A stretch of DNA of 64,000 bases from an uncultured Phycisphaerales bacterium (GTDB lineage Bacteria > Planctomycetota > Phycisphaerae > Tepidisphaerales > Tepidisphaeraceae), in contig CAVWLP010000002.1 of assembly GCA_963755915.1 (NCBI GenBank), positions 4,736,001 to 4,800,000 of the forward strand, in the 5' to 3' direction. This document shows, piece after piece, positions 1 through 64,000 of this stretch. Positions within the stretch are counted from its first letter, which is position 1. Every line of letters begins with the position of its first letter. The position numbers were made by a program, and so were the translations under genes. The notes under the pieces are model-generated. The model was not told the origin of the DNA and made no database searches. It saw only the letters and a program-made list of their open reading frames with translations.

Positions 1-280
1 CTGCCAAGAGACGTCGTCGCGGCCCTCATTTATTTTTTCGCAGTCATCTGCCTACTCCAAAGCGGTCTAATCGGCTGGCGCCTCAGTGGGCTGCTCGACG
101 CCTATCACCTCCGCAACTTCGCGCTGGTGGGGATCTTCTGGGCAGCAGTAAGGTGTCACGGAGTCAGCAAAAACAATTCCTCTCCCAATACACCCTAGTG
201 GCGTCATCCCTGTTTCTTGATATGCTTCATCTTCTCGTTTCCATAAACCATTGGCCCCGGGGCGGACTGGAGGAACTTTC

Positions 281-841
281 ATGCGGCGATTCACTACCAT
301 TCTCTGTGTCGGACTATTTTCGGTTTGCCTCGCAAACATCGCCCGCGCCGACGATCAGATCGACAACCCCGCCTACAAATCCTGGGCTAAGTTCAACAAG
401 GGAACCTCCGTCACGTATTCCACCCAGGCCACCACCATGGGCAACACGTCCAACATCACCACCACCGAAACGCTGATGGACGTGACGCCCGATGCCGTCA
501 CCGTGCAGATGTCCCTCTCGATGGTCGTGGCCGGCAACACGATGAACATGCCCGGCCAGACTCAGACCATCCCCGCGAAAATCACCAGGTCCACCGGCGC
601 CGCGACCACGCAGCCCGTCGACGCCTCGGCCACTACTGCCACTGAGGACGTGCAGGCCGCCGGAAAAACCTTTTCCTGCAAGAAAGTCACGGCAACGATG
701 AATCAGAATGGCATGACCGCGACCTCGACATCGTGGATGTGCGACGACGTCCCCGGCGGCATGGTTAAGATGGAATCGAATTCAACCGGATCAATGACGG
801 CCACCACCAGCATGATGCTCACGGCGATCGACGTGAAATAA
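281..841 (+). CDS. Exported hypothetical protein, Thr/Met-rich
   Basis: GGAGG RBS before ATG 281; signal peptide ending ARA-DD; ATTQP linker. Confidence 0.75.
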   Translation: MRRFTTILCVGLFSVCLANIARADDQIDNPAYKSWAKFNKGTSVTYSTQATTMGNTSNITTTETLMDVTPDAVTVQMSLSMVVAGNTMNMPGQTQTIPAKITRSTGAATTQPVDASATTATEDVQAAGKTFSCKKVTATMNQNGMTATSTSWMCDDVPGGMVKMESNSTGSMTATTSMMLTAIDVK

Positions 842-1040
842 CGCCGATGCGCACGGGCATCGCGAATGCGCCCTAAATCGCAGCGATAAAGCTCAAGGGT
901 CGATCGCACCCTCATTGGCGACCCCCCGGTCGGCCAAAAGCTACGTCGAGATAACCTCCCCCACGCTATCAGACCCGAAATTTCCTGCCTCACAGCCCCA
1001 CAAAATAATACCGCGATCCATTTCTGCCGAAGCTTCACAT

Positions 1041-1655
1041 ATGGCGACGGGGAAATCGCTGAAGACCATAGTGGTTCCCTGCCTGGCGTGCGTCTGGGCA
1101 ATCGGAGTCATTCTCGGCATGTTCGGGATGGTCCGATATCAAATGACCCCCGCCGCCGACGCCAGTGACACCACCGCCCACTGGCCCAGAGCCGTCAGTA
1201 TCAAGCACGCCCCGGCCTTCCCACGCTTGTCATGATGCTGCACCCCAAGTGTCCCTGCTCGCGCGCAGCGTGAATGAGCTCAGCGAGCTGATGGCAAGAT
1301 CCTCCGGCCGGCTCGACGCCCACGTCCTGTTCGTCCAGCCGCCAGGCGCCCCGCGGGCTGGCTCGATGGCGATCTCTGGCGTCAAGCCAACGCCGTCCCC
1401 GGCCTGCACGTTTCTGTCGACCAGGATGGCCGCGACGCCGCCGCCTTCGGGGCAACAACCTCCGGCCAGGTCATGGTCTACAACTCCGCCGGCAATCTGG
1501 AATTCTCCGGCGGCATCACCGACGGGCGCGGACATGAAGGAGACAACGCCGGCCTGCTTTCGCTTTTGTCCCTCGTGCGTGAGGGGAGGACGACTTTATC
1601 CCAGACGCCGGTATACGGCTGTTCGCTGGGAGTTTGCCGAAACGCCGAAAAGTAA
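1041..1655 (+). CDS. RedB-like thioredoxin-fold membrane-anchored protein (frameshifted)
   Basis: Stitched across frames: N-terminal TM helix, LVMMLHPKCPCSRAS, FGATTSG, FSGGIT.GRGHEGDNAG, PVYGCSL; lies directly before a kinase. Confidence 0.65.
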
Positions 1656-1666
1656 GGGAGAGCAAC

Positions 1667-3250
1667 GTGAATCAGGACCTGACGATCACGCCGGAAATCC
1701 GGCGTCTAATCGACGACCGCGCTGTTGAGCTGCGCACCCAGTACCAGCAGGCGCAGTGGAAGCAGATCGACCGCATGTTCGCGGTGCTGCTGGTCCTCCA
1801 GTGGTTCGCCTGCGTCGCCGTGGCGCTGTGGATTTCGCCCCGCGCCTGGGAGGGCCTCGAAAGCCACATCCACCCCCACGTCTGGGCGGCCGTCTTCCTC
1901 GGCGGAATCATCGCGGCGCTTCCGATCGGCCTGGTGATTTTCTGCCCCGGCCATGCGATCACGCGCTACACCATCGGCACCGCCCAGATGATGCACTCTG
2001 CCCTGCTCATCCACCTTTCCGGCGGTCGCATCGAAACACATTTTCACGTCTTCGGCTCACTCGCCTTCCTAAGCTTTTACCGTGATTGGCGCGTGCTGGT
2101 TCCCGCTACCGTCGTCGTCGCGCTCGATCACGCCCTGCGCGGGATCTTCTGGCCTGAATCGGTCTTCGGAATCGCCGCTGCCAGTCCCTGGCGCTGGATG
2201 GAACACGCCGGCTGGGTTGTCTTTGAAGACATCATCCTTGTGTGGGCGTGCATCCGTGGCGCCAGTGAGCTGGCCACGCTCGCCGCCCAGCAGGCCGAGC
2301 TGGAAGCGTCCAACCGGATGATTGAAGCGGAAGTCGCCCGGCAGACCTCTCGACTGGAATCGGTGAGCCAGGAGCTCATCGGCACGGCCCGCCGGGCCGG
2401 CATGGCGGAAATCGCCACCGGCGTCCTCCACAACGTCGGCAACGTCCTCAACAGCGTCAACGTCTCCGCCAACGTCGCCCTGAAGAAGCTCAAGGAATCG
2501 GAAGTCTCCAGCCTCGTCAAAGTGCGCGAGCTGCTGCAGAGCAACCAGGAAAATCTAACCAGCTTCCTCACCGCCGATGAGCGCGGCAAGCAGTTGCCGG
2601 GCTTCCTGATCGATCTTTCAGAATGCCTCGACCAGGAAAACCAGGGTCTGCTCACTGAGCTTCAGTCCATGGCCGCGGGGCTCGACCACATCAAGCAGAT
2701 CGTCGGCGCCCAGCAGCAGCACGCCAAGAGCGGCGTGGTGCGCGAAAAAGTCGTCCCCAGCGAACTTTTCGACCAGGCCATTTCCATGGATTTGGGCATA
2801 GCCGGCGATCAGAACTTCACCATCGTCCGCGATTTTGCCCAGATCGGCCCCGTCGTCCTCGACAAGCACAAGCTCCTTCAGATTCTGATCAACCTCCTCA
2901 GCAACGCGAAACGAGCGGTGGCAGGCTCCGCACGTGCCGATAAACAAATCTCCGTCAGCACGCGCAAATTCGAAAATAGCGGCGCCACTACCCTGCGGTT
3001 CGAGGTGGCCGACAACGGCATAGGTATCTCCCCGGAGAACCTCACCAGGATATTCACACACGGCTTCACAACCCGGCAAGAGGGACACGGCTTTGGCCTG
3101 CACAGCGCCGCCAACGCCGCAACGGAGCTGGGCGGAAACCTTTCCGTCGCCAGCGACGGCCCCGATCGCGGTGCCAAATTCACTCTTGAAATTCCCGTCT
3201 CGGGCCTCTCATCGGTCGAACAAATTTTACTTGAGAAAAAGAGGGCGTAA
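1667..3250 (+). CDS. Membrane sensor histidine kinase (RedC-like sensor domain)
   Basis: Multi-TM N-terminus (GGRIETHFHVFGSLAFL), H-box VLHNVGNVLN, N box NLLSNA, G1 DNGIGI, G2 GHGFGL. Confidence 0.9.
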   Translation: MNQDLTITPEIRRLIDDRAVELRTQYQQAQWKQIDRMFAVLLVLQWFACVAVALWISPRAWEGLESHIHPHVWAAVFLGGIIAALPIGLVIFCPGHAITRYTIGTAQMMHSALLIHLSGGRIETHFHVFGSLAFLSFYRDWRVLVPATVVVALDHALRGIFWPESVFGIAAASPWRWMEHAGWVVFEDIILVWACIRGASELATLAAQQAELEASNRMIEAEVARQTSRLESVSQELIGTARRAGMAEIATGVLHNVGNVLNSVNVSANVALKKLKESEVSSLVKVRELLQSNQENLTSFLTADERGKQLPGFLIDLSECLDQENQGLLTELQSMAAGLDHIKQIVGAQQQHAKSGVVREKVVPSELFDQAISMDLGIAGDQNFTIVRDFAQIGPVVLDKHKLLQILINLLSNAKRAVAGSARADKQISVSTRKFENSGATTLRFEVADNGIGISPENLTRIFTHGFTTRQEGHGFGLHSAANAATELGGNLSVASDGPDRGAKFTLEIPVSGLSSVEQILLEKKRA

Positions 3251-3252
3251 CC

Positions 3253-5173
3253 ATGGGCACAGAAACACTCTCGGCGCGTCGCATTCTCGTCATCGACGAC
3301 AACGACGCGATTCACAACGATTTCAAGAAGACGCTCGTCACCACGGTCGCGCCGGCGCGAGCAAATTGTCCAGCGCCAAGGCCGCGCTCTTCGGCGAAGT
3401 CACAACGCCCCTCTCCGAATCGTCCGCCATGCCCAAATTCGAGGTGGACACCGCGCTTCAGGGCCAGGAAGGCCTCAGCAAGCTCGAAGAATCCGTGCGC
3501 AGCGGCAAGCCGTTCCAGGTCGCCTTCGTTGACATGCGAATGCCGCCCGGATGGGACGGCGTGCAGACCATCCAGCGCCTCTGGCAGGCCGACCCACACG
3601 TCCAGGTCGTCATCTGCACGGCCTACTCCGACTATTCGTGGGAAGAAATCTCCAAAAAGCTCGGACTCACCGATCGTCTGCTGATTCTGAAGAAGCCGTT
3701 CGATCCGCTGGAGATCATCCAGATCGCGACGTCGCTGAGCGAAAAGTGGTCGCTGCACAGCAAGGCGCAGCTTCGGATGGACGAGCTGGAGAGCATGGTG
3801 CAGGCGCGGACCAAGGAACTCGTCCACGCCGCCCTGCACGACAAGCTCACGGGGCTGCCCAACCGGGCGCTTCTGAAAGACCGCATTACCCATGCGATCG
3901 AGCGCGCAAACGCAACCCGGACTACCATTTCGCCCTCTTCTTCCTCGACTTCGACCGCTTCAAGCTGATCAACGACAGCCTCGGTCACGATGTGGGCGAC
4001 GAACTCCTCGTCGAGATTTCCCGCCGGCTGCACAGCGCGCTGCGCGCGACCGATGCGGTCTGCAAGCCCGATGAAATGTCCACCGCTGCCCGCCTGGGCG
4101 GCGATGAATTCGTCATCCTCGCGGATGAGCTGAAATCCGATGCCGACGCCGGCAGAATCGCCGATCGGCTCCTGCAAAGCCTCGGTGAAACGTATCAGGT
4201 CAAGGGGCACAAAGTTTCCAGTACCGCCAGCATCGGCATCACCACCAGCGCCACGCCCTACACCAACGCCGACGACATGATTCGCGACGCCGACACCGCG
4301 ATGTACCACGCCAAGGCCGCGGGCAAGGCGCGTTACGTCATGTTTGACCGGCAGATGCACGAGCGGGTGACGGCCCGCCTCCAGATGGAAAACGACCTGC
4401 GCCACGCCCTGGACCGCAAAGAGCTTTTCCTTCAGTATCAGCCGGTGTTTTCGATGTCCGACAAGTCCATCGTCGGATTTGAAGCACTGGTGCGGTGGAA
4501 CCACCCAACGCGCGGCATCATTCGCCCCAGCGAATTCATCCCCACCGCGGAAGAAACAGGCTTGATCATCCCCATCGGCTACTGGATCATCTCCGAGGCC
4601 TGCCGGCAGCTCAAAATCCTCCAGCAGGCCAGTCCCTCGCAGGCAAAACTCGTCATGAGCGTCAACGTCTCCGCGCGCAGCTCTGTTACCCCGAGCTGGT
4701 TTCGCGGGTGCGCGAGATCCTGACCCAGACCGGCGTCGATCCGCAAACCGTGACTTTCGAGATCACCGAAACCGTCATGATCCGCAACGCCGACGCCAGC
4801 ATTCCGGTCCTCGAGCAGCTCAGGGAAATGGGAATCCGCCTGCACATGGACGACTTCGGCACCGGCTATTCGTCGCTGAGCTGCCTGCACCGCTTTCCGC
4901 TGACGGGCCTGAAGATCGACCAGAGCTTCATTCAGAACGCCGGCAGCACCCGCCACCAGGCGATCGTCCGCGCGATCGTCACGCTGGCGATTAGCCTGGG
5001 GATTTCCCTGGTGGCGGAGGGAATCGAAACCGCCGAGCAGTTGGCACTGCTACAGCAACTGGAATGCAGCCAGGGGCAGGGATTCTATTTCAGCCCGCCG
5101 CTGGGTGCGACGGATGCGGTGGCGTTTCTCAAGACCGGCAAAGCGCCGGCGACCACACTGCGCGGCAGGGTGA
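3253..5173 (+). CDS. Response regulator REC-GGDEF-EAL protein (frameshifted; end approximate)
   Basis: ILVIDD, FVDMRMPPGWDG, HDKLTGLPNR, RLGGDEF, GFEALVRW, MDDFGTGYSSL, VAEGIET in successive frames. Confidence 0.85.
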
Positions 5174-5191
5174 GCGGGCCGGACACGCGTT

Positions 5192-8100
5192 TCACACCGC
5201 CGTCCGCCCCTCATATTGTCCATACTCCAGCCACTGCTGAAGTCCGTCGGGAAATTCCCCATTGCTTACGGCTGCCGCCACGTCCGAGTTGTCGGCTAGG
5301 TAGATCTGCTCGTTGTAATAATCAGACGCGACGCGGTCCTCATACTGCCCATATTCGATAAATTGCTGATAGGCGGAAGTGAACGGCTCGCCCGTGATGT
5401 AAGGCATGATGTCCTGGTTGTCGGCCTCGTAGACGGAGAAGGAGAAATACTCCATGGGGTTGCGGCCCTCGTACTGGCCGAAATCGCAGAAGTGTTCGAA
5501 CGCCGAGGCGACCGTTCCCGCCGTTATGGCTGCCGCCACGTCGGGGTTATTTTGCAAGTAGTAGGTGGTGTCGAAATAGAGCAGCCCGCCGCGGTTTTCG
5601 TATTGGCCGTAGTCGTAATACTGCATGAAGCCGGAGCTGACCTGCCCGTCATTGACGGCCGCGGCCACGTCGGGGTTTTCGGCCAGGTACCAGCTTTCGT
5701 CCCAGTAGGGATTGGGGCTGTACCCTTCGTATTGGCCATACTGGAGATAATGGGCATAGCCGCTGGAAAATTGCCCATCGGCAACGGCGGCGGCTACGTT
5801 GGGATATTGCTGCAGGTAGTAGCTCTCGTCGAAGAGCGAATTCTGACTGACAATGGTTTGCGTGCTCAGCAAAACTTTCGAGCCGTTGGTGAGGATTTCA
5901 TAAATCGATGCCGTGTGGCTACCGGTCGTGAGCATCGGCGTTGAATAGTCGAAGCCGTGGTTGCTTGAACCGATATACGGCTCCAGGTCGGTGCGGGTGT
6001 TGTCCGCGAGGAAAGTCTGCGTGGGCCCGTCGCTGAAGACGACTTCGACATCGATGGCGGCACTGGGATCGCTCGGGTCATACGCCCAGCCGCTGATCTG
6101 CCCCCAGTTGGCAACATCGACGCTTCCGGGTGCGCTGATGGTGAACGAATCAGAAGTGGCGCTGCTTGCCGTGGGACTCGTAGCGGAAAGCTGGTACTGC
6201 CTGGCGATCTTGAGCGCCACCCCGCTGAAGGTGGCAACGCCGTTGACGGCCGTGGCCGTGAGCGTGCCGCTGAGATTTCCCGGCCCGCTGGCGACCGAGA
6301 GGGTGACCGTCGAATCGTCATTGGCAACCAGCGCCCCGGCGTTCTCGAATTCGACGCTAACCGCCGGCGAAAGTGCGAAACCTGCCAGAGTCCCGACCGG
6401 TTGCTGCGCAAAGACAAGCTGCGGCGCCGTGACGGCAATCGCCGTCGAAACGGCGGAAGTATATGGGCTATCCGATGCCTGAATGATGCAGCTTCCCGCC
6501 GCCGACAGCGCCAGCGATGAAAACGTGGCGATGCCATTGTCCGCCTGGGCGGTGAGCGTTCCGGACAGATTCCCCGGCCCGGATGACAGCGAAAGCGTGA
6601 CCGTCGAATTCGAATCGACAATGTTTCCGTCCGGATCCTCGATTTCCACTTCGATCGGTGTTGAGAAGTTGGCCCCCGAAAGCGCACTGGCCGGCTGCTG
6701 AATGAACACAAGGTGCGGCTCGGTGATGGTGAAACTCGTCGAATCCGCTCCGGTGAGCAAAGACCCCGAAGCCGCCAGCGAGAAGGTGCCGGCCGAGCCG
6801 ACCGAGAGATTGCTGAACGTGGCGACGCCATCGCTCGCCTGCACTGTCGTCGTGCCCGCAAGCGATCCACTTCCCGATGCCAGGGAGAGGGTAATCGTGG
6901 CATTGGAATCGATCACCGACCCCCCCGCCGTTTCGATCGCCACTTCCACTGACGGTGAAATCGCCGCCCCCGCGAGCGCGGAACTCGGCTGCTGGACGAA
7001 TACAAGTTGTCCCTGCGACACCGTGAAATGGGAGCTCGTCGCGGTGCTGAGAGACCCATCCGCCGCCGAGAGGGCATACGTTCCGGCTTCGTTCACGGAA
7101 ACATTGCTGAACGTCGCCACGCCATCCACCGCCTGCACGATGATGGTCCCGGTGAGATTTCCCGGCCCGCTGGCCACGGAAAGGGTGATGTCGGTGTTGT
7201 CGGAGGTGACGATGTCTCCCGCGGCATCTTCGATGTCGACGGTGATCGCGGGGGAAATGGTCTGCCCCGCGGTGATGTTGGTGGGCTGCTGGGAAAACAC
7301 GAGCTGCGTTGGCGGGCCGACGGTAATCCCGCCACCCACCAGGCCGGCAATGATTTTCTCGCCGATAGGGCTGCCCAATCCGACCAGCCCCCCGCCGGTG
7401 ATCGAATTGAAATCGGAGGATGGCAGGGCATAGAGATCCGGAATCGTCTGCGAAGGCCCGTTGAGCGAATCCATGCTGCGCAGCGCCAGGCCCTGGTCGG
7501 CGATGGCGATGATGGCCGCCCACTGCGGCGAGCCGGCGCTGGTCCCCCCCACCACCTGCCAGCCATCGTTTCCCTCGTACGGAATCGAATCGTAAACGAG
7601 CACGCCGGTATCCGGATTGCCGTCGTAAGCCACGTCCGGCTTATTCGTATGCTCGTACGGGCTCACCCCCCCACCGCCTTCGGACCAGTAGGTCTCGTTC
7701 AACCAATCGCCCGAATCGTTCACGCTCAGCGTCGTCCCGCCGACGGCGAGGACGTTCGGCGATGTCGAAGGATAATTCGGCAGCGCATCATCCCCTGCCG
7801 CGGCAACATAAGTCACGCCTACGTGCCCCGAGGGCGTCGTGAAATCCGAATCATAAGCCGTCTCCCCGGCGAACTCCGGCGAATCGCCCCAGCTCATGGA
7901 AACCGCAACCACCCCCGGCTGATCCGACGCCCACGTCACCGCGTTCATCAGATCGTTAAAGCTTGAAGACGGCGCCTCCACCAGCAAGATGCTCGCCCCC
8001 GGCGCAATCGCATGCGCCCACTCCACGTCCAGCGACTGCTCCGTCGCCCAGCCGGCGTTCGTCGCCCCCGCACCTTCGGGCGTCGCGACCGTCAAGGCAA

Positions 8101-8431
8101 GCTGACCCGAGGAATTGTCGTTGCTGATGCCGAAATTCGCGTCAAAGGTCTCAAGATCGCTGGTGATGTTCGGATCGGAATATGCATCCACAATCGCGAT
8201 CGTCTCCCCCGCGCCGTTGGCGGCAACGGATTGCCCGCTGACCGAAAACGTAATATCGTTCAGGTCGTACGCCTGCTCGACCATCGCCGGCGAGAGACTC
8301 TGCGGCGTGCCGGTCACACTTGCGGCGGGCTGGACATCTAGGGAGAGGTTTACCGATGACGATGCCGAAAGCAGCACCCGCTGCTCAAGCATTTCAAGGC
8401 AGACAGGTTTGCGGCGATTGACGGCTGGCAT
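5192..8431 (-). CDS. Secreted S53 (sedolisin-type) peptidase with Ig-like repeats and C-terminal YYL..NPDVAAAV repeats
   Basis: LEMLEQRVLLSA export motif; EQSLD, AAGD, GGTSAGSP catalytic motifs; four LVF.QQP...ATFS Ig-like repeats; about six C-terminal repeats. Confidence 0.85.
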   Translation of the reverse strand: MPAVNRRKPVCLEMLEQRVLLSASSSVNLSLDVQPAASVTGTPQSLSPAMVEQAYDLNDITFSVSGQSVAANGAGETIAIVDAYSDPNITSDLETFDANFGISNDNSSGQLALTVATPEGAGATNAGWATEQSLDVEWAHAIAPGASILLVEAPSSSFNDLMNAVTWASDQPGVVAVSMSWGDSPEFAGETAYDSDFTTPSGHVGVTYVAAAGDDALPNYPSTSPNVLAVGGTTLSVNDSGDWLNETYWSEGGGGVSPYEHTNKPDVAYDGNPDTGVLVYDSIPYEGNDGWQVVGGTSAGSPQWAAIIAIADQGLALRSMDSLNGPSQTIPDLYALPSSDFNSITGGGLVGLGSPIGEKIIAGLVGGGITVGPPTQLVFSQQPTNITAGQTISPAITVDIEDAAGDIVTSDNTDITLSVASGPGNLTGTIIVQAVDGVATFSNVSVNEAGTYALSAADGSLSTATSSHFTVSQGQLVFVQQPSSALAGAAISPSVEVAIETAGGSVIDSNATITLSLASGSGSLAGTTTVQASDGVATFSNLSVGSAGTFSLAASGSLLTGADSTSFTITEPHLVFIQQPASALSGANFSTPIEVEIEDPDGNIVDSNSTVTLSLSSGPGNLSGTLTAQADNGIATFSSLALSAAGSCIIQASDSPYTSAVSTAIAVTAPQLVFAQQPVGTLAGFALSPAVSVEFENAGALVANDDSTVTLSVASGPGNLSGTLTATAVNGVATFSGVALKIARQYQLSATSPTASSATSDSFTISAPGSVDVANWGQISGWAYDPSDPSAAIDVEVVFSDGPTQTFLADNTRTDLEPYIGSSNHGFDYSTPMLTTGSHTASIYEILTNGSKVLLSTQTIVSQNSLFDESYYLQQYPNVAAAVADGQFSSGYAHYLQYGQYEGYSPNPYWDESWYLAENPDVAAAVNDGQVSSGFMQYYDYGQYENRGGLLYFDTTYYLQNNPDVAAAITAGTVASAFEHFCDFGQYEGRNPMEYFSFSVYEADNQDIMPYITGEPFTSAYQQFIEYGQYEDRVASDYYNEQIYLADNSDVAAAVSNGEFPDGLQQWLEYGQYEGRTAV

Positions 8432-8638
8432 TCGAGAAGGGCTCTGTGCCCGGCTTCGGATTCACCCATCTACTTGCATTGAAATTCCGCACTCGAGGAA
8501 TAGATGCGCGAGCGGCACAATAATCGCAAAATTCTTAAGACACGATGAAGAATTTTTAGAGGGATGCCTTTTTGCGCCATATGGTTATAGTCGATTTCCC
8601 GACAAACGGGAATACGGTCAAAAAAACACGATTGGGGT

Positions 8639-10138
8639 GTGATTGTGAAGATTCTACTCGTACATCCTAGCGCACTTTTATATTCCGAAGTTTACCTTCG
8701 TCTGGAGCCGCTTGGCTTGGAATGCGTCGGAGAAGCGCTGCTTCGCCGGGGGCATGAGGTGAAGCTTCTCGACCTGCAAATCTTTCGCCAGCATCACTAC
8801 CAAGCCCAACTAACCCAGTTTCACCCGGATGCCATTGGCTTCAGCGTCAACTATCTGGCCAATGTTCCGGAAGTGATTGATCTGGCGAAGCTGGCGCGGG
8901 AATTGCTTCCCAAGGCGTTCATCTTCTGCGGCGGGCACAGCATCAGCTTCATCGCCGAGGAGGTCTTGCGCCATGCCGACGGCGCTATCGATGCCATCAT
9001 TACCGGCGAAGGGGAGATCACCGCGCCGGCAATGCTGGAAAAAGCCCCGCGCGTCGATGGTATCGCCGGAGTGGTCACGGCCCGCGGCGCCGGACCCAAA
9101 CCCACGATTCAAGCGGACATTAACGACATCCGCCCGGCGCGAAAGCTGACCCGCAAGCGCGGCCGGTATTTCATCGGCGAGCTCGATCCTTGCGCGTCCA
9201 TCGAATTTTCGCGCGGGTGCCCGTGGGATTGCTCGTTTTGCAGCGCCTGGACGTTTTACGGCCGCAGCTACCGCAAGGCCGATCCGGCTCGCGCTGCCGA
9301 GGAAATGAGCTCCATCGCCGAGCGCAACGTCTTTGTGGTTGATGACGTGGCCTTCGTCAACGCCGACCATGGCATGGCCATCGCCGACGAGATTGAGCGG
9401 CGAAATATCCGCAAGCAATATTATCTGGAAACCCGCTGCGACGTGTTGATTCGCAACCAGGAGGTTTTCAAGCGCTGGGCGGGGCTTGGACTTCGCTATC
9501 TGTTCCTGGGCCTGGAATCCCTCGATGAGGAGCAACTGAAAAAGTTTCGGAAACGGGTCACGCCGAATCAGAATTTCGAGGCGCTGGCGGTTGCCCGGCG
9601 GCTGGGGATCGACGTGTCGATTAACCTGATTACCGACCCGTCCTGGACGCGCGAGCAATTCGAAACCGCCCGGCAGTGGGCCACCGAGGTTCCGGAGGTC
9701 GTGCACCTGACGGTCGCCACGCCCTACCCCGGCACTGAGCTTTTCCATACCGATTCCCGCCCGCTTACATCGCTGGATTACCGGCTCTACGACATTCAGC
9801 ACGCGGTGCAGGAGACGGCGCTACCGCTGCGGGAGTTTTACGAGGAGTTGGTGAAGACGCAGGAGATCATCAACCGGAAATTCATGGGGTGGAAGACCGC
9901 GGTCGCGGTGTCGCGCATTTTGGCGGGGCAACTTATCCGCGGGCAGACCAACTTCCTTCGGATGCTGTTCAAGTTTTCGAAAACGTACAACGCGCAGCGT
10001 TTTTATGACGATCATTCCAAGCCCACGAAATATGCGATGCGGCGGCCGGGCGAATACGTGAAGAAGATAAAGCCGCAGGATCTCCTGGTGCATGTGGGAG
10101 TGCGGCCGGCAGCGGTGGAATCGGGAGCGGCAAGCTGA
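8639..10138 (+). CDS. hpnR: Hopanoid C-3 methylase, B12-binding radical SAM
   Basis: VHPSALLYSEVYLRLEPLGLE N-terminus, NYLANVPEV, GGHS, RGCPWDCSFCSAWTFYGRSYR, YLETRCD. Confidence 0.85.
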   Translation: MIVKILLVHPSALLYSEVYLRLEPLGLECVGEALLRRGHEVKLLDLQIFRQHHYQAQLTQFHPDAIGFSVNYLANVPEVIDLAKLARELLPKAFIFCGGHSISFIAEEVLRHADGAIDAIITGEGEITAPAMLEKAPRVDGIAGVVTARGAGPKPTIQADINDIRPARKLTRKRGRYFIGELDPCASIEFSRGCPWDCSFCSAWTFYGRSYRKADPARAAEEMSSIAERNVFVVDDVAFVNADHGMAIADEIERRNIRKQYYLETRCDVLIRNQEVFKRWAGLGLRYLFLGLESLDEEQLKKFRKRVTPNQNFEALAVARRLGIDVSINLITDPSWTREQFETARQWATEVPEVVHLTVATPYPGTELFHTDSRPLTSLDYRLYDIQHAVQETALPLREFYEELVKTQEIINRKFMGWKTAVAVSRILAGQLIRGQTNFLRMLFKFSKTYNAQRFYDDHSKPTKYAMRRPGEYVKKIKPQDLLVHVGVRPAAVESGAAS

Positions 10139-10197
10139 CGCTGACTCTGACACGGGATTGCTTCGCCGACGAATTACTTTAGCCTAAGCCCCAAGCC

Positions 10198-11640
10198 ATG
10201 AGCGATTGGGAGCCCCGGCAAAAGCGCGAAGCGGAATTGGCGAGGACCGAAGCCGTTGTGGCCGCGTGTCCGGATAACGTCGAGGCCCGGTTCCAGCGGT
10301 GCCGGCTGCTCGCTGAGCTGGGCAGAAACGAAGAAGCCAAGACCGCGTTTCTCGAGCTGCTCGTCCAGGAACCGGCACATTTTGGGGCGCTGAATAATCT
10401 CGGCAATCTGGTCTATTCCATGGGATATCGGAATGCCGCCAAGAGCCTTTACGCGCGGGCGGTCGAGCTTCACCCGAACAATCCCAAGGGGCATGTGAAT
10501 CTGGCCAACCTGCTCGTCGAGAGCGACCTTGCAAGGGCACGCGAGCATTATGAAGCCGCGCTGAAAATCGACCCTGACCACATCGAAGCCAATCGCGGCA
10601 TGGCGTACGTTTTGACGCGCTTGCGCGATGAAGATCGCGCCGCCATCCATCGCCGAAAGGCTTTCGAGAATCGGGCCGTGATGGAATTCCCCTACACCGG
10701 CTCGGGCGAGCCGATCCGTGTGCTTTTGCTGGCATCCGCATCGGGCGGGACGATTCCGATGCGGCATCATCTCGACGAACAAATCTTCCTCACCACGGTG
10801 ATATTCGCGGAATATTACGATCGGCAAAAACCGTTGCCGCCGCACGACATCGTCTTCAACACCATTGGCGACGCCGACCTTTGCGGCGAGGCGCTAGAGG
10901 CGGCTTCACGAATCGTGGAAAAGACCACCGCGCCGGTCGTCAATCAACCGCGGAATGTCCTGCCGACCGGGCGGATGGAAAATTGTCGCAGGCTCGGCAA
11001 GATCGAGGACGTGATCGCGCCGAAAATCGCCGAGATTTCTCGCCAGGTTCTCGAAGGCGATGGCGCGGAGGCATTCCTCGCGCGGGAGGGATTCTCATTC
11101 CCCGTCCTGGTGCGCGCTCCCGGATTTCACACCGGCAGATTCTTCGAGCAATACGAAGATGCGGCCAGCCTTCGCGCTGGCGTCGGGCAAATGCCCGGCG
11201 AGAAAATGATGGTGATCCAATATGTCGACTTGCGAAACCCCGACGGCAAAATCCGCAAATACCGCGTGATGATGATCGATGGCCATCTCTATCCCCTCCA
11301 CGCCGCAATTTCGCACCATTGGAAGATCCACTATTTCACCGCCGAGATGGCCGACAACGAGCAGAACCGCGCCGAAGACGCCGCATTTTTGGCGAACATG
11401 ACCGGCGTCCTGGGCGAGCACGCGGTGCGAGCGCTGGGAAGAATTTGCGAAACCCTCGGTTTGCAATACGCGGGAATCGATTTTGGTCTGAGCCCCGATG
11501 GCAAGATCGTCCTCTTCGAGGCCAATGCCACGATGGTCGTCAACCCGCCCGAGAAAGACGCGAAATGGGATTACCGTCGCCCAGCGGTCCAGAAAATCCT
11601 CAATGCGATTGCGACGCTTTTGAAAGATCCGCGGAATTGA
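10198..11640 (+). CDS. TPR protein with C-terminal ATP-grasp-like domain
   Basis: TPRs (ALNNLGNL, HVNLANLL); FPVLVR.PGFHTG, KYRVMMIDG, YAGIDFGL...LFEANA. Confidence 0.75.
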   Translation: MSDWEPRQKREAELARTEAVVAACPDNVEARFQRCRLLAELGRNEEAKTAFLELLVQEPAHFGALNNLGNLVYSMGYRNAAKSLYARAVELHPNNPKGHVNLANLLVESDLARAREHYEAALKIDPDHIEANRGMAYVLTRLRDEDRAAIHRRKAFENRAVMEFPYTGSGEPIRVLLLASASGGTIPMRHHLDEQIFLTTVIFAEYYDRQKPLPPHDIVFNTIGDADLCGEALEAASRIVEKTTAPVVNQPRNVLPTGRMENCRRLGKIEDVIAPKIAEISRQVLEGDGAEAFLAREGFSFPVLVRAPGFHTGRFFEQYEDAASLRAGVGQMPGEKMMVIQYVDLRNPDGKIRKYRVMMIDGHLYPLHAAISHHWKIHYFTAEMADNEQNRAEDAAFLANMTGVLGEHAVRALGRICETLGLQYAGIDFGLSPDGKIVLFEANATMVVNPPEKDAKWDYRRPAVQKILNAIATLLKDPRN

Positions 11641-11644
11641 GCCC

Positions 11645-12022
11645 CTAGATCTCTTTGGCTTTTTTAATCAGCACCCGCGTCGGCTTATTCTTTTTGTCCA
11701 CAAAGACCACGCGCTGCTCTACCTTGGCCGCCTCCGCGCGGGTCAATTGCTCCAGCGCGAAGATGATCACCTGATCGCCCGGATGAAACAGCCGCGCCGG
11801 GCAGCCGTTCAGGCAAATCTGGCCCGACTTCGCCTTTCCGGGAATAATGTAAGTCTCCCAGTGGGCGGCGTTGGCCAGGCTGTTAATGTGCACGAGTTGA
11901 AACGGCACCATCCCCGCGGCGGCCATCAGGGCCGAATCAATTGTGATGCTCCCTTCATATTCGAGCTTGGCCTCGGTTACCCAAACGCGATGGAGCTTAC
12001 CCGTACAAACGCTAATCGACAT
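11645..12022 (-). CDS. panD: Aspartate 1-decarboxylase-like proenzyme (Arg54 replaced by His)
   Basis: KLHR, YEG-SITID cleavage site, ETY, LNG; 125 aa. Confidence 0.85.
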   Translation of the reverse strand: MSISVCTGKLHRVWVTEAKLEYEGSITIDSALMAAAGMVPFQLVHINSLANAAHWETYIIPGKAKSGQICLNGCPARLFHPGDQVIIFALEQLTRAEAAKVEQRVVFVDKKNKPTRVLIKKAKEI

Positions 12023-12049
12023 ATACCGATATATTAGGGGCACCAGGCG

Positions 12050-13339
12050 TCAAACGGAAATCGGAGCAGAAAGTGCCCGTAGAATGGAGTTAACAACGCC
12101 TGGCCAGTCGCCCGCCGAGCTCTGGCGGAAGAGTCGCATCGTCGGATACCACGGCGAATCGTCCCGGGCCAAGAGCCATCGCCAATCGGCCGCATGGGCC
12201 AGCATCAACCAGACGCGAGTGCCCAGCGCTCCTGCAAGATGGGGAATCAGCGTGTCAACGGAGATCACCAGATCCATATTCGCTATCAAGCCCGCGGTCT
12301 GGCTGAGATCGGTTAACCGATCCGCGTGACTCCGCATCATCATCCCATTCGGCAAATCAAGCCGTTCTTCTGCCGCCGGCCCGATTTGAAGACTGTGATA
12401 CTCAATCCCTGGCACCTGGCCGAGCGGGATCAGCTCGGGCAGGGCTATGGATCTGTGGCGATTAAATTGATGCTCGGCCCTTCCGGCCCAGGCCAGGCCC
12501 ACGCGAATTTTCCCGTCTTTGGGGCCCAGAATTTCGCGCCACTTCTCCATTAGCGCCGGGTCCGGATGGAAATAGGGAATCTGCCGCGGAATCGACTCCA
12601 CCCGCGTCCCAAAAATCCCCGGCAGCGACATCAGATGGCAATAGAGATCAAACTTCGGCAGCGCCTCCCGAAACGGCACAACCGCCGAAACCTCCTCAAT
12701 CGCCGAGAAGAGCCGGCACAATTCCGGCTGACAGACCAGAATGATTTTCCCACCTCGCGCCGCCACCATCGGGACATAACGAACAAACTGAATCGCATCC
12801 CCCAGCCCCTGTTCGGCGATGAGCAAAATCGTCCTGCCCTCCAGCTCTTCCCCCTTCCACGCGACGCCCGGACATTTAGGCGTTGACGGCTCGCAATGCC
12901 GCCATTCATATTCCGCCCAACCCCGCTCAAAATCCCCGCGCGCGAGCAGCGCCAGGGCAAGATTCCAGTGAGCCTGCGAGCAATCCGGATTCAGCTCAAT
13001 CGCCCGCTCGTACGCGCCAATTGCGTCGGTGATTTTTCCGACGGCCACCAAGGCATTTCCCAGATTGCACTGAACATCGGAAAACCCCGGAGACAATTCA
13101 ACAGCTCGCCCATAGGTCGCGACCGCCCCATCAAAATCTCCTCGCGAATAAAGGGCATTTCCGCGATGAAAATCCACCTCCCCCATGAGCCGCAGGGCTG
13201 GTGCAAATCCCGGTCGCTCCTTCAGCACCCGCCGGCAAACCTCCGCCGCCCTCGTCACGTCCCCGGCTTCAAATTGCCCCCGCGCAATACAAACCGCCTG
13301 ATCAGGCGAGACCGGCAGATCGAATCCGTTCAATGCCAT
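12050..13339 (-). CDS. TPR + glycosyltransferase family 9-like protein
   Basis: TPRs, GWAEYEWR, EQGLGDAIQFVRY, VGLAWAG, DLVISVDT..HLAGALG, SPWYPTMRLFRQ. Confidence 0.85.
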   Translation of the reverse strand: MALNGFDLPVSPDQAVCIARGQFEAGDVTRAAEVCRRVLKERPGFAPALRLMGEVDFHRGNALYSRGDFDGAVATYGRAVELSPGFSDVQCNLGNALVAVGKITDAIGAYERAIELNPDCSQAHWNLALALLARGDFERGWAEYEWRHCEPSTPKCPGVAWKGEELEGRTILLIAEQGLGDAIQFVRYVPMVAARGGKIILVCQPELCRLFSAIEEVSAVVPFREALPKFDLYCHLMSLPGIFGTRVESIPRQIPYFHPDPALMEKWREILGPKDGKIRVGLAWAGRAEHQFNRHRSIALPELIPLGQVPGIEYHSLQIGPAAEERLDLPNGMMMRSHADRLTDLSQTAGLIANMDLVISVDTLIPHLAGALGTRVWLMLAHAADWRWLLARDDSPWYPTMRLFRQSSAGDWPGVVNSILRALSAPISV

Positions 13340-13379
13340 GGAGGGAATATCATGTGGCTAAACCAGTCCCGACGCCAGA

Positions 13380-13477
13380 GGAGGTGTGAAGGTGCGAAAA
13401 GTATGAAAGGTGCGAACGTAAGAACGTCCGTCTCATACCTTTCATACCTTTCGCACCTTTCGCACTTTCGCACCTCC
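13380..13477. repeat. Inverted array of 8-9 nt tandem units (AGGTGCGAA ... TTCGCACCT)
   Basis: Seen directly; a related CTTTCACAC tract is at 22531-22558. Confidence 0.7.
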
Positions 13478-13492
13478 CGCTTTCCCCCCCAC

Positions 13493-13521
13493 TTGACCAC
13501 TACCATTCATTGCGCTATACT
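13493..13521 (+). promoter_or_regulatory. Sigma70-type promoter of padR, probably leaderless
   Basis: TTGACC-17 bp-TATACT; ATG begins 7 nt after the -10; imperfect inverted repeat CATTGCG...CGCCAATG overlaps it. Confidence 0.65.
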
Positions 13522-13527
13522 ACGCCA

Positions 13528-13881
13528 ATGAGTACAGGACCAGCATCCGTCCGTTCCTGGGCCGCGCAGATGCGAAAAGGCCTGATCGAGCTGTGCGTCA
13601 TGGCCGCCCTCCGCGGCGGAGAGGCCTACGGCTACCAGATCCTTCAGCGCCTCTCGCGTGCCGAGGCACTCACGATCAGCGAAAGCGCGGTCTACCCCAT
13701 CCTCGCGCGGCTCGCCGCCGAGGGAATGGTCAAGGTCCGCGAAGGACCCAGCCCCAACGGACCGCCGCGCAGGTATTACCGCCTCACCACCCAGGGCGAG
13801 GCCCGTCTTGCCGAGATGGCGGAGCATTGGCGTCAGACCCGCAAGGCAATCGACGTGTTTTTTAATGGAGACCGAACATGA
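13528..13881 (+). CDS. PadR family transcriptional regulator
   Basis: QMRKGLIELCV, YGYQI, VYPILARL, GPPRRYYRLT..G. Confidence 0.9.
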   Translation: MSTGPASVRSWAAQMRKGLIELCVMAALRGGEAYGYQILQRLSRAEALTISESAVYPILARLAAEGMVKVREGPSPNGPPRRYYRLTTQGEARLAEMAEHWRQTRKAIDVFFNGDRT

Positions 13882-15210
13882 GCCCCGATCAAAATCAGTC
13901 GCCAAATCAGTCCCAGAAGACTCCCGAGACAACCCCGCAGGAACGAATCGCGCAATTCATCGCCGCCGTCGAGCGCAGTCTTTCCGAGGCTGGCGTTTCC
14001 AACGACGAGCGGCAAAACGTCACCGCCGACCTGCGCGTGCAGATCGAAGAAATGCTCACCACCCGCACCGAGGGAAAGACGCCAACCCTTGAGGACGTTC
14101 AGGCCGTCCTCTCCGAGCTCGATCCGCCAGAATCCTACAGCGAAACCGCTGCCGGCGAATCCGCACCCGCTTCCGAATCGCAAAAATCGCAGCAAACCCA
14201 GGAATCCTGCTGCGGTCCGCGCGATGGGCGATCTCGAGGGCATAGCCATCACCGCGGTCACTGGGGAGGAAAATGGTTCTGGCGCCGCCGGCACGTCGCC
14301 CAGGCGATCCGCCAGGCCATCGGATCATTCAGCCCCCAATTCAGTCCACTGGGCAATCCCCTTTTCGCCGGCTTCACCCACCGCTCGCGCCGCCCTCGCC
14401 ATCGCCAAAAACGAGGCCCGATCCATGGGCCACGAATACATCGGCACCGAGCACCTGCTCCTGGGCCTCCTCCTCGAAGGCACCGGCATCGCCGCCAAAG
14501 TCCTTGCCGACCTCGGCGTCACCGCCGACGCCGCCCGCCAGGAAATCGCCCGCCTGGTTCCCCCCGGCACATCCGCCGTCACCGCCGAGCGGCTTCCCCT
14601 CACCCCGCGCCTTCGCCAGGCGATCGAAGAAGCCCGCGTGGCCGCCCGAAATCTCCACCACGATTTCCTCGGCACCGAGCACCTTCTCATGGGGTTGATG
14701 GATGTCCCCGGCGTAGCCGCCGAAAGCCTTAAAACTCTGGGCCTCACTTCACAGCAGGTAAAAGACGCCATCCTCCAGCGCATCCCGGCCTGGACCGAAG
14801 ACACCGCCCCCGCCGGCGGCTTCACCTACTGGCCCGCCAGCGCCGCCAAAACCCTCACCATCGGCAAAAACCAATATCGAATCATCGCCAGCGGCGCCGA
14901 CACCGGCGGCTTCTACGCGGCCGTCGAAGCAAACCTCTCCGAGCCCGACGGCCTCGGCACCCGCACCCTTCCGCGCGACGACATCTCGATCTACGTTCTC
15001 GAAGGCTCTCTCCAGCTCCGCCTCGACCAGCGAACCATCGCCCTGAGCAAAGGCGATTTCGCCCGAATCCCCCGCGGCACACCACACGAAATCACACCGC
15101 TGGAATCTGGCGCACGAGCGATGCTGATCGGCACCTCAGCCGGTTTCGAAAAGCTTCTCGGCGCCATGGCCAAAGCCCCCGCGCCCAGGCAATGCGCCAG
15201 GCGGCGATAA
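13878..15210 (+). CDS. HAAS-like / Clp N-terminal repeat / cupin fusion protein (frameshift near 14385)
   Basis: DLRVQIEEML...VLSELDPPESY; two Clp-N repeats (HEYIGTEHLLLGLL, HDFLGTEHLLMGL); cupin-like IYVLEG...GDFARIPRGTPH. Confidence 0.7.
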
Positions 15211-15300
15211 GCTATGGCGTAATCTTTGAATCGAATTGACCGCCGCAGGCCGATGCGGCGCCACAAGTGAAGTGAAACTTCTCTAACGCCCGCAAGCGGT

Positions 15301-16218
15301 TCAGGCGCGGCGGAGGCGACGCCGACCCATCAGTGCGCCGAAGCCCACCAGCACAGCGAGGCTTGCCGGCTCGGGAACGATGGCGTTGATCTGGGCATTG
15401 GTGGCGTTTGCGCCGGCAGAACCGAGCGCGGTAATCTGCGCGGGCGACAGCGCTTGCGAGTAGATGCGAAAATCATTGGTGGCTCCCATGAAATCGGGAT
15501 CGCCGAAAGCATCGCCGCCGCCGATTCCGTCGTAGGACGTGCCACCGCCGTTAGCGGCCTCCTGCAAGCTGAAACCCGTACCCACGTTCCCCGAGGCCAG
15601 CAACGTACCGTCGTTGTAAATCGAGGCGATGCCCGTGGACGAGACGTACGTCAGAACGATCTGCAATTCCGTACCGAAATTACCATTAACCTTGAAAGTG
15701 GTTCCTGGTGCATTGATGTTCACTTCCGTACCGGCGCCACCGTTGGTAACTCCCGGCTGGTCAAAATCGGCAGTCGTGCCAGTGCCGTTGCGATTGGGAT
15801 TCAAAAGGATGAAATTGTTCGTCGCCAGGTTATTGGGCCCTGGGAGAGTGGGCGTCGCTGAGGACAGGCTGAATATCGAGGTAAAAGCTGTCTCAGAACC
15901 AGTCTGCGTCAGCCAATCCTCGATGGAAAAGTCCCCCGTGACGCCAGCGCCGACAGTGGATGGCAACGAGAGGTAATCCGTGTTGTTCGCATTGGTGGTG
16001 CTTACTACGGTGCCGGCTGCAAAACTGGCCGTTCCATCGGGATCAAGCAGAGTTCCGTTGGCCCCGCCAACCGAATCCACCCCGTCGCCGTTTGCCATAT
16101 ATCGATTGACGAGCGCGGCGTTGGCTGATGCCAAGGGCATTGCCGCGATAGCCAGCGCGAGCCAGGTCGTTGATTTGAGTAAAGCCCAATCAAAACTCTG
16201 TCTGTTATTCCGTTGCAT
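15301..16218 (-). CDS. PEP-CTERM protein with LamG/ConA-like domain
   Basis: Signal peptide; DFSIEDW, IYNDG, DFRIYSQALS; VPEP + TM + RRRLRR. Confidence 0.85.
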   Translation of the reverse strand: MQRNNRQSFDWALLKSTTWLALAIAAMPLASANAALVNRYMANGDGVDSVGGANGTLLDPDGTASFAAGTVVSTTNANNTDYLSLPSTVGAGVTGDFSIEDWLTQTGSETAFTSIFSLSSATPTLPGPNNLATNNFILLNPNRNGTGTTADFDQPGVTNGGAGTEVNINAPGTTFKVNGNFGTELQIVLTYVSSTGIASIYNDGTLLASGNVGTGFSLQEAANGGGTSYDGIGGGDAFGDPDFMGATNDFRIYSQALSPAQITALGSAGANATNAQINAIVPEPASLAVLVGFGALMGRRRLRRA

Positions 16219-16913
16219 TTCTCTCCTCGCTTTCGAGATATGGCCAAAAGACGCGATCTTTAAATTCGCCCTTTATCAGGTGCGGCATTGCCCGCACCTT
16301 GCATCCCACCTACCGACCGCAATGCGGAACTTCTTTGAGCCTTGTCTTTTTGATCTCCCGACCGTCCGCTCCAACGGAGTCCAATAAACCGGCCCATATT
16401 GAGGTCGAACTAATGTGAATTTCCGCCGGAACTAATTCTCTCTCCCGCCAAAACTCACACAAAGAGAGTATCAACTATTGATACATTTGCAAGTACATTC
16501 TGGCCTCATTAAGCAATATTTTTGACCAGGTTTGATACTACATTTGCCCGACTGCGAAGGTCCGTCTTTTGGCTTGCAATGGTGAATCCGATTGACGTTA
16601 GATCGACCCCCGGTTGCGCAAAATCGTGGACCTATAATCGAACGGCAAGATAACGATATATCAAAGGCCTGAAGGAACGCAAAAGGGGTAACGATCGCTT
16701 CACGAGATAACCGCACTCGCGCCGTACCTGTTTACCGTTCCGCGTCTGCCGAATACTCCAAGTCGAGCTTTTGATTGGCTTCATAAGCGCCGGGCCGACG
16801 GTATTGGGCCGTGCGAATCAGGCGCGCCGGGATTCCTTAGCGATCTCTGCGCTCCCCACGGTAAGTTCTCCCCCCGCCAAACCTCGATAACCCAAAATCG
16901 CCCCATCTTCCCC

Positions 16914-16944
16914 TTGACATTCCACCCAATAGGTGTATATACAC
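16914..16944 (+). promoter_or_regulatory. marR promoter with palindromic operator
   Basis: TTGACA 16914-16919; perfect palindrome GTGTATATACAC 16933-16944 over the -10; ATG at 16950. Confidence 0.65.
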
Positions 16945-16949
16945 ATAGT

Positions 16950-17417
16950 ATGGCCGATGAACCTCAAAACAGCGACCGCCAGGCCCTGCTCGAAGCGGCA
17001 CAATCCTGCCTCTGCCAGAACGCCCGCACGGCGGCCCGGGTGCTGACGCGCTTCTACGACCGCTATTTCGCCGGCACCGGCATCGAGCCGACACAGTTTA
17101 ACCTTCTTGTCGCTATCCGTCTGATGGAACCCGTTTCCCTGGTCCGCCTGGCCGATCGGCTCGCCCTGGAGCGCACGACTCTCACGCGAAACCTGGCGAT
17201 CCTCCAGCGAAAGGGAATTGTCCAGATTGCCACCGGCGCGGACGCACGTAAGCGTCTCCTCTCCCTCACACCCCTGGGCCGCACCCTTCTCAAGCGGTCG
17301 CTGTCGCGATGGAAAGAGGCCCAGCAGGCGGCCATCTCGGCCCTGGGCAACGAAAACTCAAAAAAATTCTCCGATGCGTTTTCCCTCATCAACAAACTCA
17401 ATCTGAAAGGAGATTGA
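16950..17417 (+). CDS. MarR family regulator
   Basis: CLC.NAR.AAR.LTRFYD, QFNLL, LERTTLTRNL, DARKRLLSLT..G. Confidence 0.9.
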   Translation: MADEPQNSDRQALLEAAQSCLCQNARTAARVLTRFYDRYFAGTGIEPTQFNLLVAIRLMEPVSLVRLADRLALERTTLTRNLAILQRKGIVQIATGADARKRLLSLTPLGRTLLKRSLSRWKEAQQAAISALGNENSKKFSDAFSLINKLNLKGD

Positions 17418-17418
17418 T

Positions 17419-18120
17419 ATGAGCACCACACCCGAAAGCCGCACCAGCCTTCAAACCGCCGGCGTGTTTGTCTACAGCCTTATCGCCGCGTGGTTCATCT
17501 TCGCCGTGACGATGGCTGCGACAGGCCAGTACGCCATCAACCCCACCCGTCCCCCACTGGTGTTCGGTTTGAGCGTCGCCGTCCCGATCCTCTTTTTCCT
17601 GATCGCCTACCGCCTGGACGGCCCCATCCGGCGCGTCGCCCAATGCCTCGATATGAGAGTCGTCGTTCTCGCCCACGTCTGGCGAATCGCGGCCCTGAAT
17701 TTCATTCTCGCTGCCGCCCAGGGCCGCCTTCCCATGGGCTTCGCCCTTCCCGCCGGCCTCGGCGACATGATCACCGCCCTGGCCGCGATCCCCATCGCCT
17801 TTGGCATCTCAAAAAATCTGCCTTCCATCCGAAGCTGGTTCATCGCCTGGAACCTCTTCGGCCTGCTCGACCTGGCCAACGCCGTCACCCAGGGAATCCT
17901 CCATTCCAGTAGCACCTTCGGCATCCTCACCGGCGCCGGCCCGACAACCTATCTGATGACCGTGCTCCCTCGGTCCCTGGTCCCCACCTTCCTGGTCCCG
18001 CTCTTCATCCTTCTGCACATGCTCGCGCTCTCTCGCCGCTCGGAGGTTCCGTCAACCGTATCGCAGCCGAAAAGCGAGCTCACGACCCCATGCGGATTCA
18101 TCCGATCCCTCGTCGCATGA
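17419..18120 (+). CDS. Integral membrane protein
   Basis: About six hydrophobic segments; FALPAGLGD, WNLFGLLDL, VPTFLVP. Confidence 0.8.
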   Translation: MSTTPESRTSLQTAGVFVYSLIAAWFIFAVTMAATGQYAINPTRPPLVFGLSVAVPILFFLIAYRLDGPIRRVAQCLDMRVVVLAHVWRIAALNFILAAAQGRLPMGFALPAGLGDMITALAAIPIAFGISKNLPSIRSWFIAWNLFGLLDLANAVTQGILHSSSTFGILTGAGPTTYLMTVLPRSLVPTFLVPLFILLHMLALSRRSEVPSTVSQPKSELTTPCGFIRSLVA

Positions 18121-18301
18121 TGAGTTAGCGCCCTTCCACAAAATCCCTTGGCGTTCTTGGCGGTTATAAAGAATTTTTTAACCGCCAAGAAACTATGAAG
18201 CCGAGCCTTTCTCGGGACGTGAACGGGGTCAAAATGCCCCAAGTATGAACGAGCGTACCGCGTAGGTCGCTCAAACGTCTTTTTTGAGAAAGGACTCGGC
18301 A

Positions 18302-19345
18302 ATGCGAATTCTCGCTTTGGACCTGGGAAAGAACAAGAGCGTTTTTGTGGATTATGTCACCGGCGGTGGAGAAAGAACGTTCGGCAAGATCGGCACCAAT
18401 GCCCACGAGGTGCAAAAACTACTCGAGCGGGTGCGTCCGGATCGACTGGTCATCGAGGCCGGTCCGGCGGCAGGATGGGTTTGTGATCTGGCGGAGCGGA
18501 ACAATGTTCCCGTCCAGGTGGCCAATGGCAACGATGAACGCTGGCGCTGGAAGACGGTGAAGGAGAAGAGTGATCGTAAAGACGCGCTGAAGATGGCGGC
18601 GATGTCGGAGATGGATTCGCTGCCGACGGTGCACGTGCCCAAGGCATCGGTTCGGCAGTGGCGTTCATTGATTGAATACAGACACGGCCTGGTGGATCGC
18701 CGCACGGCGCTCAAGAACTCGATCCGATCAATCTACGAGCGGCAGGGTTTGTATTTGCCCTCGGCGACCAAGGCGTGGACGAAAGCGCGACTGGAGGAAA
18801 TGAGGAAGGAAGCAGCGGCCGCATCGGCGGAAGATCTGTGGCTGTTTCAGATCGGTTGTGAGGTGGCGCAACTGGAGCACCTGGAGAAGCAGATCGAAAC
18901 TGTCGAAAGCAAGCTTCAGGAGTTGGGCCAGGCCAACAAAGCGGTGAAACGATTGCAGGAGGTGCCCGGCGTTGGTCCGCGGCTGAGCGAGGCGGTGGCG
19001 GTGATCATTGATGATCCCAGGCGATTCAAGAATGCACGTCAGGTGGGATGTTACGTGGGTCTGACGCCGCGGCGCTGGCAGAGCGGCGACAGCGATCGCC
19101 AGGGGCGGATCAGCAAGGCAGGCAACGCGCTGCTGCGGGAGTTGCTGGTGGAGGTGGCGTGGCTGGGGGTTCATCGCAATACGTGGATGAAGGACGTGTA
19201 CGAGAGGGTTCTACGTGACAGCGAGAAGCGCAAGAAGATCGCGATTGTTGCGGTAGCCAGGAGATTACTGGTGAAGCTGTGGGCGATGCTGCGGGACGGA
19301 ACCCGATGGAGAGAACCCCAGCGATCGCTGACGGCGGCCACTTGA
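18302..19345 (+). CDS. IS110-family DEDD recombinase/transposase
   Basis: LALDLGK, IEAG, KSDRKDA, VPGVG, GLTPRRWQSGD, ISKAGN..LR..L, IVAVARRL. Confidence 0.95.
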   Translation: MRILALDLGKNKSVFVDYVTGGGERTFGKIGTNAHEVQKLLERVRPDRLVIEAGPAAGWVCDLAERNNVPVQVANGNDERWRWKTVKEKSDRKDALKMAAMSEMDSLPTVHVPKASVRQWRSLIEYRHGLVDRRTALKNSIRSIYERQGLYLPSATKAWTKARLEEMRKEAAAASAEDLWLFQIGCEVAQLEHLEKQIETVESKLQELGQANKAVKRLQEVPGVGPRLSEAVAVIIDDPRRFKNARQVGCYVGLTPRRWQSGDSDRQGRISKAGNALLRELLVEVAWLGVHRNTWMKDVYERVLRDSEKRKKIAIVAVARRLLVKLWAMLRDGTRWREPQRSLTAAT

Positions 19346-19655
19346 AAATCGAAAAGGCGATGACTGTCCCGACAAGTCGGTACAGGCGATGGAGTATCTC
19401 CCCTCCGGAAGACACCGTGTCAGAAAGCCGTTGTCTTCTGTGCAGGGGATTGAGTAGAGTTGAAGTGAAGTGGAATTGACGCGTTCGTGCAGGTTGAATG
19501 AGCAAGGCCAGACCCCGGTTGGCGTCTTAAGCTTCAAAGCTTGCCGCTAAGAATAGGGCTGGCCATTTGTACAGTTGAATAGGCCCGCCGCCAGGCGAGA
19601 GCACTGAATAGAAGGCTCACCCAATCGACCGCATGAGCGATCAACGCCCCTTGAC
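19346..19655 (+). ncRNA. Putative bridge/seek RNA (ends approximate)
   Basis: Stem-loop 19506-19564 whose internal-loop strands match both target flanks; ATAGAAG 19608-19614 matches the element right end; further hairpins at 19369-19449. Confidence 0.75.
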
Positions 19656-19819
19656 AAGGCTCGGCTCATAGAAGACGCCAAGAGCGCCAAGAAATGAGGA
19701 GTTTTGCCCCACATAAATCAGATGGAAATCAGATTTTCAGACTGAATTATCTGTGTGCATCTGATTTCAATCTGACTTCGGCGAGCTCAGTCGAGGCGTG
19801 GCAAATCTGCATTTCTGCG

Positions 19820-20098
19820 CTAAGGCTCTACTTTAAGCGCCACGTGCTGGACTTCGCGGGCGTATTTGATCGCGCGCTGAACAATCTCCGATCGTTCCTC
19901 CACCGACACCGGTGATTGGCTTCTATCGGGATTGATCCAGCTCTGAATCGAGTCCGTGTAAATCTGATAGTCACTCGACCATGTCCACGTCATCGAAACC
20001 CGCCGCCCCGATTCAATATACGTCAGCGTCTCGCCGCGAAAGTCGGCGTCGAAGTCATACTGATCGGTAAACCGATATGGCTGGGCGGATTCGCTCAT
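19820..20098 (-). CDS. Small hypothetical protein, possibly Imm74-like
   Basis: IYTDSIQSW.....VS.EERSEIV pattern recalled from Imm74-like proteins. Confidence 0.35.
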   Translation of the reverse strand: MSESAQPYRFTDQYDFDADFRGETLTYIESGRRVSMTWTWSSDYQIYTDSIQSWINPDRSQSPVSVEERSEIVQRAIKYAREVQHVALKVEP

Positions 20099-20413
20099 GG
20101 ATCTGATCATAGCCCGCGGAAGGTGAAAGCTGCCTGAGGGATTTGCACCGACACCCGCTGTCGCGACGTCACCTGCCGCAAGTGCATCATTGTAAGTTCC
20201 GGCTGGCGAAAACCAATGAATGTCTGTCACCGTCGCAGACTCGAAGCTCACTCCAGTCGGTGCAACGACCCGGCTCATAATTCCGTCGAAAGGCATGCGT
20301 GCGGCGACACCTTGAAGCCGACCCTTGTTCGGTTCCACCGTCGCCCGCATGGCGGTCATACCGGCCTTGTCCTTTGGGGTAACGGGATGAGTCGTAGAAT
20401 ATCCGTCGCTCAT
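20099..20413 (-). pseudogene. N-terminal remnant of an alpha/beta hydrolase joined to unrelated sequence
   Basis: VEPNKGRLQGVAARMPFDGIM...GVSFESATV resembles an esterase cap region; no HGG or GxSxG follows. Confidence 0.4.
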
Positions 20414-20518
20414 GACATGCTCCTTTTCAAATCTCGAACCGGCCACCATGCACGCAACTGAAAATCCCCACCGATTTTTCAGCCATGGCCACGAGCCGTT
20501 TATGGAACGACCTTCATC

Positions 20519-21421
20519 CTAAGCTTGAGCCGCCGCGCCCTTATAAACCGGAACAAATTCCTCGGCCACAAACTTCGCGTATGAAGTTGGAGTGGTATTT
20601 TCCGGTGTTCGTGGTTCCAGCGCACGCATGTGGCCGGAATTCATGGCCGCCACCATTTCCAAAATCAAATCGGCGATGCCGGCCGACATGCCCATTTGCA
20701 GCACGGCGCCGCGGAACTGATCATCCGAAATCTGAACGTAACCGAGATCTGGCTTTCCAATCGCCTGGCCGATGATTCGAGCGACCTCGATCATGGTGAG
20801 ATCGCCCGGCCCGAAAAGCTCGCGCGCCTGTTTGCCCTTGAAATCGAGGCGCAGCAGTCGCTCGGCGGCCGCCTCGCCAATATCGCGTGTGGCGATCATC
20901 GGTACCTTGAGATCGGGCCTGAGCGGGCCAGCCGCCACCTGCATCGCATCAATGATCCCCGCCTGCGCAAACGTATTTTCCATGAAATAGACGGCACGCT
21001 GGTGCAGAATGTTCAGGCCTCTGATGTGATTCAGGCTCTGCTCCAGGTTATGCAGGCCAAGGACCGGCCCGGTCTTCGCATCCTTATCCGCGCCGTAGCT
21101 GCTGAGGGTAACCGCGTACTCAACGTGAGCAGCCGAAAGAGCCGAACTCACGGCATCTATCACTCGCCCCTGAAAGGCGCGGTAATCTTTCGCCGACATA
21201 TTCGGCGGAATCATGACGTATGCCGCCTTGACGCCCGTAAACGCGCGGGAAAGCGCGGCGGCATCCGTCAGGTCGCACACAAAAGTTTCCGCCCCTGCCT
21301 TCTTCAACGATTCGAGACGTTTCTCGTCCCGGCCGATCGCGCGGACCTGCTTGCCAGCATCCAGCAGCCGCTGCGCGACGACTTTTCCCGTATTTCCGGT
21401 TGCACCTGTGACCGCGTACAT
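20519..21421 (-). CDS. NmrA-like NAD(P)-binding protein
   Basis: YAVTGATGNTG, FMEN, MIATRDIG; GGAG RBS. Confidence 0.9.
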   Translation of the reverse strand: MYAVTGATGNTGKVVAQRLLDAGKQVRAIGRDEKRLESLKKAGAETFVCDLTDAAALSRAFTGVKAAYVMIPPNMSAKDYRAFQGRVIDAVSSALSAAHVEYAVTLSSYGADKDAKTGPVLGLHNLEQSLNHIRGLNILHQRAVYFMENTFAQAGIIDAMQVAAGPLRPDLKVPMIATRDIGEAAAERLLRLDFKGKQARELFGPGDLTMIEVARIIGQAIGKPDLGYVQISDDQFRGAVLQMGMSAGIADLILEMVAAMNSGHMRALEPRTPENTTPTSYAKFVAEEFVPVYKGAAAQA

Positions 21422-21681
21422 TGGAATCTCCTTTGGAAACTCGGTTCGCTGCTTCCGCTGAACTTCAGCGAGATCATAGGCCCGGCGGCGCGGCGGATGT
21501 CCAATCGACGGCCGAGAATTTCTAGATCGAGATTTCGCGGCTGGACTTAAGGCAGGCTGGTAGAAAGCGCCCCATTGCCTCCGGCGAAATGTCCCCGGTA
21601 TCCTTCGAAGGCGCTGAAGCCTCTTTTTCGACTGTGAACCTAATAAAATGCAGGGCGCCAATCTGCGGGAAGGATATTTCA

Positions 21682-22278
21682 ATGGGCATTTTTGACTTCC
21701 TTAAGAAAAAAACTCCTCTGGTTGAGCCGATTCAGGCTCCGCCGGTCTCAGCGCCTCCGGTTGCGTCATCGCCCGCCACTCCAACCCCGCCCGCCAATCC
21801 CGGAGTCTCCCAGATCGAGCGGGAGCACTTCCTGCTGCACGCGCCGTTTCAGTGGGTTGCGGTGCCCGGCGACAATCCCTTGGAATTCGACTTTCGCAAT
21901 CAAACACTAAAAGAGCAGCTTATGGTGACCGTCTTGATTGCGCGCGAGCCGTTCACCGGCCCCACCCGGCGATCAGTTGCGGAGGATCTGGCGAAGAAAC
22001 GACTGTCGGCCCTGGCATCGATATCGAACGGTCGAGCCGTTCATTCCACGCCGCAGCTTCAAAGCGGTTCCGATCAGGTGGAAGTCAGGTGTTTCGGCCG
22101 CGACGAGGCACAGCAGGTCCGCATTGCATTCGTCATACGCGTCGCCGCCGCGAAGGTAGTAACCGTGCAGTTGACGCGTTACTTCCTGAACGAAGTTGGC
22201 CTCCCTTTCGAGGCATACTCGGGCGCGATTTTCGACTTTCTTAAAATCAAGAATCCTGGGAGTTCGGCCGCAACGTGA
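21682..22278 (+). CDS. Hypothetical protein
   Basis: AAGGA RBS; MGIFDFLKKK start; Pro-rich linker then globular region. Confidence 0.65.
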   Translation: MGIFDFLKKKTPLVEPIQAPPVSAPPVASSPATPTPPANPGVSQIEREHFLLHAPFQWVAVPGDNPLEFDFRNQTLKEQLMVTVLIAREPFTGPTRRSVAEDLAKKRLSALASISNGRAVHSTPQLQSGSDQVEVRCFGRDEAQQVRIAFVIRVAAAKVVTVQLTRYFLNEVGLPFEAYSGAIFDFLKIKNPGSSAAT

Positions 22279-22577
22279 TTTGCTCAATATCGTCGTCTTT
22301 GGATTTCGAATTTGACCCTTCCCGGTGCGCCGGGATTCGTTCCCGACGAATCGGGATTTCGCTTCGCTCAACATTCGAGTTTCGACCTTCGAGTTTTCCG
22401 TCCCATTTTTGATATCATCGATATCGTTGATATCGATGATATCACAAAAACCCGCACCCCATTCCCCCCATTTTGTTGCGGAGTGTAAAGTTTTGTACCG
22501 ATGCCCCCGCCACCAAAAAAATCGTCGAACCTTTCACACCTTCACACTTTCACACCTCTTCTCTTCCCCAAACGTAA

Positions 22578-22610
22578 GCGAGGCGAGCATTATGAAAATG
22601 CTCGCCTCGC
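22578..22610 (-). terminator. Hairpin at end of tad cluster
   Basis: Perfect 14-bp stem GCGAGGCGAGCATT/AATGCTCGCCTCGC, 5-nt loop, short T tail. Confidence 0.6.
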
Positions 22611-22646
22611 AAGGGCAAACCGGATAACTCCCATCCGGAAGACCCG

Positions 22647-23669
22647 TTAATGTGACGTGCCGCCGGCGGCGCTTGACGCGCCGTATCCGTCGGCGGCCGT
22701 GTCCGTCTTTACCAGGTAATACCCAAGCTGCACGTCGGCAGTGTGGTAGTTGTCTGGATTCGTTCCGTAGTGGAACTCGATCTGCTCCGGCTTCAATCCG
22801 CCGCGGTCTTCCAGATACCGCCCGATCGCCAGCCGACGCTCCTCGGCGAGATTGTCATCGGGAATGTCCAGGTAAAGCGTCAGCGGGTTGCAGCTCCGTG
22901 AGCTCTGGAGCATCAGATCCAGGGCGCGGGTTCCCAGCGAAGTAAGGCCGGGCCCGTCGAACTGATCGGGATAAAGCGTCGCTTCCGAGCGGGCGCCGTT
23001 GACTTCCTGCGTATGCTCGAGCCGCTCGGTCTCGGTGATTTCCGCATCCGATTCAGAGGCGTTGGTTTCGTCAAGATAGCTGGCCGACTGAGCCGGCGCG
23101 GGAGCCGCAGTTGCCTGCGGGGCCGGAGCCGAAGCCTGAGCCACCGCCTGCGGAGCAGGCGTTGGTGCAGGTGCCTGGGCAACCGGCTGTGGCGCCGGTG
23201 GCGGAGTCACAACCACGGGCTGCGGCGCAGGTGTCGGCGCGGGCGTAGGAGCCTGCGCGACCGGCTGTGGGGCCGGCGTCGGCTGGGGCGCCGGCGCTTG
23301 AGCAGTCGCCTGGGCCGGGGTCTGCGCCGCCGGCGAGTACGTCGGCAGCGAGAAATTCTCCTGCGTCTCGGTGGACTGCGAATTGGTCGACTGGACTGGC
23401 TTCTGCGTCTCGGCCGGCGCGGGCGTCTGTGCCTCCACCGTCACCTGGTCTTGAGAAGCCATCGTGTCCCAATAATCAGAATAAGGCTTGGGCTGCGCCG
23501 CTGCCGTCTGCGCGGGCTTCGCCGTGGTGGCCGGAGCCTTGGCAAGGGTCTGATGCGACTTGGCGCTGGCCTGGGTCGTGGGCGTGCTGCTGTGGCAGCC
23601 GCTCGTCGCCAGAACCGTCGCCGCTGCCGCCAGAATGCACGATCTTTTCAATTGCTTGAACATAGCCAT
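22647..23669 (-). CDS. Pro/Ala/Gln-rich lipoprotein, last gene of tad cluster
   Basis: Lipobox LATSGC; long PAPQP linker; globular C-terminus. Confidence 0.7.
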   Translation of the reverse strand: MAMFKQLKRSCILAAAATVLATSGCHSSTPTTQASAKSHQTLAKAPATTAKPAQTAAAQPKPYSDYWDTMASQDQVTVEAQTPAPAETQKPVQSTNSQSTETQENFSLPTYSPAAQTPAQATAQAPAPQPTPAPQPVAQAPTPAPTPAPQPVVVTPPPAPQPVAQAPAPTPAPQAVAQASAPAPQATAAPAPAQSASYLDETNASESDAEITETERLEHTQEVNGARSEATLYPDQFDGPGLTSLGTRALDLMLQSSRSCNPLTLYLDIPDDNLAEERRLAIGRYLEDRGGLKPEQIEFHYGTNPDNYHTADVQLGYYLVKTDTAADGYGASSAAGGTSH

Positions 23670-23731
23670 TGTGTTCTCCAAATGGGAAATCGGCTTTTTC
23701 CTGTTGTCGTCTGAGTTACGCACGAAATTCC

Positions 23732-24652
23732 TTATTTCATTAACGGGCTGTTAAACAGCGAGATCATCACCGGCCCAAGCAGCACGATGAACGTGGCGGG
23801 GAAGATGAACAGCACCAGCGGGAAGCTCATCTTCACCACGCTCTTGGCGGCCATTTCCTCGGCCTTGTGCTGACGGGCCATTCGCAAGCTCTCGGCGTGA
23901 ACGCGAAGGGCCTGGGCGATGCTGGTGCCGAAACGCTCGGCCTGATTGAGCATCGCCGACAGCGAGGTCATCGACGAGTTGCTGGTCCGCGTTCCCAGCC
24001 CCTTGAGGGCTTCCTGCCGCGGCATGCCGACGCGCGTCTGCATGTGGGCGATGCCAAACTCGCGGCTGATCGCCGGATGCACCAGCGCCAGCTCGTCGCC
24101 GACGCGCTGCATGGCGGCGTCGACGGTCATTCCCGCCTCCACGCACACGACCATCAAGTCCAGCGCGTCAGGCAGGCCGTATTCCAAAGACTTCTGGTTT
24201 CCTTTGACCTTCATTTTCAGCCAGATCGTCGGCGCCGCATATCCGAGCAGCCCGCCGATCGCCAGGAACAGGAGCATGCTGTTGAGCATCATCCCTCCGA
24301 CATAGCCGGAGATGAGTCCCAGCGCGATGCCGATAACCTTGGATCCCTGCACCGTTCGGAGCGCCGCGGGGCTGTAGATGCCCGCCTTGGCCAGCTCGCG
24401 CTGAAGCGATCCCTGTTTCTCCCGGGTACTGGGCATGAAGGGCTTGGCGGCCGCTTCACCCAGTTGCTTGAGGAGGTTGGCGCCGGCGCTGGATTCCTTT
24501 TTAGTGACCAGCGATTCGGTCTTGCCCTGAAGACGCGAGCGGAGCTTGTCGCCGCCGTTGTCCTTGAACAGGATCATCGACACGAAATAGACCAGCACGG
24601 TGATCGACCCGAATGCCAGAACGATGATCAATGTTTCCTGATTCATAATCAC
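23732..24652 (-). CDS. tadC: Tad pilus assembly protein TadC
   Basis: LPDALDLMVVCVEAG, QAERFGTSIAQALR, KMSFPLVLFIFP. Confidence 0.9.
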   Translation of the reverse strand: MIMNQETLIIVLAFGSITVLVYFVSMILFKDNGGDKLRSRLQGKTESLVTKKESSAGANLLKQLGEAAAKPFMPSTREKQGSLQRELAKAGIYSPAALRTVQGSKVIGIALGLISGYVGGMMLNSMLLFLAIGGLLGYAAPTIWLKMKVKGNQKSLEYGLPDALDLMVVCVEAGMTVDAAMQRVGDELALVHPAISREFGIAHMQTRVGMPRQEALKGLGTRTSNSSMTSLSAMLNQAERFGTSIAQALRVHAESLRMARQHKAEEMAAKSVVKMSFPLVLFIFPATFIVLLGPVMISLFNSPLMK

Positions 24653-24678
24653 ACCTTAAAAGTGCCAGGTAATTTCAC

Positions 24679-25648
24679 TCACACCTTGATGGTCGTAATT
24701 TTTCGAATCGCCCAGCTACCGAGCATGAGCATGGACGCGGCAATGGCCAGCAGCCACAGCCCGGTCGACGTGTGCAGGAGCACCGAGGCGTAGTTGGGGT
24801 TCAGGTAGTAGGACACGAAGAAGAGCACGACCGGGAAGACGACCAGGATGTAGCCGGTGAAGCGGCCCTCGGCGGTCTTGGCCTTCACGTGCTGCTGGAG
24901 ACGGATGCGCTGGCGGATCATGTCGCTGATGTTGGTCAGCACTTCCGACAGGTCGCCGCCGGTCTGCCGCTGAATCAGGATCGCGGTGACGAAGAACCCG
25001 AAGTCCGGGTTATCGACGCGGACGGCGCGTGTCTTTCAGCGAATCTTCCAGCGGCTGGCCCACGCTATGGGCGTCGTAGCAGCGGCGGAACTCGCCGGAA
25101 AGCGGTTGGGGAAGTTCGTCCGCCATCATCTGCAGGCCGGTGCTCAAGCTGTGCCCTGCCCGCAGAATTCGGGAGAGGAAGTCGAGCGCTTCGGGAAGCT
25201 GGTCAAGGAAATCGCGCTGCCTGCGATTGAACGAATTGTTGAGCACGATGAGCGGAATCGCGGCGAAGACGACGGAAACGGCGCCGCCGAGAACGCACGA
25301 GTCGGTGGCAACATACAGGATCGAAAATCCAAGGGCGGCCATTCCAAAGGTGACGAAGATGAACTTCGCGAGCGAAAACCGCGGCCAGACCTGGGTAATG
25401 CGGCGTGCCAGTGTGCCAAGGAAAGGCAGGTGCGCCAACATTCCGGAGATGCCGCCGATTACCTGCACGCGGCGCACGACGGTGAGCGACGCGGGATCGA
25501 ACCCATCGGTTGTCTTGCCTTCGCCGCTGAGACGCTGGGCGAGCTTTTTGCGCTCGTCCGAGAGGCCGCCGACGACCTGGTACACGCCCCAGATCAGCAG
25601 GATCACGGTGATCGCGACCAGGAATGGAAGAATCATTTCATTAGTCAT
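24679..25648 (-). CDS. tadB: Tad pilus assembly protein TadB (frameshift near 25020)
   Basis: QLPEALDFLSRILRAGHSL, QRQTGGDLSEVL, TAEGRF. Confidence 0.85.
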
Positions 25649-25678
25649 AGCACACAACCTCGGTTCTTTTTCCAGTCG

Positions 25679-27142
25679 TTAGACAACCTCGATCCGCCTC
25701 CGCTGGAAGAGCTCCGCCGGGAGAGGAATTCCGCGGCTTTCGATACGGTCGCAGCAGCGTGGGCGAATGCCGGTCACTGTGAAGTTTCCGATGGCCATAC
25801 CCTGCTGATCGACGCCGGTCTGTTCGAAGAGGAAGATGTCGTGCATCTGGACGCCGTCGCCTTCCATGCCGGTGATTTCGGTGACGCGTGTGACTTTTCG
25901 CTTGCCGCCGGTGAGGCGTGTCGCCTGCACGACGATCTGAAGCGCGCTGGAAATCTGGTGCCGCAGGGCGCGCATGGGAATGTCATATCCCGCCATCGCG
26001 ATCATCACTTCCAGTCGGGCCATGGCGTCGCGCGTGGTGTTGGCGTGAACGGTGGTCATCGATCCTTCGTGGCCGGTGTTCATCGCCTGGAGCATGTCCA
26101 GCGCCTCGCCGGAGCGCACTTCGCCGATGATGATGCGGTCGGGACGCATACGCAGACAGTTTTTCACCAGGTCGCGCTGGGTGACTTCGCCGCTGCCTTC
26201 GATATTGGGCGGGCGCGTTTCCAGGCGGACGACGTGCGGCTGCTGGAGCTGCAATTCCGCCGCGTCTTCGATGGTGACCACGCGCTCATCCGTGGGAATG
26301 TAGCGCGAAAGACAGTTCAGCAATGTCGTTTTACCGGAGCCGGTGCCGCCGCTGATGAGCACGTTGCACCGCGCCTGCACGGCGGCGGACAGGAAATCCA
26401 TCACCGGCGGCGGAAAAGCGCCGTGGCGGATCAGGTCTTCAAGCTGCAGCGGCTTGGAACCGAATCGGCGAATGCTCATCGCCGGGCCGTCCAGGGCCAG
26501 CGGCGGAATGATCGCGTTCACGCGGCTTCCATCCGCCAGGCGGGCGTCCACCATCGGGCTGGTTTCATCGACGCGCCGGCCGACCAGGGCGACGATGCGG
26601 TCGATGATCTGCCGCAGGTGCTGGTTGTCGCGGAAGCGCACATCGACGTGTTCCAGCCGGCCGCGGCGCTCGACGTAAACCCTGTCGAAGCGGTTGATCA
26701 GAATATCGGTGATGGTCGGATCCTTCAGCAGCGCTTCCAGCGGGCCGAGGCCGAAGGTCTCGTCCATGACCTCGTCCATGAGGCGTTCCTGGTCCTGGCT
26801 GGAGAGCAGTCCGCTTTCGTTCTGGCACAGATCGCGGATGACGATGCGGACTTCCGCGCGGACGGTGTCCGGCGGCAGGGTGCGAAGATTCTGCACGTCC
26901 AGCCGCTGAACCAATTGCTGGTGAATCCGCACCTTGAGCTGCTCGAACTGTGAGCTGCGCTCGGCGGCAAGCGCCGTCGACGCGGCGAGATTGCGACATC
27001 TGCGGCATCTGCGCGGACTGGGCAGCGGAGCAGGAGCCTCAGCCACCGGAGCAGAAGCGGGCGGCGGCTTGATCGCCGGCGGTTCCGCCACCGCCGTTGT
27101 CGCGGCGCCGGTCTGAGCGGGTTTTCCTGAAAACAGACCCAT
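25679..27142 (-). CDS. cpaF: Tad pilus ATPase CpaF/TadA
   Basis: [53 protein letters not shown]. Confidence 0.95.
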
Positions 27143-27180
27143 ATTCACTCCGTTCGACCGGGCCGCCTTCAGCGCCCCGG

Positions 27181-28330
27181 TCATGCCGTCAAGCGGCGAC
27201 GTTTCCCTGGTTCTGCTTGGCCGACAATCAGACCGGCCAACTGAACGAGGCTCACGCTGATCTCGCTCGCGGGGCCCGCAGAACCACCGGCTCGCCGAAA
27301 TTGATCGCCGCGATCGCGTTCTTGAAATCGTTGGGAATCAGCCAGGAGACCTTGATCCCCAGCGACCGCTCGATCTCCGGCCGGCTCGATGTCATTGCCT
27401 TTTTTCACGTAGCGGTTGACGACCGTGCAGATCTTGCTGGATTCGATGCCCATCCGGCGCAGCGCGCCGACAAATCGCTCGGCGTTCTTCGCACTGGGAA
27501 CGTTGAACTGCATCACCAGGAGATTCATATCCGACCCCTGGAGCATCGACGAATAGAGGGGCGAAATGCTCATCAGCGAATCGATCACCACGTAATCGAA
27601 CACGCGGCTGAGCATGTTGATCAGGCGCACCATGCCGCTCTGGTTGACGCGCTGGGTGTCTTCGGGCAGATCGGGGCGCGAAAGAATCGCCACGCCGCTT
27701 TTCTTGTGAACCGTCAGGGCGTTGTCGAGGAGCTGCTTGTCGAGCTTTTCGGCCGCGTCCATGACGTCGGCGATGGTGTAGCGGCAGCGGATGTCGAAAT
27801 AGCTGGCCACTCCGCCGCGAATCAGGTCCATGTCGATGAGGACGGTCTTGCCCATCGGCGCCAGCGCCGCGGCGACGTTGCAGGCGACGGTCGTCGATCC
27901 GCATCCACCGATGGTGGGAACGACGTGGATGATCCGGGCCTTCTTGCCCATCCCGTGGACTTGTGCCACGCGCTCCAGCGCAGTGCTGAATTTCTCCTCG
28001 CTCATCGGCAGCGGGATGAATTCCTTGATCCCCAGGTGCATGGCTTCCATGAGCAGGTTGGGGTCAACCGTCTGGCTCATCAGGAAGAAATTGACCGCGG
28101 GAAACTGCCGGGGCAGGGTGGCGATCTTTCTCAGCGCAGTCGGCGGGGTTGGGATCGAGGTTGACGATGGCCAGCAGCGGGCCATCCGGCTTGCCCAGCA
28201 CGCCTGCGAGCGGTTCGACGTTGGGGAACTGCGCCACCGGCAGCGCTCCGAATCGGACCAGGAAGGCTGCAAGCTCTTCCCGGTTGGTGTTGTCCGCGTC
28301 GACGATGACGCAATTCATTTGAACGTACAT
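27181..28330 (-). CDS. cpaE: CpaE/TadZ REC + MinD-like ATPase (frameshifted)
   Basis: Atypical receiver; [13 protein letters not shown] deviant Walker A; FDYVVID; position in cluster. Confidence 0.85.
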
Positions 28331-28438
28331 AGCACTGCGTCCCTGATCGAGGAGGCTGATTTATTCAGCCTCGGAAAATCCGGGTGAATTCCATCCACCC
28401 GGAGATTTCGAACCACACCACCGCTCCGTCGCCTCCGC

Positions 28439-29947
28439 TTATTTGGAGGTGTCGGTGGCCGGCGGCGGCTGGAAGCCGGCCGGGCCTTCAAAGTCCGCCG
28501 GTTCGGTATTGGGCCGCGCCGGGCGGGGAGGCGTAATCTCACCGCCCATGTCGCCCATGAAGTAAAGCTGCAACGCGTTCGGATCGCGCCAGTGTTCACC
28601 GGGAACCGGCGTAACATCGGCCGGATCGATGCCATGCACCAGCACCGGCGTCACGAGAACCACCAGCTCGGTCTGATTCTTCTGATACGTCACCGAACGG
28701 AACAACGCGCCGATGACCGGCAGATCGCCAAGGAACGGGAACTGCGAATTCGTTGCGGAAACCTGGTCTTCGAGCAGACCACCGAGGGCGAAGGTCTGGC
28801 CCTCGGCCAGCTCGACGGTGGTGTCAACGTCGCGGTCAATCAGACCGGGCACCGTGTCCACCGCCGGGAATCGAGTAGGCATGGGCGTAGTCAAGGTCAC
28901 TGACCTCGGGGTTGACCTTCAAACGGATTCGCCCGTTGCCGAGCACGATGGGGGTGAACCGGAGCTGCACGCCATATTGCTGCAACTGAATAGTGATCGT
29001 CGATCCACCACCGGAGCCCGTCTGCGGCACCGGATAGGGGATCTGCCCACCGGCAAGGAAGGTTGCCTGCTGCCCGCTGGTGGTGACCAGGTCGGGTTCG
29101 GCGAGCGTGCGGAGGAGGTTGTTGCTTTCCAGGGCCTCGACGAAATAGGCGAAGGCGACACTGGCGAACTGGCCCGTGCCGAACATGCTCGCCGTGCTTA
29201 GCGCGGTAGAGGGGATCAAGAGCAGGTTGGCGCCGCCGTGCCGCCGGGCTGAATGCCCAGGGCGGTCGGGCCCACGTTGCTGCCGTAGATCGAGGTTCCG
29301 TCATTGCCGCCGAAGTTGAAGCCAAGCTCCTGCTCGGCTTGTTTGCTAACTTCGGCGAACTTCACCTTGAGCATCACCTGCTGGCCGCCGCCGACTTCCA
29401 TCAGGTCGACGACCTTGCCCGAGGCCGAATTGGGCAGGGAGATCGCCTCGACCTGGCGGGCGGTTTCAAGATCGTGAACTTGGCCGGTCAGCGTGATGGT
29501 GCCGTTGGCGTCCTGCACGTTGATCTTTGAATCGGGGAAGAGCGTCTCCACCCGCTTCTGAAGAATCGCCACGGGCGTGGCAACTTCAATGTTGAAGATC
29601 TGGGTGTTGTTGTTCTCATCCCAGACGATCAACTGCGTTGAGCCGGCTTTCTTGGCGGTCAGGAGCAGATCGTTGGGGCCGAGGGCAACGTAGTCGGCGA
29701 TGTCCGGGGCAAGGATGTTGACCTTGTTGATCCGGGCATCGAAGTGCTTCCTCGTCGACTTGTTGGGCTGAAGCAGGATGGTCGCAATGGACTGGTCATC
29801 AGTTGCGGACGAGGTGTCCGACGGAGCGGTGGTGGGCTCATCGGCGCGGGAAGCGACTCCCGCCGGCCACGCCAGGGTCCAAAGCGCCAGGGCCGAACCA
29901 AGCGCCACAATCGTCTTACGACCGAATTTCAAAGCTTTCTTTGACAT
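28439..29947 (-). CDS. cpaC: Secretin CpaC/RcpA (frameshifted)
   Basis: QVMLKVKFAEV, LAEPDL...SGQQATFLAGGQIP, V.PEVS.LD, TTVEL.EGQT, PFLGDLPVIGALFRS. Confidence 0.9.
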
Positions 29948-29999
29948 GTTGTTCTTCCTTGCTCGTTGCCTGTTGGGGAACAGATTTCCGGTTATTGGA

Positions 30000-30945
30000 T
30001 CACTGGTTAATTTCGTTGGGTGGGGTCGGTGTTGGTGAACTCACCGTCGCTCTTGTGGACTGCGAACTTGACCTCGGAGGCCGAGTCGCCGTGGATGGTT
30101 TGAATCGTCCACTGGTCGCTTTCGGTATCGAACATAGTGGGCGTCGGCTGAGTAGAGGCGCTGCGCTTGTCAACACCGTGGTCGTCAGCGGTTGAGTCGT
30201 CGGGGCAACCGTGACATCCGACGCGTATTCGCTCTGGGTCTTCTGATGCCCGACCAGCTCGGCAAAGGTGACGCCCTTGGTCTCCACCGGGGTAAGATCG
30301 TTTCCGCCGCGGAGCGAGAAGCGCGGCCGGCCGACGCTGCTGGCAAGCTCAAGCAGTTCCGCTTGCTCAGGCTTGAGCAGCAGCGTAACGCTGTGCCCAC
30401 CGCCGTCGCCGTCTTGCGGGTTATGCTTGACGCCAACGGCCGTCACCTTGATGTTTTCCGCCAGAGTCCGCGCACCGGGGCAATCCGGTCTTCTCGTCCT
30501 TGAGCGTCTGTATCACGTCGACGTGGCAGCCCGGCACGAGGTACCCGGCCACGCCCGTCATCTCGTTGATTTCAAACGTGCAGGCTCGCATTCCCATCGG
30601 AACGGCGGCCTGAAGACCAGGGCCCATTCCCTTGGGAGCCAGAAGGGTCGTGGCAACCGCCTGCCCTTGAACCACCGGAACCACCGTCACACGTCCGGCC
30701 ACTTGGTCAATCGACGTGAAGAACGAATCCATGTTCGCGTCGGCTGACACGTCGCCCATCGCCAGGTCGTCGGGTGTGAGCACCTGGCCCGCTTCGACAG
30801 CTTGCTTGGCCACAACCACCTGGTTGTGCTTCAAGTCACTGATGCTGCTGATCTGGCGTTTCTGAACGAAGTTAAAAGCCATCTTGGCGGCGATCCCGCC
30901 GAGCACCAGCGCGATGACCAACGGTGCGATCTTTTTCACATTCAT
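30000..30945 (-). CDS. cpaB: CpaB/RcpC (frameshifted; end approximate)
   Basis: VVVAK SAF domain, GMRACTFEINEMTGVAGYLVPGCHVDVI, VTLLLKPEQAE. Confidence 0.85.
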
Positions 30946-31267
30946 AGTGTTCTCCAAGTAGGCGGATTGCCTGTATTTCTGATCGTCGGATAAATCGGTT
31001 GTCCGGTTTAGGAAGGGTGCGAAGAGTTTTATATTTTGAGACGATGGAAGGTTATCTGACCAAGGCCGCCGGGCGGCGATTCCCGCCCGTCTCTCAATGC
31101 GATTTTTATGAGGCGGCCAGACCTGACAGAAAGTCGCAGAATCGGACCGAAAACCCGAAACCCAAAATTCGAATGACCGAAACTGCGTTATTCCAGTTTC
31201 GGTCATTCGAATTTGACCTGTCCCTGCGCGCGGAGTTCCTCATTCGAGTTTCGAATTTCGAATTTCT

Positions 31268-31810
31268 TTAGTCGCCTTCCTTGCGCATATGCGGAGGCAA
31301 CCACGACCTGTTTGCTCGACCCGATCAGGGCCATCGGCCGGAAGCCCGCGCCGACCGTTCCCCAGGTGGCGGTGATTTGAACCTGAAGCGTGTCGCCAAT
31401 GGTCATTGAAGACAGGTTTGACGAGGTAATGGTCGTGCCGGCGGTGGTCGTATCGCTGTAATTAACGGTGTAATTGCCGATGGTGCACGGCCCGGATCCG
31501 GAGGCGCTGTGCCGTTGGGGACCAGGTTCGCCGCCTGGAGCTGCGTTTCGACGGCTGTGTTCGCCGCGGAAAGCGTGGCGCCGGTGACGATGCCGGCGCG
31601 GCACCCTTCGCGGGCGGCGCCTTCCATCGTGTTCTTCACGTAAAAATAGTACCCGTACTCAATCAACCCGTAGCAGATCGAGAAGAGGATCGACAGCGTC
31701 AGCGCCAGCTCCAGGGTTGCGGCGCCGCTGCGGCGAAACAACCGGCTGGTCAATGCGGTCCGAGCTCTTGAGCCCCGATTCTTCAGTGCGTTCATGGAGG
31801 TCATCGTCAT
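31268..31810 (-). CDS. tadE: TadE-like pseudopilin (frameshifted)
   Basis: RRSGAATLELAL, IEYG, AAREGCRAG. Confidence 0.8.
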
Positions 31811-32358
31811 CTCCCAAACAGCGGGCCGGAAAAAAGAACGATCAACGTCGCGAAAAAAACGGGGACCGCGAACGGTAATGGGCGTTTGATCGCCCGGCAC
31901 GATTTGCCCGTTTCGACCGCATTTTGCAGGCCCAGCTCCGAAACACCGGCGAAGTTCACGGCAATCAAGGCGCTGTTCCGCAGCAGCGCGCCGGTTTTGC
32001 GCTGCACGGCCGCCTGAACCAGCACGATCGCCAAACCCAGGAGCGATTCGACCATGAAGATCAGAATCGCCGGTCCGGGCCCCACCCACGCCCCAACTGC
32101 CGCCAGCAGCTTCACGTCTCCGCCGCCCAGTGCCGAAATGGCGTAGAGCACGAGCGGGATGGCCCCGCCGGCGAGCATTCCTTCGACGGAATGCACGAAA
32201 CTGCCGGAGCCGCCGAAGCAAAGCGCACGTCCGAGTCCTGCCAGGAGCAGTCCAAAGGTCAGCCAGTTTGGAATCCTGCGCTGCCGGCTGTCGATGGCCG
32301 CGGCCACGGCAAGGGCACAAATCAGGGGCGCCGTGGCTACGAGGACGGATAAGTTCAT
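31807..32358 (-). CDS. cpaA: A24 prepilin peptidase CpaA/TadV
   Basis: D...RRIPNWL, GGGDVKLLAAVGAW, LPFAVP. Confidence 0.9.
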   Translation of the reverse strand: MNLSVLVATAPLICALAVAAAIDSRQRRIPNWLTFGLLLAGLGRALCFGGSGSFVHSVEGMLAGGAIPLVLYAISALGGGDVKLLAAVGAWVGPGPAILIFMVESLLGLAIVLVQAAVQRKTGALLRNSALIAVNFAGVSELGLQNAVETGKSCRAIKRPLPFAVPVFFATLIVLFSGPLFGR

Positions 32359-32377
32359 ATTGGCGGTTATCGACCAG

Positions 32378-32539
32378 CTACATGGATGAATTTAGGCTGT
32401 TCCATCGAGCCAGAACCTTGCCGCCAACTTTTCCAATTACCGCGATCGCGGCCACGACAATAAGGCCCGCGATGAGTGCGTATTCAAGGACTTCCCCCCC
32501 GGTTTCGTCACGTAGGAACCGAGTTATTTGTTTGAGCAT
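32378..32539 (-). CDS. flp: Flp type IVb pilin (downstream copy)
   Basis: MLKQITRFLRDETG-GEVLEYALIAGLIVVAAI. Confidence 0.9.
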   Translation of the reverse strand: MLKQITRFLRDETGGEVLEYALIAGLIVVAAIAVIGKVGGKVLARWNSLNSSM

Positions 32540-32580
32540 GGTGCATATTCCAAGTCCCCCCATGCTCCAAGTTAATTGAT

Positions 32581-32619
32581 AAAAGGGCGGTGGGCTCTGT
32601 TGATGGAAACCCACCGCCC
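32581..32619 (-). terminator. Intrinsic terminator between the two pilin genes
   Basis: 10-bp stem GGGCGGTGGG/CCCACCGCCC followed by TTTTAT on the minus strand. Confidence 0.7.
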
Positions 32620-32780
32620 AGTACTGTTTTGGAACTACTGCAGTAAGTTCGCAGACTTGGACTGACAGAGCGGGTTTCGGCACGCCGAGGAAAATTCCCG
32701 ACACGAACGGCGCCGGCCGGTAGCCGCGCCTGTCGGTCGATCCTTGTGCGTTGCCCGCATGCCAGGCCGTTGCCTGTGAC

Positions 32781-32951
32781 TTACATGCTGCTGTTAAGCG
32801 AGTTCCAGCGGGCCAGCACTTTGCCGCCGACCGAACCGATGACGGCGATTGCCGCCACGACGATCAGACCAGCGATCAAAGCGTACTCAAGAACCTCACC
32901 ACCCTGCTCGTCCTTGACCAGGCTGGCAACGAAATTCGAAATCGCCTTCAT
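32781..32951 (-). CDS. flp: Flp type IVb pilin (upstream copy; absent from ORF track)
   Basis: Translated by hand: MKAISNFVASLVKDEQGGEVLEYALIAGLIVVAAIAVIGSVGGKVLARWNSLNSSM*; GGGAG RBS. Confidence 0.9.
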   Translation of the reverse strand: MKAISNFVASLVKDEQGGEVLEYALIAGLIVVAAIAVIGSVGGKVLARWNSLNSSM

Positions 32952-33661
32952 GATATAATCTCCCGTAGAGGCGACATGACTTCCGCGTCACTACCAAGCC
33001 CCAAGGCCGGCAGCCGCGTCCCGGACTTCACGGCATTTAGCCGATCGATCTGGACTGACGCGCAAGCGCTGTTGCGCTGAAGACCGCACCGCCCAAATGC
33101 AGCACAGCCCCTCCAGGTCCGCTCAACCACCGCACCCGCGGAATGTCGAGCTAAAACCCGATTGCAACCCTCTCATCGGTCGCGCTACACGCTTGCTTAA
33201 CATCGACCGGCAATTTTTGCGGGGTGGTACGGATGTGGCAATTGAAGGAATGGAGGGGGAGATAAGGGAAGTGGGAAGGGATTTTATCGGACGGGATTTT
33301 TGGTGCTGGCGAGTTGAATGAATTGTGGGGTGGAGATGAATTTCGGCGCCCGGGGGCATCAAATACAAAATTGGACAGTCCGCAACAAACTGGGATGTTT
33401 GGGTAATCTGGGTAAGCGCAAAACGTGGTTTTGGACCATATTTGAGCACATATGTGATTTCGAGATAGCCACGCGATTCTCCGAAGTTGAGAGGTCATGG
33501 TGGCGAAAGGTGCGGATAAGAGACTCGTGCCGGGTTTGAGGGCTTGCTTCGGTACTACAGGAGGGTGACCTAGCGCTTTTTTGTTTCGGGTGCCGGTCGG
33601 AGCGCGGTGGAAGGCAAAATACAAATGCAATGCGGGGCGGAGGCAAAAACCCCTTGGACCC

Positions 33662-33708
33662 CCTTCGACGAGCTCAGGGCAGGCTCCTTCGACGAGCTCA
33701 GGGCAGGC
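33662..33708. repeat. Two tandem copies of CCTTCGACGAGCTCAGGGCAGGC (REP-like)
   Basis: Exact 23-nt duplicate at 24-nt period; related unit near 19775-19797. Confidence 0.75.
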
Positions 33709-33943
33709 AGCCGGTTTTCGCCTCCTCCCCGCACCCCTCCTCCACTTTCCGGGTTCACCAAACCGTCCAACGAATAAGACGAACGACTCGCGTGGTTCCA
33801 GTTTCTGAGTAGACGGAACCTGGCCCCTTTTTTGTGACCTACGGCGCAAGAAGCCGAATCCGGAAATTGACCGACTTAAAATCTCCCGTGTGTCCAAAAC
33901 CGGGGCCCGGCATCGCCGAGTATGGGCGGTACGGCCAATCCAT

Positions 33944-34420
33944 TTACGGGGTTTGTGATGGCAGATTGACGCGGGATGAACTGTAGTTAGTTGCAGGCGC
34001 CGAGATAAGGGACACTTTAGTGTAGGCAGTTACGGAAAATGCGTAAGTTTTTCCGGGCGTGAGGTTTGAAATTGTATCGGCTTCCGAACCAGCAGGTACC
34101 ACATCAACGACTTGCCAGGTCGCCTCATTGTCGTTCGATTGCCGAATAACATACTTCGCATCGATGCCTTCTACGTCCTTCCAGAAGAGCATCGCCTGCG
34201 TCGGGTTAGGAATTACAATTGAAAAGTTCGTGGGCTGTTGCGGACAAGCAATGTAGGCGGGCGAATTTGGGCCGTGAACGTCGAACGGGGAGTTGAGGGT
34301 CGGACCACTACGTTTCGGCTGGGCGGAAACGGCGGTGCGCGATGAATCTGGCGGTACCGTGGCACAGGCTCCAAGCGCGGAGACGAGGGACGCAATATAC
34401 CAAAATCGAGTTATTAACAT
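33944..34420 (-). CDS. Lipoprotein with fibronectin type III domain
   Basis: Lipobox LGAC; LFW...YVIRQS...W...NLTPGKTYAFSVTAY. Confidence 0.7.
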   Translation of the reverse strand: MLITRFWYIASLVSALGACATVPPDSSRTAVSAQPKRSGPTLNSPFDVHGPNSPAYIACPQQPTNFSIVIPNPTQAMLFWKDVEGIDAKYVIRQSNDNEATWQVVDVVPAGSEADTISNLTPGKTYAFSVTAYTKVSLISAPATNYSSSRVNLPSQTP

Positions 34421-34544
34421 CCATCGTAATATAGTGTTTGCTAGCTTAATTGGCAAATTAAACGGACGAGTGCACGTCCTTCTTTGGAGTACGGTTTGTT
34501 TTGAGTGAAGGTGGATGATCGGGAGTTTCCGCCGGTGAGGACAC

Positions 34545-36006
34545 CAATACTGTCCGGCATTTTGTATCACAAACGTGCGGTTGCGCCCTGGCGATGGTTG
34601 TGGTACATCAAGCCCCATGCCGCGAGCCAAACGGCCCCAGATCACAGAAGCCGATGTGAATGTGCCAGGGATCATCCGCCAGGTTCAGACGTTCGATCAA
34701 TATTGGCGCGATCATGTTCCGCCGGAGCATGGGAACGTCGCGCTCGGCGAAGTGGACGTGCTGATCGTTTTGCTCTGCGCTTTTTATGATCCGCTGGTTC
34801 GCTCGCTGCGCACGCTTGAGCAACTGGCGCAGGTTCCTTCAGTCAAATCGCATCTCAAAGCCCGTCAGGCTCCCAAAAGCACGCTCTCCGATGCGATGGC
34901 ACGCTTTCGCGTCGAGCATCTGCGTCCGCTGATTCAAGAGCTTCAAAAGCAACTGCCGCAGCTTCATCGGATGGACCCGGATCTGGATCGAGTCGCCGGG
35001 AAGATCGTGGCCGGCGACGGGTCTCTTTTTCGTCTGGCCGGCGAGGTGACCTGGGCCCTGCAGCGACGCAAGAACGGGGACGGCGACATCGATTCCCAGG
35101 TGCGCCTGAACCTGCAGGTGGACGTCAAACATTGGACGATGGAGAACTTTTCCATCAGCGGCAATGCCCACAAGGGAGGCGAAGCGGCGGCGATGAAGCC
35201 GATGCTGCAGCCTGGCGTGCTCTACCTCTTCGACCGCGCCTATTACCCCTATGAGTTCATCTGCTCCATCTTGGACATCGGCTCAGACTTCGTCGTGCGA
35301 CTCAAAAAGGACCTGACGCTTCGAGTGCAGGAGAGTCGTCCGCGGTGCGAAAAAGATATCGAATCAGGAGTACGGGAAGACCAATTCGGTCTGCTGGGCG
35401 TGGAAAACGGCCGCAAGGGCCAGCCCCCAGCACAGACGCTGCGCCTGGTGACCGTGTGGGATCCGATCAAGCAGGAACCGGTGCGACTGCTGACCAATCT
35501 GCTGGACGTGGAGGCGTGGGTGATCGCCATGCTCTATCGTTGCCGCTGGATCATCGAACTGTTCCTGCGCTGGCTGAAGGTGACGGCGGGATTCTCTCAT
35601 CTGTTGAGCACCAGCGCCAACGGCATCACCCCGCAGTTTTACGCGGCGACAATCTGTACGCTGCTGATTCACATTCGCACGGGCCTGCCGGTGGATAAAT
35701 ACAGCCTGGTGGCTCTGAGCCTGGTTTATCGCGGGCAATGCAGCTACGAGGATCAGTTGCCGGTGCTTATCAAGCGTCAGAGAGAGCGGATGTTGGAGAA
35801 AGCACGGCTGGCCCGCAAGAAACAATTGCAAAAAAAGCCCTGATTGCCGCGCGGGTTCATTCCTGGCTCAGGCGGCAAAGTGCCGATGCTGCGCGGAAAT
35901 AAGCATCTTTCCCCGAGAACGCCGAACCGCTGGCCCTGACAGCGTGAACATTTGCAAAACCGACCCCACCCTCAACCCACTCGGCTTATAATGCCGGACA
36001 GTATTG
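34545..36006 (+). mobile_element. IS4-family insertion sequence
   Basis: Perfect 17-bp TIR CAATACTGTCCGGCATT; 10-bp target duplication GTGAGGACAC (34535-34544, 36007-36016). Confidence 0.95.
34617..35843 (+). CDS. IS4-family DDE transposase
   Basis: AGDGS, LFDRAY, FVVRLK, LLTNL, YRCRWIIELFLRWLK (YREK motif). Confidence 0.95.
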   Translation: MPRAKRPQITEADVNVPGIIRQVQTFDQYWRDHVPPEHGNVALGEVDVLIVLLCAFYDPLVRSLRTLEQLAQVPSVKSHLKARQAPKSTLSDAMARFRVEHLRPLIQELQKQLPQLHRMDPDLDRVAGKIVAGDGSLFRLAGEVTWALQRRKNGDGDIDSQVRLNLQVDVKHWTMENFSISGNAHKGGEAAAMKPMLQPGVLYLFDRAYYPYEFICSILDIGSDFVVRLKKDLTLRVQESRPRCEKDIESGVREDQFGLLGVENGRKGQPPAQTLRLVTVWDPIKQEPVRLLTNLLDVEAWVIAMLYRCRWIIELFLRWLKVTAGFSHLLSTSANGITPQFYAATICTLLIHIRTGLPVDKYSLVALSLVYRGQCSYEDQLPVLIKRQRERMLEKARLARKKQLQKKP

Positions 36007-36054
36007 GTGAGGACACGGGCGGCACTTGAGGAACTGCAATTGAAAAGAGGGCTG

Positions 36055-39000
36055 TTATTTTCTGCGCCGGCGGCGGAATGTGACGATCGAGGTAGTCAGA
36101 AGAAGCGCCGCGGCGGCGGGTTCGGGGACGTTGGCGAACGTGGGTAACGGCAGGCCGTTGGCAACCGCAAAGGCGTCGAGGGCTTGGAAGTCGGCTGGAG
36201 AGACGGTTGCGTTGGCGCCGCTGTCACCCTGGCCGAAATTGGCGGCTAGAGCGCTGAAATCGGAGCCGTTGACCGAGGATGTGAAGAGGAAATTGCCCTG
36301 GTCCCAGTTGGTCGCGCCCAGTCCGAAATTTGCGGCGAGGATGCTGAAGTCGCTGCCGTTGACGGTACCGTCGAGGTTGGCATCGCCGACGAGCGTGTAC
36401 TTTAATTCGATCTGGCCGCTGGACAGGCCGGTAACGATCTTGTCGGCGCCGTCGGCGAAACCGACGCCGTAGTGAAGGCCGTTGGTGAGAGTTTGTGCGG
36501 AGGAGGAAATGATGCCGGTGCCGTCCCAGTTGCCGGAGGCGTAACCCGTTTTGAGATATCCGTAAATGGTGGCGATGGGATCGGAGTTGCTTCCGTAGTC
36601 GATAAAAAAATGGGTGTTCGTGAGGTCCAGCGTCCCGCCGCCGCTGATGGTCAAGGAAGCCAGCGTCTGAGTGGAATGAATTTGTAGGGATCCGCCCGTG
36701 ATTGAGACGGGGCCGGTGGGGTCGAGGGTTGCGCCGGCGCTAAAGACAGTGGTTCCGCTACTGACCTGGGCGGTTCCCGCGCCGGCAAGCGTGCTCGTGC
36801 CTGTAAAGGTGAAGGCGCCGCTTAAATTCAGTACGGCGCCGGTGCTGACGCTGAAGCTGCCGGATTCGATGCCGCCGCCGCTGAAGGCCATCGTTCCCAC
36901 CTGCACGGTGGCCTGCCCGGAGTTGTTAAATTCCGCTTCCATCGTGGTGAGTCCGCTGCCGGCGGATCTGGTGAAGGTTCCCTGGTTGTTGAAAACGTCG
37001 GGGACGGTGCTGCTCGAGGCGCGACCTTCATAGGTCGCGTTGGTCTGGACGTTGAAGGTAGCGCCGAGGAGATTATTGAAGATGGTGTTCTGGTCTGCGG
37101 TATTGTTGCCGACGGCGTCGATAGTGCCGGCGGTCCAGGTGGCAGTGGCAGAGTTGTTGAGGGTGGCGCCGGGGCTTAGTTCTACAAAGGCGCCGATGGA
37201 GATGCCGCCATTGGCGTTGAAGGTTTGGGCGGTTGTGCCGCTGCCCAGGGCGCCGCCGGTCCAAGTGAGGGCGCCGCTGGTGGAGACGGTGTCGGTGCCG
37301 CCGATCGTGCCGGAGCTCACTGAGATGGAAGAGGGGGTGATGGTCTGTCCGGTGGCGAAATTGACAGCTCCTCCGCTGACGGTGAGGGCGCCGGAGACGG
37401 TTACGTTGGATGAGTTGAAGTTGACGGTTGCGCCCGAGAAGGTGCTGGCGGAGGGATCGTAGGTAGCGCCGGAATTAAAGGTGGTGGTTCCGCTGCTGAA
37501 CTGGGCCGTCCCGGCGCCATTGAGCGTGCTGGCGCCGGTGAAGGTAAAGGTTCCGGACAAATTCAGGGCCGCGCCGGTGCTGACGCTGAAGCTGCCGGAT
37601 TCGATGCCGCCGCCGCTGAAGGCCATCGTTCCCACCTGCACGGTGGCCTGCCCGGAGTTGTTAAATTCCGCTTCCATCGTGGTGAGTCCGCTGCCGGCGG
37701 ATCTGGTGAAGGTTCCCTGGTTGTTGAAAACGTCGGGGACGGTGCTGCTCGAGGCGCGACCTTCATAGGTCGCGTTGGTCTGGACGTTGAAGGTAGCGCC
37801 GAGGAGATTATTGAAGATGGTGTTCTGGTCTGCGGTATTGTTGCCGACGGCGTCGATAGTGCCGGCGGTCCAGGTGGCAGTGGCAGAGTTGTTGAGGGTG
37901 GCGCCGGGGCTTAGTTCTACAAAGGCGCCGATGGAGATGCCGCCATTGGCGTTGAAGGTTTGGGCGGTTGTGCCGCTGCCCAGGGCGCCGCCGGTCCAAG
38001 TGAGGGCGCCGCTGGTGGAGACGGTGTCGGTGCCGCCGATCGTGCCGGAGCTCACTGAGATGGAAGAGGGGGTGATGGTCTGTCCGGTGGCGAAATTGAC
38101 AGCTCCTCCGCTGACGGTGAGGGCGCCGGAGACGGTTACGTTGGATGAGTTGAAGTTGACGGTTGCGCCCGAGAAGGTGCTGGCGGAGGGATCGTAGGTA
38201 GCGCCGGAATTAAAGGTGGTGGTTCCGCTGCTGAACTGGGCCGTCCCGGCGCCATTGAGCGTGCTGGCGCCGGTGAAGGTAAAGGTTCCGGACAAATTCA
38301 GGGCCGCGCCGGTGCTGACGCTGAAGCTGCCGGATTCGATGCCGCCGCCGCTGAAGGCCATCGTTCCCACCTGCACGGTGGCCTGCCCGGAGTTGTTAAA
38401 TTCCGCTTCCATCGTGGTGAGTCCGCTGCCGGCGGATCTGGTGAAGGTTCCCTGGTTGTTGAAAACGTCGGGGACGGTGCTGCTCGAGGCGCGACCTTCA
38501 TAGGTCGCGTTGGTCTGGACGTTGAAGGTAGCGCCGAGGAGATTATTGAAGATGGTGTTCTGGTCTGCGGTATTGTTGCCGACGGCGTCGATAGTGCCGG
38601 CGGTCCAGGTGGCAGTGGCAGAGTTGTTGAGGGTGGCGCCGGGGCTTAGTTCTACAAAGGCGCCGATGGAGATGCCGCCATTGGCGTTGAAGGTTTGGGC
38701 GGTTGTGCCGCTGCCCAGGGCGCCGCCGGTCCAAGTGAGGGCGCCGCTGGTGGAGACGGTGTCGGTGCCGCCGATCGTGCCGGAGCTCACTGAGATGGAA
38801 GAGGGGGTGATGGTCTGTCCGGTGGCGAAATTGACAGCTCCTCCGCTGACGGTGAGGGCGCCGGAGACGGTTACGTTGGATGAGTTGAAGTTGACGGTTG
38901 CGCCCGAGAAGGTGCTGGCGGAGGGATCGTAGGTAGCGCCGGAATTAAAGGTGGTGGTTCCGCTGCTGAACTGGGCCGTCCCGGCGCCATTGAGCGTGCT

Positions 39001-39786
39001 GGCGCCGGTGAAGGTAAAGGTTCCGGACAAATTCAGGGCCGCGCCGGTGCTGACGCTGAAGCTGCCGGATTCGATGCCGCCGCCGCTGAAGGCCATCGTT
39101 CCCACCTGCACGGTGGCCTGCCCGGAGTTGTTAAATTCCGCTTCCATCGTGGTGAGTCCGCTGCCGGCGGATCTGGTGAAGGTTCCCTGGTTGTTGAAAA
39201 CGTCGGGGACGGTGCTGCTCAAGGCGCGACCTTCATAGGTCGCGTTGGTCTGGACGTTGAAGGTAGCGCCGAGGAGATTATTGAAGATGGTGTTCTGGTC
39301 TGCGGTATTGTTGCCGACGGCGTCGATAGTGCCGGCGGTCCAGGTGGCAGTGGCAGAGTTGTTGAGGGTGGCGCCGGGGCTTAGTTCTACAAAGGCGCCG
39401 ATGGAGATGCCGCCATTGGCGTTGAAGGTTTGGGCGGTTGTGCCGTTGCCCAGGCTTCCGCCGGTCCAGGTCAGGAGGCCATCGACGGTCAGGGTGTCCT
39501 GGCCGGCGATAGTGCCACCGGAGAGAGCAAGCAACTGGATGGTGGGAGTGACATCGAGGGCAACGCTGCCATTTTTGATGACGACATCATAAAGGACACC
39601 GGCCGGCGTGCCGTTGTTGGGGTAATTGGGATTGGTGGACCAGTCGGCGGCGTTGGACCAGGTGCTGGTGGCGCCGTTCCAGGTGGCGCTGGTATCGCCA
39701 AAAGCGGCGTGATGGAGACCGCCCAGCAAACTGAATCCGCTAATGGCCAGGAGCAACGGGCGTCGACGATGGCATTTTTTTGACAT
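36055..39786 (-). CDS. Large PEP-CTERM surface protein with beta-strand repeats and dockerin-like domain
   Basis: Signal peptide; 245-aa repeats; GDANLDGTVNGSDF; VPEP + TM + RRRRRK. Confidence 0.9.
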   Translation of the reverse strand: MSKKCHRRRPLLLAISGFSLLGGLHHAAFGDTSATWNGATSTWSNAADWSTNPNYPNNGTPAGVLYDVVIKNGSVALDVTPTIQLLALSGGTIAGQDTLTVDGLLTWTGGSLGNGTTAQTFNANGGISIGAFVELSPGATLNNSATATWTAGTIDAVGNNTADQNTIFNNLLGATFNVQTNATYEGRALSSTVPDVFNNQGTFTRSAGSGLTTMEAEFNNSGQATVQVGTMAFSGGGIESGSFSVSTGAALNLSGTFTFTGASTLNGAGTAQFSSGTTTFNSGATYDPSASTFSGATVNFNSSNVTVSGALTVSGGAVNFATGQTITPSSISVSSGTIGGTDTVSTSGALTWTGGALGSGTTAQTFNANGGISIGAFVELSPGATLNNSATATWTAGTIDAVGNNTADQNTIFNNLLGATFNVQTNATYEGRASSSTVPDVFNNQGTFTRSAGSGLTTMEAEFNNSGQATVQVGTMAFSGGGIESGSFSVSTGAALNLSGTFTFTGASTLNGAGTAQFSSGTTTFNSGATYDPSASTFSGATVNFNSSNVTVSGALTVSGGAVNFATGQTITPSSISVSSGTIGGTDTVSTSGALTWTGGALGSGTTAQTFNANGGISIGAFVELSPGATLNNSATATWTAGTIDAVGNNTADQNTIFNNLLGATFNVQTNATYEGRASSSTVPDVFNNQGTFTRSAGSGLTTMEAEFNNSGQATVQVGTMAFSGGGIESGSFSVSTGAALNLSGTFTFTGASTLNGAGTAQFSSGTTTFNSGATYDPSASTFSGATVNFNSSNVTVSGALTVSGGAVNFATGQTITPSSISVSSGTIGGTDTVSTSGALTWTGGALGSGTTAQTFNANGGISIGAFVELSPGATLNNSATATWTAGTIDAVGNNTADQNTIFNNLLGATFNVQTNATYEGRASSSTVPDVFNNQGTFTRSAGSGLTTMEAEFNNSGQATVQVGTMAFSGGGIESGSFSVSTGAVLNLSGAFTFTGTSTLAGAGTAQVSSGTTVFSAGATLDPTGPVSITGGSLQIHSTQTLASLTISGGGTLDLTNTHFFIDYGSNSDPIATIYGYLKTGYASGNWDGTGIISSSAQTLTNGLHYGVGFADGADKIVTGLSSGQIELKYTLVGDANLDGTVNGSDFSILAANFGLGATNWDQGNFLFTSSVNGSDFSALAANFGQGDSGANATVSPADFQALDAFAVANGLPLPTFANVPEPAAAALLLTTSIVTFRRRRRK
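36836..39445. repeat. 735-bp tandem repeat, about 3.55 near-identical copies
   Basis: Units start at 36836, 37571, 38306, 39041; the only difference I noticed is G/A at 39221. Confidence 0.95.
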
Positions 39787-39938
39787 TTCTCCTCCGCTTC
39801 CTGTGAATAAATGTCGCCCACCGATTTGTTACGAAGATTTGCGAGCGGTAAAGGCTATATCAAAATTTAGCTGGGAGTGTCAAAAGAATTTGAGATTCAG
39901 CACAGGATGCGGGCCGGGTTGCGCGAATCCAAGCCGGC

Positions 39939-40691
39939 TCACCAAGGGAGCAATCGGAAGGTTGAATAGCCCTCGATTTTTTGGCCGGGCTTGGCGTTGG
40001 TGACTTCGACGAACTGCTTGGACCAAACTTTGATGATTCCTTCGACGTCGCCGTACCAGGTGAGGCCGCGGAAATCGATGATGGCGTATTGCTCGGATTC
40101 GCGGTCGGCGGCCTGCATGACGATCCTGCCGCTGTAGGCGTCGCTGGTGCGGGACTCGAAGGCGCAGCTGCTCTTGTCGCTGGCGGCGTCGCGGGCGAGG
40201 CTGATGCCGGTGCCGACGTAGAACGGGGCGTAGCCGAGGAGGTTGAGCAGGACCTTGCTGGGGACGATCTGGACGATGGCGACCTCGAAGATGAGGGTGT
40301 GCGGCTCGTGGCCGGGAGAGTCGAGCACCTGGAAATGATGTTTAGGATCGTCGCGATAGGCTTTGATGATCGTGGCGCGGGTAAAGTCGGCGATTTTTTG
40401 CACATCCTTCTCGATATCGGCCTTGCGATCGCCTTCCTGCCACTTGGTCATCTTGAGCATGTAGGAGGTGTTGACCTCGGCGACGTAGATCTTGTCGTAT
40501 TGATTGAGGTCGAGGTTGGGGTCGCGCCAGAATCTGTTGAAGGGAATGTTGGGGTCGGGCTTGAGGACCGCGGGGTCGGCGAAGCCGGCGCTGGGGGCGG
40601 GGGTGGCTTTGCAGCCGACGAGGAGCGCGGCGGCGAGGAGGAGGGAGAGACTTGTCCAGCGGATGATCAAGGGGCGGATGAGCGGGGGCAT
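39939..40691 (-). CDS. Lipoprotein, DUF3313-like
   Basis: Lipobox LLVGC; YDKIYVAEV; FESRTSDAYSG...AADR. Confidence 0.65.
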   Translation of the reverse strand: MPPLIRPLIIRWTSLSLLLAAALLVGCKATPAPSAGFADPAVLKPDPNIPFNRFWRDPNLDLNQYDKIYVAEVNTSYMLKMTKWQEGDRKADIEKDVQKIADFTRATIIKAYRDDPKHHFQVLDSPGHEPHTLIFEVAIVQIVPSKVLLNLLGYAPFYVGTGISLARDAASDKSSCAFESRTSDAYSGRIVMQAADRESEQYAIIDFRGLTWYGDVEGIIKVWSKQFVEVTNAKPGQKIEGYSTFRLLPW

Positions 40692-40849
40692 GTGGCCTCT
40701 TTCGCGGTTGGGGCTGGTAATAGGATAGGCGAGGATTTGAGGCGGGGCCAGTTTGGTGTTTTGAGTGCGACAATTGGCGCGGGCCAAAGAATGAGGGACG
40801 GGAATTCGGGAGCATAGTGCGAAAGCGCTCCCCTTCGGGTCGCGGCTAA

Positions 40850-41737
40850 GAAGCTGTTTCAAAACCGGTGTTTTTCCGTAAAATGAACTCCGACCATTCT
40901 ATCGCAAGGAGGCGATGTCATGGCAGTGGAACTGCTTCCCGACGAACTTTGGAACGAAGTACAGCCATTGTTGCCGCCGCACCACGTCTCGAAAAAAGGA
41001 GGACGTCCGCCGGCCGACGATCGGTTGTGTCTGCGCGCGTTGATCTTCATTCTCTGGAGCGGCATGCCGTACAACCTGTTACCAGCCGAGGTTTTCGGAG
41101 TCAGCGGCGTGACCGTCTGGCGACGATTCCGCGATTGGACTCGTGCCGGCGTTTGGCTGCGATTGCACCAGCTGCTGCTCAATGGGCTCGGTCGTCTCGG
41201 CGAGATCGACCTGCGGCGAGCCGTGGTCGATTCCGAATCGGTTCGCGCCATTTTTGGGGGCGCACACGGGGCCGAGTCCCGTAGATCGCAGGAAAAACGG
41301 GTGCAAACGTCACGTCATCACGGAGGCACAAGGCTTGCCGCTGTTGGTTCACACCACACCCGCCAACATCCGCGATGAGCAGCCGGTGCTCGAAATGGTC
41401 CAGAATCTTCCGCCGATTCAAGGGCCACGAGGTCGTCCCCGCAGCAAACCCGATGCTTTGGTTGGCGATCGCGGATATGGCTTCCCCTGGATCATCGCCG
41501 CCGTCGTCGCCTTGAAGATCAAAAGCCTGCTGGCTCCGCGCGGCAGCGAGCATGGCAGCGGTTTGGGAAAAGTGCGTTACGTCGTGGAACGCACGATGGC
41601 ATGGTTCGGCAACTGGCGTCGATTGCGAAGCTGCTACGAAAAGACCGCGACCCATTGGCAGGCCTACAACGAGTTGGCCGCATGCATGATTTGTTTCCGA
41701 CGAATTCATAAACTAACACGGGTTTTGAAATAGCCTC
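40850..41737 (+). mobile_element. IS5-family insertion sequence
   Basis: Imperfect 22-bp TIRs (19/22) GAAGCTGTTTCAAAACCGGTGT / ACACGGGTTTTGAAATAGCCTC; TAA duplicated on both sides. Confidence 0.9.
40920..41733 (+). CDS. IS5-family transposase split in two frames at TTTTTGGGGG (41251-41260)
   Basis: LPDELW..V.PLLP, GGRPP.DDR, VDSESVRA; then KRHVITEAQGLPL, GDRGY, RYVVERTMAW. Confidence 0.9.
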
Positions 41738-41777
41738 TAAACGTGGGTCCTTGAGTTGCTGAATCGTGGATCCGCAT

Positions 41778-42617
41778 TTAGCGCCCTGGCAAGAGTCCGT
41801 TCCAGGCCGAGGGGTGGACTTCGAGGTAATAGCGTCCACCGGCGGTGCGGACTGTGGCGGGGACGCCGAAGGTTTCGGAAAGGATCGAAGATTCGAGGAC
41901 GTTTTGCATGGGGCCGGAGGCGACGGCGCTGCCGTCGCGCAGGAGCAGGACCTGGGCAGTGTGCGGGGGGAGTTCTTCGATGTGGTGGGTGATGAGGATG
42001 ATCGTGGGGGCGCTGGGGGAATCGAGAAGCATGTCGATAGTTGCGAGGACTTGTTCGCGGGCGAGGGGATCGAGGCCGCTGGTGGGTTCGTCGAGGATCA
42101 GGAGTGCCGGGCGGGTGACCATGGCGCGGGCGATGAGGCTGCGCATGCGCTCGCCGCTGCTCATGGAGGAGTAGGGGTGATCGATGACGGGGGTCAGGCC
42201 GAGGAGTTTGAGGAGATCGCGGGCGTGGTTGGCCATTTCATCGGTGTGGGATTCGTAGAGGCCGATGCTGCCGAAATATCCGGTGAGGACGACTTCGTGG
42301 GCGGTGAGGGAGGGATCGACGTCGTAGGGACCGGCGGGTTGGACGAGGCGGATGGTTTTTCGAACTTCGAGGAGATTGGCTTCGCCGAAGCGGTTGCCAA
42401 GAATGGTACAGTCGCCAGCGGTGGGCCAGAGGTAGCAGCCGACGATGCGGGCGAGGGTGCTTTTGCCGCTGCCGTTGGGACCGAGGATGGCGGCGAGGGT
42501 GGAGCGCGGGACTTGCCAATCGATTTCCTTAAGGATCCAGCGGTTGTCGCGCATGACGCCGACGGCGTGCATGTCGATTGCGAGGGGAAGTGCGGATGAT
42601 TGCGGGTTGGGGGGCAT
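41778..42617 (-). CDS. ABC transporter ATP-binding protein (ModF/YlmA-like)
   Basis: GPNGSGKST, MSSGE, LILDEP, ITHH. Confidence 0.9.
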   Translation of the reverse strand: MPPNPQSSALPLAIDMHAVGVMRDNRWILKEIDWQVPRSTLAAILGPNGSGKSTLARIVGCYLWPTAGDCTILGNRFGEANLLEVRKTIRLVQPAGPYDVDPSLTAHEVVLTGYFGSIGLYESHTDEMANHARDLLKLLGLTPVIDHPYSSMSSGERMRSLIARAMVTRPALLILDEPTSGLDPLAREQVLATIDMLLDSPSAPTIILITHHIEELPPHTAQVLLLRDGSAVASGPMQNVLESSILSETFGVPATVRTAGGRYYLEVHPSAWNGLLPGR

Positions 42618-42642
42618 TGTCAGGTCCGGTTTTTTTTGGAGG

Positions 42643-42682
42643 CCCTCACCCCGGCCCTCTCCCGGAGTACCGGGCGAGGGGG
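42643..42682 (+). repeat. REP-like element copy 1 (CCCTCACC...CCCTCTCCCGGAGTACCGGG.GAGGGG)
   Basis: Same family at 48551 and 61588. Confidence 0.8.
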
Positions 42683-42781
42683 AAAGAAGGGGAAAGAGGG
42701 GGAAAGAGCGGGAAAGATTGAATATTGCCGATGAGCGCGGGAGTCAGTAGTCTTCATACGCTCAATGTAAAGGAACAGCGA

Positions 42782-44491
42782 ATGCCTGCAACTGCCTACC
42801 CGCGGCGATTTGTGCCTGGGGATCTTGATCCATCGAACGTGGCGAGCCTGGAGGAGATTTTTCAGAAGCTCCTGAAGCGCGATATCGACACGCCGGAAAA
42901 GCTGACGGCGTGGCTGGCGGATTTTTCGGAGCTGTCGGCAGTGGTGGATGAATATGGGAGCCGGCGGTACATCGACAAGAGCTGCCATACGGATGATGAA
43001 GGGATCAAGAATCGGTTCCTGCAGTTTGTGGAGGAGATTGAGCCACGGGTGAAGCCGCTGGCGTTTGCGTTGCAGAAGAAATATCTCCAGTCGCCGGCGC
43101 GGGCGCTGACGGGCAGCCGGTTTGAAATCCTGGGGCGGCGGTGGCAGTCGGACGTGGAGATTTTTCGGGATGAAAATGTTGCGCTGGAGACGGAGATCAC
43201 GCGGAAAGTCACCGAATATGACCAGATCAACGGGCAGATGACGGTGATTTTGCGCGGCAAAGAACTGACGATGCAGCAGGCGGCGCGATTTTTGGAGGAC
43301 CCGGACCGCCCTACCCGGCAGGAGGCGTGGGAGACGAGCTCGCGGCGGCGGCTGGTGGATCGCGAATCGATCGAAACGATTTACGATTCGCTGTTTCCGA
43401 TTCGGCATAAGATCGCGCTCAACGCGGGGCTGAGCGATTACCGGGCGTTTCAGTGGAAGGCGAACAAGCGGTTCGACTATACGCCGGAGGACTGCTTGCG
43501 GTTCGCGGATTCGATCGCGGAGACGTGCGTGCCGATCGTCCGGCGGCTGGACCGGGAGCGGGCGGTGGATTTGAAGCTGGAGGTTTTGCGGCCGTGGGAT
43601 TCGGCGGTGGATACGAAGGGGCGGCCATCGCTTCGGCCGTTTGATGAAAATAAGATCGACGATTTCGTGAGCAAGACGCGGGAGGTTTTCAATCGGCTAT
43701 CGCCCGCGCTGGCGTCGGATTTCGATCAGCTTCGGGAGCGCGGCAATTTGGATTTGCAGAGCCGGAAGGGGAAACAGCCGGGGGGATTTTTGATGCCGCT
43801 GGAGGAAACGCGGCAGCCGTTCATTTTTATGAATGCGGCGGGACTGCAGCGCAACGTAGAGACGCTTTTGCACGAGGGGGGGCATGCGTTTCATCACTTG
43901 GCGGCGTCGAAGGAAGAGCTGGTGTTCGTGCGCTCGGCGCCGATGGAATTTTGTGAAGTCGCGAGCATGTCGATGGAACTGCTGGGGGGCGAGCATTTCG
44001 GCGTTTTCTACAGCGAAGCCGACGCGGCGCGGGCGCGGCGGAAAATGATCGAGGGAATCATCTATTTCTTCCCCTGGATGGCGATCATCGATTCGTTCCA
44101 GCACTGGCTCTACACGCATCCGGCGCATAGCCGGGAGGACCGCAAGCGGATCTGGATTTCGCTGCTGGATCGCTTTGGCGGGGTGGTGGATTGGACGACG
44201 TGGGAGCCGGTTCGCGAATCGCTGTGGCAGCGGCAGGGGCATCTGTTTCACGCACCGTTTTACTACATCGAATATGGGATCGCGCAGCTTGGGGCGCTGC
44301 AGCTTTGGATGAAATCGCGGGAGAATACCAAGCAGGCGATCGCGAATTATCGTTCGGCGCTGGCGCTGGGCGGGACGCGGCCGCTGCCGCAGCTTTTTTC
44401 GGCGGCGGGGATTGTGTTCGACTTCACGCAGAAGACATTGGGACCGCTGATGGAGGCGCTGGAAGAGGAGCTGCGAAGGTTGCCGCAGTAA
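42782..44491 (+). CDS. M3 family oligoendopeptidase
   Basis: HEGGH, EVASMSME, HLF..PFYYIEY. Confidence 0.92.
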   Translation: MPATAYPRRFVPGDLDPSNVASLEEIFQKLLKRDIDTPEKLTAWLADFSELSAVVDEYGSRRYIDKSCHTDDEGIKNRFLQFVEEIEPRVKPLAFALQKKYLQSPARALTGSRFEILGRRWQSDVEIFRDENVALETEITRKVTEYDQINGQMTVILRGKELTMQQAARFLEDPDRPTRQEAWETSSRRRLVDRESIETIYDSLFPIRHKIALNAGLSDYRAFQWKANKRFDYTPEDCLRFADSIAETCVPIVRRLDRERAVDLKLEVLRPWDSAVDTKGRPSLRPFDENKIDDFVSKTREVFNRLSPALASDFDQLRERGNLDLQSRKGKQPGGFLMPLEETRQPFIFMNAAGLQRNVETLLHEGGHAFHHLAASKEELVFVRSAPMEFCEVASMSMELLGGEHFGVFYSEADAARARRKMIEGIIYFFPWMAIIDSFQHWLYTHPAHSREDRKRIWISLLDRFGGVVDWTTWEPVRESLWQRQGHLFHAPFYYIEYGIAQLGALQLWMKSRENTKQAIANYRSALALGGTRPLPQLFSAAGIVFDFTQKTLGPLMEALEEELRRLPQ

Positions 44492-44552
44492 ATGGAAGGG
44501 GAACCGCGAAGAGCGCGAAGGGAATAATTCTTCTTTTTTTACGGGGTGAACT

Positions 44553-45287
44553 ATGTCAGATGTGCAGATTAAGACGAAAGATGGCGTTGCGGATGGGAAG
44601 TTTTTTGCGGCGGCAGGAAAAACGAAGGCGCCGGCCGTGATTGTGTATATGGATGCGTTTGGGATACGGGCGGGGATGAGCGGGATGGCGGAGAAACTGG
44701 CTGGTTACGGCTATAATGTTTTGCTGCCGAATCTGTACTATCGCGCCGGGCGCAGAAGCCGTTCGACCCCGCGACGGCGTTTAACGATCCGGCGGAAAGA
44801 GAGCGGATCATGGGCCTGATGGGGGCATTGACCAACAAGACGCTGGCGGATGACGTGAGCAGTTTCATGGACTGGCTCGTGAAACAGCCTACGGTTTCGA
44901 GCGACAAGTTCGGATGCGTGGGGTACTGCATGGGGGGGCGATGCGCACTGATTTGTGCGGGGACTTTTGGGGAGCGCATGGCAGCCACGGCCTGCTTTCA
45001 CGGGGGACGGCTGGCGACGGATCAACTAGATAGTCCGCATCTTCTTGCATCAAACATGCGCGGGGAGGTTTATATCGGGGTGGCGGGGCTCGAATGCGCA
45101 TTTTTCGCCGGAGGAAAAGGAGCGATTGGAGGCGGCCCTGAAGGCGGCGCATGTGCGCTACACGCTGGAAGTTTATCCGAACGTGAAGCATGGGTTTGCG
45201 GTGGTGGATCATCCCGTCTATGACCCCCCTGCCGCCGAGCGGCATTGGGAACGGCTGCTGAAATTGTTTGGGGAGAATCTGCACTGA
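44553..45287 (+). CDS. Dienelactone hydrolase family (frameshifted)
   Basis: MDAFGIR, PNLYYR, GYCMGG, FHGG, HGFAV. Confidence 0.85.
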
Positions 45288-45372
45288 AAACCAAATTCGG
45301 AATCTCACGCAGAGGGCGGAGGAATAAAAGCGTTTTTGCTCTGCGCTTGCGCCTCTGCGTGAGATTGTCTTT

Positions 45373-46329
45373 TCAAGCGGGTTTTGGGGAAATGCGCAGG
45401 AGCTTTGCGCCGCGGTGAAAGTAGTCGTCGTCGAAGCCTAGCTTTTTCTTGATCAGGTAGTCGCGGCGCATCCAGTTGGATTCGCGCATGAGCTCGAGGC
45501 AGGTTTGGGTGCCGAGGCGGTTGGGCTGGGGGAGGGAAATGATGGGCCAGTCGCTGCCGTGAATGAGTTTGTTGCGGAGGACGGAATCGTGGAGGAGGGT
45601 GTCGTAGGGATATCCGCGGCTGGGGACGTTGAGGGCGGCGGTGTCGCCGTAAAAGTTTTCGAATTCGCGGGCAAGGCGGCACCAGTTGGGGAAATAATCG
45701 ATTTCCCAGGGAAGAAGGCGCGAGCCGCAGTGGGCGCCGATGACGGTTACGCCTCGGCGCAGGGCTTCCATCAGGAGGATGGGATCGGCAACCGTCGGGT
45801 CGAGATTTGGCAGCGTGTTTTCTGTGCCGGTGTGACTGAGCAAAGGGATGCCGTGATGGGCGAGGGCTTCGTAGAACGGGATGCATTTTGCGTCGGCGGG
45901 GTTGAATCGCTGGGTGATCGGGAGCCATTTCACCATTACGGCGCCGGCCTGAACGCAGCGCTCCAGCTCGGCGACGGCGTCTTTGCGGTAGGGATGGATG
46001 GAGGCCGCGAAAAATATCCGGGGGTTCTGCTTTGCCAGGTCGATCACGTAGTCGTTGGTGACATAGAGATGGGTGCCGGGCAGATCGATTTTTCCGTCGC
46101 CGTCGTAGACCGCGTCGAACGCGAGGACCACCGCGCCGTCGAGCTCTTTGGCGCCATTGATGGTTCGCACGAGCAGGTTGGCGATTTGTCTCTCGGTCTC
46201 GGCGTTGGACCCGGCAATTCCGAAGCACATTCGCATGAAGAGGAACGGAATGCTGGAAACGAGCCGCTGCGACATCGACCCGTGGCCGGGCTCGAAGGCG
46301 GAGACGTGAACATGGCAATCGAGAATCAT
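45373..46329 (-). CDS. Amidohydrolase family protein
   Basis: DCHVH, SIHPYR, HTG.E, AHCG, GSDWP. Confidence 0.85.
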   Translation of the reverse strand: MILDCHVHVSAFEPGHGSMSQRLVSSIPFLFMRMCFGIAGSNAETERQIANLLVRTINGAKELDGAVVLAFDAVYDGDGKIDLPGTHLYVTNDYVIDLAKQNPRIFFAASIHPYRKDAVAELERCVQAGAVMVKWLPITQRFNPADAKCIPFYEALAHHGIPLLSHTGTENTLPNLDPTVADPILLMEALRRGVTVIGAHCGSRLLPWEIDYFPNWCRLAREFENFYGDTAALNVPSRGYPYDTLLHDSVLRNKLIHGSDWPIISLPQPNRLGTQTCLELMRESNWMRRDYLIKKKLGFDDDYFHRGAKLLRISPKPA

Positions 46330-47808
46330 CAGCGGTCGACCACGCTCATAAAGCGCTCGTAGGCCGCGTTCCACCTGGCAGTGTCGCGCGGCTCATAGCG
46401 TTTGACGTTGAAATTTTCGCGCACGATCTGGCGGGCGTCGGCCAGAGATTTCACCGCTCCGACAGCCATGGCCTGTACCAGGACGTTTCCGATCGCGGTC
46501 GCCTCGACCGGGCCGGCGATCACGGGGCGGGCGCAGGCGTCGGCGGTCATCTGATTGAGCAATTCGTTCTGCGTTCCGCCGCCGACGATATGGATGACGG
46601 CGATTTTTCGGCCCAGAATATCTTCCAGCCCCTCGACGGTTCGGCGATAGGTCAGGGCCAGACTCTCGAGGCAGCAGCGGACATATTCGCCGCGGGTGCC
46701 GGGCTTGCGTTGTTTGCTGTGGACGCAGAACTGGTCGATTTTTCCGACGATCTGCCCGGGGGAAAGGAAGGGCGCATGGGCCGGGTCGATCAGCGCGCCG
46801 AAGGGCGCAGCGCGGCCGGCCATTTCCGTCAGCTCGGCGTAGCCGTGGTTGTATCCATGCTTCTGCCAATAGCGGCGGCACTCCTGCACGAGCCAGAGGC
46901 CCATGATGTTTTTCAGAAACCGCACGCGGTTGCCGACGCCCATTTCGTTGGTGTAGTTGTATTTGAGCGCCTTGTCGGAAAAGATGGGTTCGGGAAGCTC
47001 GACGCCCATCAGCGACCAGGTGCCGGAGCTGATGTAGCAATAGTCCTGGCCCTCGGTCGCGGGGACGGCGGCGACGGCGCTGGCTGTGTCGTGACAGCCG
47101 GGGGCGATCACCGGGGCTGACCGGGCGCCGCAATCGGTCAGCAGTTCGGCTCGCAATTCGCCTAGAACCGTGCCGGAGGGAACGATCTCGGGCAATATTC
47201 GCGTCGGTATGCCAAGCTTCTCCAGCACTTCCGTCGCCCAGCGTTTATTGCGGGGGTCGTACATCTGGCTGGTGGAGGCGATCGACAATTCGCTTTTACG
47301 TGAGCCGCAGAGGAGATAGTTCAGCAGGTCGGGCACAAACAAAAGAGTTGCCGCGGCGTCGAGGATATCGGGATTCTGCTCCTTCAATGCCAGGAGCTGA
47401 AAGAGCGAATTGATCTGCATGAACTGAATGCCGGTGGCCTGGAATATTTTTGCGCGGGACGAGGGCGAAGGCCTTTTCCATCATGCCGTCGGTGCGCGGG
47501 TCGCGGTACATGATGGGATTGCCGAGAATCTGGCCGCCAAGGGAGAGCAATCCGAAATCGACTCCCCAGGTATCGACGCCGATGCCGGCGAGATCGCAGC
47601 GGAGGTCGGCACAGGCGCTGGTCAATCCGGTTTTGATCTCCTGCCACTGGGACAGCAGGTTCCACTGCAGGCGGCCGAGCATTTTGCCGTTGGGATTGGT
47701 GAAGCGATGCTTCTCGGCGAGGGTCAGTTTGCCCGCGTCGAGGGTGGCGAGAATGGCGCGTCCGCTTTCTGCTCCAAGATCAAACGCCAGGAAATTCGCC
47801 GCGGCCAT
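46329..47808 (-). CDS. rhaB: Rhamnulokinase-family sugar kinase (frameshift near 47445)
   Basis: AFDLGAESGR, GVDTWGVDF, YRDPRT, HDTASAV, SSGTWSL, LKNIMGLW. Confidence 0.85.
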
Positions 47809-47845
47809 AATTGGTGGTTCCTCGTCGGCTGGCTACTATCTTAGC

Positions 47846-48523
47846 GTGGTTCGAACGCGAGTTAAAATCTGCGGAGTGTGCAGGCCGGAAGATGCCGTCG
47901 CGGCCGGGCGCGCCGGGGCGGACGCGATTGGGATGGTGTTTGATCCTTCGTCGGGGCGGTGTGCTTCGATGGAAGATGCTGCGCGGATCGCCGGGGCGGC
48001 GGCGCCGTTTGTCAGCGTGGTCGGGCTTTTCGTCAATGCCTCGGTCGAAGAAATTAGGCGCGTGGCTGCGGCACTCGCCCTTTCGGCGGTGCAATTGCAG
48101 GGGGAAGAATCGCCGCAGACCGTGGCCGCCCTGAAACCGCTTCGTGTCATCAAGGCGCTTCATCTGGCGGGAAATGATGCGGAGCCTTTGGCGCGGTGGC
48201 GGACCGCGATGCGGGATTTGAATTTGTCCAATCTCGTCGGAATTCTGCTGGACACGCCGGGCGGAGCGCAGCGCGGGGGCACCGGGATTCCCAATGATTT
48301 CAGTTCGATCGAGAGACTTCAGCGATCCGGAGGGTTCGATGGGTTACCCCCTGTGATTGTTGCGGGCGGGCTCAAACCGGAGACGGTGGGCGATGTCGTG
48401 CGGCTGGTGCATCCGTATGCGGTGGATGTCAGCTCTGGAGTTGAAAGCGCCAAGCGAGAGAAATCGCCGCAGAAAATTGATGCTTTTATTCGCGCCGTTC
48501 GTGAAGCCGACTCGGACCTCTGA
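47846..48523 (+). CDS. trpF: Phosphoribosylanthranilate isomerase
   Basis: VKICG, GADAIG.VF, GGTG, AGGL.PE.V, VDVSSGVE. Confidence 0.92.
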   Translation: MVRTRVKICGVCRPEDAVAAGRAGADAIGMVFDPSSGRCASMEDAARIAGAAAPFVSVVGLFVNASVEEIRRVAAALALSAVQLQGEESPQTVAALKPLRVIKALHLAGNDAEPLARWRTAMRDLNLSNLVGILLDTPGGAQRGGTGIPNDFSSIERLQRSGGFDGLPPVIVAGGLKPETVGDVVRLVHPYAVDVSSGVESAKREKSPQKIDAFIRAVREADSDL

Positions 48524-48550
48524 AAATTCGTGCCGCTTTTGGCATTAAAG

Positions 48551-48597
48551 CCCCCACCCTAGCCCTCCCCCGGAGTACCAGGGGAGGGGATAAGAGG
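48551..48597 (+). repeat. REP-like element copy 2, between convergent genes
   Basis: CCCCCACCCTAGCCCTCCCCCGGAGTACCAGGGGAGGGGATAAGAGG. Confidence 0.8.
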
Positions 48598-48601
48598 TCC
48601 G

Positions 48602-49675
48602 TTAAGTTAGGGCGCAGGACAGGATGTTGCGTTTGATTTTGCTGACGGTGAAGCCTCGGGCGAAGCCGTTGACGAGCGCCGGGCCCAGCGGCCAGCGTGT
48701 CAGCCGGCGGTAGCCACGATGGATGTTGGCGTAGAATCGGCGGGTTTGGGAGTCGTAGGCGGCGAGGTCTTCGCGGATTTCGTCCAGGGCGCCGTTGAAT
48801 TTCCCTTCGCTGAGAATCGCCTGCGCGGCAAGCTGGCCGCTGCGAACGGCGTTAAAAATTCCCTCGCCGAGAAATGGATCGATCAGGCCGGCGGCATCGC
48901 CGACGAGACAGACCTTTTCGCCGCTGAATCGGGCGATCCTTCCAAACCAGGGAATGCGGTGGCCGTGGATTGGCCCGCAAATCTTTCGTCCCGTTTTTCG
49001 CTCGATGAACTTCGTTAGTTTTCCCGTCGCTCCGGCCATTGTCGGATTCAGTGTATAAAGCCCGAGATTCAGATGATCGTGCTTGGGAAAGACCCAGCCA
49101 TACCCGCGCTCGACGGCGCCGAAATCAAATTCCATTGGCCAATCCCGTGCGCTGTCGCACGGAATGCACGTTTCCATCGCCACGCCAAACCGCAGGTGTT
49201 TCGCGCGCGCCAGAAGTTTTCGCACCTGGCTTCCTGCGCCATCCGCGCCGATGAGGAATTCGGCGCGGAACGCGCCGCGCTGGGTCTGGACAACCCACTC
49301 GCCCCCCTCGCGCCGGATCGCCTCAACCCGATGCCCGGGACGAAAATCCACTCCGCATCCCACGCATTGCTTCACAAAAAAATGATCGAACTCGCTCCGC
49401 ACCGTCATCGCGATCAGCGGCCCGGCGCCGCCGAGGATTTTCGCCTTTTCCCCCAATGAGATTTTCATCTCCTGGCAGACTCTTCGAACAACGGGGGTCA
49501 CATCGAATGGCAATACATTAATCGTCTTTTGCGTCAGCGCCCCTGCGCACGGCTTAAGCCGTGGAAATTGGCATTTATCGAGCAGGACGACCCGTTTGCC
49601 GTGCGACGCCAGCTCGTATGCCGCCGCGCAGCCCGCCGGTCCTGCGCCTGCTATAATGGTTTGGTAATGCCACAT
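48602..49675 (-). CDS. Geranylgeranyl reductase-family FAD oxidoreductase
   Basis: GAGPAG, PR.KPC.G, GADG, GYGWVFPK, GDAAG.IDPF.GEGI. Confidence 0.88.
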   Translation of the reverse strand: MWHYQTIIAGAGPAGCAAAYELASHGKRVVLLDKCQFPRLKPCAGALTQKTINVLPFDVTPVVRRVCQEMKISLGEKAKILGGAGPLIAMTVRSEFDHFFVKQCVGCGVDFRPGHRVEAIRREGGEWVVQTQRGAFRAEFLIGADGAGSQVRKLLARAKHLRFGVAMETCIPCDSARDWPMEFDFGAVERGYGWVFPKHDHLNLGLYTLNPTMAGATGKLTKFIERKTGRKICGPIHGHRIPWFGRIARFSGEKVCLVGDAAGLIDPFLGEGIFNAVRSGQLAAQAILSEGKFNGALDEIREDLAAYDSQTRRFYANIHRGYRRLTRWPLGPALVNGFARGFTVSKIKRNILSCALT

Positions 49676-49737
49676 TGAGCTGAACGCCACCGGATGCCAT
49701 CCGGTGGCTTTTTACCTTATTATTCTCATCCCCTTCT

Positions 49738-51090
<1,353 letters not shown>

Positions 51091-51095
51091 TCCAA

Positions 51096-51145
51096 TCGTG
51101 CATCTTGCAACATTTTGAATCGGGCGTCTCGTGCATCCTGCACGA
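51096..51145 (+). promoter_or_regulatory. Tandem enhancer-like sites
   Basis: TCGTGCATCTTGCA (51096) and perfect palindrome TCGTGCA-TCC-TGCACGA (51129), 33 bp apart. Confidence 0.65.
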
Positions 51146-51206
51146 TGGAGCACCGCAAGCATCTGCTGAAACCCCCCTGGCCCGATCAGACCGAAGGGTC
51201 AGGTAG

Positions 51207-51223
51207 CTGGCCCCCCCTTCGCT
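51207..51223 (+). promoter_or_regulatory. Candidate sigma54 -24/-12 promoter
   Basis: CTGGCCCCCCCTTCGCT: GG-N10-GC, ahead of GGAGG RBS and ATG 51244. Confidence 0.55.
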
Positions 51224-51243
51224 TGGACATATGGAGGTTATTT

Positions 51244-53201
51244 ATGTTTGGTCTGCGCAAAAACTCTTCGTCGGCTTCGGTGGCTTGCTGGCCATCCTGC
51301 TGGCTGTCAGCAGCCTGGGGGTAGCCGTCCTGCACCAGCATCGAAGCTGGCTCGATCAGTTCCTCTATGAGAACTGGCGGAGCGTTGAATATGGCCAGCA
51401 CATGATCGACGGCCTGCAGCGCCTCGACGGGATCGCCCAGTCGGTCTCCGGCGCAACGGCGCAACCGACGGATGCGCAACTCGCCGCCGCCGCGGCTGCC
51501 GCCAAACCGGCGATCGACCTCTTCGACGCCAACTGCGTCGCTGAAGACCACAACATCACCCTCCCCACCGAAGACGAAAAAGCCTCCGGCCTGACGCTCC
51601 TCTGGAACGGCTACGCGATCAACACCCACACCGGCGAGAAACTTAACAAGACGACGGATGACACTTACCTCGACTGGTTTAGCAAGCTTATCTCCACCGA
51701 CACGACCGCCGCCCGGCGCACCGCCGCGATTGCCGCGGTCAGACGTCTTTCGCCGCAGCTCAAGGATCGTGCCCAGCAGGTGATCGACCTGAACCTGGAA
51801 AACATGCAGCCGCTGGAAGGTCGGATCAAGGACATGTCGGACCGCGCGACGAGCCTGATCATCCGGCTGGCAGTCATCGGCGTGGGTTTGGCGGTCGTGT
51901 TCATCCTCCTGATGAGCCGGGCGATCTTGCAGCCGCTCCAGACCCTCACGCGGTCGCTGGAAGAAATCTCGCAGGGGAATCTCGATCAAGTCGTGCAGGT
52001 GGGTTCGCATGACGAGCTTCATAAGCTGGCCGAGGCCTTCAACTCGATGGCCGCCAAGCTGCGAGAATTCCGCCGCAGCGACCGGGCGAAACTGATTCGC
52101 GTGCAGCGCACGACCCAACTTGCGGTCGATAGCTTGCCTGATGCCATTGCCGTGGTAAACGCCTCTGGCGTTGTCGAGCTTTCCAACGACACGGCCCAGA
52201 AACTTTTCCAGCTTCAGCCCGAGCAATCGATTCTTCAGATGCGCGATCAGCGCCTGGGCGAGCTTTACCAGGAAGTCGTCCGCACCAGTGCCCCTTCCCA
52301 GCAGAAGGGATACGAATCGGCTATCGAGATTTATGACCAGGGCGGGCAGTTGCGATTCTTCCTGCCGCAGGCCGTGCCGATCATCGACACGCAGCGGCAT
52401 CTTTTGGGCGTTACGCTTGTGCTGGGAGACGTGACCAATCTCCGCCGGCTCGATGAATTGAAGAGCGGCCTCCTCTCGGTCGTCTCCCACGAATTGAAGA
52501 CGCCGCTGACGTCGATTCGCATGGCCACGCACCTGCTGCTTGAAGAGCGGGTGGGCCCGCTCAACTCGAAACAAACCGAGCTGATGATGGCCGCCCGGGA
52601 TGACGCCGACCGGCTCCAGAAAATCATCGAAGATCTTTTGGACATGGGCCGGCTGGAATCGGGCCGGGTGAAGCTCGATCTTCAATCCGAGCCTTCGGAG
52701 CGGCTGGTATCCGATGCGGTGACGCCGCTGGAAACGGCTTTTCACGACAAGGGCGTCGCCCTGCGGGTGGATGTTCCGGTGGAAACACCGGCGGTTTTGG
52801 CCGACCCGGCGCGCATCGGGCACGTTTTCTCGAATCTTTTGACCAATGCCCTGAAGTTCACGCCGCCGGGCGGAAAAGTGCGCATCAGCGCCGAGCCGCT
52901 GGACAAATATGTCCGCTTCATCGTCGAAGACACCGGCATCGGCATCCCGCCCGAATACCTGGGAAGGATATTCGAGCGTTTTTACCGCGTTCCGCGCGAC
53001 AACCAGCCCAGCGGCGCCGGCCTGGGCCTGGCGATCGCCAAGGAAATTGTCGACGCGCATCACGGGAACATTTCCGTGGAAAGCAAGCCGGGGAAGGGGA
53101 GCGTTTTCAGTTTCACCCTCGAGCGGGCGAAGGACCCGCAGGTCAGTTCAGTCAAAGAGGTGAGTTATGAAACCAGCATCAATCCTCGTAACGGACGATG
53201 A
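51244..53201 (+). CDS. HAMP-PAS histidine kinase (KinB-like; frameshift near start)
   Basis: Two TMs, ENWRSVEY, HAMP, SHELKTPL, NLLTNA, DTGIGI, GAGLGL. Confidence 0.9.
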
Positions 53202-53917
53202 AAGCGGAATCCGCCTGATGCTGCGCACCGCCCTGGAGTCGGACGGTTACGCCGTATCCGAAGCCGCCAACGGGCGCGAAGCACTCGATGCGATCAAAAC
53301 GCATATTCCCGATCTCATTGTCCTGGACCTCAACATGCCAGTGCTCGACGGGATGGCCGTGCTGGAGCAGATGAAGACGCTGGCCACGGGCGTGCGTCCG
53401 CGGGTGATTGTTCTCACCGCATATGGCTCCATTCCCGCGGCGGTGAAGGCGACGCGCCTGGGTGCGCTGGATTTCCTGGAGAAACCGATCACGCCGTCGG
53501 ATCTTCGTCAGGCCGTCCGCAGCGTGCTCGACGAACCCGAGCTCGACACCGCGCCGGAAGTCGTCGTCGATGTGCCGGGCGGTTATGACCTGGTTCTCTC
53601 CCGCATTCGCAAGCTGCTGCGGCTCGCGGAATATGAAACCGCCATGGGGCTGCTCATGAAAGCCGCCGATCGAAAGGACCAGCAGTCGGCGGAATATTTC
53701 AATCTTCTGGGCGTGCTCTACGAAGCGCAAGGCAAATGGAGGCTGGCGCAAGTGCTACGACAAGGCCATGATGGCGGATGAAAACTACGGCCCGGCCCGC
53801 GCGAATCTGCGCCGGCTGCTGGAACTGCGTCGATTTCGGCGCAGCTCGCAGGCCATCTGCCTCGGCGACGAAGCCGAAGACCTCTGGTTCGCCAAGCTGC
53901 CGGAATCCGCAAACTGA
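53167..53917 (+). CDS. Response regulator with C-terminal TPR-like helices (frameshifted)
   Basis: ILVTDD, LDLNMP..DG, LTAYG, LEKP; YFNLLGVLYE. Confidence 0.85.
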
Positions 53918-53923
53918 AGCACG

Positions 53924-54727
53924 ATGTCCAACGCCGGAAAATCCATCCTCGTTGTCGACGATGAGCCGAATGTCCGGCTCATGCTCCGCTCCACGCTTGA
54001 AGCCGACGGGTTCTCCGTCACCGAAGCGTGTGACGGGGAAGAGGCGATCCAATCGGTCGAGCAATTGAGGCCGGCGCTTGTGCTGCTTGACCTCTGGATG
54101 CACCGAGGCGACGGGATGCAGGTATTGGAATACTTGAATCGCAAGGCCCCGGAAGATCACCCGCGGGTGATCGTGTTGACCGCGCATGGCCGGGTTCCGG
54201 TCGTCGTGAAGGCGATGCGCCTGGGGGCTTCAGATTTTCTGGAAAAGCCGACGACGCCGGAAGATCTGCGGCTCAGTGTTTCGGCGGCCCTGGAAGACGC
54301 GCCCGAAAAGAACCCCCAGCCGGTCGAGCAAACCCCGTCGCGCACGGCGGCAAAGCTCGGCCCCGTTCTGGCGGGCATCCGCAGCGCCGTCTGGAACCAG
54401 GATATCCGGCTCACCGAGCGCATCCTCACCGCGCTTTTCCGCAAGGCGTGGAGCGACCCCGCTTATTTCAATCTTCTCGGCGCCGTCTTCGAAGCCGAGG
54501 GAAACCGCGGCGCGGCCAAGACCTTCTACCAGAAATCCGCCGACTCCCGCGCCGAATGCGAAGCGGCCAAACAAAATTTGCAGCGATTAAATGAATTGAA
54601 TGCAGACCCCGAACATCCCGCCGACGCAGTGCTCGGCGGGCAGAACGAATTTCTCAAGATGATCTGTGACGAGCACCGTAACCACGGCTCGCAAAGCAAC
54701 CACCCAGATGAAGGAGCCAATTTATGA
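53924..54727 (+). CDS. Second response regulator with TPR-like tail
   Basis: ILVVDDE, LDLWM..GDG, LTAHG, LEKP; YFNLLGAVFE. Confidence 0.85.
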   Translation: MSNAGKSILVVDDEPNVRLMLRSTLEADGFSVTEACDGEEAIQSVEQLRPALVLLDLWMHRGDGMQVLEYLNRKAPEDHPRVIVLTAHGRVPVVVKAMRLGASDFLEKPTTPEDLRLSVSAALEDAPEKNPQPVEQTPSRTAAKLGPVLAGIRSAVWNQDIRLTERILTALFRKAWSDPAYFNLLGAVFEAEGNRGAAKTFYQKSADSRAECEAAKQNLQRLNELNADPEHPADAVLGGQNEFLKMICDEHRNHGSQSNHPDEGANL

Positions 54728-54807
54728 TGGATTGTGTTTATCTCGGCGCAATGATCGCGTTCTTCGCCATCTGCGTCCTTTACGCCCACGCGTTTGGAAA
54801 GATTTGA
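54727..54807 (+). CDS. 26-aa hydrophobic peptide upstream of kdpF
   Basis: MDCVYLGAMIAFFAICVLYAHAFGKI*; AAGGAG RBS; overlaps previous stop. Confidence 0.65.
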   Translation: MDCVYLGAMIAFFAICVLYAHAFGKI

Positions 54808-54825
54808 ATTTCAGGAGTCACCGTC

Positions 54826-54912
54826 ATGGCTGAAAACATTATTGTTGGAATCGCATCCGTTGGATTGATGGTTTACCTGTTCTGGACCCTCATCCGTCCC
54901 GAGCATTTCTAA
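54826..54912 (+). CDS. kdpF: K+-ATPase subunit F
   Basis: MAENIIVGIASVGLMVYLFWTLIRPEHF* with YL..L.RPE.F signature; AGGAG RBS. Confidence 0.88.
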   Translation: MAENIIVGIASVGLMVYLFWTLIRPEHF

Positions 54913-54932
54913 CGCAGCAAGAGCGCTGAATT

Positions 54933-56663
54933 ATGTCAACGTCCGGCTGGATACAACTCGCGGTTTATGTCGTGGTGCTCGTGGCGGTCACGAAGCCCAT
55001 GGGCATCTACCTTTTGCAGGTGCTCGACCCCGAGTTCGCCGGCGGCACGTTCCTCGATCGCGCTCTTGGGCCGGTCGAGCGCCTCATCTACGCCATCCTG
55101 CGCGTTGATCCCAAGCGCGAGCAGACCTGGAAGCAGTATGGGATCGCCATGCTCATCTTCAGCGTCGTCACGGCATTGATGACCTACACGATTCTGCGCC
55201 TCCAGAACCATCTGCCGCTGAATCCTCAGAGTTTCCCGGCCGTCGCCGACCATCTCGCTTTCAATACCTCGGCGAGTTTCACGACCAATACGAATTGGCA
55301 GAGCTACGGCGGCGAATCGACGATGTCGTATCTGTCGCAGATGCTGGCGCTGGCGAGCCACAACTTTTTCTCGGCTGCCGTGGGCATCGCCGTGGCGGCG
55401 GCTGTTATTCGGGGGATCGCTCGCAACAAGATCGGCACTCTCGGCAACTTCTGGCGCGATCTGGTCCGGCTTCACCTTTACCTGCTGCTGCCCATCTGCG
55501 TTCTTTACGCATCGTTCCTGATGAGCCAGGGAATCATTCAAAACTTCCGGCATTACTCAGTGCTCAATACGTTCGATCAAAGCGCGGCGGCGCAGCAGAC
55601 CATCGGCCAGGGACCAGTCGCTTCGCAGATCGCGATCAAAATGCTTGGCACCAACGGCGGCGGATTCTTCAACGCCAATGCAGCTCATCCTTTTGAGAAT
55701 TCAACGCCCCTTTGCAATTTCATTCAGATTCTGTCGATCTTCGTGATCCCCAGCGGTTTGACCTACTACCTCGGCCGGATGGTCAAAGACCAGGGCCACG
55801 GGTGGACCGTCTGGGCGGCGATGTTTGCCCTGTTCATCGCCGGGGTTGTGATCGCCTGGCCGGCGGAAGCCGCGGGCAATCCGCGTTTCACCTCACTGGG
55901 AGTCGATTCGGCAGCTGGGAATATGGAAGGCAAGGAAGTCCGCTTCGGAATTTTCGACTCGGCACTCTTTGCAACGATTACAACAGACGCCTCCTGCGGC
56001 GCCGTTAACTGCATGCACGACAGCATGACTCCGCTCGGAGGGCTGGTGCCGCTGTTCAATATTCAGACGGGCGAAGTCATCTTCGGCGGCGTTGGAGCGG
56101 GAATGTATGGCATGCTTATCTTTGTCATCCTCGCCATCTTCATCGCCGGATTGATGGTCGGACGCACGCCGGAATATCTCGGCAAGAAAATCGAAGGCTT
56201 CGACGTGAAATGCGCCGTATTGGCGATCCTTGCGCCCGCGGTCTGCATCCTTGGCTTCACCGCTTGGGCGTCGCAGAAAGACTGGGGAGTCGCCGGCACG
56301 AACAACAACGGCCCGCACGGCTTCAGTGAAATTCTCTACGCCTATACTTCCTGCGCCGGCAACAACGGCTCCGCCTTCGCCGGCATCAATACCAATACTC
56401 CCAATTACAACGACACATTGGCCATCGACATGCTCCTGGGCCGATTCTTCATGATCATCCCAATGCTCGCGATGGGTGGCCACCTCGCCACCAAGCGAAT
56501 CGCTCCGCAAAGCGCGGGCAGCTTCCCCGTCTCCGGAACCACTTTCACGCTCCTGCTCATCGGCACCGTCGTCATCGTCGGCGCGCTCACGTTTCTGCCG
56601 GCGCTGGCCATGGGGCCGATCGTTGAGCACTTTCAGATGTGGGGATCAAGGATGACCTTTTAA
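54933..56663 (+). CDS. kdpA: K+-ATPase subunit A, canonical
   Basis: Filter loops NTNWQ, TNGGG, SCGAV, NNGSA; GRTPEYLGKK. Confidence 0.96.
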   Translation: MSTSGWIQLAVYVVVLVAVTKPMGIYLLQVLDPEFAGGTFLDRALGPVERLIYAILRVDPKREQTWKQYGIAMLIFSVVTALMTYTILRLQNHLPLNPQSFPAVADHLAFNTSASFTTNTNWQSYGGESTMSYLSQMLALASHNFFSAAVGIAVAAAVIRGIARNKIGTLGNFWRDLVRLHLYLLLPICVLYASFLMSQGIIQNFRHYSVLNTFDQSAAAQQTIGQGPVASQIAIKMLGTNGGGFFNANAAHPFENSTPLCNFIQILSIFVIPSGLTYYLGRMVKDQGHGWTVWAAMFALFIAGVVIAWPAEAAGNPRFTSLGVDSAAGNMEGKEVRFGIFDSALFATITTDASCGAVNCMHDSMTPLGGLVPLFNIQTGEVIFGGVGAGMYGMLIFVILAIFIAGLMVGRTPEYLGKKIEGFDVKCAVLAILAPAVCILGFTAWASQKDWGVAGTNNNGPHGFSEILYAYTSCAGNNGSAFAGINTNTPNYNDTLAIDMLLGRFFMIIPMLAMGGHLATKRIAPQSAGSFPVSGTTFTLLLIGTVVIVGALTFLPALAMGPIVEHFQMWGSRMTF

Positions 56664-56696
56664 ACAAGGTTTTTGAGGGTTGGAAGGTATATCACT

Positions 56697-58538
56697 ATGA
56701 GTTACATGTCAGGTTCAGGTTGGGTTCAGTTGCTCGTCTTCTGCATCGGCTTGCTCCTTATCACCAAGCCGATGGGCCTCTATCTCCTGCGCGTCCTCGA
56801 CCCCGAAGTCGAGGGGGGCGTGGGACCGCTCGAGAAAATCCTCGGGCCGATTGAGAGGTTCACCTATTTTATCGCCCGAGTCGATCCCAAGAAGCAGCAG
56901 AACTGGAAGCAGTATCTCCTGTCCGTGCTCATGCTGGGATTCGTGACCATGGCACTCAGCTATGGGCTCTACCGGATTCAGGACATGCTGCCGCTTAAGC
57001 AGAACATGGCGAATCTCGCCCAGTCGGTCGACAAGTCCGGCGTGATAAATGGCGGGGGAAAAGTCCCGGGCATCATCGCCTTTATCCAAGGCGCCAGTTT
57101 CGTAACCAACACCGACTGGCAGAGCTACGAGCCGGAGCAGATGTTCACCTACTTCTCGCAGACGGTCTCGACCGCCCTGCACTTCTTCTTCTCCTCGGAG
57201 GTGGGCATCGCTGCCGCCGCGGTGGTGGTTCGATCGATTCGCCGCCGGGAGACGCGCGATCTGGGGAACTTCTGGGTGGATCTGACTCGCCAGACGCTTT
57301 ACCTCTTCCTGCCGATCTGCGTCGTGTTTGCGACGCTGGATATGTGGCAGGGAATTCCGATGAATTTTAACGCCTACACAAAGGCGACGGCGGTGGATCA
57401 ATCCGGCGCATCGGCCGGGCAACCCACGGTTCAAGGCATATTGCAGGGACCGATGGCTTCTTATTGTGCCCCGAAAGTTCTGGGCCTTAACGGCCCCGGA
57501 TTTACCGGCGCCGACTGCGCCCATCCGTTCGAAAATCCCACTCCGCTGGCCGAATTCCTTCAGTGGATGCTCTTTTTCTCCATCCCCTCCGGCATCGTCT
57601 ACTACTATGGCCGGATGATCGGCAACTCGCTTCACGCGTGGAATATCTGGCTGATCATGTTCATCATGCTGATGGGCACCCTCTTCGTCACCTGGTATTA
57701 CGAAGCCCAACCCAACCCCAACTTCGTGGCGATGGGCATCGACCCTCACAACGCCAACATGGAAGGCAAGGAAGTCCGCTTCGGAATCTATAACTCCGCG
57801 GCCTGGGCCAACGATGTCACCTGCACGGCCGAAGGCGCCAACAACTGTCAGCACGACTCGTTGACCCCCATGGCCGATTTCATGCTCCTCTTCAACATGC
57901 ACATGGGTGAACTTGTCTTCGGTGGCATCGGAACGGGCCTGTACACCATGATCATTTTCACGCTCGTGTCGGTCTTCCTCGCCGGGCTGATGATCGGCCG
58001 AACGCCGGAATACCTTGGCAAGAAGGTGGATGCCTACGGCGTGAAATGCGCGTGTCTCTACATGCTGGTGATGGTGATCGACGCCATCGGATTCACCGCC
58101 TGGGGCGCCGCCGCGACTTGGGGCAATGGAGCCGTCGGCAATAACGGGCCGCACGGTTTCAGCGAGATTTTCTACGCTTACAGCTCCGGAATGGCGAATA
58201 ACGGCACCGCCATGGGCGGCTACGGCTATTCGCCCACGGGCACCAATGCCGCCGGGCAGACGGTGTACACCAACACCATGTTCAACTGGACGCAGACTTA
58301 CTGCATGCTGATCGGCCGCTACTGGGAGCTGATCCCGGTTCTCGCCCTGGCCGGTGCGCTGGCGATTAAAAAACCGGCGCCTGCATCCGCGGGAAGCTTC
58401 CCCGTCGTCGGACCTACGTTTGTCTTACTTATCATCGCGGTCATCGTCATCGTCGGGGCGCTCAACTTCCTCCCCGGCCTGGCAATGGGACCGCTGCTGG
58501 AGCATTTCATCATGCGTGGCGGTGGAGTCCTGTACTGA
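56697..58538 (+). CDS. kdpA: Second, divergent KdpA with altered selectivity filter
   Basis: Full length and open; filter loops NTDWQ, LNGPG, AEGAN, NNGTA; MEGKEVRFG, GRTPEYLGKK. Confidence 0.92.
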   Translation: MSYMSGSGWVQLLVFCIGLLLITKPMGLYLLRVLDPEVEGGVGPLEKILGPIERFTYFIARVDPKKQQNWKQYLLSVLMLGFVTMALSYGLYRIQDMLPLKQNMANLAQSVDKSGVINGGGKVPGIIAFIQGASFVTNTDWQSYEPEQMFTYFSQTVSTALHFFFSSEVGIAAAAVVVRSIRRRETRDLGNFWVDLTRQTLYLFLPICVVFATLDMWQGIPMNFNAYTKATAVDQSGASAGQPTVQGILQGPMASYCAPKVLGLNGPGFTGADCAHPFENPTPLAEFLQWMLFFSIPSGIVYYYGRMIGNSLHAWNIWLIMFIMLMGTLFVTWYYEAQPNPNFVAMGIDPHNANMEGKEVRFGIYNSAAWANDVTCTAEGANNCQHDSLTPMADFMLLFNMHMGELVFGGIGTGLYTMIIFTLVSVFLAGLMIGRTPEYLGKKVDAYGVKCACLYMLVMVIDAIGFTAWGAAATWGNGAVGNNGPHGFSEIFYAYSSGMANNGTAMGGYGYSPTGTNAAGQTVYTNTMFNWTQTYCMLIGRYWELIPVLALAGALAIKKPAPASAGSFPVVGPTFVLLIIAVIVIVGALNFLPGLAMGPLLEHFIMRGGGVLY

Positions 58539-58583
58539 AGCTAATTTTGAAAACCAATTTGAGAGAGATTGAGGTTTAATCCT

Positions 58584-60674
58584 ATGGCTGCCAAAGCACG
58601 ACCCCTGTTCGATCCCGAAATCGTCATGCCGGCGATCTGGGAGAGCGTTAAGAAGCTCAACCCCGTTCACATGGTCAAGAACCCCGTCATGTTCGTGACC
58701 GAAGTTGGCGCGGTTCCTGACCACGCTAGATCTGTTCTTCACCAAGGACTCCCTCTGCGTTCGTCGCCCAGATTTCGCTGTGGCTGTGGTTCACGGTTCT
58801 CTTCGCCAACTTCGCCGAGGCCATGGCCGAAGGCCGCGGCAAGGCCCAGGCGGATGCCCTGCGCAAGAGCCGCACCAAAACCGTCGGCCGCAAGCTCATG
58901 CCTGACGGCTCGATTCAGACGGTCCCCGCGGAATCGTTCCGCAAGGGAGATATCTTCGTGGTGACGGCCAACGAGCTGATCGCCGCCGACGGCGAGATCA
59001 TCGAAGGCGCGGCCAGCGTTAACGAATCGGCCATCACCGGTGAATCCGCCCCGGTCATCCGCGAAGCCGGCGGCGACCGCTCGGCCGTTACCGGCGGCAC
59101 GACTGTCCTCTCGGATGAGATCAAGGTCCGCGTCACCGCCAACCCCGGCGAGAGCTTCATGGACCGCATGATCGAGCTGATCGAAGGCGCCAAACGTCAG
59201 AAGACGCCCAACGAAATCGCCCTTTCGATTCTGCTCTCGGCCCTGACGATCATCTTCCTGGCCGTCTGCATCACCATGCTCCCCTTCGCGATTTACACGC
59301 AGACGTATCTCAGCGCCGATGTCTACGCAGAAGGTGAGCCTGGCATCTTCTCCGTGACGGTGCTGATCGCCCTGCTGGTCTGCCTGATTCCGACAACGAT
59401 CGGCGGACTGCTTTCCGCCATCGGCATCGCCGGCATCGACCGAATGGTGCAGCACAACGTGCTGGCCATGAGCGGTAAAGCCGTTGAAGCCGCCGGCGAC
59501 GTCGACGTGCTTCTGCTGGATAAAACCGGCACGATCACCCTCGGCAATCGCGCCGCAGCCGAATTCATTCCCGCGCCGGGAGTGACGGAGACGGAATTAG
59601 CCGATGCCGCCCAGCTTTCCTCGCTGGCGGATGAAACGCCCGAGGGCCGCAGCATCGTCGTGCTGGCCAAGGAAAAGTACGGCATCCGCGGCCGGGAAAT
59701 CGGCGATATGCCCCATGCCGAATTCGTCCCCTTCACCGCCCAGACGCGCATGAGCGGCCTGAACTTGAATGGCGAAATGATCCGCAAAGGTGCTGCCGAC
59801 AGCGTTCGCAAATTCGTCCTGGCCGGTGGCGGCCGCCTTCCCCGCCGAGATCGATCGAACCGGTGGAAACGATCAGCCGCGCCGGCGGCACGCCTCTCGT
59901 CGTCGCCAGCACCACCAAAGTTTATGGAACGTCATTTATCTCAAGGACATCGTCAAGAGCGGCCTGCCCGACCGCTTCCAGCGCTTCCGGGCCATGGGCA
60001 TCAAGACGGTCATGATCACCGGCGACAACCCGCTGACCGCCGCCGCCATCGCCAAGGAAGCCGGCGTCGATGACTTCCTCGCCCAGGCCACGCCCGAAGA
60101 CAAGCTGGCCCTGCTCAAGAAAGAGCAGGCGGCGGGCCATCTCGTCGCCATGACCGGCGACGGCACCAACGACGCCCCGGCGCTGGCCCAGGCCGACGTC
60201 GGCGTCGCCATGAACACCGGCACCCAGGCCGCCAAGGAGGCCGGCAACATGGTCGATCTCGACAGCAACCCCACGAAGCTGATCGAAGTCGTCGAGATCG
60301 GCAAGCAGCTGCTGATGACCCGCGGCGCGCTGACGACCTTCAGCGTCGCCAACGACGTGGCGAAATATTTCGCCATCATCCCCGCGATGCTCATGGGCGC
60401 GTTCCCGCAGGTCGCCCCGCTGAACATCATGAAGCTGCACACGCCGCACAGCGCCATTCTCAGCGCCGTTATCTTTAACGCGATCATCATCATTCTGCTG
60501 ATTCCGCTGGCGCTGCGGGGCGTGAAATTCCGTCCGGCGCCGGCCGCCGTCATTCTGCGGCGCAATCTGCTGATCTACGGCTTCGGCGGCATCATTGCCC
60601 CGTTCCCCGGAATCAGGCTCATCGACCTTTTCATCAACGCCATCCACCTGCCCGGCTTGGCGATGATGCACTGA
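58584..60674 (+). CDS. kdpB: K+-ATPase subunit B (frameshifted)
   Basis: [40 protein letters not shown]. Confidence 0.93.
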
Positions 60675-60699
60675 AAAAAACGAAAGAAGAATTACCCCC

Positions 60700-61630
60700 A
60701 TGAAAAGCGAAAAAAACACCGGCCACACAATGGTCATCCACCGTGAGAACGACGTCCCCGGCGGCTCCCTGCTCGGCGCACATCTGGGCCTCCATCGCCG
60801 TCACCATCGTCCTGGGCATTATCTGCTGCGGCATCTATCCCCTGCTCATCTGGGGAATCGGCCAGGCGGCATTCCGCTGGCAGGCGGACGGCTCCCTCCT
60901 GGACAAGTACGGGAACCACACGACGGACGATACCCAGGCCGTCGGATCGGCGCTGATCGGCCAGAATTTCTCCGCCGCTCAATACTTCCATCCCCGGCCC
61001 AGCGCGGCCGGCGCGGGCTATGATGCCACCAGTTCAGGCGGGACCAACCTCGGCCCCCTCAGCGATAAGCTTATCAACGGCCTCAATAACGCCGCCACCA
61101 CGCAGCCCACTACCCAGCCCGAATCAATCACCTACGACGGCGTCCGCTTCCGCACCATCCACTACGCCTACACCAACGGCCTTTCCTTCAAGCTCTATAA
61201 CGTCGCGGCCGACGGCACGAAAACGGAAGTCCCGCTCAAGAACTACCAGAACAAGGACGGCACCCTCAACCAAATGGCGATGGTGGACGCGTTCCCCCAC
61301 AACGGCGCCACGGCCGGCCTGATCGCCGGCGATTTCAAAGACGCCAGCGGCAACGACGTGCTGATCCCCGGCGACGCCGTCACCGCCTCAGGTTCCGGCC
61401 TCGACCCCCACATCAGCCCGGCCAACGCCGCCCTGCAGGTTAATCGCGTCGCTGCGGCCAGGAAAATGTCGCCCGACCAAGTGAAAGAGCTCGTCGCCAA
61501 GTACACCGACGGGCCGGATCTGGGAATTCTGGGCGATCCGGGCGTGAATGTTCTGCGGCTGAATATCGCATTGGATAATCAAAATGACCCTCACCCTAAC
61601 CCTCTCCCGGAGTACCGGGAGAGGGGATAA
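60700..61630 (+). CDS. kdpC: K+-ATPase subunit C with large insertion (start uncertain)
   Basis: YPL, GSALIGQ.F, YFHPRPSA, SGGTNLGP, VTASGSGLDPHISP, VNVLRLN. Confidence 0.9.
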
Positions 61631-61634
61631 GAGG
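61588..61634 (+). repeat. REP-like element copy 3, overlapping kdpC 3' end
   Basis: CCCTCACCCTAACCCTCTCCCGGAGTACCGGGAGAGGGGATAAGAGG. Confidence 0.8.
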
Positions 61635-61811
61635 GCGTAAGAGGGAGCGGTTCAAAGAGTCACTTGGGTGCGTGGGCGTCTTGATCAACGTCCAAACCGC
61701 CGCATTCGGGTGCAAACAGGCACTGCGGGGCAACGGCGCTAGTTGCCACACGCCGACCCCGCGGTACCGTTTTAACTTAGAAAGGCAAAATCCGCCCGTG
61801 GCGAATGGCTG

Positions 61812-63497
61812 ATGACAGAGCACAATCTTTCCTCCAGATGATCCGCACGCTCCCAGCGGGGGCGGCTCAAGGTCTATCTCGGTTACGGCCCCGGCGTCGG
61901 AAAAACTTTCCGCATGCTGCAGGAAGCGCACCGCCTTAAAAACGAAGGGATCGACGTCGTCGTTGGCCTCGTCGAAACCCACGGCCGCGCCGAAACCGCC
62001 AGCCTCCTCGAAGGCCTTGAAGTCATCCCCCGCCGAAAGGTCGAATATCACCAAATCGTCGTTGAGGAAATGGATGTGGATGCCGTCATCGCCCGACACC
62101 CCACGGTCGCCATCGTCGATGAGCTCGCCCATACCAACGTCCCCGGCAGCAAAAACACCAAGCGATACCAGGACGTCCAGGACATCGTCGCCGCAGGAAT
62201 ACACGTGATTTCTGCCCTCAACATCCAGCATCTCGAAAGCCTCTACAACATGGTGGAGAACCTCATCGGCGTAAAAGTGCGCGAGCGCCTGCCCGATTCC
62301 GTCCTCGCCGAGGCCGACCAGATCATCAACATCGACCTCTCCGCCGAAGACCTCCAGCAGCGCCTCAAGGAGGGAAAGATCTATCCCATGGAGCGCGTTC
62401 AGTCCTCCCTGGAAAATTTCTTCACCAGCGGCAACCTCGAGCATCTGCGCGAACTGGCCCTGCGCGAACTGGCATCGCAGATCGACTTCAAGCGCCGCGA
62501 AAGCGCCGGCAGCAGCAGGTCGCCGCCCCCACCGACGCCTCGCCCGAGCAGATCATGGTCTGCCTCTCCTCGCGCGGCCCCAACAGCGCCCGCCTCCTCC
62601 GCATCGGATCGCGCCTCGCCGGCCGTCTCAATCGCAACTGGTACGCGGTCTACGTGCAAACGCCTTCCGAAGACCCCACCGTCATCGACGCTGTCACCCA
62701 GCGCCTCCTCGCCGAAACCCAGGACCTCGCCAAGCAGCTTGGCGCAACCGTCTTCCAGTTCAAGGGACAGAACATCGCCGACACTATCCTCCGTTTCGCC
62801 TCGGAATACGGCGTCGGCCAGATCGTCATCGGACGCCCCCATCCCATCCCCTGGTGGAAGCGACTCATCGGCCACCACAGCGTCGCCGAGGATCTCATCC
62901 ACGCGCCAAGGCCGTGAGCATCATCGTCGTCGACGCCGAAAGCGAAGAGCGCCGCAGCACCGAATTCGTCGAGCCCTCCACCCAGGCGACGATCACGTCG
63001 GTCCGCCCCGCCGGCACGCTTAGCCGCCTCCTCACGCCGCAGCGGATCGTCATCTGGGACGATCCCGTGCCGCGGCAGGAAGTCCGCCAGCGCCTCGCCG
63101 AGGCCGTCGCCGCGGCAATCCGAGCCTCGGCATCGACGAGATTGTTGAAAAAACTCGCCGAGCGCGAGCAACTGGGCTCCATCTTCCTCAATGAAGGCAT
63201 CGCCCTGCCGCACGCCCGCATGGAAAAGCTCGACAACCCGGAGGTCGCCCTCGGCCTGACGCGTTCCGGCCTGCTCGACGTTGTCACCGAGCAACCCATC
63301 TCAGCCGTGTTCCTGTTGCTTTCCCCCGCCGCCAAGGCCAACGTCCATCTGCAGCTTCTCGCCAAGGCCGGCCGCGCCCTCCAGAACCGCGAGCTGCGCG
63401 CGCACTGGCCCGCGTTTCCACTCCCGAGGAAGCGATGGAGGCCATCCAGGATTTTGAAGCCGCCTTCAGCGGCCAGACTGTCGTCGCCTCCAAATAA
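61812..63497 (+). CDS. KdpD N-terminal domain + USP + PTS EIIA fusion, no kinase domain (frameshifted)
   Basis: LKVYLGYGPGVGKT, ETHGR, VDELAHTN, LRELALRE; USP MVCLSSRGPN...IVIGR; EIIA ERE.LGS...GIALPHAR...HLQLL. Confidence 0.8.
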
Positions 63498-63499
63498 CC

Positions 63500-63877
63500 A
63501 TGCGCGACGAACCTCCCAGCACCGCCTTCCTTACGGCCCTGGAGGCCATCGCCTCGCGCATCAACGCCGCGACCTTCGCCTTCGACAACCCCGACGGCTC
63601 CCGCCGCGGCTTCGTCCAGTTTCTCGCCAGCCCCGATGACAGCCTCAAGATTCACCGCCTCTGGGTCCTGGAGCCCGGAATCGGTCACGGTTCGCAGATC
63701 CTGACCTCAATCTGCGATCTCGCCGACCAGCACGGCGTGAAAATCGTCCTCAAGACCGTCCCCTTCGGCGGCAAGCCCTACCCCATGCCGCGCGAGTCCC
63801 TCGCCGCCTGGTACCGCCGTCACGGCTTCGAAGGTCCCCGCTGGAAACTCGCGCGAAAACCCGGCGCGCTTCGCTGA
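63500..63877 (+). CDS. Small GNAT-like protein
   Basis: LWV..PGIGHGSQIL..I.DLAD..GV...LAAWYRRHGF. Confidence 0.6.
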   Translation: MRDEPPSTAFLTALEAIASRINAATFAFDNPDGSRRGFVQFLASPDDSLKIHRLWVLEPGIGHGSQILTSICDLADQHGVKIVLKTVPFGGKPYPMPRESLAAWYRRHGFEGPRWKLARKPGALR

Positions 63878-64000
63878 CTCGCCCCTTGTGTTGACTCGCC
63901 TTGCATCAAGCCTCCCCGCTGACAATACTGTTCCGCGCCTGTTTTTGCGGGCGGAACATTTTTTGATGAGCCAAAGCGTCGCAACAGCCGACACCTCTCG

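Follow-up and report, generated by a model that had tools for sequence, protein, structure and literature searches.

The window analysed here, a 64,000-nucleotide stretch of DNA from an uncultured Phycisphaerales bacterium, carries at positions 18190-19674 an insertion sequence that is in all likelihood active and autonomous and a member of the IS1111 group (IS110 family); it encodes a DEDD recombinase and, downstream of it, a predicted guide RNA. The original prediction of an RNA-guided, IS1111-type recombinase pair is supported by family matches, by the arrangement of the guides and by their covariation. The element and its landing site comprise the following features:

18147-18189, plus strand: REP-like palindrome with the left target half, consisting of a left arm CTTGGCGTTCTTGGCGGTT, a loop and the right-arm start AACCGCCA, then the core AG at 18188-18189.
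18190-19674, plus strand: IS1111-type insertion sequence, 1485 bp including one copy of the AG core, delimited by subtracting the empty from the occupied site.
18190-18209, plus strand: left end, with AGCCGAGCCTT as subterminal inverted repeat (18199-18209) behind a terminal extension AAACTATGA; relatives have the same left end.
18302-19345, plus strand: recombinase (transposase) gene, 347 aa, with a DEDD/RuvC-like N-terminal domain and a C-terminal domain containing GLTPRRWQSG.
19650-19674, plus strand: right end, running from a -35-like TTGACA (19650-19655) through AAGGCTCGGCT, the subterminal inverted repeat at 19656-19666, and the extension CATAGA to the core AG at 19673-19674; relatives have the same layout.
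19675-19691, plus strand: right target half ACGCCAAGAGCGCCAAG, the remainder of the REP arm, defined from the nine copies and the empty sites.

Using BLAST, we recovered nine full-length copies of the element in its own genome (G000; 6.6 Mb in three contigs), seven at 100% identity and two at 99.93% over 1483 bp. The recombinase frame is open in all nine, which bears out the earlier description of the element as intact. Every copy occupies the same site in the same orientation, namely one arm of a REP-like palindrome, with AACCGCCAAGA as the left flank and CGCCAAGA as the right, and the sequence interrupted is in each case exactly CCGCCAAGACGCCAA. Uninterrupted, this empty site is present at 22 places in the genome, and each time it lies in one arm of the REP-like palindrome (...CTTGGCGCTCTTGGCGTCTTGGCGGTT-loop-AACCGCCAAGACGCCAAGAGCGCCAAGAA), confirming that removal of the element restores AACCGCC-AAGA-CGCCAAG, as had been proposed from the window; AACCGCCAAGACGCCAAG is found uninterrupted 19 times. 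Target duplication beyond the core is absent, and empty and occupied sites share AAGA/AG only. The right flank in the window (19676-20133) is 85% identical to a locus in a second genome of the same genus (G001, row L039), and at this orthologous locus the corresponding REP arm is uninterrupted. The two subterminal inverted repeats, AGCCGAGCCTT and AAGGCTCGGCT, are 11 nt long and 100% complementary, and are bounded by terminal extensions of 9 and 6 nt plus the core.

Subtraction of the empty from the occupied site leaves AAGA on both sides, and the boundaries of the window copy are ambiguous within these four bases. The original prediction had taken AAGA as the core; it is indeed the repeat shared by both junctions of the window copy, but relatives fit a 2-nt AG. 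As a 4-nt core, AAGA accounts for the window but does not suit the right junction AGCC of the elements in a third genome of the genus (G011). Comparison of the junctions thus makes the dinucleotide AG the most likely recombination core. A model built on it (target LT-AG-RT; element AAACTATG...CATAGA + AG) fits the elements of G000, G001 and G011, as well as 67 further right junctions. The empty site that this model predicts for G011, CAGGCCAGCCARC, is present 29 times in G011, twice in G000 and three times in G001, against 0 to 1 occurrences of reversed-pattern controls. For ISPpu9, too, the available text of PMC12288879 describes ends that both carry an AG dinucleotide.

The recombinase matches the Pfam profiles PF01548 (2.9e-10) and PF02371 (2e-24), and scores 216.6 bits against the NCBIfam model NF033542, 'IS110 family RNA-guided transposase', whose cut-off is 140; its C-terminal half also matches the transposases of ISCro4 (9t56) and IS621 (8wt6). 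Six residues, D7, E52, D91, D94, S261 and G262, are invariant among six homologues, and the first four of these we take, by analogy, to be catalytic. As set out in the accessible sections of PMC11187229, the hallmarks of IS1111-type elements include a GL-P----S(T)G motif, a transposase of 330-350 aa, subterminal inverted repeats of 7-17 bp and a long non-coding region that lies downstream of the gene for the transposase. In the present element, GLTPRRWQSG fits the motif, the 347 residues lie within the length range, and 329 nt of non-coding sequence follow the gene (19346-19674), compared with 112 nt preceding it (18190-18301). Domains, motif, length, subterminal repeats, downstream non-coding region and site- and orientation-specific insertion therefore all agree with the IS1111 group. 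Homologs of the recombinase were detected at E <= 1e-40 in seven of 61 related genomes, G000 included, and a phylum-wide protein search added only two matching genomes among 400 at E <= 1e-70; further scans recovered six loci from genome contigs and two from viral contigs.

Downstream of the gene and on the same strand, comparative sequence analysis identifies a predicted guide RNA (seekRNA/bridge RNA) of about 115 nt (19503-19617), composed of two stem-loops with an internal loop in each:

19506-19564, plus strand: stem-loop 1 with the target-binding loop (outer stem, internal loop, inner hairpin 19529-19542), identified from folds, stem covariation in 27 sequences and a covariance-model match of 111.1 bits.
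19519-19528, plus strand: 5' guide, UUGGCGUCU(U), antisense to the top strand across the core AG and the adjoining right flank, ACGCCAA, and changing with the right flank in G001, G011 and 55 elements.
19544-19552, plus strand: 3' guide, CCGCUA-AG-A, reading in the sense of the left flank and core, from an in-register comparison of 42 elements.
19565-19617, plus strand: stem-loop 2 with the probable donor-binding loop (5' strand with a conserved AGUU, stem 19583-19602, 3' strand AUAGA-AG at 19608-19614), identified from stem covariation.

The outer stem of stem-loop 1 is formed by GGCCAGACCC (19506-19515) pairing with GGGCTGGCC (19556-19564), and its inner hairpin reads AAGCTT-CAA-AGCTT (19529-19542); all motifs and coordinates given in the original prediction proved correct on re-reading the sequence. 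For the comparative analysis, we scanned metagenomes with six aligned recombinases as the query and retained 80 loci of 46-90% identity. A strict RNA pattern was found in 21 of 82 new loci, which together with six earlier loci gave 27 aligned sequences, on which we set by hand a structure of 21 pairs covering the outer stem, the inner hairpin and the stem of the second stem-loop. This hand-set structure superseded an RNAalifold run on the raw MAFFT alignment of six sequences, which returned almost no structure because that alignment was poor. Across the 27 sequences, 90.1% of the 21 pairs are formed, against 31-47% when the partners are slid; compensatory changes occur in 16 pairs, and none of 500 shuffles reaches any of the observed measures. 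The structure is strand-specific, with G.U pairs on the plus strand.

When the same 27 sequences were used to build a covariance model, it recovered the RNA from 79 of 90 sources, including 52 outside the training set. Among the 11 sources without a match, six (L096, L097, L104, L126, L128 and L142) have at most 180 nt downstream of the gene; the other five are L066, L069, L070, L090 and L138. One distant locus (L068, 42% identity), whose guides fit its own flanks poorly and whose model score is 23 bits, was not counted either way. Within G000, the model matches the nine insertion sequence copies only, with no solo copies among the 150 of 1766 candidates that were scored. A search of positions 18000-19900 against Rfam at E <= 1 recovered no bridge or seek RNA family, the sole match being a chance, snoRNA-like one inside the coding region.

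The guides can be read directly against the junctions of the window copy. On the 5' side of the internal loop, the reverse complement of TTGGCGTCTT (19519-19528) is identical to the right-junction sequence AAGACGCCAA (19672-19681), the 10/10 match that had been claimed; since the core is most likely AG, the last U of this 10-mer would pair with the last base of the left flank and not with the core. For the window alone, when the non-coding region was shuffled 2000 times with dinucleotides preserved, an antisense match of 10 nt came up in only 8 shuffles. On the 3' side, CCGCTAAGA (19544-19552) matches CCGCCAAGA at the left junction in eight of nine positions, again as claimed, and the sole mismatch, C-to-U, would allow a U.G wobble with the bottom strand. 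The longest exact run of this sense strand is 6 nt, a length reached in 1752 of 2000 shuffles and hence not significant, so that support for the 3' guide comes from the wobble and from the family comparison. The specificity, put earlier at about 16 nt, comes to 15 nt by our count (6 + 2 + 7). Because the halves of its target repeat each other directly, the window copy has guide strands that can also pair with one another, and its minimum-energy fold closes loop 1. The top-strand complement lies 5' of the bottom-strand complement and the two overlap at the insertion point, an order and overlap also described for IS1111 seekRNAs in the available part of PMC11187229.

That the guides are reprogrammable, as originally suggested, is borne out in nature by three elements of the same genus, which have three targets and matching guides. 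In G001, there are four copies with a recombinase 91% identical to that of the window, and all four junctions read ...GACGCCAAGA, element, GCGCCAAGA. These copies occupy the same repeat as those of G000 but lie 8 bp further along, at GACGCCA-AG-AGCGCCAA. The guide of G001 differs by four bases, UUGGCGCUCU replacing UUGGCGUCUU, and its 5' guide, TTGGCGCTCT as opposed to TTGGCGTCTT in G000, is the exact complement of AGAGCGCCAA; the 3' guide has stayed the same, and the recurrence of the repeat unit CGCCAAGA keeps it fitting. On one modest reading, the G000 and G001 elements would have been retargeted by a change in one loop strand only, with the 8-bp periodicity of the repeat keeping the other guide fitted. 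The third genome, G011, contains 15 matches at 73% identity, and all 12 loci examined read CAGGCCAGA, element, (AG)CCA..; here the site is CAGGCC-AG-CCA.. and the guides are AUGUUGGCU, also written ATGTTGGCT, and AGGCCAG. At one locus whose left end is absent from the contig (L034), the right flank AGTTCTCAGA was predicted from the 5' guide and then located: some 400 nt further along, it immediately follows a right end of the form TTGACA...CTTCATAG.

The correspondence between guides and flanks extends across the family. We took the loop 1 strands from the model alignment and located the element ends by pattern, which provided 67 right and 53 left flanks for the 79 RNAs; dropping 12 duplicate targets left a set of 55 elements with distinct right flanks. 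When the 5' strand was compared with the core plus 9 nt of right flank, the longest Watson-Crick run averaged 7.25 for an element's own flank and 3.18 for those of others. The own flank was best or tied in 37 of the 55 elements and not best in the remaining 18, and none of 10000 permutations reached the observed sum, a figure that overstates independence because related elements share related targets. The covariation with insertion flanks that the original prediction had named as a check in homologues is thereby found. The 32 loci outside the seed gave the same picture (7.22 against 3.26; best or tied in 21 of 32; 0/10000 permutations). For the 3' guide, compared in register and with wobble allowed against 7 nt of left flank in 42 elements, own flanks scored 5.57 and others 3.49, with the own flank best or tied in 21 of 42 and again 0/10000 permutations. 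An earlier version of the guide/flank comparison on 23 elements gave the same answer. The guide/flank signal is one of base complementarity and not of mere correlation.

The second stem-loop was examined in the same manner. ATAGAAG, which stands both at 19608-19614 and in the right end, at 19668-19674, would not by our estimate be significant as a 7-mer in the window alone, yet across the family the 3' strand of loop 2, [A/G]AUAGxAG, follows the right end, CATAGxAG. The variable position x is A in both in 59 cases and G in both in nine, with a single exception (L034), in which the right-end DNA reads CATAG-AG, lacking base x, and the RNA reads AUAGAAG. On a quick recombinase tree, the G form requires five parsimony changes, or at least three when only well-supported branches are counted. 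At one locus (L112), AG is replaced by AA five times over: as the complement UU in the 5' target guide, in the 3' target guide, in the donor strand and at each of the two junctions. Single mismatches between donor strand and right end occur in L123 and L107, the latter also having a damaged loop 1. The proposal that ATAGAAG is a donor guide is thus supported for the 3' strand only, which covaries with the right end, but a convincing left-end match is lacking in the 5' strand: a search of that strand for the complement of AGAAACTATG returned only AGUU as conserved (AUAGUU in G001), a motif that could pair with the left-end AACT and that decays in distant relatives. On these comparisons, ATAGAAG is probably the donor guide.

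We considered the alternative that stem-loop 2 does not bind the donor at all, ATAGAAG being kept for protein binding or processing and the ends being read by protein through the subterminal repeats. This is possible but doubtful. It would fit the lack of a convincing left-end complement, and the ends are nearly invariant in the family, leaving few tests, of which L034 and L123 match inexactly. It would also fit ISEc11: according to the accessible portion of PMC11187229, an 82-nt seekRNA with the target loop and no second one was enough for this element to move, so that loop 2 may be dispensable. It sits poorly, however, with the one variable right-end position, which changes jointly in RNA and DNA (the nine G/G cases, on at least three tree changes), with the AA core of L112 that is mirrored in loop 2, and with the donor loops reported for IS1111-group bridge RNAs in the available text of PMC11208160.

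Taken together, complementarity, covariation and published relatives suggest a mechanism in which both strands of loop 1 guide the recombinase to a 15-nt site, CCGCCA-AG-ACGCCAA, within one arm of the REP-like palindrome. The 5' strand UUGGCGUCU would pair with the target top strand at the core AG plus ACGCCAA, and the 3' strand CCGCUAAG with the bottom strand opposite CCGCCA and AG. The right end of the element plus core would be read by AUAGA-AG, the 3' strand of loop 2; at the left end, either the short AGUU pairing or protein recognition of the 11-bp subterminal inverted repeats may serve. By analogy with the literature, strand exchange at the AG core would insert the excised circular element in one orientation, with no duplication beyond the core, and the recombinase and RNA would probably be transcribed from a promoter completed when the ends join.

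A different reading of the same pairings, that the matching segments act as single-stranded DNA, with folded right-end DNA pairing with the target as in IS200/IS605 guides, is very improbable. Sequence analysis cannot separate an RNA from a DNA strand, and the plus-strand specificity of the G.U pairs would suit either. The IS200/IS605 elements, however, use a different class of enzyme, and the present recombinase matches the RNA-guided family model NF033542. Moreover, as the accessible sections of PMC11187229 and PMC11208160 report, the RNA of IS1111/IS110 relatives co-purified with the transposase and was required in trans. Scarcely credible is a passive origin of the loop-flank matches, as a copy of the REP target captured in an earlier imprecise event under protein-only targeting: a multi-copy target rich in CGCCAAG does make partial matches easy, and the sense match is at chance in the window, but a captured copy should be colinear and of one sense, whereas the segments always face each other across one conserved internal loop, in opposite senses, and change with unrelated targets in 55 elements while the surrounding stems covary.

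Regarding expression, a simple scan of positions 18100-19800 found neither a sigma-70-like promoter nor an intrinsic terminator. TTGACA lies 17 nt from the right end, a spacing that would suit a promoter formed when the ends join, but the best -10 candidate at the predicted joined ends, chosen by eye, is the weak GAAACT (3/6); the conservation of TTGACA in relatives is not an independent count, as the right-end search pattern required TTG. Assembled contigs of two RNA libraries overlap the region, one (X9) covering 19305-19509 at 100% identity and another (X20) corresponding to 19477-19675 plus flank of a G001-type copy; DNA carry-over is possible in these libraries, and the contigs carry no readable strand, ends or level, their gaps in coverage being uninformative.

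The comparisons with known systems that follow draw on the available portions of PMC11187229, PMC11208160 and PMC12288879. Close counterparts are ISEc11, ISXne4, ISKpn4, ISPst6 and the REP-targeting ISPa11, IS1111-group elements with a seekRNA, with which the element shares a DEDD + PF02371 transposase of about 340 aa, subterminal repeats and a downstream RNA with the same guide order and overlap at the insertion point (Siddiquee et al. 2024, PMC11187229). Close relatives have been naturally retargeted in both settings, ISEc11/ISXne4 there (PMC11187229) and G000/G001/G011 here. It differs from these named elements, to which it is likened by their described features, in its planctomycete host and target repeat, and in a second conserved stem-loop that matches the right end, where the 82-nt RNA of ISEc11 consists of the target loop only (PMC11187229).

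With the IS110-group bridge RNA systems IS621 and ISCro4 (PDB 8wt6 and 9t56), it shares an RNA with two internal loops. In those systems one loop serves the target and the other the donor, each reading both strands around a 2-nt core (Durrant et al. 2024, PMC11208160); here the second is a probable donor loop, with the left-end half the less certain. The recombinase is homologous to both over its C-terminal half (E = 1.3e-16 and 3e-18). The core of IS621 and ISCro4 is CT, as opposed to the likely AG of the present element. Their RNA lies upstream of the gene with the target guides in reversed order, whereas the RNA here is downstream, and their subterminal repeats are only 2-3 bp, compared with 11 bp here (PMC11208160). 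In ISPpu9 of Pseudomonas putida (ISPpu9/ISPpu10, IS110 family), the bridge RNA is upstream and a separate, dispensable small RNA, Ssr9, lies downstream (PMC12288879); by contrast, the downstream RNA is the predicted guide in the present element, and all nine of its matches lie inside insertion sequence copies.

The mechanism itself was published in 2024 (seekRNA/bridge RNA), and the element is a well-supported new example that leaves the published model unchanged. Among the titles and abstract openings that our literature search returned, we found no paper on such a planctomycete IS1111 element. Its value lies in a natural series of 79 related guide RNAs, built on one scaffold and directed at dozens of targets in planctomycetes and in soil or peat metagenomes, which offers comparative support for a mechanism of current engineering interest. 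Within this series, the sister pair that differs by four guide bases and an 8-bp site shift, the AA-core variant and the probable reading of the right end by loop 2 stand out, and the covariance model describes a clade currently absent from Rfam.

A further conserved structure lies between the gene and the guide RNA:

19399-19449, plus strand: conserved long hairpin, CCCCTCCGGAAGACA...TGTCTTCTG..GGGG, identified from the fold, pattern counts and BLAST.

This could be a transferable, cis-acting RNA module, for instance a 3'-end or processing signal splitting the mRNA from the guide RNA, that has been swapped among unrelated insertion sequences, a suggestion we regard as speculative and rather unlikely. 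The hairpin, of about 50 nt, keeps some 88-93% identity among IS1111 relatives, against only 58-85% for their recombinases, and two IS21-family elements of the same genome, present in 31 and 9 copies, also have it close to their right end.

Between the stop codon of the recombinase gene (18302-19345) and the predicted guide RNA (19503-19617), the window's IS1111-type element carries a long hairpin whose pattern recurs in two multi-copy IS21-family elements of the same genome.

The long hairpin and the IS21-family elements that also carry it
Window 19399-19449 (within a module at about 19368-19455): long hairpin in which CCGGAAGACACCG and TTGTCTTCTG flank the loop, with CCCC/GGGG closing it
G000:C2:816087-818946 (2860 bp): L151, multi-copy IS21-family element, with a further occurrence of the hairpin at L151:2645-2702
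G000:C2:571986-574756 (2771 bp): L152, multi-copy IS21-family element, with a further occurrence at L152:2584-2626

The exact hairpin pattern was matched 49 times in the window's own genome: 9 matches lie in copies of the IS1111 element, 31 in the 2860-bp element and 9 in the 2771-bp element. Of 60 other related genomes, four contain it too (4, 3, 1 and 1 matches, respectively), and in IS1111 relatives with 58-85% identical recombinases the hairpin is 88-93% identical. A search of window positions 18000-19900 against Rfam (E <= 1) returned no match for the hairpin at 19399-19449. Both IS21-family elements encode IstA-like ORFs (with rve, Mu-transpos_C_2 and HTH domains) together with an IstB ORF, and both have the ends TGTCA...TGACA; the istA reading frame of the longer element appears to be split into several ORFs. 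Insertion sequences are abundant in this genome.

Turning to the guide RNA itself, the two target-guide strands of the window's copy (19519-19552) are complementary to each other because CGCCAAG recurs as a direct repeat in the two halves of the target, and the predicted fold therefore closes the loop. We speculate that the single C-to-U change in the 3' guide could reduce this self-pairing yet preserve a wobble pair with the target.

Several relatives differ at the recombination core. In the related element L112 (1555-1766) the core is AA, not AG, consistently across both junctions, the donor strand of loop 2 and both target guides, and the target is the direct repeat ACTATGT-AA-AAACTATGT. 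Four other related copies (L116, L132, L137 and L146) read CATAGAA and then T at the right junction, so that the AG core lacks its G; their 5' guide ends in UU, whereas AG is retained in the 3' guide and the donor strand. These junctions may reflect either a target whose core differs or an insertion that is half matched. The covariance model detected no guide RNA at the metagenome locus L090 (recombinase 70% identical), despite about 1300 nt of sequence 3' of the gene.

The flanks of the window's element were compared with loci L039/L063, which hold the sister element of the same-genus genome G001. An orthologue adjoining that element exists for the right flank only; the left flank (16000-18189) had no match in the 2 kb compared beside it. 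Such one-sided orthology may stem from rearrangement at the REP-like palindrome or at the insertion sequence. Just downstream of the palindrome lies a further repeat:

Window 19715-19778: 20-nt inverted repeat AAATCAGATGGAAATCAGAT / ATCTGATTTCAATCTGACTT

AAATCAGAT is repeated here, and the inverted repeat is conserved at the orthologous G001 locus.

Follow-up and report, generated by a model that had tools for sequence, protein, structure and literature searches.

The Kdp operon of a soil planctomycete encodes two versions of the ion-selecting subunit KdpA, and the second of them, KdpA2 (A2), represents a conserved KdpA subfamily whose sequence indicates a rebuilt ion filter. At a probability of about 70%, we read kdpA2 as the gene for a working alternative channel-like subunit, through which one operon and one KdpB motor would give rise to two pump isoforms, KdpF-A1-B-C and KdpF-A2-B-C. 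In textbooks, KdpFABC exemplifies a P-type ATPase that receives its ion from a channel-like subunit; its extreme K+ selectivity is ascribed to the KdpA filter, and to our knowledge the idea that this filter sets selectivity has so far been based on single laboratory mutations.

Organization of the kdp locus

The window, which is the whole stretch of 64,000 nucleotides that was analysed, contains the operon (Table 1) together with flanking genes for an activator of the NtrC type, a kinase with a PAS domain and a KdpD-N/Usp protein that lacks a kinase. As the sequence-only reading had claimed, both kdpA frames are open over their full length and are followed by a single kdpB and a single kdpC; neither a second kdpA pair nor a second kdpB was found elsewhere in the host assembly, which is 81% complete. 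The kdpA genes are separated by 33 nt when A2 is read from its ATG, and an RBS-like GGAAGG lies 9 nt 5' of that codon. A search of the operon for terminator signals returned none above chance, and the sigma-54 promoter consensus (-24/-12) gave 21 matches compared to 29.5 expected, with none above chance.

Directly 5' of kdpF is a conserved hydrophobic peptide of 27 aa, ORF-X, which gave no match in Pfam and NCBIfam searches and is present in 22 of the 27 kdp loci inspected, including single-A, A1-A2 and A2-only operons. It was considered as a second KdpF dedicated to A2 and rejected in that role; operons with a single kdpA also have it ahead of kdpF, so that it is unlinked to A2.

Table 1. Coordinates of the kdp genes and their neighbours within the window
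Feature	Coordinates	Strand	Basis
NtrC-type sigma-54-dependent response regulator, upstream	49738..51090	+	Pfam Response_reg + Sigma54_activat + HTH_8
Sensor histidine kinase (HAMP-PAS-HisKA-HATPase)	51231..53201	+	Pfam; kept 5' of kdp genes in relatives
Response-regulator receiver protein 1	53167..53781	+	Pfam Response_reg; gene order of relatives
Response-regulator receiver protein 2	53924..54727	+	Pfam Response_reg; gene order of relatives
ORF-X	54724..54807	+	
kdpF	54826..54912	+	Pfam Potass_KdpF E 1e-5; TIGR02115 above cut-off
kdpA1, canonical filter	54933..56663	+	Family models; groups with relatives' single kdpA
kdpA2, rewired filter	56697..58538	+	Family models, motifs, alignment
kdpB, single in assembly	58584..60674	+	Intact 693-aa orthologues in relatives
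kdpC, long form with insert	60700..61630	+	Pfam KdpC 205 bits; TIGR00681
kdpD-like gene, start approximate	61800..63639	+	KdpD N-terminal sensor + USP + PTS EIIA-2, no kinase

Several genes around the two kdpA genes are interrupted in the window. Five frameshifts fall in kdpB (about 58712, 58758, 59835, 59865 and 59932), one of 1 nt falls in kdpC near 60780, and the kdpD-like gene, whose orthologue in genome G010 is intact at 562 aa, carries several frameshifts or indels. These are probably assembly errors, because near-identical short-read contigs lack the indels at 58712, 58758, 59932, 60780 and later sites; two of the five kdpB shifts, near 59835 and 59865, are spanned by none of the short-read contigs listed. 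The same contigs show no differences from the window in kdpA1 and kdpA2. Receiver protein 1 is probably also cut by an assembly indel, its G010 orthologue being 251 aa long.

Filter and predicted fold of KdpA2

KdpA1 is 576 aa long and scores 755 bits against the Pfam KdpA model. KdpA2, at 49% identity to it, has 621 aa when read from the TTG at 56673 (the longest open reading frame) or 613 aa from the ATG at 56697, the form found in the database. It scores 564 bits against PF03814 (cut-off 22.6) and 493 bits against the TIGR00680 equivalog (cut-off 387.7), and matches the E. coli KdpA chains with an E-value of 1.4e-103. The sequence-only reading had assigned four altered filter loops to A2, and each of them, NTDWQ at 57108, LNGPG at 57486, AEGAN at 57828 and NNGTA at 58197, occurs once and at exactly that coordinate; the canonical loops it had reported for KdpA1 (NTNWQ, TNGGG, SCGAV and NNGSA) likewise occur once each and were placed correctly. 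MEGKEVRFG, GRTPEYLGKK and the GR motif, which it had described as kept, are found in KdpA1 and KdpA2 alike.

Aligned to E. coli KdpA, the filter changes in A2 are N114D, T230L, G233P, S343A, C344E, V347N and S469T, which depart from the canonical side chains T/S at 230, G/A at 233, an uncharged polar residue at 344 and S at 469. L230, P233, E344 and T469 occur in 0, 0, 0 and 2, respectively, of 105 other KdpA representatives, which were those nearest to A2 and do not sample KdpA diversity at random. The claim of a rewired filter thus stands for L230, P233 and E344, which are specific to the A2 clade, and was overstated for N114D, as D114 is common outside that clade (20 of the same 105). Sixteen diagnostic A2 positions cluster around P-loop 2 (I225P, T230L, G233P, F236T and N239D), conserved inserts lie beside P-loops 1 and 4, and acidic residues in the P-loop regions average about 11 in A2 versus about 5 in other KdpAs. 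G232, G345, G468, Q116, E370 and R493 are retained and are invariant or nearly so among 113 A2 sequences (R493 in 112). As A2 keeps all filter glycines and the backbone positions that form S3, its selectivity could be unchanged.

An AlphaFold model of KdpA2 (pTM 0.82) shows a predicted KdpA fold of four membrane-pore-membrane repeats plus terminal helices, and the best Foldseek match was 5mrw_A (TM-score 0.85 query-normalised and 0.93 target-normalised, rmsd 2.7, 36% identity). Model confidence is poorest in rewired loops 1 and 3, where the pLDDT falls below 50 at residues 142-147 and 375-388; therefore, no side-chain geometry can be argued from this model.

Conservation, operon context and origin of the A2 type

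The A2 set comprised 113 full-length sequences, namely 111 database clusters plus the window protein in its two start versions, at 64-100% identity. All 113 carry NTDWQ, LNGPG, AEGAN and NNGT, the pattern that had been proposed as a search key for homologues, and 19 of 20 filter positions are invariant across the clade. Over 21 pairs, NG86 dN/dS was 0.06-0.23 for A2, similar to the 0.09-0.27 obtained for A1. In a 50% clustering with 1.84 billion cluster representatives, a single full-length A2 cluster was recovered at 1281 bits, and the next match outside it scored 468 bits at 45% identity. The gene was found in two classes of the phylum. A DNA signature of the A2 type (G-L-N-G-P-G, seven codons, H-P-F-E) was absent from all 400 evenly drawn phylum genomes, a sample with no member of the window's own family, and matched only the window's genome; among the genomes searched, the A2 type is thus uncommon across the phylum as a whole.

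Gene neighbourhoods place A2 in two kinds of operon. Two kdpA genes with one kdpB, an arrangement for which a synteny search had been suggested, recur in 11 loci beyond that of the window. In 12 of 25 genome loci, mostly in Planctomycetia, A2 is the sole KdpA of an A2-B-C operon with no A1 in front, and in most of these ORF-X and kdpF lie directly 5' of A2. Because A2 is the only KdpA of such operons, it should be able to serve the pump alone. All five A2-only genomes checked contain a further KdpA with a higher family-model score than A2. No conservation was seen in the regions flanking the Planctomycetia A2-B-C operons, and these offered no clue to function. In A1-A2 and A2-only operons, the KdpB residues D307, S162, L228, F232, D583 and K586 and the IPTTIG motif are those of E. 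coli. Locus L037 contains three kdpA, two kdpC and one kdpB; a KdpC specific to A2 was considered and rejected, with KdpCs grouping by lineage and the two of L037 being mutually nearest. Genome G020 has a sister paralogue 3' of kdpC with a canonical filter.

In trees, kdpA1 clusters with the kdpA of relatives that carry just one, and the A2 clade is nested within Tepidisphaeraceae KdpAs on a long stem of about 0.5 changes per site, followed by stasis. The A2 type originated within this family as a duplicate of its own kdpA, evolving fast along the stem branch and freezing afterwards, and A2 with kdpB and kdpC probably also moved into Planctomycetia. An AU test of the Tepidisphaeraceae A2 sequences as one clade gave p 0.044 for a group named after the tree was seen, so the direction of transfer is at most suggested.

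Proposed function, alternatives and known systems

In the reading we favour, A1 and A2 would share one KdpB, KdpC and KdpF, with A2 as an alternative selectivity subunit. From gene order only, we infer that A2 physically assembles with KdpB, KdpC and KdpF, and we likewise infer any change in its ion handling. The A2 filter probably changes the ion-binding properties of the pump while the motor stays the same. The substrate would most likely still be a monovalent cation similar in size to K+, with the A2 pump perhaps carrying K+ at another affinity, capacity or pH behaviour, or accepting a broader range, e.g., NH4+ or Rb+. A change of cation or affinity is plausible by analogy with E. coli, in which, according to the available parts of one study, ion selection lies with the filter and KdpB is promiscuous (PMC12629597). 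The proposal of an interchangeable channel subunit made in the sequence-only reading gains from comparison, as A2 is conserved, shares kdpB, kdpC and kdpF with A1 and is elsewhere the sole kdpA.

A more far-reaching version, possible although the odds are well against it, is a modular pump in these planctomycetes of peat and soil, in which one KdpB motor would take exchangeable KdpA cartridges (A1, A2 and, in some genomes, A3), with A2 either retargeting the pump, most attractively to NH4+, or supporting K+ pumping in acid. An A2 that carries NH4+ would make an ATP-driven ammonium pump; in the acid alternative, A2 would pump K+ in acid where the canonical filter fails. Ammonium transporters of the Amt type are encoded at three or more loci of the host genome, whose NH4+ uptake is therefore independent of A2. 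No clear Trk or Kup systems were found in the 81%-complete assembly.

Among the alternatives, we consider it unlikely that KdpA2 is a K+-selective isoform with KdpA1-like selectivity, retained because it adds robustness or dosage, or because it helps stability or regulation in certain conditions, its filter changes being neutral and compensated. That reading accounts for the retention of the filter glycines, Q116, E370 and R493, for the unchanged ion site of KdpB and for the occurrence of D114 in other KdpAs, and the canonical filter of the G020 paralogue indicates that a second KdpA can persist without rewiring. However, three A2 filter states are absent from the other KdpAs compared and invariant within the clade, stasis follows a long stem, and a canonical KdpA accompanies A2 in the window genome and in all five A2-only genomes checked, a combination that a new function fits better than redundancy. 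A role without transport, in which A2 would act on the A1-B-C pump by sensing or regulation, or form a separate channel that does without KdpB, would be compatible with the gene order of A1-A2 operons, but we regard it as very unlikely: A2 is the sole kdpA beside kdpF, kdpB and kdpC in nearly half of the loci, where such a role would leave KdpB without a channel subunit, and A2 has conserved both the buried E370/R493 pair and the GRTPEYLGKK region. The existence of A2-only operons likewise disfavours the sensing or regulatory subunit that had been offered in the sequence-only reading.

Scarcely likely, too, is a pump that A2 would turn to a divalent cation (Mg2+, Ca2+ or Mn2+) through a more acidic filter. 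The gain of D114 and E344 and the roughly doubled number of acidic P-loop residues speak for it, whereas KdpB keeps both the D583/K586 pair and the TM4 IPTTIG motif of a K+ pump, D114 occurs in ordinary KdpAs as well, and the K+-channel side chain equivalent to E344 presumably points away from the pore. As for a decaying duplicate or incipient pseudogene, which had been named as an outcome that would overturn the proposal, its divergence from A1 is all that favours it, against an open frame, low dN/dS, motifs invariant in every A2 sequence and a presence in two classes of the phylum; the conserved motifs and dN/dS rule out decay, and we give this explanation practically no weight.

Among the known systems closest to A2 is E. 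coli KdpA (KdpFABC; PDB 5MRW and 6HRA), which shares with A2 the family (PF03814/TIGR00680), the fold, the kdpF, kdpB and kdpC neighbours, the four P-loops and G232, G345, G468, Q116, E370 and R493; A2 differs from it by the seven filter substitutions and the inserts at P-loops 1 and 4, and the window operon has two kdpA genes per kdpB compared to one in canonical KdpFABC. As far as the available text of two reports goes, the E. coli filter mutants G232D and Q116R have altered affinity with coupling through KdpB kept, and G232D is also altered in selectivity, with coupled Rb+ and NH4+ transport (PMC12629597, PMC8385062), providing a precedent for the mechanism proposed for A2. Those mutants are single destabilising laboratory changes, whereas A2 keeps G232 and Q116 and carries other substitutions that are natural, coordinated and conserved; no discussion of the A2 filter states was found in the accessible portions of these reports. 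The E. coli SKT paralogues TrkG and TrkH, of the same superfamily as KdpA1 and KdpA2, have distinct ion-transport activities in one cell, but, in the part of that report available, are encoded at separate loci and work with no P-type ATPase, in contrast to one operon and one ATPase motor for KdpA1 and KdpA2 (PMC9898762). Literature searches found no description of an A2-type KdpA system, in agreement with the earlier statement that no characterised system of this kind was known.

A2 represents a stable second filter design, produced by evolution and held under purifying selection, that would run on the same KdpB as the canonical filter. The A1/A2 pair is a natural experiment on the part played by the filter in affinity and selectivity and on the tolerance of KdpB. 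An A2 that changes the ion would form the first Kdp pump in nature for a substrate other than K+; an A2 that alters only affinity or pH behaviour would instead illustrate how a single ATPase can meet the K+ needs of bacteria without clear Trk or Kup systems.

The kdp operon and its reading frames

Translation of the open reading frames bore out the proposal of the sequence-only reading that two intact tandem kdpA genes precede a single kdpB and kdpC; both kdpA frames are open, and each motif named for KdpA1 (filter loops NTNWQ, TNGGG, SCGAV and NNGSA) and for KdpA2 (NTDWQ, LNGPG, AEGAN and NNGTA) occurs once, exactly where it had been placed. Both proteins exceed the cut-off of 387.7 bits for TIGR00680, the NCBIfam equivalog, and are 49% identical to one another. 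The database form of KdpA2 has 613 aa and starts at an ATG at 56697, with GGAAGG nine bases upstream. The kdpA1-kdpA2 intergenic gap is 33 nt, and terminator-like sites in this region are no commoner than by chance. One kdpB and two kdpA genes were found in the 81%-complete assembly.

Features of the kdp operon in the window
Feature	Position	Strand	Description
ORF-X	54724-54807	+	27-aa hydrophobic ORF, upstream of kdpF
kdpF	54826-54912	+	upstream of kdpA1; family-model matches
kdpA1	54933-56663	+	576 aa, open frame; Pfam KdpA 755 bits; TIGR00680 720 bits
kdpA2	56673-58538	+	621 aa from TTG, open frame; Pfam KdpA 564 bits; TIGR00680 493 bits
kdpB	58584-60674	+	downstream of kdpA2; five frame changes as written
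kdpC		+	after kdpB; one frame change as written
kdpD-like gene, kinase-less	about 61800-63639	+	after kdpC; several frame changes as written

The frameshifts in kdpB, kdpC and the kdpD-like gene are probably assembly errors, because short-read contigs contradict most of them and kdpB is intact (693 aa) in short-read relatives. Contigs from four runs of one study show no differences from the window over kdpA1 and kdpA2; relative to it, they are missing one base each at 58712, 58758 and 60780 and two bases at 59932, and the kdpD-like gene holds six more single-base differences. For the kdpB frameshifts near 59835 and 59865, no covering short-read contig is listed. The assembly consists of 3 contigs, with 81% completeness and 8% contamination, and few-contig assemblies of relatives have similarly low scores, a pattern typical of uncorrected long-read bins. 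Contig depth is far higher in the conserved stretch of kdpB (59887-60508), suggesting that cross-mapping of related populations produced consensus errors. Summed contig depth also rises about tenfold in two runs over 61442-61752, at the 3' end of kdpC and in the spacer that follows; it is here that the kdpC frame closes with a proline-rich tail, and these genomes probably carry the interval as a repeated element.

Several neighbouring genes were also characterized. In 22 of the 27 planctomycete kdp loci examined, ORF-X sits immediately before kdpF, irrespective of kdpA content (the window and relatives' loci L012-L014, L018 and L030-L053); it has no match in Pfam or NCBIfam and could encode either a leader peptide or a small fifth subunit. 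The gene after kdpC, also seen at 10921-12609 of relative locus L024, encodes a KdpD N-terminal sensor with USP and PTS EIIA-2 domains. The kinase domain is absent from its product (562 aa in the relative genome G010), which, judged by domain content, would in effect be the sensor half of KdpD fused with an EIIA(Ntr)-like domain. Upstream of the operon, 49738-53201 encodes a sigma-54 activator of the NtrC type together with a histidine kinase carrying HAMP and PAS domains; matches to the -24/-12 consensus for sigma-54 are not above chance, the best candidate (51208-51223) having two mismatches.

A rewired and conserved selectivity filter

Compared with E. coli KdpA (6HRA chain), whose numbering is used here, KdpA2 carries N114D, T230L, G233P, S343A, C344E, V347N and S469T, while Q116, G232, G345 and G468 are common to both. 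Other KdpAs were represented by 105 full-length proteins, the representatives nearest to A2 rather than a random sample, left from 149 returned after 44 shorter than 520 aa were dropped. L230, P233 and E344 are each absent from all 105; D114 is present in 20 of them, N347 occurs in three and T469 in two. Sixteen diagnostic positions separate KdpA2 (113 sequences) from 107 other KdpAs, and five of the sixteen lie around P-loop 2, the second filter loop (I225P, T230L, G233P, F236T and N239D). The KdpA2 clade has conserved inserts just upstream of P-loop 1 and just downstream of P-loop 4, and its P-loop regions contain a mean of about 11 acidic residues versus about 5 in other KdpAs. The AlphaFold model of KdpA2 (pTM 0.82; target-normalised TM 0.93 against 5mrw_A) has its lowest confidence exactly at loops 1 and 3, and therefore no side-chain conclusions are drawn from it. 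A third KdpA type, A3 (TTTWQ / TNGGG / ATGST / NNGQA), was observed downstream of kdpC in two Tepidisphaeraceae loci (L037 10305-12020 and L027 3970-5796).

A search over 5.8 billion proteins listed 120 KdpA2 relatives at 64-100% identity, from Tepidisphaeraceae and Thermoguttaceae MAGs. NTDWQ, LNGPG, AEGAN and NNGT are kept in every one of the 113 full-length sequences (111 database clusters and the window's protein in two start versions), with 19 of 20 filter positions invariant and the twentieth either A or S. Pairwise dN/dS across seven genomes (21 pairs, many with dS >1) is 0.06-0.23 for A2 and 0.09-0.27 for A1, the least saturated pair giving 0.06 and 0.13, respectively. A decaying duplicate, which the sequence-only reading expected to show substitutions not conserved in orthologues, is rejected on the fixed motifs and this dN/dS range. 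KdpA2 also retains the GRTPEYLGKK segment and the buried E370/R493 pair. In a 50%-identity cluster library, a single full-length representative stands for the whole clade (1281 bits); the next-best protein is 45% identical and reaches 468 bits.

Distribution and origin of KdpA2

Contigs from one genome per species yielded 25 A2 loci, all in Planctomycetota MAGs. The kdpA-kdpA-kdpB synteny raised by the sequence-only reading recurs as A1-A2-B-C in 11 of these, and one more is the truncated second half of this arrangement; 12 have A2-B-C without a kdpA directly in front, and one, L037, reads A1-B-C-A2-C'-A3-kdpD. The latter (1194-14795) combines a full-length kdpD and a single kdpB with three kdpA genes and two kdpC (61% identity). 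Nine of the 12 A2-only loci have ORF-X and kdpF immediately before A2, among them a Tepidisphaeraceae contig starting 287 nt before ORF-X, and all five A2-only genomes checked have another KdpA elsewhere that scores above A2 against the family model. A2 is found in 8/12 other genomes of the window's genus (62-87% identity), 1/12 sampled from other genera of Tepidisphaeraceae and 0/16 from other families of the class; its DNA signature matched none of 400 genomes drawn evenly across the phylum, Tepidisphaeraceae excluded.

Trees from FastTree (81 KdpAs) and IQ-TREE (43) agree; locus L014 of genome G014 was used solely for comparison, among several rows with a single kdpA. All 18 A2 rows fall into a single clade (support 100; stem about 0.5 changes per site) inside the KdpA clade of Tepidisphaeraceae (support 100). 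Sister to the A2 clade (support 99) is a second KdpA encoded by the relative genome G020, from a kdpA-kdpB-kdpC-kdpA'-kdpD locus (L028, G020:C4, 4697-11371); the filter of this protein is canonical, the A2 inserts are missing, and about two of the 19 A2 states are present. Because this sister is canonical in its filter, the tree places duplication first and filter rewiring afterwards. The nine A2 rows from Planctomycetia group as one clade within those from Tepidisphaeraceae, and a tree rooted on E. coli places the KdpBs of these loci inside the Tepidisphaeraceae KdpBs as well; this shared nesting suggests transfer of an A2-B-C block from Tepidisphaeraceae to Planctomycetia. When the A2 rows of Tepidisphaeraceae were tested as a single clade, the AU test gave only p 0.044, for a group named after seeing the tree.

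Partner subunits and ion choice

KdpB residues D307, S162, L228, F232, IPTTIG, D583 and K586, which are named in the literature or belong to the catalytic or ion site, match those of E. coli exactly in both A1-A2 and A2-only operons. KdpC groups by lineage rather than by A type. KdpA2 is probably a working alternative KdpA, using the same KdpB, KdpC and KdpF as KdpA1.

According to two papers on E. coli KdpFABC (PMC12629597; PMC8385062), ion choice is governed by the filter, KdpB is promiscuous, and mutations in the filter let the pump accept Rb+ and NH4+ but not Na+. This work also describes side-chain oxygens as the lower two ligands of site S4. If these ligands are T230 and S343, both would be lost in A2. 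With the KdpB site unchanged, a monovalent cation is the likely substrate of a KdpA2 pump. A 2023 P-type ATPase review describes Kdp as a four-subunit, strictly K+-selective pump. In line with the earlier remark that no such system had been characterised, a literature search, supplements and older mutagenesis papers aside, turned up no account of kdpA genes in tandem or of the A2 filter.

The 81%-complete assembly contains no convincing TrkH/KtrB (best 24-28 bits), no Kup above cut-off and at least three Amt loci. On these grounds, and with the assembly at this completeness, the balance leans slightly toward KdpA2 providing a second K+ mode rather than ammonium uptake. Among the recognisable K+ uptake systems of this bacterium, Kdp may be the principal one, as far as an assembly only 81% complete reveals.
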